From Thermodesulfovibrionales bacterium (GTDB taxonomy: Bacteria > Nitrospirota > Thermodesulfovibrionia > Thermodesulfovibrionales > JdFR-86): a stretch of 64,000 bases of DNA. Below the pieces are notes generated by a model, which was given only the letters and a program-made list of their open reading frames with translations, did not search any database and was not told the origin of the DNA. The position numbers and the translations under genes were made by a program. The DNA lies in assembly GCA_030682405.1 (NCBI GenBank), contig JAUXOF010000047.1:18877-82876 (forward strand), written 5' to 3'. Below are positions 1 through 64,000 of the stretch, in pieces. Positions within the stretch are counted from its first letter, which is position 1; each line of letters opens with the position of its first letter.

Positions 1-1
1 G

Positions 2-211
2 GTGCTTGCGGCCTTCAACCTCATACCCGTGCCCCCTCTTGACGGAGGCAGGGTGCTTGTTGGTTTTCTTCCCAGGAATCAGGCGCATGCCTTAAGCAGG
101 GTTGAGCCTTACGGCATGATGATAGTCATCATCCTTATCGCAACCGGCATGGCGGAGTTTTTCATAAACCCTCTGATAAACCTGTTTCTTGCCGTTCTGA
201 GCCTGTTTTAA
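2..211 (+). CDS. Peptidase M50 (site-2 protease) family membrane metalloprotease, C-terminal fragment; 5' end lies outside the window
   Basis: ORF is open to the window edge. FNLIPVPPLDGGRV matches the conserved NxxPxxxLDG motif of M50 proteases and is followed by hydrophobic helices. Confidence 0.8.
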   Translation: MLAAFNLIPVPPLDGGRVLVGFLPRNQAHALSRVEPYGMMIVIILIATGMAEFFINPLINLFLAVLSLF

Positions 212-319
212 ACCGGAATTTCTTTTTAGGCAAGAGGGATTCAACTATAGCCCTATTGGGGATTTTGGCATATTCAAATACATCCCCTCCCTGTCCTCAT
301 TTGACCGAACCGGTTCGGG

Positions 320-349
320 TTGACCAGTTCCTTAAGGCCATAATATATT
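320..349 (+). promoter_or_regulatory. Putative sigma-70 promoter (TTGACC-N18-TATATT) firing into the tandem repeat array
   Basis: -35 TTGACC at 320-325 and -10 TATATT at 344-349 with an 18-bp spacer. Motif match by eye only. Confidence 0.3.
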
Positions 350-368
350 AACTGCATGAGGACACGGA

Positions 369-546
369 GGAACTACCTCCCCTCGCCCCTCCTTGTCAAG
401 GAGGGGATTTAATCCTCCCCTTAATAAGGAACTACCTCCCCTCGCCCCTCCTTGTCAAGGAGGGGATTTAATCCTCCCCTTAATAAGGAACTACCTCCCC
501 CATGCCCCTCCTTGTCAAGGAGGGGATTTAATCCTCCCCTTAATAA
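369..546. repeat. Three head-to-tail copies (59, 59, 60 bp) of one unit, each with a perfect 9-bp-stem palindrome CCCCTCCTT-GTC-AAGGAGGGG
   Basis: Units at 369-427, 428-486 and 487-546. Copies 1 and 2 are identical; copy 3 differs only at CCCCTCGCCCC -> CCCCCATGCCCC. No spacers between copies. Confidence 0.95.
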
Positions 547-726
547 GGGGAGGTTGGAGGGGTAAGGTAGATAAAGAGGGATTTCGGTCAAGCCGGAGAA
601 TGACGAAAGAGAAAATCTCAGGGTTAAAAAAGGGAATGCAAACGGTTTTTAAAGGACTGGAAATTTTCCGGTTAAATTCCCAAGGCATGCTGTGTTATAA
701 TTCTGCACTCCCCCTGGTTTGTGATT

Positions 727-2019
727 ATGGAAAAAGAGCTTCTCATAATAGACGGCGACGAGACCGTTGCACTCGGCATTAAAGGAATAAAAATGTCCGA
801 GGGCTGGAAGGTAAGCGCAAAAAAAAGGCTTTCCTCCGGGCTGAAGGCGGTAAGCGGCGGCTCGCAGATAGTGCTCCTCGCAAGCGCGCTTCCTGACGGA
901 GACGGGATAGACGGCCTGAGGCAGATAAAGGCGTATTATCCCGATGCCATGGTGATAGTGATGGTTCCGGAGGCAGGGGGCAAGGATGCTGTGGATGCGA
1001 TGAGGGCCGGGGCATATTCGGTTATCGGGAGGCCGGCATCTCAGGATATGCTTGAGGTGAGCCTTCAGAGGGCGGCGGAGTGCATTGTGTTTAAGGACGA
1101 GATCAGGAGGCTGAAGACGGAAAACATCCGGCCTCCGGCTGTTATCTGCAAAAGCCCGGAGATGCTGAAGGTTCTGAAACAGGTGGAGAAGTTTTCATCC
1201 AACGACGAGCCAGTGTTCATCTCAGGCGAAGAAGGCACGGGCAGGGAGCTTCTTGCGCGGCTAATCCATTTCCAGAGTTCAAAGAGGGCCGGGGCCTTCA
1301 TATCCGCAGATGCAGAAACGATATCAGAGGAAGGCGACCGCATATCTCAGGCAAAAAAAGGCACGCTTTTTATAAAAGGCATCGAAGGGCTTGCGCCGGC
1401 CCGTCAGGAAAAACTCCTCAGGCTTGTTGCTGAAAGCGAGTTCAGCCGGCCTCCGGGCAGCGAGGCGGGTGAGATTGATGTGCGCCTGATATTTTCGCTG
1501 AACAACAACAGCGGGTTTGACTGGGTGAACCTCAAGGTCCCGCCCCTGAGAAAAAGGAGAGAGGACATACCGCTTCTTGCAAGACATTTTCTGAAAGAGA
1601 CAGGGGAGGTTTTTAAGGCAGGCCCCCGGAGGCTTTCAAAGGAGGCAGAGAAGGCGCTATCGGATTATGAATGGCCGGGCAACGTCACGGAGCTTAAAAG
1701 CGCGGTCAGGAAGGCGTACATAATATCAAAAGACGGGGTGATTCGCAGGCAGGACCTGCTCTCAGAGGGGATAGGCTCTATAAGGGAGTTTCTTGAAAGC
1801 AAGCTGAGCCGGTATCTTAGGGACGCCGCAGGCAGGGGCAACTCCAACCTCTACAATACGGTCATATCCGAGGCCGAGAAGGCCCTGATAGAGATAGCGC
1901 TTAAGGAAACAGGGGGAAACCGGCTTAAGGCCGCAAGCATCCTCGGCATAAGCAGAAACACCCTCGGCGCAAAGGTTAAGGCCTACGGGATTAAGACGAA
2001 GGAGACTGAAGGCAGCTAA
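727..2019 (+). CDS. NtrC/sigma-54-activator-family regulator with degenerate receiver and AAA+ domains and an intact Fis-type HTH
   Basis: Receiver-like N-terminus. AAA+ core GEEGTGRELLARLIH...GTLFIKGIEG...IDVRLIF...WPGNVTELK. C-terminal HTH ALKETGGNRLKAASILGISRNTLGAKV. ATG at 727, alternative GTG at 721. Confidence 0.8.
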   Translation: MEKELLIIDGDETVALGIKGIKMSEGWKVSAKKRLSSGLKAVSGGSQIVLLASALPDGDGIDGLRQIKAYYPDAMVIVMVPEAGGKDAVDAMRAGAYSVIGRPASQDMLEVSLQRAAECIVFKDEIRRLKTENIRPPAVICKSPEMLKVLKQVEKFSSNDEPVFISGEEGTGRELLARLIHFQSSKRAGAFISADAETISEEGDRISQAKKGTLFIKGIEGLAPARQEKLLRLVAESEFSRPPGSEAGEIDVRLIFSLNNNSGFDWVNLKVPPLRKRREDIPLLARHFLKETGEVFKAGPRRLSKEAEKALSDYEWPGNVTELKSAVRKAYIISKDGVIRRQDLLSEGIGSIREFLESKLSRYLRDAAGRGNSNLYNTVISEAEKALIEIALKETGGNRLKAASILGISRNTLGAKVKAYGIKTKETEGS

Positions 2020-2804
2020 ACCCGTGCGTCCTTAAGCCCGTCTTTGCACAGGCATCCCCTCTCGGCAGGTATCAGGACGAAGGTCTCCCTTAGGAGGCTG
2101 TTTATCCTCAGGTTGGCCTCTTTCATCTTCTCGATGACATCTACCGCAGAAAGCTTTTTCCCGGCAATGCCTGCCGCATGGTTTGTCACAAGGCAGATGC
2201 CGGAGAAGCATATCTCAAGCTCCCGTGCAAGGCAGGCCTCGGGCATTCCGGTCATGCCCACGACATCGGCGCCCATAGCGGAGAAAAACTTTATCTCTGC
2301 CCTGCTCTCAAGCCGGGGGCCGTTTGTGCAGATATAGGCACCGGTTTGCACAGGCGCTATGCCGGTCTTTTTGCCTGCGGAAAGGACGCCCTGCCTGAGT
2401 TCAGGACAGTAAGGCTCTGTGAAGTCTATGTGCACGACCTCGTCGGCCTCGTAGAAGGTCGAGGCCCTTGCCCCCATAGTCATGTCTATTATCTGGTCAA
2501 GGAGGACTATGTCGCCGGGCTTAAGCGAGGGGTTGATGCCGCCTGTTGCGCTTACGGATATGAGCCTTTCCACGCCGAGGGATTTAAACCCCCAAAGGTT
2601 TGCCCTATAGTTTATCTTGTGGGGCGGGATGCTGTGGGGCTGACCGTGCCTCGGAAGGAATGCTATGGGGATGCCTTCTATCTCCCCAATCCTGTAAGGC
2701 GCCGAAGGTCTGCCATACGGGGTTTCGACCTCCCTGTCCTCCGTGATGCGGAGGCCGGAGATGTCGTAAAGCCCGCTTCCTCCTATGACGCCGATTTTAG
2801 ACAT
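2016..2804 (-). CDS. mtnP: S-methyl-5'-thioadenosine phosphorylase
   Basis: IGVIGGSGLY, AFLPRHG, INYRANLWGFKSLGV and GMTGMPEA motifs; length 262 aa is typical of MTAP. Confidence 0.9.
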   Translation of the reverse strand: MSKIGVIGGSGLYDISGLRITEDREVETPYGRPSAPYRIGEIEGIPIAFLPRHGQPHSIPPHKINYRANLWGFKSLGVERLISVSATGGINPSLKPGDIVLLDQIIDMTMGARASTFYEADEVVHIDFTEPYCPELRQGVLSAGKKTGIAPVQTGAYICTNGPRLESRAEIKFFSAMGADVVGMTGMPEACLARELEICFSGICLVTNHAAGIAGKKLSAVDVIEKMKEANLRINSLLRETFVLIPAERGCLCKDGLKDARV

Positions 2805-2849
2805 AACCCGTTAAATGCTATAATATTTCATTATATCCGGTCAACATCC

Positions 2850-4232
2850 ATGCTAAAACAGGAACTTTTATCCGAGGTCATAAGGAAAGCCCTTTCAAAC
2901 GGCGGCGAATATGCCGATGTATTCGTGGAATGGAGGCGTTCAACATTCATCCTGCTTGAGGACATGAAGATAGAGAAGGTGGTCTCAGGCATCGAGCAGG
3001 GGGCCGGCATAAGGCTGATTTTTGGCGGGAAGACCGCCTATGCCTTTACTAACGACCTGAGCGAAAAGGCACTCCTTGACATCGCCGGGATGCTAAGCTC
3101 ATCCGCTGCTCAGGGCAGGTTCGCCGGGGCGTTAGACTTGAGGACAAAGGCCCCGAATGTGAACTTTGTAATAAAGCAGCCGCCTGATGATGTCCCTATC
3201 TCAAGGAAAATCGGGATGGTAAAGGCCGCAAACGATACTGCAATGGCATTTGACAGCAGGATAAAACAGGCGAGCGTCCTTTACAGGGACTCCGCCCAGA
3301 ATGTCCAGATGGCCACATCCGAAGGCGAGGTCGCCTCTGATGAGCGCATACACACGGTCTCAATGGTAAACGTGGTGGCTGTAGAGGACGGCCTCATACA
3401 GACCGGATACGAAGCCGCAGGCGGGCTTATGGGGTTTGAGCTTTTTGATGAAAGCCCTTTGGAGGCCGTTGCGCTTAAGGCATCGAGGCGTGCGGCAATG
3501 ATGCTTGGCGCCCGGAGGGCGCCGGGCGGCCGGATGCCTGTGGTAATATCTTCAGAGGCCGGAGGCACCATGATACACGAGGCCATAGGCCACGGCCTTG
3601 AGGCCGACCTTTCCGGGCAGGGCCTTTCGGTGTTTTCCGGAAAGATGGGGCAAGAGGTGGCATCCCGGCTTGTGAGTGTCATTGACGACGCCACTTTACC
3701 CAACAAAAGGGGCTCTTTCAGATTTGACGACGAGGCAAACCCTTCCGAGAGGACAGTGCTTGTCAAGGACGGGGTGCTTGTCGGCTACATGTACGACAGG
3801 CTTTCCGCCATGCGCGAGGGCGCCAAGTCCACGGGAAACGGCCGGCGGGAATCTTACATGCACAGACCCATGCCGAGGATGTCCAACACCTTAATTGCGC
3901 CGGGCAATACCCCTCCTCGTGAGGTGCTTAAGGCAACCGAAAGGGGGCTGTTTGTCCGCAAGATGGGCGGAGGACAGGTTGATACCGTAACCGGAGACTT
4001 TGTATTCGATGTCCTTGAGGGCTATCTCATAGAGGGGGGCGCTGCAGCCGAGCCGGTAAGGGGGGCCACCCTTACGGGAAACGGCCCTGCCGTGCTTATG
4101 GCAATAGACATGGTCTCGTCCGACCTGGGCTTCTCTATAGGCACCTGCGGCAAGGACTCACAGGGCGTGCCTGTCTCAGACGCCATGCCGACAATCAGAA
4201 TACCGGAGATGGTCGTCGGCGGAGAGGTATGA
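2850..4232 (+). CDS. tldD: TldD-family metalloprotease
   Basis: HEAIGHGLEAD zinc motif and TldD/PmbA fold pattern. Start reassigned to the ATG at 2850 (MLKQELLSEV); the upstream part of the ORF is antisense to mtnP. Confidence 0.9.
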   Translation: MLKQELLSEVIRKALSNGGEYADVFVEWRRSTFILLEDMKIEKVVSGIEQGAGIRLIFGGKTAYAFTNDLSEKALLDIAGMLSSSAAQGRFAGALDLRTKAPNVNFVIKQPPDDVPISRKIGMVKAANDTAMAFDSRIKQASVLYRDSAQNVQMATSEGEVASDERIHTVSMVNVVAVEDGLIQTGYEAAGGLMGFELFDESPLEAVALKASRRAAMMLGARRAPGGRMPVVISSEAGGTMIHEAIGHGLEADLSGQGLSVFSGKMGQEVASRLVSVIDDATLPNKRGSFRFDDEANPSERTVLVKDGVLVGYMYDRLSAMREGAKSTGNGRRESYMHRPMPRMSNTLIAPGNTPPREVLKATERGLFVRKMGGGQVDTVTGDFVFDVLEGYLIEGGAAAEPVRGATLTGNGPAVLMAIDMVSSDLGFSIGTCGKDSQGVPVSDAMPTIRIPEMVVGGEV

Positions 4233-4340
4233 GGGCCATAGTCGCAATATTGCGATATATTGTGTCATAACCATACATCACTGAAGATAAATAGCATCAC
4301 AGGTTGAATAAATACCATTTGTTTATAAGCAGTTAGGCTT

Positions 4341-4356
4341 TGGCATCTTCTTTGCA
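4341..4356 (+). promoter_or_regulatory. Sigma-54-like -24/-12 element TGGCAT-N5-TTGCA directly upstream of lpxC
   Basis: GG and GC dinucleotides have the canonical spacing of TGGCAC-N5-TTGC. Only 12 nt separate it from the GTG start of lpxC, so its function is doubtful. Confidence 0.25.
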
Positions 4357-4368
4357 ACGAAATTACCC

Positions 4369-5295
4369 GTGCGTTTACAGAGAACACTTAAAGCTGAGTT
4401 GACAATCGAGGGCATTGGGCTTCACACAGGCGTCCACAGCATCGTCAGGCTCATACCCGCCCCCTCTAACAGCGGAATCGTCTTTTACAGGGAGGACAGG
4501 AACGTCTTCATAAGGGCGGATATCAATGCCGTAAACGATACGGCCTTTGCCACGACCCTCGGCTCCGGAGGCACGAGGGTCAAGACCGTGGAACACCTTC
4601 TTGCCGCACTTTCCGGGCTCGGCATAGACAACCTCGTTGTCCGGGTAAACGGCCCTGAGATACCGGTTATGGACGGAAGCTCGGCTGTGTTCGTAGACAT
4701 GATGCTTAAGGCCGGCATAGCGAAACAGGCCTCGGAAAGGCCGTTTATAAGAATACTTAAGCCCATATCCCTTAAAGAAGGCAATGCCGAGATTTACGCC
4801 CTGCCTTTTGAGGGCACGCTCATTACCTACCAGATACAGTACAAGCACCCCCTTTTGGGCGCCCAGAAAAAGAGCCTGAAGCTCGACGAGAAAACCTTCG
4901 TCAGGGAGCTTGCTCCGGCAAGAACTTTCGGGTTCCTCAAGGACGTCGAGCTAATGAGGGCAAACGGGCTTGCCAAGGGCGGCTCGCTCGAAAATGCGAT
5001 AATCCTAACCGATACGGCAGTGCTCAACGAGTCAGGGCTCAGGTTCCAAGACGAGTTCATAAGGCACAAAATGCTTGACCTTATAGGAGACCTCTCCCTT
5101 ATAGAATTCCCCCTTCTGGGGCACATCGTAGCCGTAAGGACGGGGCACGGCACAAACTGCAAGTTCGCAAAGACCCTGCTTTCGGCTCCGGAGTGCTGGG
5201 AGGTGACGCTTGAGGCACGGCCTGAGGAGGCCGTGCATGCGCATGAAAGGGAGATGCTCAAACTCGAGGCCATTCCTTCTTTTCTTACGTCTTGA
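4369..5295 (+). CDS. lpxC: UDP-3-O-acyl-N-acetylglucosamine deacetylase
   Basis: QRTLK...GIGLHTG N-terminus, VEHLLAALSGLGIDN, GFLKDVE, IRHKMLDLIGDL. GTG start. Confidence 0.92.
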   Translation: MRLQRTLKAELTIEGIGLHTGVHSIVRLIPAPSNSGIVFYREDRNVFIRADINAVNDTAFATTLGSGGTRVKTVEHLLAALSGLGIDNLVVRVNGPEIPVMDGSSAVFVDMMLKAGIAKQASERPFIRILKPISLKEGNAEIYALPFEGTLITYQIQYKHPLLGAQKKSLKLDEKTFVRELAPARTFGFLKDVELMRANGLAKGGSLENAIILTDTAVLNESGLRFQDEFIRHKMLDLIGDLSLIEFPLLGHIVAVRTGHGTNCKFAKTLLSAPECWEVTLEARPEEAVHAHEREMLKLEAIPSFLTS

Positions 5296-5376
5296 TTCTT
5301 AGTCCCCGTGGCGTATTAAAGCCTGATGCCGGTTAAGGGCATAATTACGCTTTCTTTTAATGAAGCCTGAATATAA

Positions 5377-5571
5377 TCAATCTTCCTTTATGGATATGGC
5401 GCGCTCCGGGCAGTTTTCCTCTGCAGCCTCGCAGCAACCCACGAATTCACAGGCCTCGGGGTCTATGACCTCGGCCTTCCCGATGGTCTCGTTTAAGTGG
5501 AATACGGCAGGGCATACCTCCTGACAGTTGCCGCAGCCTACGCAGAGGTCTTCGTCTATAACCGGTCTCAT
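5377..5571 (-). CDS. Small single-cluster [4Fe-4S]/[3Fe-4S] ferredoxin
   Basis: 64 aa with CVGCGNCQEVCP plus a distal C...CP. Confidence 0.8.
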   Translation of the reverse strand: MRPVIDEDLCVGCGNCQEVCPAVFHLNETIGKAEVIDPEACEFVGCCEAAEENCPERAISIKED

Positions 5572-5621
5572 ACTCAGGGATTATAACATCCCCTCATTTT
5601 ATTGGGCGCAAACCCCATACC

Positions 5622-6707
5622 TCAGGGGCTACAAACCCCCCTGAGGTATTTTTCATACTCCTCCGCTATTCTGTCCCATGTATAGTCCTGCACATAGCGT
5701 CTTCCGTTTTCTCCCATTTTCCTTCTGAGCTTTTCGTCTCCCAAAAGGGTATTTATCTTGTCTCTCAGGTCTTTTGCATCGCCTTTTTTAAAGGAAACCC
5801 CGAAGCCTCCTTCAAGCGCAAACGAAAGCTCCGGTATGTCGCTTACGATAACAGGAGTCCCGCAGTAAGCGGCCTCAATCACAACTATGCCCCAGCCCTC
5901 AAAACGCGAGGGAAGGACAAAAATCTCCGCCCCCTTCATAGCACCGAGCTTCCCGGCCTCATCCAAAAACCCCATGAATTCCACGTTTTTAAGAGAAGAG
6001 GCCATCCCTTTAAGCTTTGCCTCGTCCCTTCCCCGTCCGACGATAACGAGCTTCGTATCCACGCCTTTCATCGCCCCGATCAGGGTGTCAAGCCCCTTGT
6101 TTTTTATATGAAGCCTCCCGACATACGCTATATAAGGGGTCTTGGGCTTTTCAGTTTCGGGGATTTCTCCGGGGGGCAACGGCACGGGGGTTATGCCAGC
6201 CGGAATGACAACGGCATCCGGCCTTTTGAGCTTTTTCTTCGTGCCCTCCGAAAGGGCGGTGATGCGCTCAAAGGGCTTTGGATAAAACGCCTCTATAAGA
6301 AAAAACGGAATGCCGAGGACAAACCACCTTCTGATTATCCCAAAGCCTTCCCTGTGGTTTATGTGAAGCACTACGGGTTTTTTTGTAAGGAACCTTGAGA
6401 ACAGCGGGTTCCACGGCGCAAAGTCCTCGACCACAAGGTCAAACTCGTTGCCGTGCTTTTTAAGAAACCCCGCTGCCCTGATTGCATAAGAAAAAGTACT
6501 GAGGAGGTAGCTGCGTCCGCTCCCCACGAATTTATACTGAAGGCCGTCCTCTTTGTAGTCAACCGCTTCGGGGTACCTGCCGCTTACGACCGTTATCTCA
6601 TGTCCTCTTCCCGCAAGTCTCCGGCAGAGCTCATAAACCCGCACCGCGCCTCCTCCTCCGACCCACGGGTTATTCATATGGTCGTATATCAGGTGAAGTA
6701 TCTTCAC
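5622..6707 (-). CDS. Glycosyltransferase family 4 (GT-B, retaining)
   Basis: N-terminal GGGGAVRVYEL, C-terminal PSRFEGWGIVVIEAAYCGTPVIVSD (E-x7-E region). Confidence 0.85.
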   Translation of the reverse strand: MKILHLIYDHMNNPWVGGGGAVRVYELCRRLAGRGHEITVVSGRYPEAVDYKEDGLQYKFVGSGRSYLLSTFSYAIRAAGFLKKHGNEFDLVVEDFAPWNPLFSRFLTKKPVVLHINHREGFGIIRRWFVLGIPFFLIEAFYPKPFERITALSEGTKKKLKRPDAVVIPAGITPVPLPPGEIPETEKPKTPYIAYVGRLHIKNKGLDTLIGAMKGVDTKLVIVGRGRDEAKLKGMASSLKNVEFMGFLDEAGKLGAMKGAEIFVLPSRFEGWGIVVIEAAYCGTPVIVSDIPELSFALEGGFGVSFKKGDAKDLRDKINTLLGDEKLRRKMGENGRRYVQDYTWDRIAEEYEKYLRGVCSP

Positions 6708-6792
6708 TGAAGCGGGGCTCTCTTAGCGCCTGCCCCTTTTATGGCGGATGGGGCAGGCATGAATTGAGAAAAGTCATGGACAGCCGCTTGGG

Positions 6793-7818
6793 TCACAGTC
6801 CCTTTGATATGACATCTAAATCATGCTTTACCATTATGCCTATGAGTTCCCCAAACGAGGTCTTCGGAGACCACCTGAGCTCTTTCTTCGCCTTTGAGCA
6901 GTCCCCCTTAAGGATGTCAACCTCGGCGGGCCTGAAAAACTTCGGGTTAACGCTGACAAGCGTCTTCCCTGTTGCCTTATCAACGCCTTTTTCCTTGACC
7001 CCTTTACCTGACCACTTTATCCTTACCCCTATTTCCGCAAACGACTTCTCCACGAACTCCCTCACGCTGTGGGTCTCTCCTGTAGCGATTACGTAGTCAC
7101 GGGGGTTTTTCTGCTGGAGCATAAGCCAGATGGCCTCCACATACTCAGGGGCATAGCCCCAGTCGCGCCTTGCATCGAGGTTTCCCAAAGAGATGGACTT
7201 CTGAAGCCCGAGCTTTACCCTTGCCACGGACTGGGTTATCTTTTTCGTGACGAACTCAACCCCCCTCAGCGGGGACTCGTGGTTAAAGAGTATGCCTGAG
7301 CAGGCGTAAAGGCCGTAGGATTCCCTGTAATTTACAGTCATCCAGTGGGCAAAGAGCTTGGCTATGGCATAAGGGCTTCTCGGATAAAACGGGGTCTTTT
7401 CGTTCTGCGGGGTCTCCGCCGCCTTGCCGAACATCTCGGAGGAGGATGCCTGATAGAACCTAATCGCAGGGTTTACGTCCTTTATGGCCTCAAGCACCCT
7501 GAGGGGGCCGAGGCCGGTCACATCCGCGGTGAATACCGGCTGCTCAAAGGAAAGCGCAACGAAGCTCTGGGCGCCGAGATTGTATATCTCATCCGGCTCG
7601 TACTTCTCCACTGTGCGGTGGATGTTCGTAAACTCAAGCAGCTCTACGGGCACATACTCTATGTCATCCGCCACGCCCAAGAACTTAAGCCTGTTTATGT
7701 GGAGGTCCGAGGTCCTTCTGAATGCCCCGTAGACCTTGTACCCCTTCTCAAGAAGGAGCTTGCTCAGGTACGCCCCGTCCTGTCCTGTTATGCCTGTGAT
7801 AAGCGCTTTTTTTGACAT
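6793..7818 (-). CDS. gmd: GDP-mannose 4,6-dehydratase
   Basis: ALITGITGQDGAYLSKLLLEKGY, ASSSEMFG, GILFNHESPLRG. Confidence 0.93.
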   Translation of the reverse strand: MSKKALITGITGQDGAYLSKLLLEKGYKVYGAFRRTSDLHINRLKFLGVADDIEYVPVELLEFTNIHRTVEKYEPDEIYNLGAQSFVALSFEQPVFTADVTGLGPLRVLEAIKDVNPAIRFYQASSSEMFGKAAETPQNEKTPFYPRSPYAIAKLFAHWMTVNYRESYGLYACSGILFNHESPLRGVEFVTKKITQSVARVKLGLQKSISLGNLDARRDWGYAPEYVEAIWLMLQQKNPRDYVIATGETHSVREFVEKSFAEIGVRIKWSGKGVKEKGVDKATGKTLVSVNPKFFRPAEVDILKGDCSKAKKELRWSPKTSFGELIGIMVKHDLDVISKGL

Positions 7819-7896
7819 TATGACTCCTTTAAAGTTTATCTGATATAAGTCAGGGACTATATTTCGTAAACATCCCTGCCGTCCTGCCCCAAGACT

Positions 7897-8841
<945 letters not shown>

Positions 8842-9657
8842 TTAACCTCTCGGCCTTGCGTTTTTTGCCCATATCCTGTAAATCACGTCCCTGAAACCAA
8901 ATACGGTAAGCATTATCTTTATGAAGTTTTTAATCAGGGTCAGGAAATAATCCCAGTAGTATCCGTGCTCCCTAAGCGCCCTTGCCGCCTCGGCAAGCGT
9001 GGCCCTGTAATAGCTTCCGCTTCCGCCCATGTCCCTCATAATGGCAATCCTGTAGTCGAGGAAATAGGGCCTCGTGTATTTGACAACCCTTATGGCCCAT
9101 TCGTAATCAAGGGCAAGCGAGTACTCCTTCCTCAAGAGCCCTGCGTTATCGTAGACCTCTCTTTTGGCGAATACCGAGGGGTGCGGCATGTACATCCTTT
9201 TCCGTATCTCCCGCGGCTCTGCGTCCTTGCCCCATTTCATTATCACCCTTTCGGTATCCCGCTCGACAAAGTCCACAACCCCGTAGACGACCTTTGCCTC
9301 CGGATTTTGGCGGAAGGCCTCGACCACCCTCCTGACGGCGGTGCTGTCGGCGTAGTAGTCGTCGGAGTTTATCATCCCGATTATCTCGCCGGTAGAGAGC
9401 CTCACCCCTTTATTATACCCGTCGTACCTGCCGTCATCAGGCTCGGAGACGAATTTTGATATCCTGTCTTTGTATTTTTCTATTATCTTTAATGTGTTGT
9501 CCGTGGAGGCGGCGTCCACGACGACATATTCGATATCAGGGTAGTCCTGACTAAGCACGCTCTCTATGGTCTGCTCTATAAAGTCTTCGGAGTTATACGA
9601 GATGGTTATTACGGAAACCAACGGATTGTACCGGGATGCCTGTAGGGTCTCTTTCAT
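8842..9657 (-). CDS. Glycosyltransferase family 2
   Basis: VSVITISYNSEDFIEQTIESVLSQDY..VVDAASTDNT and INSDD (DxD). Confidence 0.85.
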   Translation of the reverse strand: MKETLQASRYNPLVSVITISYNSEDFIEQTIESVLSQDYPDIEYVVVDAASTDNTLKIIEKYKDRISKFVSEPDDGRYDGYNKGVRLSTGEIIGMINSDDYYADSTAVRRVVEAFRQNPEAKVVYGVVDFVERDTERVIMKWGKDAEPREIRKRMYMPHPSVFAKREVYDNAGLLRKEYSLALDYEWAIRVVKYTRPYFLDYRIAIMRDMGGSGSYYRATLAEAARALREHGYYWDYFLTLIKNFIKIMLTVFGFRDVIYRIWAKNARPRG

Positions 9658-9784
9658 TGTTTTTAATTAAAAATTAACGACTTATCACAATTTTTAAGTA
9701 TAAATTATTCCCCCAAATTTTGGCAAGCCGTTTTATCTATTGGGGTCTGCGTCGGATTTGCAGGGTTATCGGACGTAGACGCTA

Positions 9785-10018
9785 CTAAAGTTTTTTCAAA
9801 GAGTCAGCATATTCTTCAACATTCAGTTCTATGTCTTGTAAAATTTCCCTTATTAACGGTCGCGCCAAGGTTCTACCTTTATGATGCGGTACCGTGGTGG
9901 TTCGTCCGTCTGGATGACGATAAAATACATGGCTTCCTTTTTGACGGACGCTTTTAAATCCCATAAGGAACAAGAGCTTCTCCATTGTTTGAGCGTCGAT
10001 AAGGGACAACCTGCTCAA
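9785..10018 (-). CDS. hicA: HicA-family mRNA interferase toxin
   Basis: 77 aa with GFKSVRQKGSHVFYRHPDGRTTTVPHHKG, a typical HicA core. Confidence 0.85.
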   Translation of the reverse strand: MSRLSLIDAQTMEKLLFLMGFKSVRQKGSHVFYRHPDGRTTTVPHHKGRTLARPLIREILQDIELNVEEYADSLKKL

Positions 10019-10236
10019 ACAGCGACCTCGATTTGTTGAATTCCGATAAACTCAGGCAAATTTCGCTTGGACTCTTCGTCCATCTCCTCCAAGCATAATT
10101 CAACGACCTCTTTAAGATTTCTCTGAAGTTCGTCTAAGGTTTCAGCCTGAGTATGCGCGCCTGGGATGCCCGGCACAACGGCAACGTACAGTCCGGTTTC
10201 AGTATCTTTTTCGATATACCCGATGGTTCTATACAT
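10015..10236 (-). CDS. hicB: HicB-family antitoxin (UPF0150 type, no separate DNA-binding domain visible)
   Basis: YVAVVPGIPGAHTQAETLDELQRNLKEVVELCLE. 4-nt overlap with hicA. ATG at 10236 is preceded by GGGAGGA; the TTG at 10242 in the ORF track is less likely. Confidence 0.8.
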   Translation of the reverse strand: MYRTIGYIEKDTETGLYVAVVPGIPGAHTQAETLDELQRNLKEVVELCLEEMDEESKRNLPEFIGIQQIEVAV

Positions 10237-10267
10237 TTTCAATCCTCCCGCAAAATCGTCTTAATGA

Positions 10268-10276
10268 ATTATAACA
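10268..10276 (-). promoter_or_regulatory. Extended -10 element TGTTATAAT upstream of hicB
   Basis: The reverse complement of 10268-10276 reads TGTTATAAT, about 30 nt upstream of the hicB ATG. No good -35. Confidence 0.3.
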
Positions 10277-10344
10277 AAAAATCAGAAGCATAGTTATTAA
10301 ACATTAGTCGAAGCGGGAGAATACAGTTAAATATGACGCAGGCC

Positions 10345-11286
10345 CTATCCATTGCCCTTAGCTGCGGCCTCTACGGTTATCTTAAGCCCCTCATCAAGAG
10401 AAAACTCCGGCCTCCAGCCTAACTCTTTTTTCGCCTTGGAATTATTCAGGCAGAACCGTATCTGCTCGCCGGGCCTGTCTTTGTGATAAACGGGCATTGC
10501 CTTCCTGCCCAACAAATCCGAGGTCTTCTTATAGAGAGTGTTCAGGGTCGTCTCAACTCCGGAGCTGATGTTAAAGACAGGGTCGGGATTGTCGCTGCGG
10601 ACGGTTAAGGCAAGGAGGTTTGCCCTGACCACATCGGCGATGAACACGTAATCCCTTGTCTTTGTGCCGTCTCCCCAGATATCGGCCTGTTGGCCGGAGG
10701 AAAGCTTCCTTATGTAGTCCGCCATTGCGCCGGTTGCCTGTCCGGGGCCGTAGACCGTCGCATATCTGAGGACCACATACGGAAGCCCGTATGTCTTAGA
10801 GAAGAACCTGAGATAGTTCTCAGTCGCCTCCTTTGATATCGCATAGGGCGTGTCGTATGAGAAAGGCTCTTTCTCCTTAAGAGGGAGGTTGGGGTTGTTG
10901 CCGTATACGAACCCTGAGGAGCTGTAGAGCACCTTCTTTACATTCAGGTCTTTGGCCTTTCCGAGTATCCGCAGTGTGCCGGCAAGGCAGTCCATGTCAA
11001 GGAGGGGGTTTTGGACGGATTTCGGCACGAACACGAAATATGCGAAATGGCAGATTATCCCGGGCCTCTCCTTTTCCATGATTATCTCGATTTCCGGGTC
11101 GGCAATATTGACCTCGTAAAATGCCGCCTCAGGGTTGATGTTTTCCCTCCGGCCGCTTGAGAGGTTATCCACGACCACGACATTGGCGCCCTCACGAACG
11201 AGCGCATCCACGGTGTGCGAGCCTATAAAGCCGGCTCCGCCTGTAACCAGAACCTTTTTGCCTTTTAAACTCATTGAACGGGCCAT
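10345..11286 (-). CDS. NAD-dependent sugar-nucleotide epimerase/dehydratase (GalE-like extended SDR)
   Basis: [29 protein letters not shown] catalytic motif. Start moved to the ATG at 11286, which follows AAGGAAAGGA and lies after the upstream stop. Confidence 0.85.
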   Translation of the reverse strand: MARSMSLKGKKVLVTGGAGFIGSHTVDALVREGANVVVVDNLSSGRRENINPEAAFYEVNIADPEIEIIMEKERPGIICHFAYFVFVPKSVQNPLLDMDCLAGTLRILGKAKDLNVKKVLYSSSGFVYGNNPNLPLKEKEPFSYDTPYAISKEATENYLRFFSKTYGLPYVVLRYATVYGPGQATGAMADYIRKLSSGQQADIWGDGTKTRDYVFIADVVRANLLALTVRSDNPDPVFNISSGVETTLNTLYKKTSDLLGRKAMPVYHKDRPGEQIRFCLNNSKAKKELGWRPEFSLDEGLKITVEAAAKGNG

Positions 11287-11305
11287 GCGATAATTCCTTT
11301 CCTTT

Positions 11306-12988
11306 CTATTTGTATATCTCAAAGGAGTTGGTCATCTGAACCCTCCCGCTTTTGAAATAATCCAGTATGCGGTTAATCCCGTAGTCTTCGGAAACATGCC
11401 TTTCCCTGAGCAAGGAGGCGGCATCGGCGTAAGCCTTGTCCTCTGCCTCGGAGCCCCTTTGCATCGAAAACCCCTCCATTTCCGGTATTATGCCGGGCTG
11501 CACAAGGGTGTGTATGAAGTATACGAATGCAGCGACCTTCGCCATGCCGGCATCAACCGTTTGGGTATTGTCCTTTCTAAAAAGGGTTGAGAGCAGGCGG
11601 AAATACTCCTCCTTGGTCTCAGGGTCAAAGGTAAACCCCAGTCCCGAATAGACCGCATCTCCTGCAAGCAGGCACTTGATTCCAAGATATGCGGCCTCAA
11701 GCCCTATAGTGCCGCGGGCCGTAACCACCCCGTCTGCGGAGTCAAGCACGGACTTGGTGCTCACGTCATCCGGAAGAAAGACGATATGCCCGGGCAGGCT
11801 GTCTCCGTATATCTCCCTTACGATTGTATCCAGCCGCACCTTGCTGTGATAGAAGCTGTGCCTGTTTAGGGGGTGTTCCTTCAGTATCCAGTTTACATCC
11901 TTTATGCCGCCCATGCGTTTAATCGTCTCGCGGGACCAGTCGTAATGGTCATTAAACAGGTACCATCTCTGGTCATGCGGCGCATCCGGGAAGACATGGG
12001 CCATCATGTAGACAAACGGCTTGTTTATGTCTATTTTCATGAGCCCGGCAAGCCCTTCCCTGGTATAAAACCGTTTTCCGGTCTTAAATGCGATAGTGAC
12101 GTTTGGGTCTCTCGTTACGTTTCCCGACATCCTCGCCTCAAAGTACTCCTCTATGACCCTGCGCGCCGTATCGGGATTGTTCTTATAAACGTCGTCGAAC
12201 ATCTCCTTTATCACCTTCCTGTAATAAACAGGCTCATCCTCAGGCTTGAACTTTCTGATGGTAAAGTTACCGGGCGTCTTTCCGTCGCAGCCCGCGAAGT
12301 ACACTGTCAATCCGGCCTCTCTTGCCGCCCGTATCATCGTGCCGTATACGTTGTATACGGCGGCATGCCCGACGATTATATGTTTCACGCTATGTTTTTT
12401 TATGAGTTTCTCGTGGATGTCATAGAAGAACACGGCCTCAACAATCTTCCTGTATAGATAGGGGTCTTTCCTTGAGACTGTGCCGTTTCCAGTGTCCCTA
12501 AGATATGTATCGTATATCAGGTCTCCTATAACCGCGCCTTTATATTTCAATGCTAAAAGATTTTCAGCTCTTGTTGAGAGGAATATAAAGACGGATTTAA
12601 CAAGGCTCATCACGAATGCGAGGGGGAATCTTCGAACACTGAGCATCTCTATGCGGTCGGCGCAGTAGGAGCGCATCACATCAAGCGCCCCTTTCCCTGC
12701 ATATGGCCTTGTGACCCAGACTGTTTTCAGGCCGGTGAGCTTCTTAAGCGCGGCAGATGTAACGCCGATTTCCATCAGCCCGCCGGGATAGGTGTTGAGG
12801 CCGTCAACCAGCACGGAATGCCCTTTTCCCTCGCACCTTCCGCCTAAAAACTCCTGCCATACAGCCCTGTTTGCCTCGCAGAAGGAGGCTGTGCCCCCTC
12901 CTGATAGGGATGTGTCCCCGGCTGCTTCCGCCCCCTTGCTCGCAGGGGGTCGCACCCCATTCGCAGGGGGTCGCACCCCCCCTACCAA
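11306..12988 (-). CDS. Putative capsule-polysaccharide biosynthesis transferase (KpsS/KpsC Capsule_synth-like GT-B); start uncertain
   Basis: C-terminal half ILKEHPLNRH...VVTARGTIGLEAAYLGIKCL resembles the other two such proteins in the window. The N-terminal 20 codons are a 21-bp tandem duplication starting at a TTG. Confidence 0.5.
   Translation of the reverse strand: MVGGVRPPANGVRPPASKGAEAAGDTSLSGGGTASFCEANRAVWQEFLGGRCEGKGHSVLVDGLNTYPGGLMEIGVTSAALKKLTGLKTVWVTRPYAGKGALDVMRSYCADRIEMLSVRRFPLAFVMSLVKSVFIFLSTRAENLLALKYKGAVIGDLIYDTYLRDTGNGTVSRKDPYLYRKIVEAVFFYDIHEKLIKKHSVKHIIVGHAAVYNVYGTMIRAAREAGLTVYFAGCDGKTPGNFTIRKFKPEDEPVYYRKVIKEMFDDVYKNNPDTARRVIEEYFEARMSGNVTRDPNVTIAFKTGKRFYTREGLAGLMKIDINKPFVYMMAHVFPDAPHDQRWYLFNDHYDWSRETIKRMGGIKDVNWILKEHPLNRHSFYHSKVRLDTIVREIYGDSLPGHIVFLPDDVSTKSVLDSADGVVTARGTIGLEAAYLGIKCLLAGDAVYSGLGFTFDPETKEEYFRLLSTLFRKDNTQTVDAGMAKVAAFVYFIHTLVQPGIIPEMEGFSMQRGSEAEDKAYADAASLLRERHVSEDYGINRILDYFKSGRVQMTNSFEIYK
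12940..12981. repeat. 21-bp tandem duplication, each copy containing a GGGGT-CGC-ACCCC mini-hairpin
   Basis: TCGCAGGGGGTCGCACCCCAT / TCGCAGGGGGTCGCACCCCCC lie directly after the SDR stop codon (12982-12984). Confidence 0.9.
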
Positions 12989-13803
12989 CAGGTTCTTCCT
13001 CCGTCAACTATGAGGTTTGCCCCTGTCATGTACGAAGAGGCATCCGAGACCAAAAACAGCACTGCACCTTTGTACTCGTCCCTCCGGGCCATCCTCCCCA
13101 TGGGTATCCTTGAGGATATTCTTTTGAGGAACTCATCGGGCTGGCCTGTGTACACGCCTCCGGGGGAGAGCGCATTGCATCGGATGTTTTTATCGGCCCA
13201 GTATGTGGCTATGTATTTTGTAAGCCCAAGAAGGCCGTGTTTTATCACGGAATAGGTTACAGGCTTTACCGGCTGCTTGTCCGGGGGAAGCCCCTCTTTT
13301 ACATAAAGCCTCTGGTCAGGGGCGATGACACCGAGGTCCGAGGATATGTTCAGTATCACCCCCCCGCCCCTTTTTGCCATCTCAGAGCCTATGACCTGAG
13401 AGCACAAAAACGCGCCTGTAAGCCCTACTGAAATTTCCATGTCCCAGTTCTTGATGGGGAAGTTTTCAAACCTGCTCCACGACCGGTCGTCGCCGGCCTT
13501 GACCTTAGGGTCTATTGCCGCATTATTGATTAATATATCCACGCGTCCGAATTTCCTCAAAACCGTGCGGAGGAGTTTTTGCACGCTCCCCCTGTCCGTA
13601 ATATCCGCGCCTATGCCGAGGGCGTCCGCCTTGTATTTCCCGGATACGGCCTTTGCCGCCTTTTTGGCAGCCACTTCTTTTATATCGGCAAGCACAGGGG
13701 TTCCGCCCGCCTCTGCCACGGCCTCGGCATGCATCAGGCCCAAGAGTCCCGCCCCTCCGGTGATGACGGCAACTTTTGATTTCAGGCTGAAAGTCCCTTT
13801 CAT
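12982..13803 (-). CDS. Short-chain dehydrogenase/reductase, paralog of the PtmA-like SDR
   Basis: KVAVITGGAGLLG, YSVIKHG, SDASSYMTGANLIVDGGRT. Start set to the ATG at 13803, just after the upstream stop at 13805. Confidence 0.85.
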   Translation of the reverse strand: MKGTFSLKSKVAVITGGAGLLGLMHAEAVAEAGGTPVLADIKEVAAKKAAKAVSGKYKADALGIGADITDRGSVQKLLRTVLRKFGRVDILINNAAIDPKVKAGDDRSWSRFENFPIKNWDMEISVGLTGAFLCSQVIGSEMAKRGGGVILNISSDLGVIAPDQRLYVKEGLPPDKQPVKPVTYSVIKHGLLGLTKYIATYWADKNIRCNALSPGGVYTGQPDEFLKRISSRIPMGRMARRDEYKGAVLFLVSDASSYMTGANLIVDGGRTCW

Positions 13804-13804
13804 T

Positions 13805-14581
13805 TCAGAAACCCCTTGTCTGTCCGCCGTCAACAACAAGGCAGGAGCCTGTAATGAATGACGCCCTCTCCGAGGAAAGGAATAGCACGGCATCCGCCAC
13901 CTCTTCCGGCCTGCCGAGCCTCTTCATAGGGACCTCCGAATTTATATATTGCTTAACGCCTTCGGCGTCTTCGCCGAGCTTTCTCTCCCAGACCCCTCCG
14001 GGCGCAAGGATATTTCCGGGCGCCACGACATTAACCCTTATGTTTTCCGGGGCAAGAAGCCTTGATAGGTTTTTGCTTGCTGCTATCAGCCCTGCCTTTG
14101 CCGCTGAATACGGAATCGGCGCGGGCAGCGTCTCGATGCCTGCTATAGAGGAAATAAAGACTATGGAGCCTCCGCCCCTTTTAATCATGAGGGGGACGGC
14201 ATATTTGACTACAAGGCTTGCGCCGATTAAGTTAATGTCCAGCATGTTCATCCAGTCGTCCTTGTCCGGCTCAAGCCCGGACTTGAGCCTTCCGCTCCCG
14301 ATGTTTGCAACGAGGATGTCAATGCCTCCCCACTTTTGCTCAATCGCCTTCAGGCAGCCGGCTATCCCTTCGGCGTCCGTAAGGTCGCAGACGGCGGACA
14401 TCAGGGACCCTTGGCCCAGGCGGGATGCGAACTCCCCGTATGCCTTCTTGAGCGCATTATCGTCTCTACCTGTAAGGGCAACCTTAGCCCCTGCCTCAAG
14501 AAAACTCCCTGCTATGACCCGGCCTATGCCCCTGCTTGAGCCTGTCACCAGAACAACCTTATCCTTAAGTCCAAGTTCCAT
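13805..14581 (-). CDS. Short-chain dehydrogenase/reductase (FabG-like)
   Basis: KVVLVTGSSRGIG, YSAAKAG, SERASFITGSCLVVDGG. Confidence 0.85.
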   Translation of the reverse strand: MELGLKDKVVLVTGSSRGIGRVIAGSFLEAGAKVALTGRDDNALKKAYGEFASRLGQGSLMSAVCDLTDAEGIAGCLKAIEQKWGGIDILVANIGSGRLKSGLEPDKDDWMNMLDINLIGASLVVKYAVPLMIKRGGGSIVFISSIAGIETLPAPIPYSAAKAGLIAASKNLSRLLAPENIRVNVVAPGNILAPGGVWERKLGEDAEGVKQYINSEVPMKRLGRPEEVADAVLFLSSERASFITGSCLVVDGGQTRGF

Positions 14582-14592
14582 ACAGAGCGCTC

Positions 14593-15423
14593 CTATAGTC
14601 CGTATTCTTTTATATAGTTTCTGACCATGCCCAGATATTTCTTTGCAACGCCTGCATCATCCGCATCGCGGGCGGTCTGAAGAATAAAAGGCCCTTTATA
14701 GGAAATCCCCTTAAGCGCCTTAAAGACCGCGGGGAAATCCGCATTGCCCTCCCCAAGCGGAACTGTGCCGCCGTGAAGAATGCGGTCTTTTATGTGTATG
14801 TTTGCGATGAAAGGGCCGAGGGTCTTTATCTCAAACCCGGGCTCATACCCCATGGAGGCGCTGTTGCCAATATCGAAGTTCACGGCCATAAGGGGATGGT
14901 TGAACCTTTCTATAAGCTCCCTGAACTCAAGCGGCGGAAGCGAGGTCTCAAGCGAAATAGCCACGCCATGCTTTTCCGCCGCAGGCAGGGCAGAGGAGAC
15001 GTATTTTATAAGTTCCGCTTTGTCCTCTTCTGTCTTTATGGCCGACTGGTCAACGCATGGTATCTCTATCAGCCTGACCCCTGCCTGAGAGGACATGCTT
15101 ATCAGGCTGATGAGCACATCCGCACTCTCTTTTTTTGCTTCTTCAGGCACCCTGAAAAAAGGGTGTTCCATGAAATAATCAGCGCATATGGAAGAAACAG
15201 GAATGCCTGTTTTATCTATAAGCCCTCTGACCTTCTTTATTCCACCGGATGTATAGATGGGGTTTTCGTCCGACCTGTCCGCCTCGAAGATAAACTCTAT
15301 GGAGTCAAACCCGCATGCCTTTGCCGTCTCAAACTCCTCTTCCCACCTCTCCCATGGGAAGGCCTGAATCCTGTCTCCTATCCGGGGGACGAGCCGCCCC
15401 TGCATGACCCCGACGGGATTCAT
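14593..15423 (-). CDS. Xylose-isomerase-like TIM barrel, UlaE/SgbU-type ketose-phosphate 3-epimerase homolog
   Basis: GVMQGRLVP.., CGFDSIEFIF, NFDIGNSASMGY, NIHIKDR...VPLGEGNADFPAVFKALKGISYKGPFILQ parallel the UlaE layout. ATG at 15423 gives a 1-nt overlap with the upstream stop. Confidence 0.7.
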   Translation of the reverse strand: MNPVGVMQGRLVPRIGDRIQAFPWERWEEEFETAKACGFDSIEFIFEADRSDENPIYTSGGIKKVRGLIDKTGIPVSSICADYFMEHPFFRVPEEAKKESADVLISLISMSSQAGVRLIEIPCVDQSAIKTEEDKAELIKYVSSALPAAEKHGVAISLETSLPPLEFRELIERFNHPLMAVNFDIGNSASMGYEPGFEIKTLGPFIANIHIKDRILHGGTVPLGEGNADFPAVFKALKGISYKGPFILQTARDADDAGVAKKYLGMVRNYIKEYGL

Positions 15424-16463
15424 TATCCGAACATCTCCCTCTCTATGTACTCGCAAAGCATGTGGCCCACAAGTATGTGCCCTTCCTGTATCCTCGGCGT
15501 GCTTTTGGAAGGTATGCATATGCCGACGTCCGCGAGCTTCACAAGTTCGGTGTCCTTTCTTTGCCCTGTGAGCACGACGGTTTTCATGCCGATTTTCTTT
15601 GCGGCCTCCACTGCCTTCACCACGTTTTTAGATGTCCCGCTTGTGGAGATTCCGATAAGGACGTCGCCCTTTTTGCCCTCGGCCTCTACCTGCCTTGCGA
15701 ATACCAAGTCAAAGCCGTAGTCATTGCCTATGGCAGTCAAGGAGGAGGTGTTACATGAAAGGGACTCCGCCGCGAGGGCCTTTCTTTCCATTAGAAATCT
15801 GCTTACGAGTTCCGTGGCCAGATGCTGGGCGTCCGAAGCGCTTCCGCCGTTTCCGCAGAAAAGGAGTTTTCCGCCCTTCCTGTAACAGTCAAGGAGAAGC
15901 TCGCCTGCCTTTTTTATGTCTTCCATTGTTTCGGTCTTTAGCGCCTTTATTGCCTCTATGTGCCCGTCTATGCAGCCGGTCCAGAAGGCGTCTTTAGGGT
16001 CTTTGTCCTGCGCCTTTATATGCATAAGGACTTCTTTAATCACCCCTTCTCCGCGCCTTGCGCTGAGGACGATGTTTGCGCAGGCCTTCGCCTCAGGGCC
16101 TGAGTCAGAGGGCGCAAAGCTCCACCTGAGATGCTCAAGGAGTGCCGCATCTTTTTTGGAGTCGCCCACGAATGCTATTTTAGATTCATCCAGAGAGTTC
16201 TTCTTTACGAGGGACTTAAAGCCCTTGAGCTTGTCCTTTGAGCCGGAGATGAAAAAGTCAGGGGAAAACCTCTGCCTTATGAACTCCGTAAAGGGCGTCT
16301 CCTCGGCGGTTATAAAGCCGGTCTTTATGCCCATGCGCTTAAGCTCAAAATATGCGTCAATGTCGTCAAAGGCTATCACCTTTGACTCTTCCCCGGACTT
16401 GTCTATGGTAACCTTGCCGTCCGTCAGTACGCCGTCTACATCAAATAAAATTATCTCAATCAT
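15423..16463 (-). CDS. Fusion protein: KdsC-type HAD sugar-acid-phosphate phosphatase (N-terminal) + GmhA/DiaA-type SIS sugar-phosphate isomerase (C-terminal)
   Basis: N-terminal LFDVDGVLTDGKV...AFVGDSKKD...GGEGVIKEV (KdsC pattern). C-terminal LFCGNGGSASDAQHLATEL...GISTSGTSKNV (SIS). ATG at 16463 is preceded by GAGGAG. Confidence 0.8.
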   Translation of the reverse strand: MIEIILFDVDGVLTDGKVTIDKSGEESKVIAFDDIDAYFELKRMGIKTGFITAEETPFTEFIRQRFSPDFFISGSKDKLKGFKSLVKKNSLDESKIAFVGDSKKDAALLEHLRWSFAPSDSGPEAKACANIVLSARRGEGVIKEVLMHIKAQDKDPKDAFWTGCIDGHIEAIKALKTETMEDIKKAGELLLDCYRKGGKLLFCGNGGSASDAQHLATELVSRFLMERKALAAESLSCNTSSLTAIGNDYGFDLVFARQVEAEGKKGDVLIGISTSGTSKNVVKAVEAAKKIGMKTVVLTGQRKDTELVKLADVGICIPSKSTPRIQEGHILVGHMLCEYIEREMFG

Positions 16464-16506
16464 GGTGCGCTCCTCTTTATCGTTTTCAGGGCTTAGAGCC
16501 CCCATT

Positions 16507-17361
16507 TTAGCGAATCGTCCAGCCGCCGTCAACAATAATGCTCTGTCCGGTAATGTAGTCCGAGGAGTCCGCGGATAGGAAGACGAGAGCGCCCTTTAAA
16601 TCCTCCGGCCTTCCGAACCTTCCCAGCACGGTTTTGTCCCTGAGCCTCTTAAGAAAGCCCTCGTCTTTGGGGCTGTTGTAAGAGCTTCCCTCCAGATTGG
16701 GGAATGCGCCCGGCAGGATGGAGTTGCAGCGTATCCCGTGTTCTCCGTAAAAAGATGCAATGTACCTTGTAAGGGCCGCGATTCCCGCCTTTGATACGCT
16801 GTAGGCCGGAGGGTTGAACATCTCGGTCCCTTTGTAAATCCCGGGGTCCGGCGAGACAAGGGCGTACATAGAGCTTATGTTTATTATCGAGCCGCTCTTT
16901 TGCCCCTTCATCTTCTCGCCTATGACCTGTATCGCAAGCGCGCTCCAGTAGACCCCTGACTCAAGGCTCTTCATCCACTGGGACTTGGACATCTTTTCCG
17001 CTTTGCCTGAGGGGTCGTTGAAACCGGTATCTTTGCTGAAGTCAAACGCATTGTTTACGAGTATATCAATGGACTTGTTCTTGCGTGCCGCATCTATAAG
17101 TGCCTTCCTGTAATCGTTCTCACTGTAGAAATCCGCCTTGTATTGCGTTACCTTCGCCTTTTTGTGAGTTGCCTTTAACGATTTGGCGAGTTTTTCAAGT
17201 TTCCCTGCGCTTCTTCCAAAAAGTATAACGTCTGCCCCTGCGGAAAGGAGGCACTCTGAAAACGCAGCGCCGAAATATCCGGTTGCGCCGGTTACCACGG
17301 CTGTCTTGCCTTTGAGGGAAAAAAGAGACCCTATTGAGCTGAATCTTGGTCTATCCGGCAT
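16507..17361 (-). CDS. Short-chain dehydrogenase/reductase, PtmA-like paralog
   Basis: KTAVVTGATGYFG, YSVSKAG, SADSSDYITGQSIIVDGGWT. Confidence 0.85.
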   Translation of the reverse strand: MPDRPRFSSIGSLFSLKGKTAVVTGATGYFGAAFSECLLSAGADVILFGRSAGKLEKLAKSLKATHKKAKVTQYKADFYSENDYRKALIDAARKNKSIDILVNNAFDFSKDTGFNDPSGKAEKMSKSQWMKSLESGVYWSALAIQVIGEKMKGQKSGSIINISSMYALVSPDPGIYKGTEMFNPPAYSVSKAGIAALTRYIASFYGEHGIRCNSILPGAFPNLEGSSYNSPKDEGFLKRLRDKTVLGRFGRPEDLKGALVFLSADSSDYITGQSIIVDGGWTIR

Positions 17362-18061
17362 GGGAGACGCCCGCCCTTTGCCGCTTAAGTATCCATTCGC
17401 ACACCTCTATATCCTCCGGGGAATCTATCTGGAAGGAGCTTAGAAAGTCCATCTCATAGACTTCAATCTTGCCGCCCAGCCGGTTGTTGAGTTCCACAAG
17501 GACATTCGGCTTGAATACGTAAATCGAGCCGTTTTCCATGAACTGCTCGGGAAAATCCTGCTCCCTCCACCGGTTTTTGTAGTCGTAGTTTACGGACTCC
17601 ACCTTATCGCCTTTCCTGCGCCAGATGAACTTGTTCCACCTGCATACCGAGAAAAGGGAATCTGCACCGGATTCGATGAAGAGCCTGACGGCGTTATCTA
17701 TGTCGTCAGGCTCTCTTACAGGTGAGGTGCACTGAAGAAATACGATAATGTCGGGCTGATACCCCTCTTGTTTCTGAAGGAGGCCAAGGACGTGCTGTAT
17801 TGCGGACTCGGACGTAGCCGTGGCAACGGCAAGCTCAGGCGGGCGCATTATGACCTCTGCGCCGTATTGCCTCGATATTTCCGCTATCTCCCCGTCGTCC
17901 GTTGAGACGAGCACGCGGCTTACCGAGCGGGAGCTTTTTGCGTGCTCTATGGAATGGGCTATGAGGGGCTTGCCTGACAGCGGCAGGAGGTTCTTCCTCG
18001 GTATGCGCTGGGAGCCTCCCCGCGCCGGGATAACGGCAATGACATTGGCCTGATGCGCCAT
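17351..18061 (-). CDS. Acylneuraminate (CMP-ulosonic acid) cytidylyltransferase family protein
   Basis: VIAVIPARGGSQRIPRKNLLPLSGKPLI signature; 236 aa. Confidence 0.88.
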   Translation of the reverse strand: MAHQANVIAVIPARGGSQRIPRKNLLPLSGKPLIAHSIEHAKSSRSVSRVLVSTDDGEIAEISRQYGAEVIMRPPELAVATATSESAIQHVLGLLQKQEGYQPDIIVFLQCTSPVREPDDIDNAVRLFIESGADSLFSVCRWNKFIWRRKGDKVESVNYDYKNRWREQDFPEQFMENGSIYVFKPNVLVELNNRLGGKIEVYEMDFLSSFQIDSPEDIEVCEWILKRQRAGVSHAG

Positions 18062-18933
18062 CAGTAAATTCGTCTTAGCTTTGAAATAATCGGCTTTTCG
18101 CTGTCATAAATCTTTATAACGCCGTTTCCGAGCGCTGCCTCTATGGTTCGAATGTCCCTTACGAGCCTCTTTAGGCCCTGAGGCTCTACAGAGGCGGCAT
18201 GGTCGCTGCCCCACATGCTCCTGTCAAGGGTGATGTGCCGCTCAATAACGCATGCGCCGAGAACCGCTGCCGCAACAGAAGTGGAAAGTCCCACCTCGTG
18301 CCCTGAATAACCGATGGGGATGCCGAAGCGCTCACTGAGGGTCTGAATGCCCCTGAGGTTAAGCTCCTCCGGCTTGGACGGATATGTGCTTGTGCAGTGA
18401 AGTATTATCAGGTCTCGTTTGCCTAACACCCCGACCGCATGCTCGATGAGCTTTAAGTCGCTCATGCCTGTGGAGAGTATTATAGGTTTTCCGTACTTCC
18501 TGTGGTGCTTAAGAAGGTTGTCGTCCGTAAGGGATGCGGAGGCTATCTTGTAAAACGGCAGGTTGAACTTCTCCATGAAGTCCGCCGCACCCTCGTCCCA
18601 GCACGATGCAGTCCATGCGATGCCCTTTTGCCTGCAGTATTTGTCTATCTCTGAATATTGCTTCTGACCGAACTCAAGGCCGCGCTTTAAGTCCCCGTTT
18701 GTCAGGCCGAAGGGGTTTTCTCTGGGTTTTGCCAGTTCCTCGGCAGAGTAGACGACCTCTACGGTCCTCTTCTGGAATTTGACCGCATCGCATCCGCAGT
18801 CTATGGCAACATCAATAAGCTGCTTTGCTATGTCTACGGAACCGTTGTGGTTTATGCCTATTTCGGCAATGATGTATGCAGGCTGCCCTTCCCCTACGGT
18901 TTTATCGCCTAATTTTACGGTCTTGAACTTCAT
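18061..18933 (-). CDS. NeuB-family PEP-condensing ulosonic acid synthase, short form lacking the C-terminal SAF domain
   Basis: YIIAEIGINHNGS..AVKFQKRT, KIASASLTD, STGMS. At 290 aa it ends where PseI and LegI continue into SAF. Confidence 0.85.
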   Translation of the reverse strand: MKFKTVKLGDKTVGEGQPAYIIAEIGINHNGSVDIAKQLIDVAIDCGCDAVKFQKRTVEVVYSAEELAKPRENPFGLTNGDLKRGLEFGQKQYSEIDKYCRQKGIAWTASCWDEGAADFMEKFNLPFYKIASASLTDDNLLKHHRKYGKPIILSTGMSDLKLIEHAVGVLGKRDLIILHCTSTYPSKPEELNLRGIQTLSERFGIPIGYSGHEVGLSTSVAAAVLGACVIERHITLDRSMWGSDHAASVEPQGLKRLVRDIRTIEAALGNGVIKIYDSEKPIISKLRRIY

Positions 18934-19128
18934 AATCTCCCTCCTTAAAGCCTTCTTCAGAAAGCATTTTATAATAACAGAATAATAACAGATATGATAA
19001 CAAAAATGCCCGGATTTTTGGTTGTCCGATTTTTTGGCGAACGCCGTCTCAAGCCCTGTTTTTTTTTGTAACCGGACACCGCCACCGGAGCCGGGAGTTG
19101 TGCTAAAATAACTTATAAATGATAGTAA

Positions 19129-21268
<2,140 letters not shown>

Positions 21269-21272
<4 letters not shown>

Positions 21273-22633
21273 AGGTGTTGCTTCTTAACCCCCCTATCAG
21301 GGAATGGGCCAAGCCCAATGTCTTTCCGCTGGGCCTTGCATACCTTGCCTCTGTGCTCAAGGAGGGGGGCCACAAGGTTGAAGTCCTCGATATAAACGCC
21401 TTCAGATGGACGCGCGAGACTGTCGAGAGAAAAATCAAAGAGGCCGAGTTCGACCTGCTCGGCATCGGCGCCATTGTTACGGTTTACGGATACGTCAAGT
21501 GGCTCGTTGGGATTTCCAAAAAGCATCACCCGGATAGAAAGGTTGTCGTGGGCGGGAGCGTGGGCACTTCAATTCCGCATATCGTCCTTGAGAAGACGGA
21601 GACAGATATTGTCTGCATAGGCGAAGGAGAAAGGACCATTGTCGACATGGTAAAGGCATTGGAGAGAGGTGAAGACCTCTCCGGAGTCAACGGCATATGG
21701 TTCAGGGGGCAAGACGGCAGGATAATAAAGACCGGGGCGAGAGCCCCGATAGCGGACCTCGATGCAATCCCCCTGCCTGCATGGGATATCTTCCCCATGG
21801 ACATATACCTCAAAAACCCGGTCGGCGCGCCCAACAGGAACAAGTGGATAGACGGCGGCTCTTCGGAAAACGCAGCCCCGTCCATGAACCTCAGCGCCAC
21901 GAGGGGGTGCCCGTACAAGTGCATCTACTGCTACCACGACTTCATGGGCCAGAAGTACAGGCACAGGTCCCCGGGGAACATCATCCGCGAGATGAGGGCC
22001 CTCTACGACGTGTACGGGGTCAGGTATTTCCATTTCATAGACGACGAGTTCTGCCTCAAAAAGAGTTTCGTCTTTGACTTCTCGAAGGCCGTGAGGGAGG
22101 AGTTCGGAGGAGACGTGACATGGGGGTGCTCGGGCAGGGTCAACCTGATGACCGAGGAGATGATTGCCGCGATGGCAGAGGCCGGATGCGTCCTCATAGG
22201 CTACGGCATTGAGTCCGGAAGCCAGAGGATGCTCGACGTGATGAAAAAGGGGGTCACTGTGGAGCAGGCCAAAAATGCCGTCCGCATGACGATGAAGCGC
22301 CTGGGCTGGGCGGACTGCTCATTCATGATAGGCACTCCGGGAGAGAACATAGAGACCGTCCGGGAGACTATAGATTTCTGCAAGGAGATGGACCTTACCC
22401 CTGAGGTAATTTTCTTTGCCACGCCTTATCCCGGCACCGAGCTTTACGATATGGCCCTCGCTCTGGGGAAGATAAAGGACGAGGAGCAATACGTGCTCGG
22501 CCTCGGCGAGCAGGGCGAAAAGGTAAGGGTCAACTTCACCGAGCTCTCTGACGAAGAGCTTATGCGCACTCAGGAGGACATGATACGGGAGCTTGGCGCA
22601 TGGAACAAGCTCAGGCACCCGGAGAGCAGATAG
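21269..22633 (+). CDS. B12-binding-domain radical SAM enzyme (class B)
   Basis: N-terminal Rossmann PLGLAYLASVLKEGGHKVEVLD, cluster motif ATRGCPYKCIYCYH. ATGA overlap with pseC. Confidence 0.85.
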
Positions 22634-22634
22634 A

Positions 22635-23375
22635 ATGAACATACTATGCGTAATACCGGCGAGGGGGGGCAGCAAGAGGACCCCTGGCAAAAACATAAAG
22701 CCCCTCATGGGGAAGCCACTGATATCGTACACCATAGAGAAGGCCCTTGAAAGCAGGCTCGTAACGAGGGTCGTCGTCTCCACCGACAGCCCTGACATCG
22801 CCCGTGTGGCCCGGGACTTTGGGGCCGAGGTGGTCGAGAGGCCAGCGAATATCTCCGAGGACACCTCTGCAATAGACGACTCCCTCCGCCACGCGGTCAG
22901 GCATCTTGAGGCCGGAGAAGGCTTCAGGCCGGACGTGGTCGTGCTCCTTCAGGCGAACGTGCCGGTCAGGAAAGAAGGCGAGATAGACGAGGTCATAAGG
23001 GCGCTGCTTGAAAACCCCGAGGCGGAATCCGTAGCCACCGTCTACGAGGTAGACCAGCGGATAGAGTGGATGAAAAGGGTTGACGCAAGCGGAAAGGTCA
23101 CTCCCTTCATGGGGCAGACCGCCTCCTACAGGAAGCAGGACCTGCCGGAGCTTTACCTCATTGACGGGGCGATAGAGGCCGTCAGGACCGATACCCTCAT
23201 GAGGACAGAGGGCAATAGGATGGCCCACGCATATTTCGGCGAGCGCCTCTACGCCTTCATCCACGAAAAGAAATACGCTATAGAGGTGGACGTAGCGGAA
23301 GACCTTGAGATGGCGGAGTATTTCCTCGGCAGGGAGCATGTCCCCCTGCGGAGAGGCAAGAAGACCTCTGCCTGA
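22635..23375 (+). CDS. pseF: Pseudaminic acid cytidylyltransferase
   Basis: ILCVIPARGGSKRTPGKNIKPLMGKPLI. The ATG is 1 nt after the radical SAM stop. Confidence 0.88.
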   Translation: MNILCVIPARGGSKRTPGKNIKPLMGKPLISYTIEKALESRLVTRVVVSTDSPDIARVARDFGAEVVERPANISEDTSAIDDSLRHAVRHLEAGEGFRPDVVVLLQANVPVRKEGEIDEVIRALLENPEAESVATVYEVDQRIEWMKRVDASGKVTPFMGQTASYRKQDLPELYLIDGAIEAVRTDTLMRTEGNRMAHAYFGERLYAFIHEKKYAIEVDVAEDLEMAEYFLGREHVPLRRGKKTSA

Positions 23376-23403
23376 TAAACATGGGCATCCGGCAGAAGGG
23401 GTT

Positions 23404-24966
23404 ATGAGCGCAGAGAAGGTTCTAATCAGGGTGGACGCCTCAGCCGCCATAGGCATGGGACACGTGATGAGGTGCATAGCCTTTGCTCAGGGCATAAGCG
23501 GGATGGGCTTTGAGCCGGTCTTTGCGACCCGCACGGAAAACAACAGTCTACTTGAGAAGATAAAAAAAGAGGGGTTCAGGGCTTACCCCCTGAAAAACGG
23601 GGGGGGAGATAGGGGGAACCCCGACGAGCTTAAGGGGATAATCGGCAAAGAGAAGCCTTTGTGGGTCGTGCTTGACGGGTATCATTTCGGGACTGATTAT
23701 CAGAAGGCGATTAAGGATATGGGGCATCGTCTTCTGGTTATAGACGACATGGCGCACCTTACTCGCTATCACGCGGACATAATCCTCAACCAGAACTATG
23801 GGGCAGAAAGGCTTATTTATAAGGCGTTGCCTGAGACGCGGTTTCTCTTCGGCCCGAAATACGCCCTCTTAAGAAAAGAGTTCCTGCATTATGGTGATTT
23901 TAAAAGAGAAATCCCCCAAAAGGCCGAAAAGCTCCTTGTTACGATGGGAGGGGCCGACGCTGACAACTGCACAGGGAAAGTTCTCCGGTCATTAAAACTC
24001 ATAGACCTCCCGCTTCATGTGAAAGTCGTTGTAGGGGCAAGCAACCCCCACTACGAATCCCTAAAGTCCGCCGCCCCGGACAGCCGTCACAGGATTGAGT
24101 TTGTAAGAAACGTAGAGGATATGTCCCCTCTAATGGCATGGGCGGACATTGCAGTCTCGGCAGGCGGGACCACCACTTGGGAGCTTGCCTTCATGGGGCT
24201 TCCGACAGCACTCTGCATAATTGCAGACAATCAAGAGCCTGCGGTAAGAGCGCTTGAGAAGGACGGTTTTTTCGCCTCAGCCGGGCGGATCGGGGACAAA
24301 ACCGAAAAAGAGCTTTCATCGATAATTCAGGGGATAATAGACAATAGCGCGGCGACCCTTAGCGAAAAAGGCAAAAGGCTTGTCGACGGATACGGGGCAT
24401 TGAGAGCCGGGATAGAACTCATCGGGGGCGGGGAAGTCGCCCTAAGGAGGGACTTCGATTTCGGGCCGGTAAGGTTCGTGAACTTTATAAACCTCACACC
24501 CGAAGAAAAAGAGGCGGTACTCGGCTGGCGGAACTCAGATGAGATAAGAAAATGGATGTTTACAAGCCATATAATCTCAAAAAAAGAGCATCTGCGTTTT
24601 ATAGAGGGTCTCAGGGAAGATGGCAGGAATTTTTACTGGATGGCAAAGGTGGGGGGCAAGGCATCAGGGGTCGGCAGCTTTCAGAAGGTTGATGCCGAGA
24701 CAAGAAGCGGGCATCTCGGCATATATTCCGTGGAAAGGGGCGCAGGCAGGACAATTATGCAGCGCCTTTTATGCCTCTGGTTTGATATTCTGAAGATGCG
24801 TGTATTAAAATCCGAACTCATAGAGGGCAATGAACGGGCTCACAATTTTTATGAGGATTTCCAGTTTAAAGCCGAGGGCGTTGCACGCTCAATCGAAGAA
24901 AACGGCGTAACCAAAAAAGTTATAACAATGACAAAAACTAAAGAGAGCATTTCCAATGCGAATTAG
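23404..24966 (+). CDS. pseG: Fusion: UDP-2,4-diacetamido-2,4,6-trideoxy-beta-L-altropyranose hydrolase (PseG) + GNAT N-acetyltransferase (PseH-like)
   Basis: N-terminal IRVDASAAIGMGHVMRCIAFA and GGTTTWELAFMGLP (PseG, GT28-like). The C-terminal ~170 aa is GNAT-like (WRNSDEIRKWM..., NERAHNFYEDFQF). Confidence 0.8.
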   Translation: MSAEKVLIRVDASAAIGMGHVMRCIAFAQGISGMGFEPVFATRTENNSLLEKIKKEGFRAYPLKNGGGDRGNPDELKGIIGKEKPLWVVLDGYHFGTDYQKAIKDMGHRLLVIDDMAHLTRYHADIILNQNYGAERLIYKALPETRFLFGPKYALLRKEFLHYGDFKREIPQKAEKLLVTMGGADADNCTGKVLRSLKLIDLPLHVKVVVGASNPHYESLKSAAPDSRHRIEFVRNVEDMSPLMAWADIAVSAGGTTTWELAFMGLPTALCIIADNQEPAVRALEKDGFFASAGRIGDKTEKELSSIIQGIIDNSAATLSEKGKRLVDGYGALRAGIELIGGGEVALRRDFDFGPVRFVNFINLTPEEKEAVLGWRNSDEIRKWMFTSHIISKKEHLRFIEGLREDGRNFYWMAKVGGKASGVGSFQKVDAETRSGHLGIYSVERGAGRTIMQRLLCLWFDILKMRVLKSELIEGNERAHNFYEDFQFKAEGVARSIEENGVTKKVITMTKTKESISNAN

Positions 24967-25993
24967 CGGAAGAAGAATCGGCCCCGGGTATCCGGTATTC
25001 GTCATAGCCGAGATGTCCGGCAACCACAATCAGGACTTTGACGAGGCGGTTAGAATCATACAAGCGGCAAAGGGAGCCGGGGCTGATGCGATAAAGCTTC
25101 AGACATACACCGCAGACACCCTCACGATAGATTCTGACAGCGAATATTTCAGGATTAAGGGCACTCTATGGGAGGGACAAACCCTCTACAGCCTCTATAA
25201 AAAAGCATACACGCCGTGGGAGTGGCACCCGAAACTAAAAGAGGCGGCACAGGAAGCGGGGATAATACTTTTCTCCACCCCGTTTGACAAAACCGCAGTA
25301 GATTATCTCGAAAAGATGGAAGTCCCGGCCTATAAGATAGCCTCTTTCGAGCTTGTGGACATCCCGCTAATAGAATACGCCGCCTCAAAGGGCAAGCCCA
25401 TGATAATGTCAACCGGCATGGCCACCCTCGATGAGATAAAAGAGGCGGTTGATGCGGCAAGGGGAGCGGGAGCAAAAGACATTGCCCTTCTTAAATGCAC
25501 AAGCGCATACCCCGCGCCTCCGGAGGAGATGAACCTGAGGACCATAGCCGACCTATCTGAAAGGTTCGGAGTCGTATCAGGGCTTTCCGACCACTCAATG
25601 GGCATAGCCGTGCCTGCTGCCTCTGTTGCCTTGGGCGCATCCATAATAGAGAAGCACCTCACTTTATCCCGCGCAAAGGGCGGCCCTGATTCGGCTTTCT
25701 CTCTTGAGCCTTCCGAGTTTGCGGCTATGGTTGAAACCGTCAGGGTTGCAGAGAAGGCCGTCGGCGCGGTGCATTACGGGCTTACAGAGAAAGAGGAGAA
25801 AAGCAAGGTATTCAGGAGGTCCCTTTTTGTGGTAAAGGACGTGAAAGCAGGCGATATCTTTACGGAGGATAATGTGCGCTCTATAAGGCCCGGACACGGG
25901 CTTAAACCCAAGCACATAAAGGATGTTTTGGGGAAAAAGGCATCTAAAGACATTAAAAAAGGCACCCCCCTTGACCAGTCTATGCTCCGGTGA
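24956..25993 (+). CDS. pseI: Pseudaminic acid synthase
   Basis: VIAEMSGNHNQD..AIKLQTYTADTLT, YKIASFELVD, STGMATL, C-terminal SAF VKDVKAGDIFTEDNVRSIRPG. Confidence 0.9.
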   Translation: MRISGRRIGPGYPVFVIAEMSGNHNQDFDEAVRIIQAAKGAGADAIKLQTYTADTLTIDSDSEYFRIKGTLWEGQTLYSLYKKAYTPWEWHPKLKEAAQEAGIILFSTPFDKTAVDYLEKMEVPAYKIASFELVDIPLIEYAASKGKPMIMSTGMATLDEIKEAVDAARGAGAKDIALLKCTSAYPAPPEEMNLRTIADLSERFGVVSGLSDHSMGIAVPAASVALGASIIEKHLTLSRAKGGPDSAFSLEPSEFAAMVETVRVAEKAVGAVHYGLTEKEEKSKVFRRSLFVVKDVKAGDIFTEDNVRSIRPGHGLKPKHIKDVLGKKASKDIKKGTPLDQSMLR

Positions 25994-26045
25994 CAAACCC
26001 CCCATCGTTTGATTAATCGCCGCGGATTCGGTTATCATATTGTTT

Positions 26046-27482
26046 ATGAATAGCGGCAAGACTAACAATAAAACCGGGAATCCCATGAACATATTATGGG
26101 TCTCCGGCGCGGCATTGGAAGGCCTCTGGGGGGCGGAAATATCGAAAAGGCTCGCAGGGAGCGGCTTTAATGTCGTTTTTCTGACCAACATGAAGCAGAC
26201 ATACGCTAAACTGAAGGAGGCGGGCTGCGACTGCCACCTTTTGTCGGACATTGCAATACCTCATAAAAAGGCGTTTACAGGCGCGGAACTCCAAGAGATT
26301 GAACGGAAATACGAGTACCCTGGGTTCAATAACCTGAGGAGTGCGGACGAGACCATAAGCGGCCTGCCTATGGACGAGGCGAACTCCATAGTCGCGTCTT
26401 ATTATCTGGCCGTTGAAGGGCTTTTTGAAAAGTACGGTTTCGGGAATTTGATAATGTTTCCTACCTCTGCCATTCAGGGCCGTGTGCCGTATTCCGTAGC
26501 AAAGGGCCGGGGGGCGCGGACCCTCATCCCGTACTGGGGCCCGGTGCACAACGATATGTTTGTGATTCTGGACGTATCCGAGGAATGGATATGGTCCGAG
26601 CTTTTTTCGGGTTCCCTCGCCGGGCCGGGCGAGGCTGAGATAAAAAGTGTCATAAGTGAAATCGAAAAGAAGCTCCTGTCGGCAAGGCAGCCAAGCTCAC
26701 AGAGCAGGATACAACAGGCAATCCGAATATCTCTAAATTGCCTTAGATATTTGCGCAGTTATAAAAGGGATTACGATTTCGCCGTGCGCGCACGGCTCGC
26801 TGAGATGAAAAAGGACATAAGGAGCTTCAGTGGGTTCTTTAGGAAATACCTTTTCAGGCATGACGAGTTCATCCCCGAGGGCAAATACGTATTTTTCCCG
26901 CTGCACTGCCATTTCGATGCCGCCCTACAGGCTGCCAATCCTATGTTCACCGACCAGTGCGCCCTTGTTAAAAACACAGCCAAGAGTCTTCCGGTAGGCT
27001 ACACCCTCTACGTGAAAGAGCATCCTTACGACGAGGGATATCTTAAAATCAGCCAGCTAAAAGAATTAAGGAGGATGGGCAACGTCAAAATCCTTCACCC
27101 TGCCGTAAGAAGCATACACATACTAAAAAATGCCTCGGCAGTGGTTACCATATCGAGTTCCGCCGGGTGGGAGGCCTTTCTTTTCAAAAAACCGGTTGTC
27201 GCCTTCGGCAGCTCCTTTTACGCGGAGTGCGACCTTATTTACAAGGTGAACGCTATGAAAGGACTCAAAGATATACTTTGGGAGGCGTTAAAAAAGGGCG
27301 AGTCCATTTATTCGGAGAGGGACGGCGAATATATGTCTTTCATTGGAAAGATAATCGCTGACTGCAGGCCCGGCAATGCCTGCGGCTATAAGTCTTCATT
27401 CGGCTGGGGATTCGACAGCAAAAAGGACGCGGAGCTTATAGCCGCGGGGCTTCTCTCAAAACTTCAGGCCGAAGCCGAATAG
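26046..27482 (+). CDS. Capsule-polysaccharide biosynthesis protein, KpsS/KpsC (Capsule_synth)-like putative CMP-sugar-acid transferase
   Basis: YVFFPLHCHFDAALQ..., LYVKEHPYDEG, VVTISSSAGWEAFLFKKPVVAFG. Start is ambiguous (26040 TTG, 26046 ATG or 26085 ATG). Confidence 0.55.
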   Translation: MNSGKTNNKTGNPMNILWVSGAALEGLWGAEISKRLAGSGFNVVFLTNMKQTYAKLKEAGCDCHLLSDIAIPHKKAFTGAELQEIERKYEYPGFNNLRSADETISGLPMDEANSIVASYYLAVEGLFEKYGFGNLIMFPTSAIQGRVPYSVAKGRGARTLIPYWGPVHNDMFVILDVSEEWIWSELFSGSLAGPGEAEIKSVISEIEKKLLSARQPSSQSRIQQAIRISLNCLRYLRSYKRDYDFAVRARLAEMKKDIRSFSGFFRKYLFRHDEFIPEGKYVFFPLHCHFDAALQAANPMFTDQCALVKNTAKSLPVGYTLYVKEHPYDEGYLKISQLKELRRMGNVKILHPAVRSIHILKNASAVVTISSSAGWEAFLFKKPVVAFGSSFYAECDLIYKVNAMKGLKDILWEALKKGESIYSERDGEYMSFIGKIIADCRPGNACGYKSSFGWGFDSKKDAELIAAGLLSKLQAEAE

Positions 27483-27489
27483 ACCGCTT

Positions 27490-29007
27490 ATGCCCTCAGG
27501 GAGACTCTTTAAGAACATCTCCTACAGCTATGCCGCAGTTTTCGTAAACCTTGTAGGCGGCATAGCCGTATTTCCAATTCTCCTTCGCGCAATCGGCAAG
27601 GAAAAATACGGGCTGTTCGTGCTTTTTCTCACATATTCCGCTACCGGCATATACTCTTTCTTGGATTTGGGCCTGAGGAACTCGGCTGTAAAGTACATAG
27701 CGGAAGACAACGCGCTCGGCAATACCGAGGGAGTGCTAAAGATAATAAACACCGTTTTTTCATTTCTTCTTCTGGCTACCGCCGCGTCGGTTGTCGTCAA
27801 CGTCTTCATATACTTTTTCTTTCTCGACGGCTGGCTCGCTTCCCTTTCGCACGAGGTGGTGAAGTATAAATACCTCTTTTATGTGTTCACCTGCTTCAAC
27901 GTCGTTTTCTTTATCCGTACGGCCCTCGATTCCTTTCTGGACGGCTTTCAGAGGATTGACGACTCAAGCAAGGCCATGATGGCCCAAGGGATACTCTTAA
28001 TGGCAGGCACTTGTGTAATCGCAGTCTACTTTACGGCAAGGGCCTTTGAACTCTACGTATACTTCGTATTGCTTCTTGAGGCGCTGACGGTCTTATATCT
28101 CGCTATCGCATGCAAAAGGGTCTTCCCCCAGTTCAGGTTCTCCGCCTCGATGGCCAGCCGCGAAACATTCAGGAGAATCCGGGGGCTTGGTATGAATTTC
28201 TTCGTAAACCGGCTTAACGGAGTTGCATTCTCACAAGCCCCGAAGATAATACTCGGGGCGTATAGCATAAGCACCCTCGCCGAATTCGACATAGTTTTTA
28301 AGTTTTCCAATCTCATGAAGCTTTCCATGGGCTCGATTAACAGGGCCATCTTCCCGCTGACCTCCGGCCACCACGCTGAGAGAAATTACGATAAGATAAA
28401 AACGACGTTTGTGCTTAGCACCCTTTTCAGCACCGCCTTTGCCTCGGCAATCGCTGTATTCATAATGGTCTTCCCGGACAAACTGCTTTACTTCTGGCTT
28501 AAAGACCCCTCCTACCAGAATCTCGCAGGGGTCCTCGCATATTCCGTGATATGGGCCTTCCCCGTGTCGTTCATCAACGCCGGGAGCGTGATGCTCGGCG
28601 CGGTGAACGAGATACGGAGGGCTGTGGCCTGGACCGCCGCCGGCACCGTCCTCTCGGTCGCCTCAGCGGTATGGCTCGTGGACGTCTGGGGGCTCTACGG
28701 GATGTTCACTGCGCTGTTTATAGCCTCCCTTTTTCCGGTCCCGATATATTTCATACTTATCAAGGAAAAACTGCAAATCCCTTACAAAACCATCGGTAGC
28801 AGTGTGCTTCTAAGGTCCTTTATAATAATAGCCTCCCTGACAGCGATATGCCTTACGGGCAGGTATGTTTTTGTTATGGACTCTCTTGGGAAAATGCTCG
28901 CAACTGGCATGATAGTCCTCCTCGCTTCCGGCCTCATGTCAATTCTCCTTCTTAGCAAGGGCGAGCGGGCCCTTGTGTCCGGTGTGGCATTCGGAAAAAA
29001 ATGGTAA
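27490..29007 (+). CDS. wzx: Polysaccharide flippase (Wzx / MOP superfamily)
   Basis: 505 aa, hydrophobic throughout with about 12-14 helices; typical position in a glycan locus. Confidence 0.75.
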   Translation: MPSGRLFKNISYSYAAVFVNLVGGIAVFPILLRAIGKEKYGLFVLFLTYSATGIYSFLDLGLRNSAVKYIAEDNALGNTEGVLKIINTVFSFLLLATAASVVVNVFIYFFFLDGWLASLSHEVVKYKYLFYVFTCFNVVFFIRTALDSFLDGFQRIDDSSKAMMAQGILLMAGTCVIAVYFTARAFELYVYFVLLLEALTVLYLAIACKRVFPQFRFSASMASRETFRRIRGLGMNFFVNRLNGVAFSQAPKIILGAYSISTLAEFDIVFKFSNLMKLSMGSINRAIFPLTSGHHAERNYDKIKTTFVLSTLFSTAFASAIAVFIMVFPDKLLYFWLKDPSYQNLAGVLAYSVIWAFPVSFINAGSVMLGAVNEIRRAVAWTAAGTVLSVASAVWLVDVWGLYGMFTALFIASLFPVPIYFILIKEKLQIPYKTIGSSVLLRSFIIIASLTAICLTGRYVFVMDSLGKMLATGMIVLLASGLMSILLLSKGERALVSGVAFGKKW

Positions 29008-29015
29008 AATAATTT

Positions 29016-30401
29016 GTGATATTCAGGGGCGGCACAGACGTAGTTTTAGCCGTTGACCACAAGTGGAGGGATCTTCCGGGGCTTGCGGCCATTTCGGTGT
29101 GGCTTCAGGAGGGCTTTGGGCTAAAGACCGAGCTTGTCCCCAACGGCCTTTGGCACGAAAGCCTGATAAGGCTCAGGCCGAAGGTGTTCGTCGTCCCGAT
29201 TTTATTCGGCGACTACAGCAGGAAGTTAGTTTCCATCGCCCGCGAGATGGGCACGAAGATAGCCGTCGTTATGACCGAGGGGAGGCCCAACAACCTCCAG
29301 GGCCTCGACTACATGGTGGGTAGGCACTCGGGCTCAGGCGACGCGGACCTCTGGCTCACGTGGAGCGACACGGTGAGGGACTACATGATAGAGAAAGAAG
29401 TGCTTCCCCCCGAAAAAATTATAACCGTGGGCGCCCACCGCTTCGACATATACAGGGAGCCGTTAAGCAGCCTCATAATGCCCCGCGACCGATTCCTAAA
29501 AAAATACGGCCTTGACTGCAACCGCCCCATCGTGAGTTGGGCCACCAATTTCACGCATGCGAAGTTCCACTTCTCAAACATTGAGTTCCTTAAGGAGAAC
29601 TGGCGGAGCCTTGGCCTTCTGAAATACCCGGCATACAAAGACCCTGCAGAGGTCTCCCGTAAAGACCACGAGGCGCGGGTCATGAGCGCGGAGGCCATTA
29701 GAAAGCTCCTTAAGGCAAGGCCTGAGATACAGCTTGCCGTAAAGCCCCATCCCTCCGAGGAGCACGACTACTACGAAGGGTTCGTGAGGGAGTGCAGGGC
29801 GGAGTTCGGCCCGCGCGTCGTGTTCATCGGCTCCGAATACATCTGGGACCTCCTCGCCGCCGCGGACGTCCACATAGACAGGCTCTGCACAACAGGGGTC
29901 GAGGCTTGGTTTCTGGACACCCCGTCCATAGACCTGCACCTCATGGACTATATGCCGTGGTCCGTTCATCTTGAGGGCTCGGCCTCCGAGGCATTGAGGG
30001 GGAACGACCTCGTGGACGATGCGGACTCTCTCATTGAGAAGGTTGACTACTACCTGAAGGGCGGAAGGCCTACGGAGGAGATGATGAGGGCGAGGCAGGA
30101 GTATATCCTGAGATGGCTTTACAGGGTTGACGGCAACCGGTGCCTTGAGGCCGCGCGCGCGCTTGCCGGGCTTCTTGACGGCGCGGGCGTGAGTCTCCCG
30201 GGCTTCAAGTGGGAGCATGTTGACGCGCTTTTCTCCGGGGTGAAGACCAGACTTTGGCTCAGATTAACCCACCGGGTGGATACGATACGGCAGGTGGACA
30301 AGGTGATATCTTCAGGGGACGCCAAGAAGTGGCTTCGGGCCGTGCGCGGGGCGCTTCTGCCCGCGATATCGGAGCTTAAGGCGAAGGGCTCTTTAAAATA
30401 A
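29016..30401 (+). CDS. Putative GT-B-fold polysaccharide biosynthesis transferase (KpsS/KpsC- or TagF-like), function unknown
   Basis: LAVKPHPSEEHDYY...VVFIGSEYIWDLLAAADVHIDRLCTTGVEAWF parallels the donor-binding half of the two other Capsule_synth-like ORFs. GTG start. Confidence 0.4.
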   Translation: MIFRGGTDVVLAVDHKWRDLPGLAAISVWLQEGFGLKTELVPNGLWHESLIRLRPKVFVVPILFGDYSRKLVSIAREMGTKIAVVMTEGRPNNLQGLDYMVGRHSGSGDADLWLTWSDTVRDYMIEKEVLPPEKIITVGAHRFDIYREPLSSLIMPRDRFLKKYGLDCNRPIVSWATNFTHAKFHFSNIEFLKENWRSLGLLKYPAYKDPAEVSRKDHEARVMSAEAIRKLLKARPEIQLAVKPHPSEEHDYYEGFVRECRAEFGPRVVFIGSEYIWDLLAAADVHIDRLCTTGVEAWFLDTPSIDLHLMDYMPWSVHLEGSASEALRGNDLVDDADSLIEKVDYYLKGGRPTEEMMRARQEYILRWLYRVDGNRCLEAARALAGLLDGAGVSLPGFKWEHVDALFSGVKTRLWLRLTHRVDTIRQVDKVISSGDAKKWLRAVRGALLPAISELKAKGSLK

Positions 30402-30433
30402 CCGCCGGCCCGCGAGATGTGGGAGGTAAAAAC

Positions 30434-31375
30434 ATGAGCGTGCAATGCCCGGTGTGCTCCTCAGGGAACTCGATACTCAAGGAAACATACGGAAAATACG
30501 GAATCCGCCTCTGCGGGGACTGCGACCTCGTATTCTCAGACCCGATGAGGACGGACATGGGGTTTTACGAGACCTCCGAGGACTACGCCGACAGGGACGG
30601 CATCATGTTCGATTCGATGAAGTGGCACGAGCGCTGGGACGTAATGGAGTTTCTGAAGACCCCGCCGGTTAAGGCCGGAAGCCTCCTCGACATAGGCTGC
30701 GGAACCGGGTTTTTCGTCAAAAGGGCTGTGGACATGGGGCTTAAAGGATACGGGATAGACTTCAACGAGCGCTCGATAGAGAGCGGGCGCAGGCGCTTCG
30801 GGCTGGATACCCTCTATGCGACCGACATCAAGGGCTTCATCTCGGCCAACCCCGGCCTTGGGTTTGATGCTGTGACGCTTTTTCACATACTTGAGCACGT
30901 GGAGGACCCAAATCGGCTCATGGACGAGATACAGGGCGTGCTCAAGGACAACGGGGTTCTGGTCATAGCCGTGCCCCTTAGGGACAGGTGGCCGGATTTC
31001 GTCAGGAAGGAGATAGACAGCCCCCCTCACCACCTCACAAGGTGGTCCATAAGGGCGCTTGAAAAATTCCTCGGAAGAAACGGCTTCCGGGTGACAAGGC
31101 GCAGGGTGCAGGGCTTCCCGATGGATGTCGTGACAGGTCTCATCTATAAGTTCGTCCTCAAGGTCGCCCCCTCGCTGACCCTTAGGGGACAGAAGGTCTC
31201 TGAAAGAAGCGGGCAGGGAGAGCTTGGCGAGCGGGAGATTGAGGCCATCATGAAAAAGCGCAGGCTCAAGATAATGGCGGCGGGCGTTTTGGGGTTCCCG
31301 TTCTGGCTCGCCCTTAAGCTCATTGGGGCAAAAGGCCCGCTTGTCTATATAGAGGCAAGGCGTGGGGGCATTTAA
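30434..31375 (+). CDS. Class I SAM-dependent methyltransferase with N-terminal Zn-ribbon and C-terminal hydrophobic tail
   Basis: CPVCSS...CGDCDLVF, motif I LLDIGCGTGFF. ATG at 30434 follows GGGAGG. Confidence 0.8.
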   Translation: MSVQCPVCSSGNSILKETYGKYGIRLCGDCDLVFSDPMRTDMGFYETSEDYADRDGIMFDSMKWHERWDVMEFLKTPPVKAGSLLDIGCGTGFFVKRAVDMGLKGYGIDFNERSIESGRRRFGLDTLYATDIKGFISANPGLGFDAVTLFHILEHVEDPNRLMDEIQGVLKDNGVLVIAVPLRDRWPDFVRKEIDSPPHHLTRWSIRALEKFLGRNGFRVTRRRVQGFPMDVVTGLIYKFVLKVAPSLTLRGQKVSERSGQGELGEREIEAIMKKRRLKIMAAGVLGFPFWLALKLIGAKGPLVYIEARRGGI

Positions 31376-31377
31376 AA

Positions 31378-32766
31378 TCAGCTCTGCCTGAAGCCGCGGA
31401 AGCTTGCGTCTTTCCCCAGATAAAGCTTCTCTGCCTGCTTAACTACGGAAACCGATTTTTTCTCGAAGTAGTTTTTGATAAGAACTGCGTTTGCCTCAAA
31501 AAGCGCTTCGTGGAACCGGTCGTCGCTAAGCTCGGTAAAGTTTATGGAAAGCAGGTCTGAGTTTGTGTGCTTGTTCTCGTAGAAGTCCTCGCAGTCCTTA
31601 AGCAGCCCCCTGTCCATTGCCTCATAATAAAGGGGTGAGCCCGGATAAGGCGTGACAGGCCTTATGTGGCGCAACTGTGCGCCGTCGTCGTATTTAAGAA
31701 GAAACTCCACGCCCTTCCTCAGGGTCTCTGTGTTGTCGCCTATGTTGCCGAAGATGATGTTGAACCCGGGGCTTATGCCCGCCGAAAGCGTGGCCTCTAT
31801 GCCCTTTATTATCTGCCCCGTCGTAAGGGCCTTTTTCATGTTCTTAAGGACGATATCGTCCATCGCCTCTATGCCGTAGTTTATGAAAACGCACCCGGCC
31901 TCCTTCATCACCTTGAGCATTCCGGGTTTTGCGTAATTGAGCCTGCCGTTACAGTCCCATTTAATGTTCAACTTCGCCTTTATAAAATCCTCGCAGAGGC
32001 TTTCCGTTCTTTGCACGGAAGACATGAGAAGCTCGTCCGAGAACGCTATGAACGTAATCCCGTAATCGCGCTTCAGCAGCTTTATCTCCTCGATTATCGC
32101 CTCGTTGCTCCTCGGCCTGAACCCCTTGTCCATGCGGTAGCAGAAGGTGCACCTGAAGGTGCAGCCCCTCCCCGAAAGCATGGGCATGACGAAATCGGAA
32201 TTCCTTGTGTGGGGCATACGAAGAAGCCTGTATAAGTCTATAGGGAAGAGATCGAACGCAGGGAAGGGTATGGTGTCTATGTCCTTTATCAGGGGCCTTC
32301 TTTCGTTCACTGCGGTCTTTCCGCCGTCGTTGTACGCTATCCCTTTTACAGAGGAAAACGGCCTTTTCCCGGATACTGCATCGAGGAGCTCAAGGACGGT
32401 TATCTCCCCTTCGCCTATCACTATAGCGTCTGCCCCGGTCTTCCTCATGAAGAACTCGGGATCGGGAGAAGGGCCGTGTCCCCCTATTATATAAAACGGC
32501 CTCTGTTTGGATCCGTTTATCGCGCCTGATATGCCGAGCAGCTTTCTGTACTGGTAGTAGCCTGCGATAACGCTTACGCCCACTATGTCGAAGCGGTTCT
32601 TGTCAAGGTATTCCTTCAGATGGTCGTCGGAGTAGTGGTGCTTGTCTTGATTATAGACTGTCACGTCAATGCCGTTTTTCCTTAAAACGGCGGCTATGTA
32701 GGCAAGCCCCTGAGGGAACCAGTGGATGTAGGAGTCGTTGTCGTAAACTATAAGGAGGACCCTCAT
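31378..32766 (-). CDS. B12-binding-domain radical SAM enzyme (class B), second copy
   Basis: PQGLAYIAAVLRKNGIDVTVYN, SGRGCTFRCTFCYR. The ATG at 32766 forms an ATGA overlap with the upstream ORF. Confidence 0.85.
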   Translation of the reverse strand: MRVLLIVYDNDSYIHWFPQGLAYIAAVLRKNGIDVTVYNQDKHHYSDDHLKEYLDKNRFDIVGVSVIAGYYQYRKLLGISGAINGSKQRPFYIIGGHGPSPDPEFFMRKTGADAIVIGEGEITVLELLDAVSGKRPFSSVKGIAYNDGGKTAVNERRPLIKDIDTIPFPAFDLFPIDLYRLLRMPHTRNSDFVMPMLSGRGCTFRCTFCYRMDKGFRPRSNEAIIEEIKLLKRDYGITFIAFSDELLMSSVQRTESLCEDFIKAKLNIKWDCNGRLNYAKPGMLKVMKEAGCVFINYGIEAMDDIVLKNMKKALTTGQIIKGIEATLSAGISPGFNIIFGNIGDNTETLRKGVEFLLKYDDGAQLRHIRPVTPYPGSPLYYEAMDRGLLKDCEDFYENKHTNSDLLSINFTELSDDRFHEALFEANAVLIKNYFEKKSVSVVKQAEKLYLGKDASFRGFRQS

Positions 32767-33047
32767 CTTAAGCCCTTTTCTTCCTCGATGAGCCTCTCGA
32801 ACCTGTAGCGGCACCTCACGTGGCCTTCAAGCGAAGGCAGATGCGCGCCGCCCGCGATGTCGGTTGAATTGCAGTTGGGGCAGGCCTCCTCGTGGCACAG
32901 GCAGACCTCCCCGCATTTGCGGCATACCCTGTAGAGATTGCCTTTTGTCGCGGGGGAATTTATGAGAATCTTAATCCGTATCCTTCTTTCTCTTTCTATC
33001 CATGCCGGATATTCAGCATCAAGGTTGGGGTCAGGGTCAAGCTTCAT
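32763..33047 (-). CDS. Small Zn-ribbon protein of unknown function
   Basis: 94 aa with CRKCGEVCLCHEEACPNC. Translationally coupled on both sides (1-nt and 4-nt overlaps). Confidence 0.55.
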   Translation of the reverse strand: MKLDPDPNLDAEYPAWIERERRIRIKILINSPATKGNLYRVCRKCGEVCLCHEEACPNCNSTDIAGGAHLPSLEGHVRCRYRFERLIEEEKGLR

Positions 33048-34270
33048 CACGAAACCCTGTGTTTGAGCCTCCACTGTCCGTTTACCTTTTCCCACAGGTG
33101 GGGGGGCCTGAACTTGTCGCTGTTGACAAGCTCAAGGAAATGCTCCTCGGTCATGTCTACATAGTTCAGTATCTCGGTGAAGTACTTTTTCGGGAACTCC
33201 CCGTCAAAGCGGTGCACGAGGGCAACGCCCTCTTCCCTCGTCAGATGCTTGTTTCTAATCTCCTGAGAGGCGTCGTAGGTGGCCCTTCCGAGGCCGAATT
33301 TTATATAGGTCGTGTAGTAGTGGAAGCCGTCTATCCTGTCGTCAATGCTGTTGTATTTTGAATAAGTGCCCTCCGACCTTTCCGGGTTGGCCTCAAACCC
33401 GGTGTGCTCCACAGCGTAGTAATAAGCCTCCTGAGGGGTCCACCTGAGGTAATACCCAAGGTAGCGTATGTCCACCTCAGCCTTTAGAAGCTCGGCAGGG
33501 TCCGCGGGGAAATAGGCCTCAAGGTCGTTCCATGTGAGGTTATGTTTCTCAATTAGGTCTTTAGCCGCAACACCGCCGAGATATATCTTCTGGAGGTCGT
33601 TTTTGCCAAGGCTGTAGTACTTCGTCTCCCTCTTGGGGACAAGCCCCTCGGCAATGGGGTTTCCGTACTCGGCCTCGCTTTCGCCGTAGAAGACCAACTT
33701 TATGCCGAACTTCAGGGCAAGCGTTGGAGCAAGGTTTTTCTGGCCGATTATGAAGGGCTGAAAAGGATGAAGGAGGTTTTCCGTAGCAAGCTTCGTAAGC
33801 AGCCTGTGCACCCTTCCGTTGGGCCAGAAAGAGACGTTGTCGAACCCCCCCACTCCTATCCAGTCCTGAAAGTTCTTCCACCCGATGTCCGTATAAATGT
33901 GGGGAGGCCATGTGCAGGTCAAGGGGTGCATCCCATATTTATATTTAAGCACATGGGCGGCAAAGGCAGAGTCCTTGCCGCCGCTTCCGGGCACAAGTAC
34001 GTCATAGTGGCCGTCGTCCCTTCTGTACCTGTCGAGGAGCTTTATGAGTTCTTTTTCCCGAGCCTGCCAGTCGGTCTTCTCCTTAAGCTCTGCAAGCCTG
34101 CATGCGTCGCAGACGCCGTCTTCGCCTATGGCAAGGGTGGGTTTTTTCTGCTCGATTGTGTGCAGGTGCTCGGGCACGGAGCCCGGCCTCTGGTTGGACA
34201 TGACGCACCTTCTGCAGAATTTGACTTCCGCGGGAAGGCCGTACATTGTGGCAGGTTTCTCAGGGCTCAT
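33047..34270 (-). CDS. N-acetyl-sugar amidotransferase (PP-loop ATPase; WbuX/PseA-like acetamidino-forming enzyme)
   Basis: N-terminal FCRRCV...GVCDAC, PP-loop VLVPGSGGKDSAF; 407 aa. Confidence 0.8.
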   Translation of the reverse strand: MSPEKPATMYGLPAEVKFCRRCVMSNQRPGSVPEHLHTIEQKKPTLAIGEDGVCDACRLAELKEKTDWQAREKELIKLLDRYRRDDGHYDVLVPGSGGKDSAFAAHVLKYKYGMHPLTCTWPPHIYTDIGWKNFQDWIGVGGFDNVSFWPNGRVHRLLTKLATENLLHPFQPFIIGQKNLAPTLALKFGIKLVFYGESEAEYGNPIAEGLVPKRETKYYSLGKNDLQKIYLGGVAAKDLIEKHNLTWNDLEAYFPADPAELLKAEVDIRYLGYYLRWTPQEAYYYAVEHTGFEANPERSEGTYSKYNSIDDRIDGFHYYTTYIKFGLGRATYDASQEIRNKHLTREEGVALVHRFDGEFPKKYFTEILNYVDMTEEHFLELVNSDKFRPPHLWEKVNGQWRLKHRVS

Positions 34271-34914
34271 AATTTTAAAAAGTTCCTATAGATATCAAGC
34301 CCAAGGGCGCCGCTTTTTTCCGGGTGGAACTGACATCCGCATATATTATTTTCGTTAATCGCAGAGCAAAAAGTCAACCCGCCGTATGCGGTCTCGGCAA
34401 GAATATGGGAGGGGTCATCGGGCGCCACGACATAGGAATGGACGAAGTACATGGAGTCTCCTTCCTTAAGCCCCTCAAGTATCGTAGAGTCCCAGTTCTT
34501 GCGGTGTCCGGGCATGTAAATCCCGTTCCATCCGATATGGGGTATCTTGTAATGCGGGCCTTTGTCCGCAGGCGCGGGAAACCGCACCACCTTGCCTGAG
34601 ATAAGGTCAAGCCCCTTGTGCGTTCCCATCTCCTCGCCTACGGTCATCAGGAGCTGCATCCCAAGGCAGATGCCTAAGACCGGCCTGCCGGAGGAGGCAA
34701 CGGACTTTATGGGTTCTACGAGCCCCCTGCCTTTCAGATTGGATATGCCTTGTCCGAATGCGCCAACGCCCGGCACTATCAGGTAATCCGAACTTGAAAT
34801 CACTCCCGGCTCCGAGGAGATTACCGCATCGGCCCCTGCGTATCTTACGGCCCTCTCCACGCTGAATAGGTTTCCGAGGCCGTAGTCCACGATATTGACG
34901 GTCTTTTTGCTCAT
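34267..34914 (-). CDS. HisH-like glutamine amidotransferase subunit (WbuY-like)
   Basis: GVGAFG, PVLGICLGMQLL (nucleophile elbow), GCQFHPEKSG. Confidence 0.88.
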   Translation of the reverse strand: MSKKTVNIVDYGLGNLFSVERAVRYAGADAVISSEPGVISSSDYLIVPGVGAFGQGISNLKGRGLVEPIKSVASSGRPVLGICLGMQLLMTVGEEMGTHKGLDLISGKVVRFPAPADKGPHYKIPHIGWNGIYMPGHRKNWDSTILEGLKEGDSMYFVHSYVVAPDDPSHILAETAYGGLTFCSAINENNICGCQFHPEKSGALGLDIYRNFLKL

Positions 34915-35780
34915 CCCTTATTTTCTCTCAGCATCCTTATGCCTATCCCGAACCCTGAGAGATACTTTTTTAGATAAGGTATGGATACGGGCTTTATGAG
35001 CTTTCGCGTATGCCCCCCGCTTCTTAGGAAAGATATGTTGCCCTCCTCTTTATACTCCCCCCTCGTTACCATATAGTCAAGCATCCCGTAGTGAAATATA
35101 GAGGCCGCGCATACGGCATCCGCATGCCCTTCCTGAATTACCTCCCTTACGTGGTCCGCATCCCCTGCCCCGCCGCACGCTATCACCGGAATGTCCACCA
35201 TATCCGAGACAGTCCTCGTAAGCTCGACATCGTAGCCTTTCCCTGTGCCCTCGCGGTCTATGGATGTGATGAGGATTTCCCCTGCGCCGAGGTCGGCAGC
35301 TCTTTTGACCCATTCAAAAACGTCCACGCCGGTTTTTTCCCTTCCGTTGTCCGTGAGGCACTCGTATTTTCCCGGCCCCCTGTGCTTGGCCTCTATGGAT
35401 ACCACTATGCACTGCGAGCCGAAAGCCCTTGCCCCCTCGGTTACGAGATTGGGGTTGTTTATCGCTGCGGTGTTTATCGCCACCTTGTCCGCACCCGCCC
35501 TCAGGAGACTCCGTATGTCCTCAACAGACCTGATGCCCCCGCCGACGGTAAGAGGGATATAGAGGTTTTCAGCCGCCCGGCTGACTATATCCGCAAGGTT
35601 ATTCCTCCCGTAAAGGCTGGCCACGGTGTCCATGTACAAAAGCTCGTCCGCGCCATCTTCATAGTACTTGGGCGCGAACAGCTCCGGCCTTCCTAAGACG
35701 CGCAGGCCCTCAAGGTGAATACCCTTGACCACGTTCGGGCCTTTGATGTCGAGCCTCGCGATTATCCTAACCGACTTCAT
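34911..35780 (-). CDS. HisF-like cyclase/synthase subunit (WbuZ-like)
   Basis: RIIARLDIKG..VVKG, GADKVAINTAA, GAGEILITSIDREGTGKGYD. Confidence 0.88.
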   Translation of the reverse strand: MKSVRIIARLDIKGPNVVKGIHLEGLRVLGRPELFAPKYYEDGADELLYMDTVASLYGRNNLADIVSRAAENLYIPLTVGGGIRSVEDIRSLLRAGADKVAINTAAINNPNLVTEGARAFGSQCIVVSIEAKHRGPGKYECLTDNGREKTGVDVFEWVKRAADLGAGEILITSIDREGTGKGYDVELTRTVSDMVDIPVIACGGAGDADHVREVIQEGHADAVCAASIFHYGMLDYMVTRGEYKEEGNISFLRSGGHTRKLIKPVSIPYLKKYLSGFGIGIRMLRENKG

Positions 35781-35805
35781 CTGATTATTTTACCCTAAGG
35801 GGCTG

Positions 35806-36600
35806 CTAAACAGCAGTCCAGCCCCCGTCAACCATGAAGGCCGTGCCCGTTATGTAGGAGGATGCGTCCGAGGCAAGGAAAAGGGCGGCTGAGGCCACTT
35901 CGTCGGGCCTCCCCATCCTCTTTAAAGGCGTTCTTTTGGAATAGTTTTTCACGAAGCCCGGGTTCTGTTTGTCGAATATGCCTCCCGGACAGAGGATATT
36001 GAAGCGTATCCCGTCGCCTCCGTAATAAGATGCCATGTATCTGGTAAGACCGGTTATCCCCGCCTTTATGGCGGAGTAGGCAGCGGGTGAGGTCATCTTT
36101 GTGCCCTCGTACACGGTAAAGTCGTTTCCCACGATGCCGTAAATAGACCCGATATTTATTATCGAGCCCTTGACCCTGTTTTCCTTCATAAGCTCGGCCA
36201 TGGCCCTTGAGACGGCGAATGCGGAGTTTAACTGCATATCCACATTCTTCCGCCATGACTGAAGAGGGACATCCCCGCATTTTGCCCCCCAGTCGGCAGT
36301 CCTTGGGTATGAAGAATTGACAACAATGTCTATGGGGGAAAAATCCTTCCAGAGCCTTTTAAGCCCTGCCTCAATCCCCTTTAATTTTGAAACGTCAAAG
36401 GCTGTAAACCCGACGTCAAGCCCCCGGCCCTTTAGCTCGGAAGCCGTTTCCTTCCCGCGTGAGCTTTTGACATCAAGGATAAGCGTCTTTGCGCCTGCCT
36501 GAGCCAGCGCAGAGGTTATCTCCCTGCCTATAAGCCCGGCCCCTCCGAAGACGACTGATGTTTTGCCTTTAAGAGAAAATTTTTTCATGTAGTCAATCAT
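35806..36600 (-). CDS. ptmA: Short-chain dehydrogenase/reductase, PtmA-like
   Basis: KTSVVFGGAGLIG, YSAIKAG, SDASSYITGTAFMVDGGWT; ATGA overlap with legF. Confidence 0.7.
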   Translation of the reverse strand: MIDYMKKFSLKGKTSVVFGGAGLIGREITSALAQAGAKTLILDVKSSRGKETASELKGRGLDVGFTAFDVSKLKGIEAGLKRLWKDFSPIDIVVNSSYPRTADWGAKCGDVPLQSWRKNVDMQLNSAFAVSRAMAELMKENRVKGSIINIGSIYGIVGNDFTVYEGTKMTSPAAYSAIKAGITGLTRYMASYYGGDGIRFNILCPGGIFDKQNPGFVKNYSKRTPLKRMGRPDEVASAALFLASDASSYITGTAFMVDGGWTAV

Positions 36601-37307
36601 AGTTTCACCTTCCCTTTTTCCACGAGAAACTCTATGAACTCGAAATCTATCTCCCTGTCTATGTCGTGGGAGGATATGTCGTCCATCACATAGATTGCCG
36701 TACGGTCGGTCATAATGGATGTCTTGCTCTCATCGAGGATGAAGTCCCTGCCGTAAAAATATATGGATGCGTTTAAGGAATAGACCCTTGGCGCATCCTG
36801 CCGCCTTTCCACGCCACCGGGAAGCATCTTAGAGAGGGTCACAAAGCCGTCGGGCTTCTCCTCGACCATGTTGAAATAGGGGTTCCTTTCAGCGTTGACC
36901 ACGCTGAAAAGGACATCGGGCTTCACGGCGAGGAATTTTTCGAGGCAGCCGTCGAGGTCTTCCATAGTGCGCACAGGGGCGGTGGCGTCGAGGTCAACGA
37001 GGATGTCGTATCTTTCGCCGAATATCCTTTCGCACTCCAAAAAGGCGTGCCTGTCCACCGGGAGCTTCGGAGCGGTATCCGTGGCAAGCTCCGCAGGCCT
37101 CATGAAGGGCACGAGAGCGCCCGCCTCTTTTGCCGCCGCTGCAATTTCATTTGAGTCCGTGGAGACGACCACCTTCGATGCCCTGCCCCATGCAAGGGCC
37201 TGCCCTATCGTACAGGCTATCAGGGGCCTGCCGGCAAGGGGCCTGATGTTTTTGTTCCTGACCCCCTTTGAACCCCCGCGCGCGCCTATGACCACAAGGA
37301 TATTCAT
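36597..37307 (-). CDS. legF: CMP-legionaminic acid synthetase (acylneuraminate cytidylyltransferase family)
   Basis: ILVVIGARGGSKGVRNKNIRPLAGRPLI; sits within the leg/ptm block. Confidence 0.8.
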   Translation of the reverse strand: MNILVVIGARGGSKGVRNKNIRPLAGRPLIACTIGQALAWGRASKVVVSTDSNEIAAAAKEAGALVPFMRPAELATDTAPKLPVDRHAFLECERIFGERYDILVDLDATAPVRTMEDLDGCLEKFLAVKPDVLFSVVNAERNPYFNMVEEKPDGFVTLSKMLPGGVERRQDAPRVYSLNASIYFYGRDFILDESKTSIMTDRTAIYVMDDISSHDIDREIDFEFIEFLVEKGKVKL

Positions 37308-38245
37308 CTTACGGCGCTTTCCCTGAATCCTATTATCTTTCTGAAAAGGTGCGAGGCCTCCTCAAGGTTATTCATCAGAGACGGGTTCTGAATGTTTCCA
37401 AAGAAATACCTCATCTGCTCGACAAACATACCATCCCTCTCCGCAGGCAGGCGCAGGGTTTCCCTGCCCCCTCCGTCCGAGCGCTCAAGCGTGCAGGCTA
37501 TGAGGTCGGCCCTGAAAAACCCCGCCTCCGTATCCACCTCTATATGCCTTTGGCTTTGCCTGCTGAAAAAATTCAGGTGCAGGTTCGTAAAATGCCCTCC
37601 CTCGTGCCTTATAAGGGCGTCCGTCCAATCCTCGGCGTCAACCGTCACATCAGAGCGCCTGCCTGCATGCCCGGTGATATTATGAATCCTTCCCAGCAAA
37701 TATTCAATGTAATCGAACTCGTGCGAAAGCTCAAGCATGACGCCTCCGCCCTGCTCCTTGTAGGCGGAGTAGCCTTCAAGATGGTTCTGCCCCGGCCTCC
37801 ACTCAGGCAGGTATGAGGTGCACCGCACATTGGCGTGCCGGATGTAAACGCCTTCAAGCCTCTTTTTGAGTTCCTTAATTACAGGATGAAACCTCAGGCA
37901 GTAGGCCGCATAGGCCGTAAGCCCCTTCTGTTTTAGGAGTCCGATGAGGTCGTCGAGTCCGCCTGTGTCCGAACCGACAGGCTTCTCTATAAATAAGTGC
38001 ATGCCGTGTCCCGCGCACCTTGTGGCAACCTCTATGTGCTTAAAAGTCGGGTTTGTTATAAAGGCGCAGTCAGGCTTTATCTCATCGACCTCTTCCCAAT
38101 GGTGGATTTCCCTGATTCCGAACTCATTGGGAGCGCATGCCTTTTCAGACCTGAAGGCGAAAAGCCCATGCTCAGGGAATTCGCTTAGAAGCAGCCGGGC
38201 GTATCTTTTCCCTATGGAGCCGAGTCCAAAAAGGATTATCTTCAT
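37304..38245 (-). CDS. ptmF: Gfo/Idh/MocA-family oxidoreductase, PtmF-like
   Basis: MKIILFGLGSIGKRY Rossmann N-terminus, HLFIEKPVG. Confidence 0.7.
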   Translation of the reverse strand: MKIILFGLGSIGKRYARLLLSEFPEHGLFAFRSEKACAPNEFGIREIHHWEEVDEIKPDCAFITNPTFKHIEVATRCAGHGMHLFIEKPVGSDTGGLDDLIGLLKQKGLTAYAAYCLRFHPVIKELKKRLEGVYIRHANVRCTSYLPEWRPGQNHLEGYSAYKEQGGGVMLELSHEFDYIEYLLGRIHNITGHAGRRSDVTVDAEDWTDALIRHEGGHFTNLHLNFFSRQSQRHIEVDTEAGFFRADLIACTLERSDGGGRETLRLPAERDGMFVEQMRYFFGNIQNPSLMNNLEEASHLFRKIIGFRESAVR

Positions 38246-38300
38246 GGCAGAACAGTCCCCCTGTTATAGGCAGGGGAAACCGTGTCTTTCCCTGCCGCTC

Positions 38301-39359
38301 CTACTCGGTTATGAGCCTGTCTATGTTTTTCTTGTACTCTTCCCACTGCCCGATATCCACATATGACTTTTCGCTAACCGGGTAAACGCCTATCTTCTTT
38401 TTCTTTTTCAAAAGGGCGCTTATCAGGTCCGTCATGTGGAAGGCCTTGCCCTTGCTGATGTGCTCAAGCGCCTCCTTCTCGAGCACATAAAGGCCGGTGT
38501 TTATGAGCATGTCGTACTCCGGCTTTTCGTTAATGGCCTTTAGCCCCCCGCCCTCCTTATACTCGATTATGCCGTAGGGGATTTTATAGTGCTGGATGGA
38601 GCCTACAATCGTAAGGCTGTGCCTGCCCTTTTTATGGAATTTTACGAGGTCCGCATAGTCCGCTTCCACTATTATGTCGCAGTTTGAGACTATGAACGTC
38701 CCGCCCACGCCGCCGGGCAAAAGCCGGAGGCTTCCGGCAGTGCCGAGGAAGTCTTTTTCCCGGATGTAGCGTATCTTGTATCCCGTCTCCACATTGTCGA
38801 AATAAGATTTAATCATCTCTGCCTTATAGTTTACGGTGAGATAGAAATCCGAGACCCCGTACTCATTGAATTTATCCATTATAAGCTCAACGATGGGCTT
38901 CTCTCCTATCGGTATCAGGGGCTTGGGCAGAATCTTGGTAAAGGGGTCAAGCCTTGTGCCCCGCCCGCCCGCCATGATTACAACAGGCAGGTCTATCTTT
39001 TCCTTCTCCTTCATCCCACCGCCGAATACCTGCGGCCATGTGATAAACCCGGTAAGCCCGCCCCCGCCGTCCGTAACAGGGATGATGTCTATCTGGTGCT
39101 TAACGAGCAGTTTCTTTGCAGCCCCGGGGTCGTAACCCTCCTTAAGATAAACCGGGTTTTTGTTGAAGCAGCCTTCTATGGTATCGTTGAGGTTCCCGTT
39201 TTTTAGGATGTGTCTTCTTATGTCGCCATCCGTGAGCACTCCTATGAGGCGCATCTCCTTGTCCGCTACAAAGAGTATCCCCTCCCCGCCTTTGTCTATC
39301 TGCTTTAATGCGGCCTTTACCGTCTTATCCGGGGTTATGATTAGCTTGTTTAGTTCCAT
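38301..39359 (-). CDS. ptmE: CBS-pair + sugar-1-phosphate nucleotidylyltransferase (PtmE-like GlcN-1-P guanylyltransferase)
   Basis: N-terminal CBS pair (GVLTDGDIRR, IIPVTD), then VVIMAGGRGTRLDPFTKILPKPLIPI. Confidence 0.8.
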   Translation of the reverse strand: MELNKLIITPDKTVKAALKQIDKGGEGILFVADKEMRLIGVLTDGDIRRHILKNGNLNDTIEGCFNKNPVYLKEGYDPGAAKKLLVKHQIDIIPVTDGGGGLTGFITWPQVFGGGMKEKEKIDLPVVIMAGGRGTRLDPFTKILPKPLIPIGEKPIVELIMDKFNEYGVSDFYLTVNYKAEMIKSYFDNVETGYKIRYIREKDFLGTAGSLRLLPGGVGGTFIVSNCDIIVEADYADLVKFHKKGRHSLTIVGSIQHYKIPYGIIEYKEGGGLKAINEKPEYDMLINTGLYVLEKEALEHISKGKAFHMTDLISALLKKKKKIGVYPVSEKSYVDIGQWEEYKKNIDRLITE

Positions 39360-39360
39360 G

Positions 39361-40530
39361 TCAATTCTTTATATTGTAAAACCTTTTCATGATTAATTTC
39401 TCACCCAGCTTCACCCTCCTAAGGATGCCGGCTATTTTTTTTGCCGTGGTCCCGCCTCCATAGGGGTTTTTCATCCGGGCTGCAAGCTCCCTCATACCGC
39501 CGGAAAACGCCTTTTTAATCGCCAAGGCAATAGCCTCGGCCTCGGGTTTGCAGTCCATCACCGACTCCGCCCTGACCCTCCCCCTTTGCCTTTCCCCGAT
39601 ATTCACGGTCGGCACCCCGAGCGAAGGGGCCTCTATTATCCCGCTTGAGGAGTTGCCGACCACGGCATCCGCGTGCTTTACCGCGCTCAAATAAAGGAGC
39701 CGTCCGAGGCTCGTATAAGCAGCAGCCTTATCAGAATGCCTCTCTGCATACCGGTCCATCATTCCGATAATGACCCTGCCGTATGTATCTGCATTTGGTT
39801 TTGTGAATATGACGCCTGTGTCCTTAAGTCCGTCTACTGCCCTGAGGAGTTCCCCGAACTGTTTTCCGGCCGTGTTCCTCTCAAGCGTGACCGGGTGGTA
39901 GGTGACGAGGATATTGCGCTTTTTGAACTCAAATCCGAGTCTTTTTTCAAGCTCTTTTTTCGTAAGCAGCCTTGTGTTTTTTATATTGTCAAGCCCGAGC
40001 GCTCCCACGTTAAAGACCCTTTTGGGGTTCTCTCCGAGCTGTATGACCCTCCTTCTGTACTCTTCCGTGGAGGTGAAATGTATATGGCTCATCTTTGTTA
40101 TTGAATGCCTCATGGCCTCGTCGATTGCGCCCTCTGTGGACTCTCCGCCGTGCAGGTGGGCTATGGGTATCTTGGCAATTGTGGCTGCGGTTGCCGCAGA
40201 AAAGGTCTCAAACCTGTCACCGAGGAGGACTATAATGTCCGGCCTAAGCCTCCCTATGCTGTCGGCAAGCCCTATTATCCCCAAGCCCGTGGATTTGGCA
40301 ATCCCGGCCTCAGAGTCGCTCGAAAGGAGCATCTCCACTTTATCGTCTATTCGGAACCCGTCTTTTTCTATCTCCTTGTACGTAAGCCCGAACTCAGGGG
40401 AAAGATGCATCCCCGTGGCTATTATCTGGATTTGGAAGTCCTTGACGCCTTTTATCTCTTTAAGCAGTGGATAAAAAAGGCCGTAATCCGCCCTCGTTCC
40501 GGTGACTATGCATATTTTCTTTCTTCTCAA
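39361..40530 (-). CDS. legG: NDP-sugar-hydrolysing 2-epimerase (NeuC/LegG type)
   Basis: KICIVTGTRADYG, LLGDRFE, IAHLHGGE, typical of hydrolysing UDP/GDP-GlcNAc 2-epimerases. Confidence 0.85.
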   Translation of the reverse strand: MRRKKICIVTGTRADYGLFYPLLKEIKGVKDFQIQIIATGMHLSPEFGLTYKEIEKDGFRIDDKVEMLLSSDSEAGIAKSTGLGIIGLADSIGRLRPDIIVLLGDRFETFSAATAATIAKIPIAHLHGGESTEGAIDEAMRHSITKMSHIHFTSTEEYRRRVIQLGENPKRVFNVGALGLDNIKNTRLLTKKELEKRLGFEFKKRNILVTYHPVTLERNTAGKQFGELLRAVDGLKDTGVIFTKPNADTYGRVIIGMMDRYAERHSDKAAAYTSLGRLLYLSAVKHADAVVGNSSSGIIEAPSLGVPTVNIGERQRGRVRAESVMDCKPEAEAIALAIKKAFSGGMRELAARMKNPYGGGTTAKKIAGILRRVKLGEKLIMKRFYNIKN

Positions 40531-41531
40531 ATCTCTATCGCCTCGTCTTTCCTGAAATCGCGCTTAGCCTTTTTCCCAATCACCCTATCCCATCTCATAG
40601 GGCTTATTCCCGTGCCCGGCCTTTTTGCAGTAAGGTTTTCTTCTGTGAATACATCGCCTTTTTTTATGTCCCTTGCCGCAACTATGCTTTTCCTCGCAAT
40701 GGGCCTGTTCTTTATCTCAGAAGGGCTGGGCCTCTTTATGCCGTCTCCGAGGGCCTTATCTATGTTCCTTACGGCCTTTACCATCGCCTTAAGCTCGTTG
40801 GGCTCAAGGCTTGCCTTGTGGTCCGGGCCTTCCATGTCCCTGTCCAATGTAAAATGCTTCTCAATAACCGTTGCGCCCAAAGCGGCGGCGGCTATCGGAA
40901 TTTCTATTCCCAGAGTGTGGTCAGAGTACCCGACTTTTACCATAAGCCTTTCCTTTATCGTAAGCATCGCCCTGAGATTGACATCCTCTGCCGGCGTTGG
41001 GTATTCCGTGTTTGCGTGAAGAACGGTTATATCCTTCTTCTTGGTTCCCGCCTTTATAAGAATTTCCAAGGCGTCTTTTATCTCTGCCATATTGCACATG
41101 CCGGTTGAGATAATGACATTCTTTTTAAGCGCGCCTATCTTCCTCAGATACGGCAGGTTTGTCACCTCCCCTGAGGGTATCTTGAATATCTTAAGCCCGA
41201 ATGAATTCAGTAAATCAACGCCCTTTTCATCAAACGGGGTTGAGAGGAACATTATCCCCTTTTCCCTGCACCGGCTTATCAGCTGCCTGTGCGCCGCAGG
41301 GCTTAGCTCGAGCCTTTTCAGCATCTCATGCTGCGTCTCATTCCTTCCGGTCGTCTTTTTCTGATACTCTGCCTTCGGCGCTGACCTGCTTACAAGATGC
41401 TCCGCCTTAAACGTCTGGAACTTCACGGCATCCGCGCCTGCCTCTGCCGCAACGTCTATCATCTTTTCTGCGATTCTTATGTTTCCGTTGTGGTTTACGC
41501 CTGCCTCTGCGATGACGAATGTCCTCCTCAC
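40527..41531 (-). CDS. legI: Legionaminic acid synthase (NeuB family, with SAF domain)
   Basis: VIAEAGVNHNGN..AVKFQTF, KIPSGEVTN, STGMCN, C-terminal ARDIKKGDVFTEENLTAKRPG. Confidence 0.85.
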   Translation of the reverse strand: MRRTFVIAEAGVNHNGNIRIAEKMIDVAAEAGADAVKFQTFKAEHLVSRSAPKAEYQKKTTGRNETQHEMLKRLELSPAAHRQLISRCREKGIMFLSTPFDEKGVDLLNSFGLKIFKIPSGEVTNLPYLRKIGALKKNVIISTGMCNMAEIKDALEILIKAGTKKKDITVLHANTEYPTPAEDVNLRAMLTIKERLMVKVGYSDHTLGIEIPIAAAALGATVIEKHFTLDRDMEGPDHKASLEPNELKAMVKAVRNIDKALGDGIKRPSPSEIKNRPIARKSIVAARDIKKGDVFTEENLTAKRPGTGISPMRWDRVIGKKAKRDFRKDEAIEI

Positions 41532-42151
41532 CGGGCCGGCACTCCCATAACGGTTTTAGAATCAGGCACATCGCTTATGACGACAGCCCCGGCGGCCACG
41601 GTCACGTTCCTGCCTATCTTGACTCCTTGCAAGACCCTCGCCCCAAGCCCGATATGGCTGCACTCTCCCACCTCGACATTGCCGCCGAGCACCGCGCCCG
41701 GAGATATATGGCAGTGCGCCCCTATCTTGCAGTCGTGCTCTATCACGGCTGACGTGTTTACTATCACATCTTCACCGATAAACGCAGCCGCCTGAATTAC
41801 GGCGCCTGCCATCACCTGCGCGCCATTTCTTATATCCGAGCTTTTGGCTGCATAAGCCTCCCTGTGGACAAATGACGGGAATTGAAACCCTTTTCCCGTG
41901 TGCTTTTCAAAGATATTCTTTCTCACGTCCGAGGCCTTTACCGTCCCGACACCCAAGGCAAGTGCGAATCCTTTGGCATCAGGCCCCTCAAGGAACTCGT
42001 CCCCGCCAAGAACCGGAATGTCCAAAAGACTGCTTCCCGCCTCACGCCGTGGGTCAAGGATGCCTTTAATCCGAAACTCTCCTGTGGAAAGTATGCAGTC
42101 TATCAGGACCTTTGCATGCCCTCCCCCTCCTAAGATTATAACCTCATCCAT
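41528..42151 (-). CDS. legH: Hexapeptide-repeat N-acetyltransferase (NeuD/PglD/LegH type)
   Basis: IILGGGGHAKVLID N-terminal Rossmann-like domain plus left-handed beta-helix repeats. The ATG at 42151 lies after the upstream stop. Confidence 0.8.
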   Translation of the reverse strand: MDEVIILGGGGHAKVLIDCILSTGEFRIKGILDPRREAGSSLLDIPVLGGDEFLEGPDAKGFALALGVGTVKASDVRKNIFEKHTGKGFQFPSFVHREAYAAKSSDIRNGAQVMAGAVIQAAAFIGEDVIVNTSAVIEHDCKIGAHCHISPGAVLGGNVEVGECSHIGLGARVLQGVKIGRNVTVAAGAVVISDVPDSKTVMGVPAR

Positions 42152-42156
42152 TGCCT

Positions 42157-43302
42157 TCAACCCTTGAAATACTCCTTTATCTTTCCCGCCACGTAAACGA
42201 TTTCTTCTTCTTTCAGGCTCACGCTCGCAGGGATATTTATGCATGTCTCGTAAGCCTCAACCGCTTTTTCTATGCGGTAAGCGAGGCAATCCTGATACAT
42301 CCTAAGGGTATGTATCAGCTTCCATACGGGCCTCACCTCTATGCCCTCCCTTATCAGCCGCTGCATCAGTGGGGCTTTGTGCCCTGCAGGGACTTTAAGA
42401 GTATAAAACCACCTGTTGCCCTTTGCCCATTCCTTCTCCCCTAAGAATTCCGCCTCGTCAAGCCCTGACAGCAGTCGGGAGTAAAGTGCGGCATTTTTCC
42501 GTTTTATGGAGACGAACTCGTCTAACACCTCCATCTGGGCCACACCCATTGCGGCCTGTATGTTAGTAAGCCTGTAGTTATAGCCGATTTCGTCATGGTC
42601 GTATTCAAAGGGGTCGCTCTTTGCCTGAGTGGTAAGATGCCTTACCCTTTTTGCGAGCTTCTCATCGCCGGTGACTATCATGCCGCCGCCGCCGGTTGTG
42701 ATTATCTTATTGCCGTTGAAGCTGAAGCATCCGAGTTTTCCGAAGGAACCGGTCTGCCTGCCCTTGTATGTTGAGCCGAGGCTTTCAGTAGCATCCTCTA
42801 TTACATCTATATTGTATTTTCTTGAAACATCCAAAAGCCCGTCCATGTCAGAGGGATGCCCGAACACGTGAACAGGCACAAGGGCCTTAATCCTTCTACC
42901 TGTTTTTTTGTTGTATGTAAAGCCGTCGTCTTTTACCTCCCCGAACTCCGACAAAAACTCCGCGGCTTTCTTTGGGTCTATGCAAAGGGTGTCGTCCGAG
43001 TCCATGAAAACAGGTTCGGCGTTACAGTACTTAACCGCATTCACAGGCGCAATAAACGTGAGCGCGGGCACGATTACCTCGTCGCCGGGCGCAACCCCGC
43101 TTACTATGAGCGCTACATGAAGGCTGGCCGTGCCGTTTACGGCTGCAACCGCAAACCCCGTTCCGACATAATCTTTAAGGGCATTCTCGAACCTGTCCAC
43201 ATAGCTTCCCACGGATGAGACCCATCCGGTGTCAAGGCAGTCTTTTATGTATTTCCATTCGTTGCCCTTTACGTGCGGAACGGACAGGGGGATTTTGCTC
43301 AT
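42157..43302 (-). CDS. legC: DegT-family aminotransferase (LegC type)
   Basis: IPLSVPHVKGNEWKYIKDCLDTGWVSSVG, SFNGNKIITTGGGG. Confidence 0.85.
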   Translation of the reverse strand: MSKIPLSVPHVKGNEWKYIKDCLDTGWVSSVGSYVDRFENALKDYVGTGFAVAAVNGTASLHVALIVSGVAPGDEVIVPALTFIAPVNAVKYCNAEPVFMDSDDTLCIDPKKAAEFLSEFGEVKDDGFTYNKKTGRRIKALVPVHVFGHPSDMDGLLDVSRKYNIDVIEDATESLGSTYKGRQTGSFGKLGCFSFNGNKIITTGGGGMIVTGDEKLAKRVRHLTTQAKSDPFEYDHDEIGYNYRLTNIQAAMGVAQMEVLDEFVSIKRKNAALYSRLLSGLDEAEFLGEKEWAKGNRWFYTLKVPAGHKAPLMQRLIREGIEVRPVWKLIHTLRMYQDCLAYRIEKAVEAYETCINIPASVSLKEEEIVYVAGKIKEYFKG

Positions 43303-44291
43303 ACGTTATAGATTTCCGGCTTGTAGAGTTTCATGTTCTCTTCATCTTTGAACCACTGTACTGTCTTTGAAAGCCCCTCCCTAAGGGAATGGCCGGGCTT
43401 CCAGCCTGTAAGCGAGCTTATAAGCGTGTTGTCCCCCATGAGCCTTTCCACCTCGCTGCCAACGGGCCTCAGCCTTGCCTCCTCGGTAACGAATTTGCAG
43501 TCGGCCCCGGTAAGGTCTTTTATCAGGCCTGCAAGGTCTCCGACTGATATTTCGGCCATGCTCGATATATTGACCGCTTTGCCCACTGCCCCGTCGCATT
43601 CGGCCAGCCTCAGAAACCCATCGGCCACGTCCGAAACGAAGTTCAGGTCGCGCGTGGGGCGCATGGCGCCGAGCCTGATTTCTTTGGAGCCTGACAGTAT
43701 CTGCGTGATTATCGTCGGTATCACGGCCCTTGCCGACTGCCTCGGGCCGTAGGTGTTAAACGGCCTTGCTATCACAAGCGGAAGGCCAAAAGACAGGTGG
43801 TAGCTCATGGCCGTGTTGTCTGCGGATATCTTTGAGGCCGAATACGGGGACTGCGGCTGAAGCGGATGGTCTTCCTTTATCGGCACATGCCTTGCCGTGC
43901 CGTAGACCTCGCTCGTTGATGTGCATACGACCCTCTTTGCGCCTAACTGTCTTGATGCCTCAAGCACATTGTAAGTGCCTTCTATGTTCGTCCTTATGTA
44001 TGCAAGCGGCGAGACATACGAATATGGTATCCCGATGAGTGCGGCAAGATGGAAAACGGCATCAACCCCTTTCATCGCGCCAATGACGCTGTCAAAGTCC
44101 CTGATGTCCCCGGAGCAGACCTCTATATCCTTTTTAAGTGGGCTTTGTTCAAGCCAGCCCCAGAAATTCCGTGAGTTATACCTTAAGAATGCCCTTACTC
44201 GGCAGCCCTCGGCCACAAGCCTTTCGGCAAGATGCGAGCCGATAAAACCGCCAGCCCCTGTGACCAAAACCGTCTTGCCTTTAAGTTTCAT
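43299..44291 (-). CDS. legB: NAD-dependent NDP-GlcNAc 4,6-dehydratase (LegB type extended SDR)
   Basis: KTVLVTGAGGFIGSH, YSASK, 330 aa; heads the leg block. Confidence 0.8.
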   Translation of the reverse strand: MKLKGKTVLVTGAGGFIGSHLAERLVAEGCRVRAFLRYNSRNFWGWLEQSPLKKDIEVCSGDIRDFDSVIGAMKGVDAVFHLAALIGIPYSYVSPLAYIRTNIEGTYNVLEASRQLGAKRVVCTSTSEVYGTARHVPIKEDHPLQPQSPYSASKISADNTAMSYHLSFGLPLVIARPFNTYGPRQSARAVIPTIITQILSGSKEIRLGAMRPTRDLNFVSDVADGFLRLAECDGAVGKAVNISSMAEISVGDLAGLIKDLTGADCKFVTEEARLRPVGSEVERLMGDNTLISSLTGWKPGHSLREGLSKTVQWFKDEENMKLYKPEIYNV

Positions 44292-44354
44292 TTACTAAAT
44301 ATCCTTTTTATGCCTGTTTTTCAAAGCTATTGTAACAAAAAAAGCGGTTAATTT

Positions 44355-46991
44355 TCAGGGAGACACTGTCTCCTTGACGGAAGACACGGTCTTTTTTATC
44401 TCCTCTATCCGTTTTCTTAAGATATCCGCAAAATGCTGGTGTTCGTCCACCCCGCCGGGCATCTTTGAGAAATCCAGTTCAGAGGCCCTGAGGGCCCTGC
44501 CGAAAGTCAGCCTGATTTTCCCTGCTCTGAACCACCTTGCCCCCCTCGGCAGGATTTCATAAGTGCCCTCTATCTTTACAGGCACGACCGGCACATCGAG
44601 CTTCACGGCGAGCATGCCGATGCCCTTTTTAAAAGGCATGATGCTTCCGTCAAAAGACCTCCCTCCCTCCGGGAATATCGCAAGGCTTTTGCCCTCTCTT
44701 ACGGCATGTGCCGAAAGCTGGAGGGCCTTGCCCAGATACGCATCAGGGTCTATCAGTATCACATGGGCAAGCCTCGCAAAAAGGGACGTAAACCTGCCCC
44801 TGAAGTACCGCTGAAAGCCCTGAAAATAAAGAGACCTGAATACCCGGTAAGGCATGCCTGAGGCCAATGCGAACCCGTCGAGATAGCTTGAGTGGTTTGC
44901 GGCTATTATGAAGGGGTGCGAAGGAAGATTCTCAGCCCCTTTCACCTCAAGACTGAAAAATAACTTAAAAAATATCCTGAGCAACGACCTGAAAAAAAAC
45001 CTTAGAGGTCCTTCGAGGGCAAAGGGCTTGATGCCTGACATCTCTTTTCCCTTTGGCGGAAGAACCGCCTCTTCTTTAAAAGAAAGGGCCTCTTTAATTT
45101 TTTGGACAAGCTCCCCTACGGTCTGGACTTCCGAGACGAGGCTTTCGGGAAGCTTGACTGAAAACTCCTTTTCAAGCGCAACGATAAGCTCGATTCTCTT
45201 TAGGGAATCAAGCCCTATGTCAAGCTCAAGGTTGTCTTTGGATTGAATCATCCGCGGCTCATCCATAAGCGGACTAAGACACTTTATGACCCTTCCGCCT
45301 GTTTCATCCCCTGTAAGCGCCATGTCCTCCTTCTCAGGCAGCGGGGGACTTGCCTCGGCAAGGTCTTTGATGAGAAACCTCCTGAGTTTCCCAATGGGTG
45401 TCTTCGGAAGGGGCTCAGGATGAATCGCATATCCCATAAGCCGCATGTGGGGAGAAAGCCTCTGGGAGACCGCATTAATCTCCCAGCGAAGGGCCTCTGC
45501 CACATTGCCTATCCTCTCTCTCTTCAGATATTCCATATCAGGCACTATGACAGCCTCGAGCCTGTCCCGCCGGGCCATTACGCATATCTCTTTTATAAGC
45601 GGGATGCGGCCGTACTCCCTTTCCACGTCCTCAGGATATATGTTCTTGCCCGAGGAGAGCACTATCACATCCTTTGCCCTGCCTGTGAGGAAGAGATAGC
45701 CTTCGGAATCGAGACGGCCCAAATCCCCGCTTAAAAACCATCCGTCTTTTAGAACATCGCGTGTTGCCTCCGGGTTTCTGTAATAGCCTTTCATAACCAT
45801 GGGGCCTTTTATCGCCACCTCGCCTTGTCCTTCCTGAGAGGGGTTTAAAATCCTAATCTCCACGCCCTTAAGCGGCCTTCCTGCGGAGCCGGGTTTTCTC
45901 CTTTCCGGGGGGCTGAACGTCACAACAGGGGAGGTCTCGGTAAGGCCGTAGCCCTCAAGCACTGTAAAGCCGAGCGCCTCCATGTCGTTCATTATCTCAG
46001 GCTCAAGCCTTGCCCCGCCCGATGTTATGAACCTCAACTGCCTTCCGAACGCCTTATGGACGGATGAGAATATCACCCTCCCGGCGTTGATGTCCCACCT
46101 TCTTCTAAGGGATGCCGAAACTCCCACGGCCTTAAGCATGGCCTGTCCCAGAGGAAAGGGCAGGCCGCCTATCTTTTTAATGAGGGAGTTTCTTACGGAC
46201 TCTATTATCCGGGGCACCCCGATTAGTATGGTGACCCCTTTATCTTTTATCGCCTTTATGAGTTCAGGGCCTTTGAGCGTCGGAGGATAGGTTATCCTGC
46301 CGCCTGCAAAAAGCGGGGCTAAAAAAGTGCACATCAGGGCGTATGTGTGATGAAGGGGGAGCATGGAAAGGACATTGTCCTCGATAGTCATTATCCCGGC
46401 GGCGATGACCGCCTCCATGTCCGAGACAAGGTTTTTGTGAGTAAGCATTACAGCCTTGGGCCTTCCTGTCGTGCCTGATGTATAGACCAGAGAGGCCGTA
46501 TCATCTTCACCCGGAGAGGGCAATCCTGTTTTTTTACCTGCCTTTAATATCTCTTTTATCTCTTTGAATTCCGGAGAGTCGAAGTTTACGAGCCGGATGT
46601 CGAGGCCGGCCGATGCCTCTTTGACGGCATTCAGGGTTGAGGAGCTTGCAAATGCCGCCTTTGATTCGGAATCGGAAAATATGTTTTTTATCTCGTCTAT
46701 GCCGCAGTTTGCATCAACCGGCACTGTGACGCCGCCTGCGGCAAGCACTGAAAGATAAGCCGCGCACCATTCATATCTGTTTTCTGATACTATGGCGGCC
46801 CTGTCGCCTTTTCTCAGCCCGGCCTCAATAAGGTGCGACGTGAGAGACTCTACGGTTTTAAGGAATTCCGCATAGGTGACGTCCCTCCACCTGTCCGTGT
46901 AATAGTTAAACCCGGCGTGGGCAGGCCTCCCTTGGGAAAGGGCGGCGGCCTTCTCCAGTATAATCACGGCTGCGTTACAGTCGGCCTTCAA
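44355..46991 (-). CDS. Tri-domain fusion: acyl-AMP/CoA ligase + acyl carrier protein + 1-acyl-sn-glycerol-3-phosphate acyltransferase (PlsC family)
   Basis: LVYTSGTTGRPKAVMLTHKNL (AMP-binding), GLDSLKRIELI (phosphopantetheine site), AANHSSYLDG (HX4D) and IFPEGGRS. Confidence 0.88.
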   Translation of the reverse strand: MKADCNAAVIILEKAAALSQGRPAHAGFNYYTDRWRDVTYAEFLKTVESLTSHLIEAGLRKGDRAAIVSENRYEWCAAYLSVLAAGGVTVPVDANCGIDEIKNIFSDSESKAAFASSSTLNAVKEASAGLDIRLVNFDSPEFKEIKEILKAGKKTGLPSPGEDDTASLVYTSGTTGRPKAVMLTHKNLVSDMEAVIAAGIMTIEDNVLSMLPLHHTYALMCTFLAPLFAGGRITYPPTLKGPELIKAIKDKGVTILIGVPRIIESVRNSLIKKIGGLPFPLGQAMLKAVGVSASLRRRWDINAGRVIFSSVHKAFGRQLRFITSGGARLEPEIMNDMEALGFTVLEGYGLTETSPVVTFSPPERRKPGSAGRPLKGVEIRILNPSQEGQGEVAIKGPMVMKGYYRNPEATRDVLKDGWFLSGDLGRLDSEGYLFLTGRAKDVIVLSSGKNIYPEDVEREYGRIPLIKEICVMARRDRLEAVIVPDMEYLKRERIGNVAEALRWEINAVSQRLSPHMRLMGYAIHPEPLPKTPIGKLRRFLIKDLAEASPPLPEKEDMALTGDETGGRVIKCLSPLMDEPRMIQSKDNLELDIGLDSLKRIELIVALEKEFSVKLPESLVSEVQTVGELVQKIKEALSFKEEAVLPPKGKEMSGIKPFALEGPLRFFFRSLLRIFFKLFFSLEVKGAENLPSHPFIIAANHSSYLDGFALASGMPYRVFRSLYFQGFQRYFRGRFTSLFARLAHVILIDPDAYLGKALQLSAHAVREGKSLAIFPEGGRSFDGSIMPFKKGIGMLAVKLDVPVVPVKIEGTYEILPRGARWFRAGKIRLTFGRALRASELDFSKMPGGVDEHQHFADILRKRIEEIKKTVSSVKETVSP

Positions 46992-47766
46992 GGAGCTTTA
47001 ATGCCTTTCCGTGGAGGGCCTCGTTTGCCGAGGCAAGTATTGCGGATACCCTTTTAATGCCGAGTTCTATTTCCTCCACCCCCTTGCCTTCCATGTCCGT
47101 GAACACGCCCCCTGATTCCCTGACAAGAAGCCATCCCGCGCCGAAGTCAAAGCTCCTTGAAAGGGCAGGCGTGACAAATACGCTTACGGCCCCTGAGGAA
47201 AGATACGCAAGGTCGAGCGCGGTTGCCCCAAGGCAGCGGGTTCTCCGGGACTTAGAAAGAAGGGGCATGATTGCCGGTATGTCCCTTGAAGGTATCTGCG
47301 CCTCATATGCGATGAGGCGCAGCTCGTCGTCCTTCTGCGGCGCGGCGGGGGCGCCGTTACGATAAGCCCCCCCGCCTTTTTTAGCCCAGAACTCATCTCC
47401 GTTTACAAGGTTTATCACATAGGCAAGCACTATGTCCTTAATCCTGTCTCCGTCTGCAATTGCTATGGATGTGCAGTAAAAGGGTATGCCCGTGGCTGCG
47501 TTCTTGCTTCCGTCCACAGGGTCTATGAGGACTTTTTTCCCTCCGCCTTTTAACTCCACAAGCCCTGCCTCCTCGGATATGATGCTCAGAGGCTCGCCCG
47601 ACAGCCTGAGCGCTTCAAAGATTATCTCTTCAGCCTTTTTGTCTACAGGATATGTCCTGTCCCCTGCGGCACCCTTTGGGCGCATGTCCCCCTCTTCAAA
47701 TGCGGGCACGGCAGGTATCTTTTTTAAAAGAACCTTGCCTATCTCCCTGAGTGTCTTTAGTTCCAT
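46975..47766 (-). CDS. Inositol monophosphatase / FBPase-family phosphatase
   Basis: EEAG, VLIDPVDGSKN, FDFGAGWLLVRESGG; 17-nt overlap with the downstream fusion gene. Confidence 0.8.
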   Translation of the reverse strand: MELKTLREIGKVLLKKIPAVPAFEEGDMRPKGAAGDRTYPVDKKAEEIIFEALRLSGEPLSIISEEAGLVELKGGGKKVLIDPVDGSKNAATGIPFYCTSIAIADGDRIKDIVLAYVINLVNGDEFWAKKGGGAYRNGAPAAPQKDDELRLIAYEAQIPSRDIPAIMPLLSKSRRTRCLGATALDLAYLSSGAVSVFVTPALSRSFDFGAGWLLVRESGGVFTDMEGKGVEEIELGIKRVSAILASANEALHGKALKLLEGRL

Positions 47767-47836
47767 GCGGATATTTTACGGTAAGATGCAACCGGAGGCA
47801 AGACGAAAAAAGGAAGGTGTCAAGCCAAAACCTGAA

Positions 47837-47865
47837 TTGACATCCCCGGCGGGTTAGTGTAAATT
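47837..47865 (+). promoter_or_regulatory. Near-consensus sigma-70 promoter TTGACA-N17-TAAATT placed for a leaderless transcript
   Basis: -35 at 47837-47842 and -10 at 47860-47865. The ATG at 47872 is 6 nt after the -10 and has no Shine-Dalgarno. Confidence 0.45.
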
Positions 47866-47871
47866 TGTTAC

Positions 47872-49170
47872 ATGCCCGAAAGCCTGACAAAACAAACCGC
47901 AACGGCGGAGATTAAAAACAAACTCCGGCTTCTTAACCTGCTCGTCTCTTTCGTAATATTTCTCTTCCTGTTCATAATATTCAGATACCTCAGGGGACCG
48001 ATGAGCGAGGTTCTGGACTTCCTGCCCGATGCCTCCATGGCCGTTATAATAGGCATCGTCGTGGTGCTCGGAGGAGTAGGGATATATCTTTCAAGGCTGC
48101 TTTCAACGCAGGTCGTCCACAAAATAGAGGACTACAGCGACAGGCTCGACAGCCTGCTGAATATCACAAGGGACATCCGGGGCGAGATATACGGAGACAT
48201 ACTCCTTGAGAGGATAATGGACTGCTCGCTTTCCATCACGCGCTCGGACGCAGGCTCCATCCTTCTTACAGAGGATGACGGCCTCGTATTTAAAGTGGTC
48301 AAAGGCGTAAAGGCGCGGGAACTCACGGGCAAGACCCTCCCCAAAGATAAAGGTATCGCAGGGTGGGTGCTTGAGCACGGCAAGCCGTTGCTGCTTGAGA
48401 ATGCACGGGAAGACCCCAGATACGATTCCAGTCTGGATGAGTCCACAGGGTACCGGACAAGCTCCATGCTCGCAGTGCCGCTTAAGACAAAGTCCTCGAC
48501 CATCGGCGTCATCGAGCTGCTAAACAAAAAACAGGGTGTCTATGATGAAAGGGACCTCGACTTCATAAGCTATCTTGCCGACCAGGCCGCCATATCCATT
48601 GAGAGGGCAAGGTTCTACGATGACCATACGAACTATGAAATACATCTTACCGACATACTGCTTGACACCATAGACCGATTCCTGCCGGAAAAACAGGGAC
48701 ACTCAAAAAGGGTGGCGGCATACGCCAACATCATAGCAAAGGCCGTGGACATGCCGGAACACAAAAGGAGGAGGCTTTACTTCGCCAGCCTTCTTCACGA
48801 CATAGGCTTCATGAAAATACCGCAGGACAGGAGCTTTGAAAAAGATGTCTTCACAGCCCACCCCTCGGTGGGATATGAGATGCTCCAGCCCATAACCTTC
48901 TATAAAGACATCGCCTCCTATGTGCTTTACCACCATGAAAGATATGACGGATACGGCTACCCGGAGAAACTGAAGGGCGCGGACATACCTCTTGAATCAA
49001 GGATAATCGCCATAGCGGAGGCATACGACTCAATGGTAAGCAAGCTGTCTTACAGGATAGCGCTGAGCCATGAGGCCGCAGTGGAAGAACTCCTCAGGAA
49101 CAGGGGCGGGCAGTTTGACGCCGAACTCGTTGACCTCTTTGTCAGGGAAGTAAAAGGGCCTCTGGACTGA
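47872..49170 (+). CDS. Membrane-anchored GAF + HD-GYP domain protein (putative c-di-GMP phosphodiesterase)
   Basis: Two N-terminal TM helices, a GAF region, then HSKRVA...LLHDIGFMKIP...HHERYDGYGYPEKL. Confidence 0.88.
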   Translation: MPESLTKQTATAEIKNKLRLLNLLVSFVIFLFLFIIFRYLRGPMSEVLDFLPDASMAVIIGIVVVLGGVGIYLSRLLSTQVVHKIEDYSDRLDSLLNITRDIRGEIYGDILLERIMDCSLSITRSDAGSILLTEDDGLVFKVVKGVKARELTGKTLPKDKGIAGWVLEHGKPLLLENAREDPRYDSSLDESTGYRTSSMLAVPLKTKSSTIGVIELLNKKQGVYDERDLDFISYLADQAAISIERARFYDDHTNYEIHLTDILLDTIDRFLPEKQGHSKRVAAYANIIAKAVDMPEHKRRRLYFASLLHDIGFMKIPQDRSFEKDVFTAHPSVGYEMLQPITFYKDIASYVLYHHERYDGYGYPEKLKGADIPLESRIIAIAEAYDSMVSKLSYRIALSHEAAVEELLRNRGGQFDAELVDLFVREVKGPLD

Positions 49171-49172
49171 CC

Positions 49173-50045
49173 TTATTTGGAGATATAGTTCAGAAGGGTG
49201 AACAGGAACACCGTGATGCTTATGTACCCGTTCATGTTGAAAAACGCCTTGTTGAGCCTGCTCAGGTCATCGGCCTTTATGATGGCGTGCTCGTAGATAA
49301 AAAGCGCTGCGGCCACTATCAGCCCGGCCCAGTAATAAAAGCCGAGACCGAAGATTATCCCTGTAAAAACAAGAAAATCCCATGAAAGCAAATGCAGGAA
49401 GCGGGACAGGAAGATGGAGTTCCTGATGCCGAGCTTGGCGGGGATGGAATGAAGGCCGCGGGACTTATCAAACTCCATGTCCTGAAGCGCATAGAGGATA
49501 TCGAACCCCGCAATCCAGAAAAGCACCGCGAGCGCGGGGAAAAACGCCCCGGCCACAAACTTGCCGCCAACCGCCAGCCACGCCCCAAGCGGCGCAGCCG
49601 AGAGTGCGAGGCCGAGCACAAAGTGCGATGCCCATGTGAACCTCTTTGTGTAAGAGTAAAGGACAACAACGGCTATCGCCACGGGGGTGAGCTTAAAGCA
49701 GAGTGGGTTCAGCCTGTAAGCGGCAAGGGCTAAAACGGCAAAAGAGATTATTGAAAGCGTCAGGGCGGCCCTGAAGCTTATCCTGCCTGCAGGCAGTTCC
49801 CTTTCCTCGGTCCTCGGGTTCAGGGCGTCTATATCCCTGTCTATAATTCTGTTAAACCCCATCGCCCCTGTCCTTGCTCCGACCATGGCCACGGTAATCC
49901 AAAATACCTGCCTGAGCGCAGGGACTCCGTCTGCGGCTATCAAGGCTGATGTGAAGGCAAATGGGAGGGCAAAAACGGAATGGGAGAATTTTATCATCCT
50001 CAGATAAAGAACTATATCCTTAAACACTGATAACCCGCACCTCAT
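49173..50045 (-). CDS. UbiA-family aromatic prenyltransferase (UbiA/MqnP-like)
   Basis: FALPFAF, ARTGAMGFNRIIDRDIDALNPRT (NxxxDxxxD); polytopic membrane protein. Confidence 0.85.
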   Translation of the reverse strand: MRCGLSVFKDIVLYLRMIKFSHSVFALPFAFTSALIAADGVPALRQVFWITVAMVGARTGAMGFNRIIDRDIDALNPRTEERELPAGRISFRAALTLSIISFAVLALAAYRLNPLCFKLTPVAIAVVVLYSYTKRFTWASHFVLGLALSAAPLGAWLAVGGKFVAGAFFPALAVLFWIAGFDILYALQDMEFDKSRGLHSIPAKLGIRNSIFLSRFLHLLSWDFLVFTGIIFGLGFYYWAGLIVAAALFIYEHAIIKADDLSRLNKAFFNMNGYISITVFLFTLLNYISK

Positions 50046-50132
50046 ATCCCCTGTTGCCGGCTTAAATTATTTTTATATTAATTCAGACATAAACCTTTTC
50101 AGAAAACCGGACATTGTTAAATGTGCGCCTTG

Positions 50133-50798
50133 TTAAATATACGCCACTTTCTGCCTTTTTTCAACATCAAGCAGGGACCTGATAAAAAAAGAGGCAACCG
50201 TCAGACTGAGGGCGCACCCAAGCCTTATAACCCCTATATCTATGCCCCAAACCGCGCTGCCGGAGAAAATGCCCTCGAAAATCGAATAGAGTATGAACCC
50301 CGCGCCGGAAAGCAGCAGGCCGGAGGTCTTCCGTCCTGTGATGTAGTAGAGGTTGAACATGGCTATGCCGGTCAAAAGGGCGCTGTTGTATCCGAAGCCG
50401 AGCCTGCTTATCCTGTCAAGCTCAGGGACCTCTATTATGCCGGATATGCGGAGCAGGAGATAGCCCGAAAAAATCAGGACAGGCACCACCCTGAACCTGA
50501 CCTTGGTAGGCAGCTTGTAAAGGAGAAAATCCAGCGCGGCCTGAAAAAGAAACACATTGGCCATCACGGAAAACATCCCGGACAAACTTGCCGCAGTCTC
50601 GGAAAGCCACGCCTGCCCCGTCAGCAGGCCCGTAAGCCTCAAATCAACCAAAGCGGCAGTGCCCTTGCATAATGAAAAAGCCGTGAGCATGTAGAAGGCG
50701 TCCTCAAATACGGAAGTCTTAACCGCCCTGACCGCCCTGAACAGCACAAGCGACATTGCCAAAAAGCTCAGGCTGTAGCCTAAGGACACCAATTGCAT
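50133..50798 (-). CDS. Polytopic membrane protein, unknown function
   Basis: 221 aa with about 6-7 hydrophobic helices; no recognisable motif. Confidence 0.55.
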   Translation of the reverse strand: MQLVSLGYSLSFLAMSLVLFRAVRAVKTSVFEDAFYMLTAFSLCKGTAALVDLRLTGLLTGQAWLSETAASLSGMFSVMANVFLFQAALDFLLYKLPTKVRFRVVPVLIFSGYLLLRISGIIEVPELDRISRLGFGYNSALLTGIAMFNLYYITGRKTSGLLLSGAGFILYSIFEGIFSGSAVWGIDIGVIRLGCALSLTVASFFIRSLLDVEKRQKVAYI

Positions 50799-50807
50799 AA
50801 TAAAACT

Positions 50808-51125
50808 CTACAGGAATAGGGACTTTAATACAACTTCAATGTCCGCCTCGCCAGCACCCTCTATCTCGACAACCTTGTTTTTGGAAGAAAGGCCCTTAAG
50901 TATCCTTATTGCGCTTTTTTTTACGCCAAAGGCCTCGGAAAGCACCTCTATCAACTGCTCGTTTGCAGCGCCTCCGACAGGCGGGGCAGTGAGCTTGACC
51001 TTAAGTTGGCGTCCCTCTCCTGGGGAGCCGGATGAAATCCCTGCGATACCCCTTTTGGAGGACCTCGGCTCCACCCTGACTGAGATTATTATCCCGTTTT
51101 TCGATTTCTTATACGGTATTGCCAA
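50808..51125 (-). CDS. DUF167 / YggU-family protein
   Basis: VRVEPRSSKRGIAGI...LKVKLTAPPVGGAANEQLIEVLSEAFGV. Confidence 0.8.
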   Translation of the reverse strand: MAIPYKKSKNGIIISVRVEPRSSKRGIAGISSGSPGEGRQLKVKLTAPPVGGAANEQLIEVLSEAFGVKKSAIRILKGLSSKNKVVEIEGAGEADIEVVLKSLFL

Positions 51126-51197
51126 TTCCCTATGAGGCCCCCTCTATAAGGGCCATCCCTGAAATGGATTTCTCCCTCAGTAAGAAAATTACAACAT

Positions 51198-53153
51198 TCA
51201 GCCCCTGAAAAACTCCCTTATATCATTTAGCGATGAAGTCCTCCTGCACTCAGGCAGGGCCTTCAAAAACCTCATGCCGTATCCCTTTGTCTTAACCCTC
51301 GAATCCAGTATCGCAACAACCCCCCTGTCCTTTTTTGTCCTTATGAGCCTTCCGAAGCCCTGCCTGAGGAGGATTACGGCCTGAGGCACCTGATAGCCTG
51401 AAAAAGGCTCCCCGCCCCCGGCACTGAGCGCCTCCATCCTCGCCTCTATAAGCGGCTCATCCGGCACTGCAAAAGGCAGTTTGGTGATTACCACGCACTC
51501 AAGGGCGTCTCCCGGCATGTCCACGCCCTGCCAGAAGGTGTATGTGCCGAAAATCGCCGAGCGCCTGTCCGCCATAAACTCCTCGCAGAGGCTGTAGCTG
51601 TCCCTTTCCCCCTGCCTCATGATGTTGACCCCTTCTATTTCAATCGCATCCGCAGCCCGCTCAAGCAGCCTGTAGTTGGTAAAAAGCACGAGAGTCCTGC
51701 CCCTTGTTATGGAAAGTATCTCTTCTATCCTCCTGATGAGTTTTTCTTCGGGGCCGTCTTTCTTCGGCCCTGTCTGCGGGGCTTCAAGGTCGTCGGCTGT
51801 ATAAAGGAGCGTCCGGCTTTTATAATCAAACGGCGACTCAAGGAGAAGTTCATCCGCCTCGTTCAACCCCAACCGGCCTTTTATGTATCTAAAGTTCCCG
51901 TCCGTTGAAAGGGTTGCCGATGTGAGCACTGAGGAGGCGAGGTTGTCAAAGACATGCGTCCTTAAAAGCCCTGCCGCATTAACCGGCGTGGCCGCAAGCC
52001 TAAGCCTTTTTCCCTCCCTGCCAAGCCAGTAGACATGGCCTTGAAGCCCCTGAATCAAAACCGTTCCGAGCGATTCCGAAAACGCCCTGCACCTTTGGGC
52101 AAGGGCGCCGAGTTCTTTTTTCTCGTCCTCATCCCCTGAGGCGTCTGAAAGCATGGAAAGCCCGTCTGAAAGCGCCTCCATGGGGCCGGATACGGTATCC
52201 TCGAAAAACCCGGGATTGCGGATTCTCATGGTATGGGATTCCCCTATCGCCTTTTGAAGTTCCGAAAAAAACCCATCGCCGCCCTGCCTTGCCGCATTTA
52301 AGAGCAAGGTTATGTCCTGAAATACCCCTGATGAAAGCCACTTGAGCCTTAAAAGAAGCCCCTTGCCCTGCGGGCTTAATATCGAATCCAAAAGGCGTTT
52401 AAGCCCGAAGTTTGAAACCTCAAGCCCGAGGTAGTCGCACGCTACGTCCTCAAGCATATGCGCCTCGTCAAACACCGCATGCTCAAAAAGGGGCAGGGTC
52501 TTAAACCCGGACGCTGCATTGGCGAAATAAAGGTGGTGGTTGACTACGATTATATCGCTCCTTCTCTCTACGGCCTTTGCCCTCTGATAAAAACAGGGGG
52601 TGTTCCCCCCTCGGGCGGGAGACTGCGAAAACTGGCAGCCCCTGCCCCGGCAGAGGTCCGCCTCCCTCCTTACTTTCTGCCAAAGCCCTGCGCTGATATT
52701 TATTTCCTGCCTGATGCCGGTCTCAGTGGAGGCCGCCCACACAAGAAGCTCGCTGGCCTCATCCATCTCGTCTATGTCGAAAAGCCCGATGCTCTTTGAC
52801 TGCTTGAGCCTCCTTAGGCAGAGATAATTTTCAGCCCCCAGAGAAAGGGCAAACCTCAGTCCGGGAAAGATGTTTTCCCTGATGAAAGGCAGTTCCTTCT
52901 CAACAAGCTGTCTTTGAAGCGCCTTTGTGTAAGTGGAAACCACGGCCTTTTCTCCCTGCTCAAGCACGAACCCTGCAAGCGGGATGAGATAGGCAAGGCT
53001 CTTTCCCACCCCTGTGCCCGCCTCTGCTATGAGATGCCTTCCCCGGCTTAGGGCGTCATACACGGCGCGGGCCATGTCCTCCTGCTCCGGGCGGCGCTCG
53101 TAACCGGGAAGATGACTGCTTAAGAGGGAGTTAAAGCAGATGCGGCTCGTCAA
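51198..53153 (-). CDS. dinG: ATP-dependent DNA helicase, DinG/XPD (Rad3) family
   Basis: AEAGTGVGKSLAYLIP (Walker A), VFDEAHML (DEAH), Cys cluster between them, C-terminal RLIRTKKDRGVVAILD. Confidence 0.88.
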   Translation of the reverse strand: MTSRICFNSLLSSHLPGYERRPEQEDMARAVYDALSRGRHLIAEAGTGVGKSLAYLIPLAGFVLEQGEKAVVSTYTKALQRQLVEKELPFIRENIFPGLRFALSLGAENYLCLRRLKQSKSIGLFDIDEMDEASELLVWAASTETGIRQEINISAGLWQKVRREADLCRGRGCQFSQSPARGGNTPCFYQRAKAVERRSDIIVVNHHLYFANAASGFKTLPLFEHAVFDEAHMLEDVACDYLGLEVSNFGLKRLLDSILSPQGKGLLLRLKWLSSGVFQDITLLLNAARQGGDGFFSELQKAIGESHTMRIRNPGFFEDTVSGPMEALSDGLSMLSDASGDEDEKKELGALAQRCRAFSESLGTVLIQGLQGHVYWLGREGKRLRLAATPVNAAGLLRTHVFDNLASSVLTSATLSTDGNFRYIKGRLGLNEADELLLESPFDYKSRTLLYTADDLEAPQTGPKKDGPEEKLIRRIEEILSITRGRTLVLFTNYRLLERAADAIEIEGVNIMRQGERDSYSLCEEFMADRRSAIFGTYTFWQGVDMPGDALECVVITKLPFAVPDEPLIEARMEALSAGGGEPFSGYQVPQAVILLRQGFGRLIRTKKDRGVVAILDSRVKTKGYGMRFLKALPECRRTSSLNDIREFFRG

Positions 53154-54405
53154 GATTCATCTCTGCGTCAAGGGCAATGGCTTTCTGCTTGCCTAATTCC
53201 TCTATCTTTTTTAATTGCTTTTCGAGCATGTTGCCTCTTGTAGTAAGAAGGGCGTCATATTCATTTTTTGCGTCATCAAGCCTTTTGCCCATGGCTTCAA
53301 ATTTTTCTTTGTATAATTTCCACTGCTTTGAAAATTCCACAAGCAGCTTGAGTATCTCCGAGGCCGTTTTTTCAAGCTTGAAATTTTCAACGGCCTGCCT
53401 TATGACGGCGAGCACAGCGTAAAGCGTAATCGGGGAGCAGAGTATCACCTTCTGCTTAAGGGCCTCGTCCATTATCGTAAGGTCGGATTCGTTTATGAAG
53501 CTGTAGACCTGCTCGTTTGGGACAAAGAGCATCACGTAATCAACCGTGTTATCCTCAGGGTTTATGTAGTCGCGGTTCGTCACCTGCTTAATCATCGTCT
53601 TTGTATTTTTAAGAAGCTCGTCCTTGTACCGCTTTCTTTCGTGCTCTGTCTGAGCGTCGAGATAGTGCTGGTAGTTGTCCAGAGGAAACTTGACGTCCAT
53701 GTTTACTTTTAACCCGTTGGGCAGAAGAAATGTGTAATCCGGCCTGCTTGACGCTCCCTCCACGGTTTTTTGCTTGCTATAGTTTATGCCCTCCGCCATC
53801 CCGATAAGCCTTATGATGTCCTCCGCCATGCGCTCGCCCCACTCCCCCCGCTTCTTGGGGCTTGCAAAGGCATGTCTCAGGTGCTCCGTGGTGTCCTTGA
53901 GTTTTGTCGTAATCTCAGTGTGGGTCTTTACAAGCGTGGAGACCTCAACGCTTCCCTTCTCCACATCAACAATCTTTTTCTGCACCTCGGAAAGCGTCTT
54001 GGCTATCGCGTCAAGGTTCTGGTCTATAAGCCCCTTTTTGCCTTCGAGCTTTTCGTTTAACTGTTCGGAGTTTCTCGCAAGCGCGTCCGACGCAAGAGAC
54101 CCGAAGGCATCCCTGAGCCTCTGCTCCGTATCTTCGAGGAATTTCTTCTGCTCGCTTAAGTTCCTTTGCGATTCCTCCGAAGCCGCCCTCAATGCCTTCT
54201 CGGAGCCGAGTTCGGATCTGACCCTCTCAAGTTCAGCCTCTTTATTGGCTATCTGCCGCTCCCGGTCCGAGGCGAGGGCCTCCGCACCCCTTGCCCTGCC
54301 CTCAAGCCGCGCCTTTACAAAGAGCCATGCCACGACCCAACCGATTACCCCGCCGATTAGTCCTGCTATGAGATATGCTGCATCAGGCATTCTGTATCTT
54401 CCCAT
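53131..54405 (-). CDS. rmuC: DNA recombination protein RmuC
   Basis: N-terminal TM helix, long coiled coil, RPDYTFLLPNG and DYVMLFVPNEQVY. Alternative start at 54390. Confidence 0.88.
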   Translation of the reverse strand: MGRYRMPDAAYLIAGLIGGVIGWVVAWLFVKARLEGRARGAEALASDRERQIANKEAELERVRSELGSEKALRAASEESQRNLSEQKKFLEDTEQRLRDAFGSLASDALARNSEQLNEKLEGKKGLIDQNLDAIAKTLSEVQKKIVDVEKGSVEVSTLVKTHTEITTKLKDTTEHLRHAFASPKKRGEWGERMAEDIIRLIGMAEGINYSKQKTVEGASSRPDYTFLLPNGLKVNMDVKFPLDNYQHYLDAQTEHERKRYKDELLKNTKTMIKQVTNRDYINPEDNTVDYVMLFVPNEQVYSFINESDLTIMDEALKQKVILCSPITLYAVLAVIRQAVENFKLEKTASEILKLLVEFSKQWKLYKEKFEAMGKRLDDAKNEYDALLTTRGNMLEKQLKKIEELGKQKAIALDAEMNLDEPHLL

Positions 54406-54471
54406 AAGAGGCGGGAATCTTTCAAGACATACACCTTAGAAGAAGATGAAGCGGCTCTCCGGTTCCGTGTT

Positions 54472-55233
54472 CTATTTTGTGCTTATGAGCTTCCAGCGGT
54501 AATCCGTGGAAGCGCCGTTACTGACCTGCGCCCAATGGTAGAGGTCCACCTTGCCCCTTCTGTTTACGTTTATGGCATGATGGTATGATGTCTCATCGTC
54601 CTTCTTAAGATAGATGTAAAGGCTGCCGCTGGAGGGGACACCTGAAAAACTCCCGCTTACGCTCCCGTTTCTCCTGAAGACCGCCCTCGCCGGGGCTGTC
54701 CCTTGAAGGCTCATGCCGCCTGACGGGATGTCCGTGGCGCTCGGCTCAAGGTAGTAAATCCCCTCTGCGTTCCTTTGGGGCGCGCCTCCCATGAGTGTCT
54801 TTGTTGCGATGTGGGACGGATTTCCCCCTTGGCTGAAAGTGCCGAAGGCTGCGTCGTATTTCAGCTTCACGCCCTTTACCGTTTCGCCGGAATCGTTCGT
54901 GCCGCTGTCAGGCTTGGAAAGCGTAAGGGTCTGCTCGGACGCGGTGCAGTCGTTGTTCTTGCTGTTGTCTATGCAGGCATAATAGAAGCCCTCTGTAGGG
55001 TTGAAGGCCGTGATTACCGCATTTGCCGCCCCTATGGAGGCTATGCGGGAGTAGTTCAGGTAGAGCCTGATGTCCTCTGCGTTGGATTTGGCCTTTAACG
55101 AGGTGGTAAGGCCGCCCCCGCTTAACACCATGACTCCCAAGCCCGCAAGAACGGCTATGATTGATATGACGACAATAAGCTCGACGAGGGTTACGCCCCT
55201 GTTTCCGATGGGTTTTATTAGTTTAACCCTCAC
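54472..55233 (-). CDS. Type IV minor pilin / pseudopilin, FimT/FimU (GspH-domain)-like
   Basis: Prepilin leader GNRG|VTLVELIVVISIIAVLAGL. GTG start right after the upstream stop. Confidence 0.7.
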   Translation of the reverse strand: MRVKLIKPIGNRGVTLVELIVVISIIAVLAGLGVMVLSGGGLTTSLKAKSNAEDIRLYLNYSRIASIGAANAVITAFNPTEGFYYACIDNSKNNDCTASEQTLTLSKPDSGTNDSGETVKGVKLKYDAAFGTFSQGGNPSHIATKTLMGGAPQRNAEGIYYLEPSATDIPSGGMSLQGTAPARAVFRRNGSVSGSFSGVPSSGSLYIYLKKDDETSYHHAINVNRRGKVDLYHWAQVSNGASTDYRWKLISTK

Positions 55234-55234
55234 C

Positions 55235-56818
55235 CTACATTATCTCCCGCCACATGCCCTTGCCCGACTTAGGCAGGCTCCGCCTGCCGTCCTCAAGTTC
55301 AATGTCATACCAGACCTGAGGGTTTCCGCTGCTTGAAAGCCCGGTCTCTGCGACAAGCCCGCCGAATATCTTCGGGCTGCCGTTCCCTGAAAAGCTCCCT
55401 GTCATATATAAAACGCCCTTGAAATTTATGTCGTTCAATGTCCGGGGGGTTCCGCCGGGGTCGGTTACACTGATTGTCGTGCCCGAGCCTCCGCCCGAAA
55501 CACTCACGGAACCGTCTATATAAATGTCGCCCTCCCTGTAAAACGAGCCTGTTATGCCCAGGTTTATCGGTGCTCCGGGCGCATCAAGGTATAAAAAAGG
55601 GTCCTGATTGTTCTTAAGCCACGTGGTGTTGAATGCCTGCACCGGGCCGAGCACGGCGCCGTCGCTGTTGCTCTTATACACCTGATTTGTAGCGGTATCA
55701 ACCCTGTAATACGACCCGAAGGTCTCGGCGTAATCCTGCATATCCGCCTTCTCCCATTTATCAAGAGTAACACCCGGCTGGTTCTGGTAAACGGCAAGGT
55801 CCTGGTACGGCCTATCGTTTGAAACCCCGTTGATGCCCGCGCACCCGATGCAGTCTGGAGTGCCGGGGCACAGGTTATCGGGGACCGCAGGGCCTCCGGC
55901 GTTACAGCCGCCAGGGCCCATAAAACAACCTCCGATGGTCGCTTTAAACCACGGGTCCGCGCCTGCCCCGCACCTCACCGGCAAACTGCCCCTGTTAAGC
56001 GCCACGTCCCCCAATGCCTTGATTTGTCCCCAGTTTATGGTGCCGTTTCCGTTCCACTGCCCTGCGCCGCCTGTCTGTGCGCCTGCGTCTATTGTCAGGA
56101 ACACGGACTCGTGTATCTCGGACTCCACGGTCTTTATAATGCCGCCTGAGGTTTCCACCATAACCCTCACCGTGCATATCGCCCTCGGCCTCTCTACGTT
56201 ACGCCCGGACTGCGGGTTTGACATCGGGGGATAAATCTTTATTGATATCACCCTGCCCGCAGGGGAGAAATCGCTGAAAAGGGAATTGAGATAGCCCTGA
56301 TTCTCAATCGTAAGCGCCGGGATGTCCGCGGCGCCCGTATCCGTGGAGTTAAAAACGTCCTGAGTGCCGTTGCCGTTAGTGTCCACGAACTGGCTCCAAG
56401 TGGCGCCGACCGCGTTGCTTATGTACTCCCTTTTGCCTGTGTCTATGTCTATATACCTTCTCCTGAAGAAATTCTGCTCCGTGGCCGCGCTGAGCGCGAC
56501 ATTGGGACAGGCCGCTGTTGAGCCGACGTCGATGTTCTGACCCGCACAGTCTTTGAAAGCGTTGTTCAAGACGCTTACCCCTGTGGTAAATCCGCCGGCT
56601 ATCGGCGTGAACCTCTCAGGCCACTGGAACCACTCCCTCACCTGAGTTACGCCGACCTCCGCAAGAAAGACCGACTGGGTGTTCTCCTTCTCAATGCCGG
56701 AAATCCGGGACTCAAGCGTGGCAGTGCTTATCATCACTATGCCCATGACCGTAAGGGCCATGAGTATGACGAGGGCCGCCACCATCACAAAGCCTTTCCT
56801 ACTGCCTCTTCCGAGCAT
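55235..56818 (-). CDS. PilX-like type IV pilus minor component (large)
   Basis: KGFVMVAALVILMALTVMGIVMISTATLESR matches the PilX N-terminal pattern. The ATG at 56818 follows AAGGAG (ORF-track start is 56851). Confidence 0.65.
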   Translation of the reverse strand: MLGRGSRKGFVMVAALVILMALTVMGIVMISTATLESRISGIEKENTQSVFLAEVGVTQVREWFQWPERFTPIAGGFTTGVSVLNNAFKDCAGQNIDVGSTAACPNVALSAATEQNFFRRRYIDIDTGKREYISNAVGATWSQFVDTNGNGTQDVFNSTDTGAADIPALTIENQGYLNSLFSDFSPAGRVISIKIYPPMSNPQSGRNVERPRAICTVRVMVETSGGIIKTVESEIHESVFLTIDAGAQTGGAGQWNGNGTINWGQIKALGDVALNRGSLPVRCGAGADPWFKATIGGCFMGPGGCNAGGPAVPDNLCPGTPDCIGCAGINGVSNDRPYQDLAVYQNQPGVTLDKWEKADMQDYAETFGSYYRVDTATNQVYKSNSDGAVLGPVQAFNTTWLKNNQDPFLYLDAPGAPINLGITGSFYREGDIYIDGSVSVSGGGSGTTISVTDPGGTPRTLNDINFKGVLYMTGSFSGNGSPKIFGGLVAETGLSSSGNPQVWYDIELEDGRRSLPKSGKGMWREIM

Positions 56819-56843
56819 GCCGGCATCTCCTTGTCCATGTCTC

Positions 56844-64000: not shown

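Follow-up and report, generated by a model that had tools for sequence, protein, structure and literature searches.

Nonulosonic acids are found on flagella, S-layers, capsules and LPS, where they influence recognition by phages and the immune system; the chemical diversity known for them arises from N- and O-substituents. In the window, i.e., the whole 64,000-nt stretch of Thermodesulfovibrionales DNA analysed here, a complete operon for legionaminic acid (Leg, a sialic-acid-like sugar) ends at its 3′ side in five minus-strand genes, which encode in order a HisF-like protein, a HisH-like protein, a WbuX-type PP-loop amidotransferase, a 94-aa Cys-rich mini-protein and a 462-aa class B radical SAM protein. 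The question raised by this locus is whether the string encodes a single five-gene machine or separable modules. On balance we favour the second answer, namely two accessory modules on a GDP-GlcNAc-type Leg operon, with a radical SAM protein that would act independently of the amidine and whose likeliest activity would be a C-methylation; that the two modules are separable in both directions is shown by the genomic contexts described below.

The five-gene string and its operon

The features considered are listed with their supporting matches (scores in bits, model cut-offs in brackets).

21269-22633, plus strand: Pse-cluster radical SAM protein, 32% identical to the Leg-cluster one over the full length
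31378-32766, minus strand: class B (B12-binding domain) radical SAM protein, 462 aa, Leg-cluster orthologous group; PF02310, PF04055
32763-33047, minus strand: 94-aa Cys-rich, zinc-ribbon-like mini-protein, orphan family accompanying WbuX; homologues and coding signature
33047-34270, minus strand: WbuX/PseA/PtmG-type PP-loop N-acetyl sugar amidotransferase, 407 aa; TIGR03573 342.1 (203.2)
34267-34914, minus strand: HisH paralogue (class I glutaminase subunit supplying NH3), 215 aa; TIGR01855 200.5 (105.4), PF00117 69
34911-35780, minus strand: HisF paralogue (WbuZ/AglZ-type cyclase-like subunit), 289 aa; PF00977 229
35806-36600, minus strand: SDR (PtmA-like); PtmA model 141
36597-37307, minus strand: CMP-NulO synthetase (CTP_transf_3 protein)
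37304-38245, minus strand: GFO oxidoreductase
38301-39359, minus strand: CBS-nucleotidyltransferase (PtmE-like NTP-transferase)
39361-40530, minus strand: NeuC; TIGR03568 497 (236)
40527-41531, minus strand: NeuB; TIGR03569 526 (400)
41528-42244, minus strand: NeuD-type acetyltransferase; TIGR03570 219 (161)
42157-43302, minus strand: LegC; TIGR04181 505 (420)
43299-44291, minus strand: LegB; TIGR04180 467, marginally under its cut-off (475)

The string measures 4.4 kb. In the ORF list the genes of HisF, HisH and WbuX have the limits given above, and the last two ORFs were drawn from upstream GTG codons (32763-33095 and 31378-32814). The ATG start at 33047 was preferred for the mini-protein because its N-terminus is identical in its closest homologue (P0001), and the ATG at 32766 for the radical SAM protein because its orthologues are nearly all 462 aa long with full query coverage. 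With these starts, consecutive genes overlap by 4 nt (34911-34914), 4 nt (34267-34270), 1 nt (at 33047, within TGATG) and 4 nt (32763-32766, ATGA), both junctions of the mini-protein gene being read directly from the sequence, so that the chain of overlaps described preliminarily was recovered from both coordinates and letters. Short overlaps of this size are ordinary in operons and are unremarkable alone. The placement of the string at the tail of a Leg operon also held, the Leg genes lying at 35806-44291 on the same strand; LegB, LegC, an acetyltransferase, a NeuC-type hydrolysing epimerase, a NeuB-type synthase and a CMP-synthetase are all found there, as in Leg clusters of the GDP-GlcNAc route. 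A class I methyltransferase gene (30419-31375) adjoins the string at its other end.

Judged from family scores, motifs and operon context, the HisF, HisH and WbuX proteins can be regarded as a bona fide acetamidino-forming module of a Leg pathway, in agreement with the role in making an acetamidino form of Leg or Pse first proposed for this trio. The TIGR03573 profile search suggested at that stage gave a match well over the cut-off, spanning profile positions 1-343 of 344, and the WbuX translation carries the PP-loop SGGxDS motif as LVPGSGGKDSAF (SGGKDS) together with an N-terminal CxxC...CxxC. Its gene adjoins those of the HisH and HisF paralogues, with a 4-nt overlap each, and HisF adjoins HisH and WbuX in 20-21 related loci. 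In HisH the glutaminase triad is recognisable from its Cys (in GICLGMQ) and its His-Pro-Glu (in FHPEKS); the HisF paralogue scores just below the cut-offs of both TIGR00735 hisF (287.8 bits; cut-off 294.55) and TIGR03572 WbuZ (281 bits; cut-off 299.7). By analogy with these families, HisH would hydrolyse glutamine, the HisF-like barrel would channel NH3 to WbuX, and WbuX would use ATP at its PP-loop to activate an N-acetyl carbonyl of Leg, probably as CMP-Leg5Ac7Ac, so that an acetimidoyl (Am) group is formed. The closest systems are WbuX/WbuY/WbuZ (FucNAm of E. coli O145), PseA with Cj1314c/Cj1315c and PtmG (both for Campylobacter, Pse5Am / Leg5Am7Ac), and AglX/Y/Z of Methanococcus maripaludis, with which the trio shares a TIGR03573-level amidotransferase beside HisH and HisF paralogues, here inside a nonulosonic-acid operon. 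Unlike in those systems, WbuX is here followed by a 94-aa Cys-rich protein without a Pfam or NCBIfam model, and we know of no description of a protein of this type for any of them. PtmG has been described as a CMP-Leg5Am7Ac acetamidino-synthase (PMC13317340; preprint 10.64898/2026.04.20.719630).

The 94-aa mini-protein as a probable partner of WbuX

In profile searches no Pfam or NCBIfam family matched the mini-protein above cut-off. It belongs nevertheless to a real, rare protein family that is conserved and coding: 10 homologues were found among 5.8 billion proteins and about 37 representatives among 1.84 billion, differences at the three codon positions amount to 0.43, 0.32 and 0.62, and for 12 of 13 invariant residues two or more codons are in use. 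Hence the ORF is a true gene, as had been supposed. The invariant residues are W16, R19, E20, R21, R24, C42, C45, C49, C51, H52, C56, P57, N58 and C59; the CxxC...CxxC pattern corresponds to C42xxC45 and C56xxC59, to which C49, C51 and H52 are added. The AF2 model (pLDDT 80) consists of a helix, a ribbon and a helix, with hairpins, and in a Foldseek search of the PDB it had no match at E <= 0.001, the weak top matches being L40e and DUF35 ribbon proteins.

By genomic context the mini-protein is a partner of WbuX and not of the radical SAM protein. Its immediate upstream neighbour is WbuX in 20 of the 26 contexts, a count made up of the window and 19 of 25 non-duplicate external ones, and a radical SAM gene of the Leg group lies directly downstream in only 5 of the 26 (the window, L081, L021, L097/L098 and L099/L100). 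Loci L102, L107 and L111 are full Leg clusters with the trio and the mini-protein and without the radical SAM gene, so that the coupled pair of Zn-ribbon and radical SAM proteins envisaged in the preliminary description finds no support. Other arrangements were also observed: the order in L021 is CMP-transferase, WbuX, mini-protein, radical SAM, HisF, HisH, WbuX; L094 has one WbuX-mini pair and a second mini-protein after only a partial WbuX ORF; in L085/L086 the gene is directly upstream of a class B enzyme from a different family; and the genes found after it encode the radical SAM protein, PtmE, NeuC or NeuB. Conversely, the mini-protein occurs in 2 of 80 radical SAM loci, and in 2 of the 21 WbuX loci around radical SAM orthologues. 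It may thus be an optional and rare accessory of WbuX, putatively a metal-binding protein (Zn or Fe-S) that serves the amidotransferase complex as adaptor or stabiliser, which makes it a new candidate subunit of the acetamidino-forming enzyme. Its six invariant Cys and one His could hold an Fe-S cluster in place of Zn, and a dual or redox role may be envisaged from its position just upstream of a class B radical SAM gene in those five contexts and in L085.

The Leg-cluster radical SAM protein and its independence from the trio

The radical SAM protein combines a B12-binding domain (PF02310, 63.9 bits, cut-off 32.1; residues 16-127) with a radical SAM core (PF04055, 76 bits, cut-off 29.5), whose motif is CTFRCTFC (CxxxCxxC), with C202, C206 and C209 invariant in 32 sequences. 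All 24 of the named class B NCBIfam models listed (BchE, HpnJ, PhpK, BzaD, HpnR, MgmA/MJ_0865, AprD4, ApyD, TIGR04295 and others) scored under their cut-offs, the best being BchE with 126.6 bits against 481.35. Its orthologues form a sharply delimited group, nearly all of one length, and are 63-79% identical across many bacterial phyla, CPR (candidate phyla radiation) lineages included, and one archaeal MAG. No other gene of these clusters is better conserved: its median identity is 69.7%, versus 56.7% for LegB and 54.2% for NeuB, which suggests that the pathway contains a widespread radical step not yet described. The N-terminal Rossmann domain (32 of 135 positions invariant) is about as conserved as the rest of the protein, which suggests a functional cofactor site.

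Neighbourhoods were compared within +/-10 kb of each orthologue. Among the 80 loci a CMP-transferase was present in 60, NeuB in 51, LegC in 47, LegB in 46 and WbuX in 21, and the commonest identified neighbour was the CMP-transferase (15 times upstream and 10 times downstream). When only the 46 loci with at least 8 kb of flank on each side were counted, WbuX was present in 15, and no amidotransferase was found within 8-10 kb in the remaining 31. Trio-containing and trio-free sequences are interleaved (mean identities 67.4, 66.3 and 66.6%), with no sequence sub-clade for the trio-positive loci among the orthologues. These results indicated that the radical SAM group is specific to Leg clusters and, within flanks of this size, independent of amidination, although an amidotransferase farther away in those genomes may exist. 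The coupling to the amidotransferase first proposed for it is not supported; occurrence of the radical SAM homologues apart from amidotransferase genes, as seen here, had been named preliminarily among the results that would speak against it. The division into two modules also corrects an easy mis-annotation of this protein as an 'amidine methylase'.

That the mini-protein and the radical SAM protein jointly act on the amidotransferase product, e.g., by methylating the acetimidoyl nitrogen to yield Leg5AmNMe7Ac, is nonetheless what the window itself might suggest, because WbuX, the mini-protein and the radical SAM protein are tightly coupled in translation there; this arrangement is repeated in L081, L097/L098 and L099/L100, and WbuX directly precedes the radical SAM gene in 7 further loci. 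N-methylation of the amidine by the radical SAM protein is unlikely, however, since the mini-protein follows WbuX and most fully flanked radical SAM loci have no amidotransferase, and the joint action of both proteins, tested against the same loci and the clusters that have the mini-protein and WbuX alone, appears highly improbable. N-methylation needs no radical chemistry, class B radical SAM methylases act on C or P centres and are not known to act on N, and if N- or O-methylation takes place, the class I methyltransferase next door would be the simpler choice. The sole route to N-methyl-acetimidoyl Leg in PMC13317340 and preprint 10.64898/2026.04.20.719630 is attributed to PtmH (Cj1325/6), termed N-methyltransferase/methyltransferase there. 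PtmH is likewise an accessory enzyme encoded within a Leg cluster, where it converts the amidino derivative to Leg5AmNMe7Ac (PMC13317340), but by description it differs from the protein studied here, a radical SAM enzyme mostly found without any amidotransferase. The mini-protein might alternatively serve the radical SAM protein as a rubredoxin- or ferredoxin-like electron donor or chaperone that reduces its [4Fe-4S] cluster or cob(II)alamin. The clustering of its conserved Cys and His within 18 residues, a C-P pair reminiscent of Fe-S motifs, the label 'rubrerythrin' given by one source to a homologue and its position upstream of class B genes of two families are in line with such a role; its scarcity in radical SAM loci, its presence in complete Leg clusters that lack the enzyme, its regular place behind WbuX and the ribbon proteins among its weak fold matches make it quite improbable.

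Possible chemistry of the radical SAM proteins

Most probably, the Leg-cluster enzyme modifies Leg or CMP-Leg by a radical reaction that does not depend on the amidine; these are its probable substrates because its gene often adjoins that of the CMP-NulO synthetase. The likeliest step would be a cobalamin-dependent transfer of a methyl group to an unactivated carbon (C9, C3 or an N-acyl methyl). We infer the substrates, the use of cobalamin, the methyl transfer and the role of the mini-protein alike, and C-methylation is our favoured guess. Precedents are GenK and GenD1, which add C-methyl groups to aminoglycoside sugars, and Fom3, whose methylation substrate is CMP-activated. These class B C-methyltransferases resemble the protein, by description, in the B12-binding Rossmann domain with a CxxxCxxC core, the sugar cluster and the frequent proximity to a cytidylyltransferase, but the protein described here has no NCBIfam equivalog match and its substrate would be a nonulosonic acid. 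In the literature searched, no link between radical SAM enzymes and nonulosonic acids was found. The best folds matched by its AF2 model (pLDDT 88.9) are AprD4, TsrM, MgmA, OxsB, CysS and TokK, among them the true Cbl-dependent methylases TsrM, MgmA, CysS and TokK. AprD4, the top solved relative by sequence and fold, is a non-methylating sugar 1,2-diol dehydratase, and neither of the best-scoring NCBIfam models, BchE and HpnJ, stands for a simple methylase; both points speak against methylation. AprD4, which is not known to use cobalamin, shares this fold, so the fold alone does not decide the use of cobalamin.

A rival reading is that the protein is itself a cobalamin-independent, AprD4-like radical dehydratase, deoxygenase or epimerase that reshapes a Leg-pathway sugar, e.g., into a nonulosonic acid of new stereochemistry or with one more deoxygenated position. 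AprD4 of apramycin synthesis (PDB 6fd2) ranks first among solved structures both by sequence (E 2.5e-17) and by fold (TM 0.73-0.76, rmsd 3.5-3.8 A), is of near-equal length and has an amino-sugar substrate, and BchE and HpnJ are non-methylating class B enzymes. A keto intermediate could be reduced by the SDR and the GFO oxidoreductase whose genes lie immediately upstream in the window. These two partners, however, occur in only 14-15 of the 80 loci, so that no reductase partner is conserved, and identity to AprD4 is 19-20%, with 76 bits against a cut-off of 500 for the NF033070 AprD4 model. TsrM and MgmA fit the fold with statistically equal E-values, and the phmmer alignment with AprD4 was confined to the radical SAM core (residues 155-414), leaving out the N-terminal domain, whereas MgmA and OxsB aligned also into the Rossmann domain. 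Furthermore, the match to the B12-binding domain is strong, conservation in this domain equals that in the core, and Leg lacks a vicinal diol. An AprD4-like activity thus seems doubtful, and C-methylation is kept as the preferred reading.

Ten-carbon 'higher-carbon ulosonic acids' have been detected by MS in Magnetospirillum gryphiswaldense and Methanococcus, with no biosynthetic gene named (PMC8157484; preprint 10.64898/2026.04.20.719630). The radical SAM protein is a concrete gene to set against such unexplained MS species (+14 Da forms, C10 markers). Rather speculatively, and we think it unlikely as a whole, the Leg-cluster enzyme and its Pse-cluster sister might both be cobalamin-dependent C-methyltransferases that alkylate skeleton carbons of 5,7-diamino nonulosonic acids in their CMP-activated form, possibly at C9, and so give the ten-carbon acids of these organisms; if true, sialic-acid-like sugars with C-methyl groups would be common on cell surfaces and flagella across anaerobic and uncultured phyla. 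The two radical SAM proteins of the window had been called clearly different, and they are full-length paralogues with 32% identity. The sister has the same architecture, is 65-79% conserved across phyla within its family and also lies beside a cytidylyltransferase in NulO clusters, but it forms an orthologous group of its own, which goes with PseB/PseC-type clusters and not with LegB/LegC-type ones. It sits between PseC and PseF in the window, and its family is also found in NulO clusters of Cloacimonetes, Altiarchaeales and Phycisphaerae.

The five-gene string and its legionaminic acid operon

The tail of the legionaminic acid (Leg) operon is formed by five consecutive minus-strand ORFs that the ORF listing places between 31378 and 35780, with the following assignments in the Pfam and NCBIfam scans:

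34911-35780, minus strand: HisF-like ORF, 289 aa, His_biosynth barrel (hisF 287.8 bits and WbuZ 281 bits, both slightly under the cut-offs)
34267-34914, minus strand: HisH-like ORF, 215 aa, class I glutaminase (HisH 200.5 bits, cut-off 105.4)
33047-34270, minus strand: WbuX-type N-acetyl sugar amidotransferase, 407 aa (TIGR03573 342.1 bits, cut-off 203.2)
32763-33047, minus strand: Cys-rich zinc-ribbon-like mini-protein, 94 aa, starting at ATG 33047 and ending at 32763, with no Pfam or NCBIfam family
31378-32766, minus strand: class B radical SAM enzyme, 462 aa, starting at ATG 32766 and ending at 31378, with B12-binding and Radical_SAM domains

The ORF lister begins the last two genes at an upstream GTG, but their homologues favour the ATG starts: ATG 32766 for the radical SAM gene, because nearly all listed orthologues are exactly 462 aa long with full query coverage, and ATG 33047 for the mini-protein gene, because its closest homologue (P0001) shares the N-terminus. 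Given these starts, the overlaps along the chain are 4, 4, 1 and 4 nt, with TGATG and ATGA read directly in the sequence, and the overlapping five-gene string of the preliminary description is thereby borne out; short gene overlaps are commonplace in operons. All named class B subfamily models of NCBIfam scored far under their cut-offs with the radical SAM enzyme. Upstream on the same strand, the NCBIfam and Pfam scans revealed a complete GDP-GlcNAc-type Leg operon in the order LegB, LegC, NeuD-type acetyltransferase, NeuB, NeuC, CBS-nucleotidyltransferase, GFO oxidoreductase, CMP-nonulosonic acid (CMP-NulO) synthetase and PtmA-like SDR.

The HisF-like, HisH-like and WbuX trio represents already known biology. 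From what is known of these families, HisH would free NH3 from glutamine, the HisF-like barrel would channel it onward, and WbuX would adenylate the acetamido oxygen and then form the acetimidoyl group, which is the scheme proposed for PseA, PtmG and WbuXYZ. PtmG has been described as a CMP-Leg5Am7Ac acetamidino-synthase, and action on nucleotide sugars has been suggested (PMC13317340; preprint 10.64898/2026.04.20.719630).

Directly upstream of LegB lies an 878-aa AMP-forming acyl-CoA/ACP-ligase-like multidomain protein (44355-46991, minus strand), which may supply an unusual N-acyl group. A plus-strand block (26040-31375) converges on the Leg operon and encodes a KpsS-like capsule protein, a Wzx-type flippase, a BFO_1060-family (Tannerella-type) surface-carbohydrate glycosyltransferase and a class I methyltransferase that carries an N-terminal CxxC...CxxC. 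The stops of the methyltransferase (31375) and of the radical SAM gene (31378) are separated by 2 nt, so that there is no space for terminators. No RNA family, the cobalamin riboswitch included, matched in an Rfam scan of the entire window, and promoter and terminator counts in 30000-45000 equalled those of shuffled controls.

The mini-protein as a companion of WbuX

The mini-protein belongs to a rare family, with 10 homologues among 5.8 billion proteins and 37 among 1.84 billion representatives searched with a profile, the significant members being small stand-alone proteins of 52-156 aa; no fused copy was present in 80 genome loci. The invariant residues are W16, R19, E20, R21, R24, C42, C45, E47, C49, L50, C51, H52, E53, C56, P57, N58, C59 and N60. 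The gene bears the mark of a coding sequence: differences at codon positions 1, 2 and 3 were 0.43, 0.32 and 0.62, and 12 of the 13 invariant amino-acid columns examined at the codon level were encoded by more than one codon. The AF2 model (pLDDT 80) consists of a long helix, a hairpin ribbon and a C-terminal helix; Foldseek found no match to it in the PDB at E <= 0.001, and the weak top matches were ribbon proteins.

Contig look-ups and a metagenome scan provided 25 non-duplicate contexts of the mini-protein gene besides the window. A WbuX ORF was located directly upstream in 19 of these (20/26 counting the window), and a partial WbuX precedes the second mini-protein gene of locus L094 as one further case, whereas the radical SAM gene was directly downstream in only 4 of the 25 (5/26 counting the window). 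Three loci (L102, L107 and L111) contain complete Leg clusters with the trio and the mini-protein but lack the radical SAM gene, and the gene downstream of the mini-protein varies, being that of the radical SAM enzyme, PtmE, NeuC or NeuB. The gene order of locus L021 (CMP-transferase, WbuX, mini-protein, radical SAM, HisF, HisH, WbuX) was considered as an exception to the pairing and rejected, given that WbuX precedes the mini-protein there. No residues or tails were found that separate mini-associated from mini-free WbuX copies, so there is no sign that the mini-protein replaces a lost WbuX segment. From the WbuX pairing, the clusters with trio and mini-protein that lack the radical SAM gene, the variable downstream gene and the indistinct WbuX copies, it follows that the mini-protein is an optional accessory of the amidotransferase, and the family is a new, minor one. 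It would bind metal and probably stabilises or adapts the amidotransferase complex.

The preliminary description had proposed an acetamidino module at the end of the Leg operon and a further modification by the coupled mini-protein and radical SAM enzyme; the module (as judged by the TIGR03573 score) stands and the mini-protein is genuine, but the two do not act as a pair on this evidence, and the position of the mini-protein gene before the radical SAM gene in the window reflects two modules lying side by side.

Some clusters carry two WbuX paralogues; those of L021 (8513-14154) share 50% and 62% identity with the window WbuX, and L094 (1672-7234) has one WbuX-mini pair plus the second mini-protein gene, which has only the partial WbuX ORF before it. 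Such doubling may mean that N5 and N7 are both amidinated, or that one copy is a duplicate in decay. In loci L085 (982-2424) and L086 (2588-3487) another class B radical SAM gene comes after that of the mini-protein; its 480-aa product shares 33% identity with the Leg-type and 38% with the pseudaminic acid (Pse)-type enzyme.

The radical SAM enzyme in Leg clusters and its predicted reaction

The radical SAM enzyme defines a sharply bounded orthologous group, nearly always of 462 aa, with 72-79% identity among the best 120 matches in 5.8 billion proteins. A scan with one genome per species gave 80 loci (63-77% identity) from Nitrospirota, Desulfobacterota, Omnitrophota, Planctomycetota, Bacillota (including Desulfoscipio geothermicus DSM 3669 and Wukongibacter baidiensis), Campylobacterota, Elusimicrobia, Parcubacteria and a Methanolobus MAG. 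When all window proteins were compared by tblastn with the 10 kb on either side of each orthologue, the CMP-transferase was present most often (60/80 loci), followed by NeuB (51/80), LegC (47/80), LegB (46/80), and NeuC and PtmE (45/80 each); WbuX, HisF and HisH were each found in 21-22 of the 80 loci, and the mini-protein in 2, a count that a profile search reproduced. Of the genes identified immediately beside the radical SAM gene, that of the CMP-transferase was the commonest. De novo clustering of the neighbours in the 80 loci revealed no other universal partner, only Leg genes being frequent. Across the clusters the radical SAM enzyme had the highest median identity of the cluster genes (69.7%, compared with 56.7% for LegB, 54.2% for NeuB and 37.1% for the CMP-transferase), and its N-terminal Rossmann domain was as conserved as the catalytic core.

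The enzyme had also been thought to be tied to the amidotransferase. Flanks of 8 kb or more on each side were available for 46 loci; WbuX was present in 15 of these and missing from 31, a count that refers to the +/-10 kb neighbourhoods and allows for a WbuX elsewhere in those genomes. In addition, trio-positive and trio-negative radical SAM sequences were interleaved, with mean identities of 67.4% within positives, 66.3% within negatives and 66.6% between them. These results contradict the proposed tie: the radical SAM enzyme goes with Leg clusters and not with the amidotransferase. Full-text literature searches returned no relevant paper linking a radical SAM or B12-binding protein to Leg, Pse or NulO biosynthesis or to flagellin glycosylation, and the enzyme is a pan-phylum component of Leg clusters without prior description.

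The enzyme would act on Leg or CMP-Leg regardless of amidination. We tentatively favour C-methylation as the predicted reaction, although the case falls somewhat short of even, because most class B enzymes characterised so far are methylases, the enzyme has retained an intact, conserved B12 domain, the fold of the model matches TsrM, MgmA, CysS and TokK, and there are sugar-directed and CMP-substrate-directed precedents (GenK, GenD1 and Fom3). The main rival, a non-methylating chemistry like that of AprD4, draws on AprD4 being the top-ranked solved relative; we regard it as rather unlikely. N-methylation of the amidine, which had been offered as an example of a further modification, is very improbable for an enzyme whose clusters so often lack WbuX. 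As a speculative lead, a skeletal C-methylase would account for the unexplained higher-carbon ulosonic acids (about C10, CMP-activated) reported in M. gryphiswaldense and, in smaller amounts, in Methanococcus (PMC8157484; preprint 10.64898/2026.04.20.719630).

In 9 loci the gene directly after that of the Leg-type radical SAM enzyme encodes a conserved protein of roughly 630 aa (633 aa, no Pfam domain; L001 2341-4239 and 10 other loci), for which our guess is a NulO transferase. Flagellin and Maf genes adjoin the cluster in several Bacillota and one Desulfuromonas MAG. Orthologues at 69-74% identity to the window enzyme in the Methanolobus MAG (L014) and in two Parcubacteria of the CPR (L016 and L049) imply that the gene or cluster spread horizontally, or that the bins are contaminated. 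A search for plasmid-borne orthologues by tblastn yielded only Azospirillum paralogues of 27-30% identity, in unrelated loci, and tblastn against phages gave no match.

Other nonulosonic acid pathways

The window also contains a complete Pse cluster (19141-25993, plus strand) with PseB, PseC, a class B radical SAM gene (21269-22633), PseF, a PseG-PseH fusion and PseI. The radical SAM enzyme encoded between PseC and PseF is 32% identical to that of the Leg operon, and its family (65-79% identity across phyla, Altiarchaeales included) is as conserved as the Leg-type group. Because members of this family in Cloacimonetes, Altiarchaeales and Phycisphaerae are encoded within NulO clusters, beside a cytidylyltransferase or one gene removed from it, we conclude that two parallel radical SAM orthologous groups serve the Pse-type and Leg-type pathways. 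A third NulO-type gene set (16507-18933, minus strand) comprises a NeuB-like synthase of 290 aa that lacks the SAF domain, a cytidylyltransferase and an SDR, so that the window encodes three nonulosonic acid pathways. The surface-glycan loci of these anaerobes (L002, L008, L071, L112 and others) often carry several more radical SAM genes of the class B and SPASM types, whose products share 24-34% identity with the window enzymes; this gene content suggests extensive radical chemistry on glycans in these organisms.
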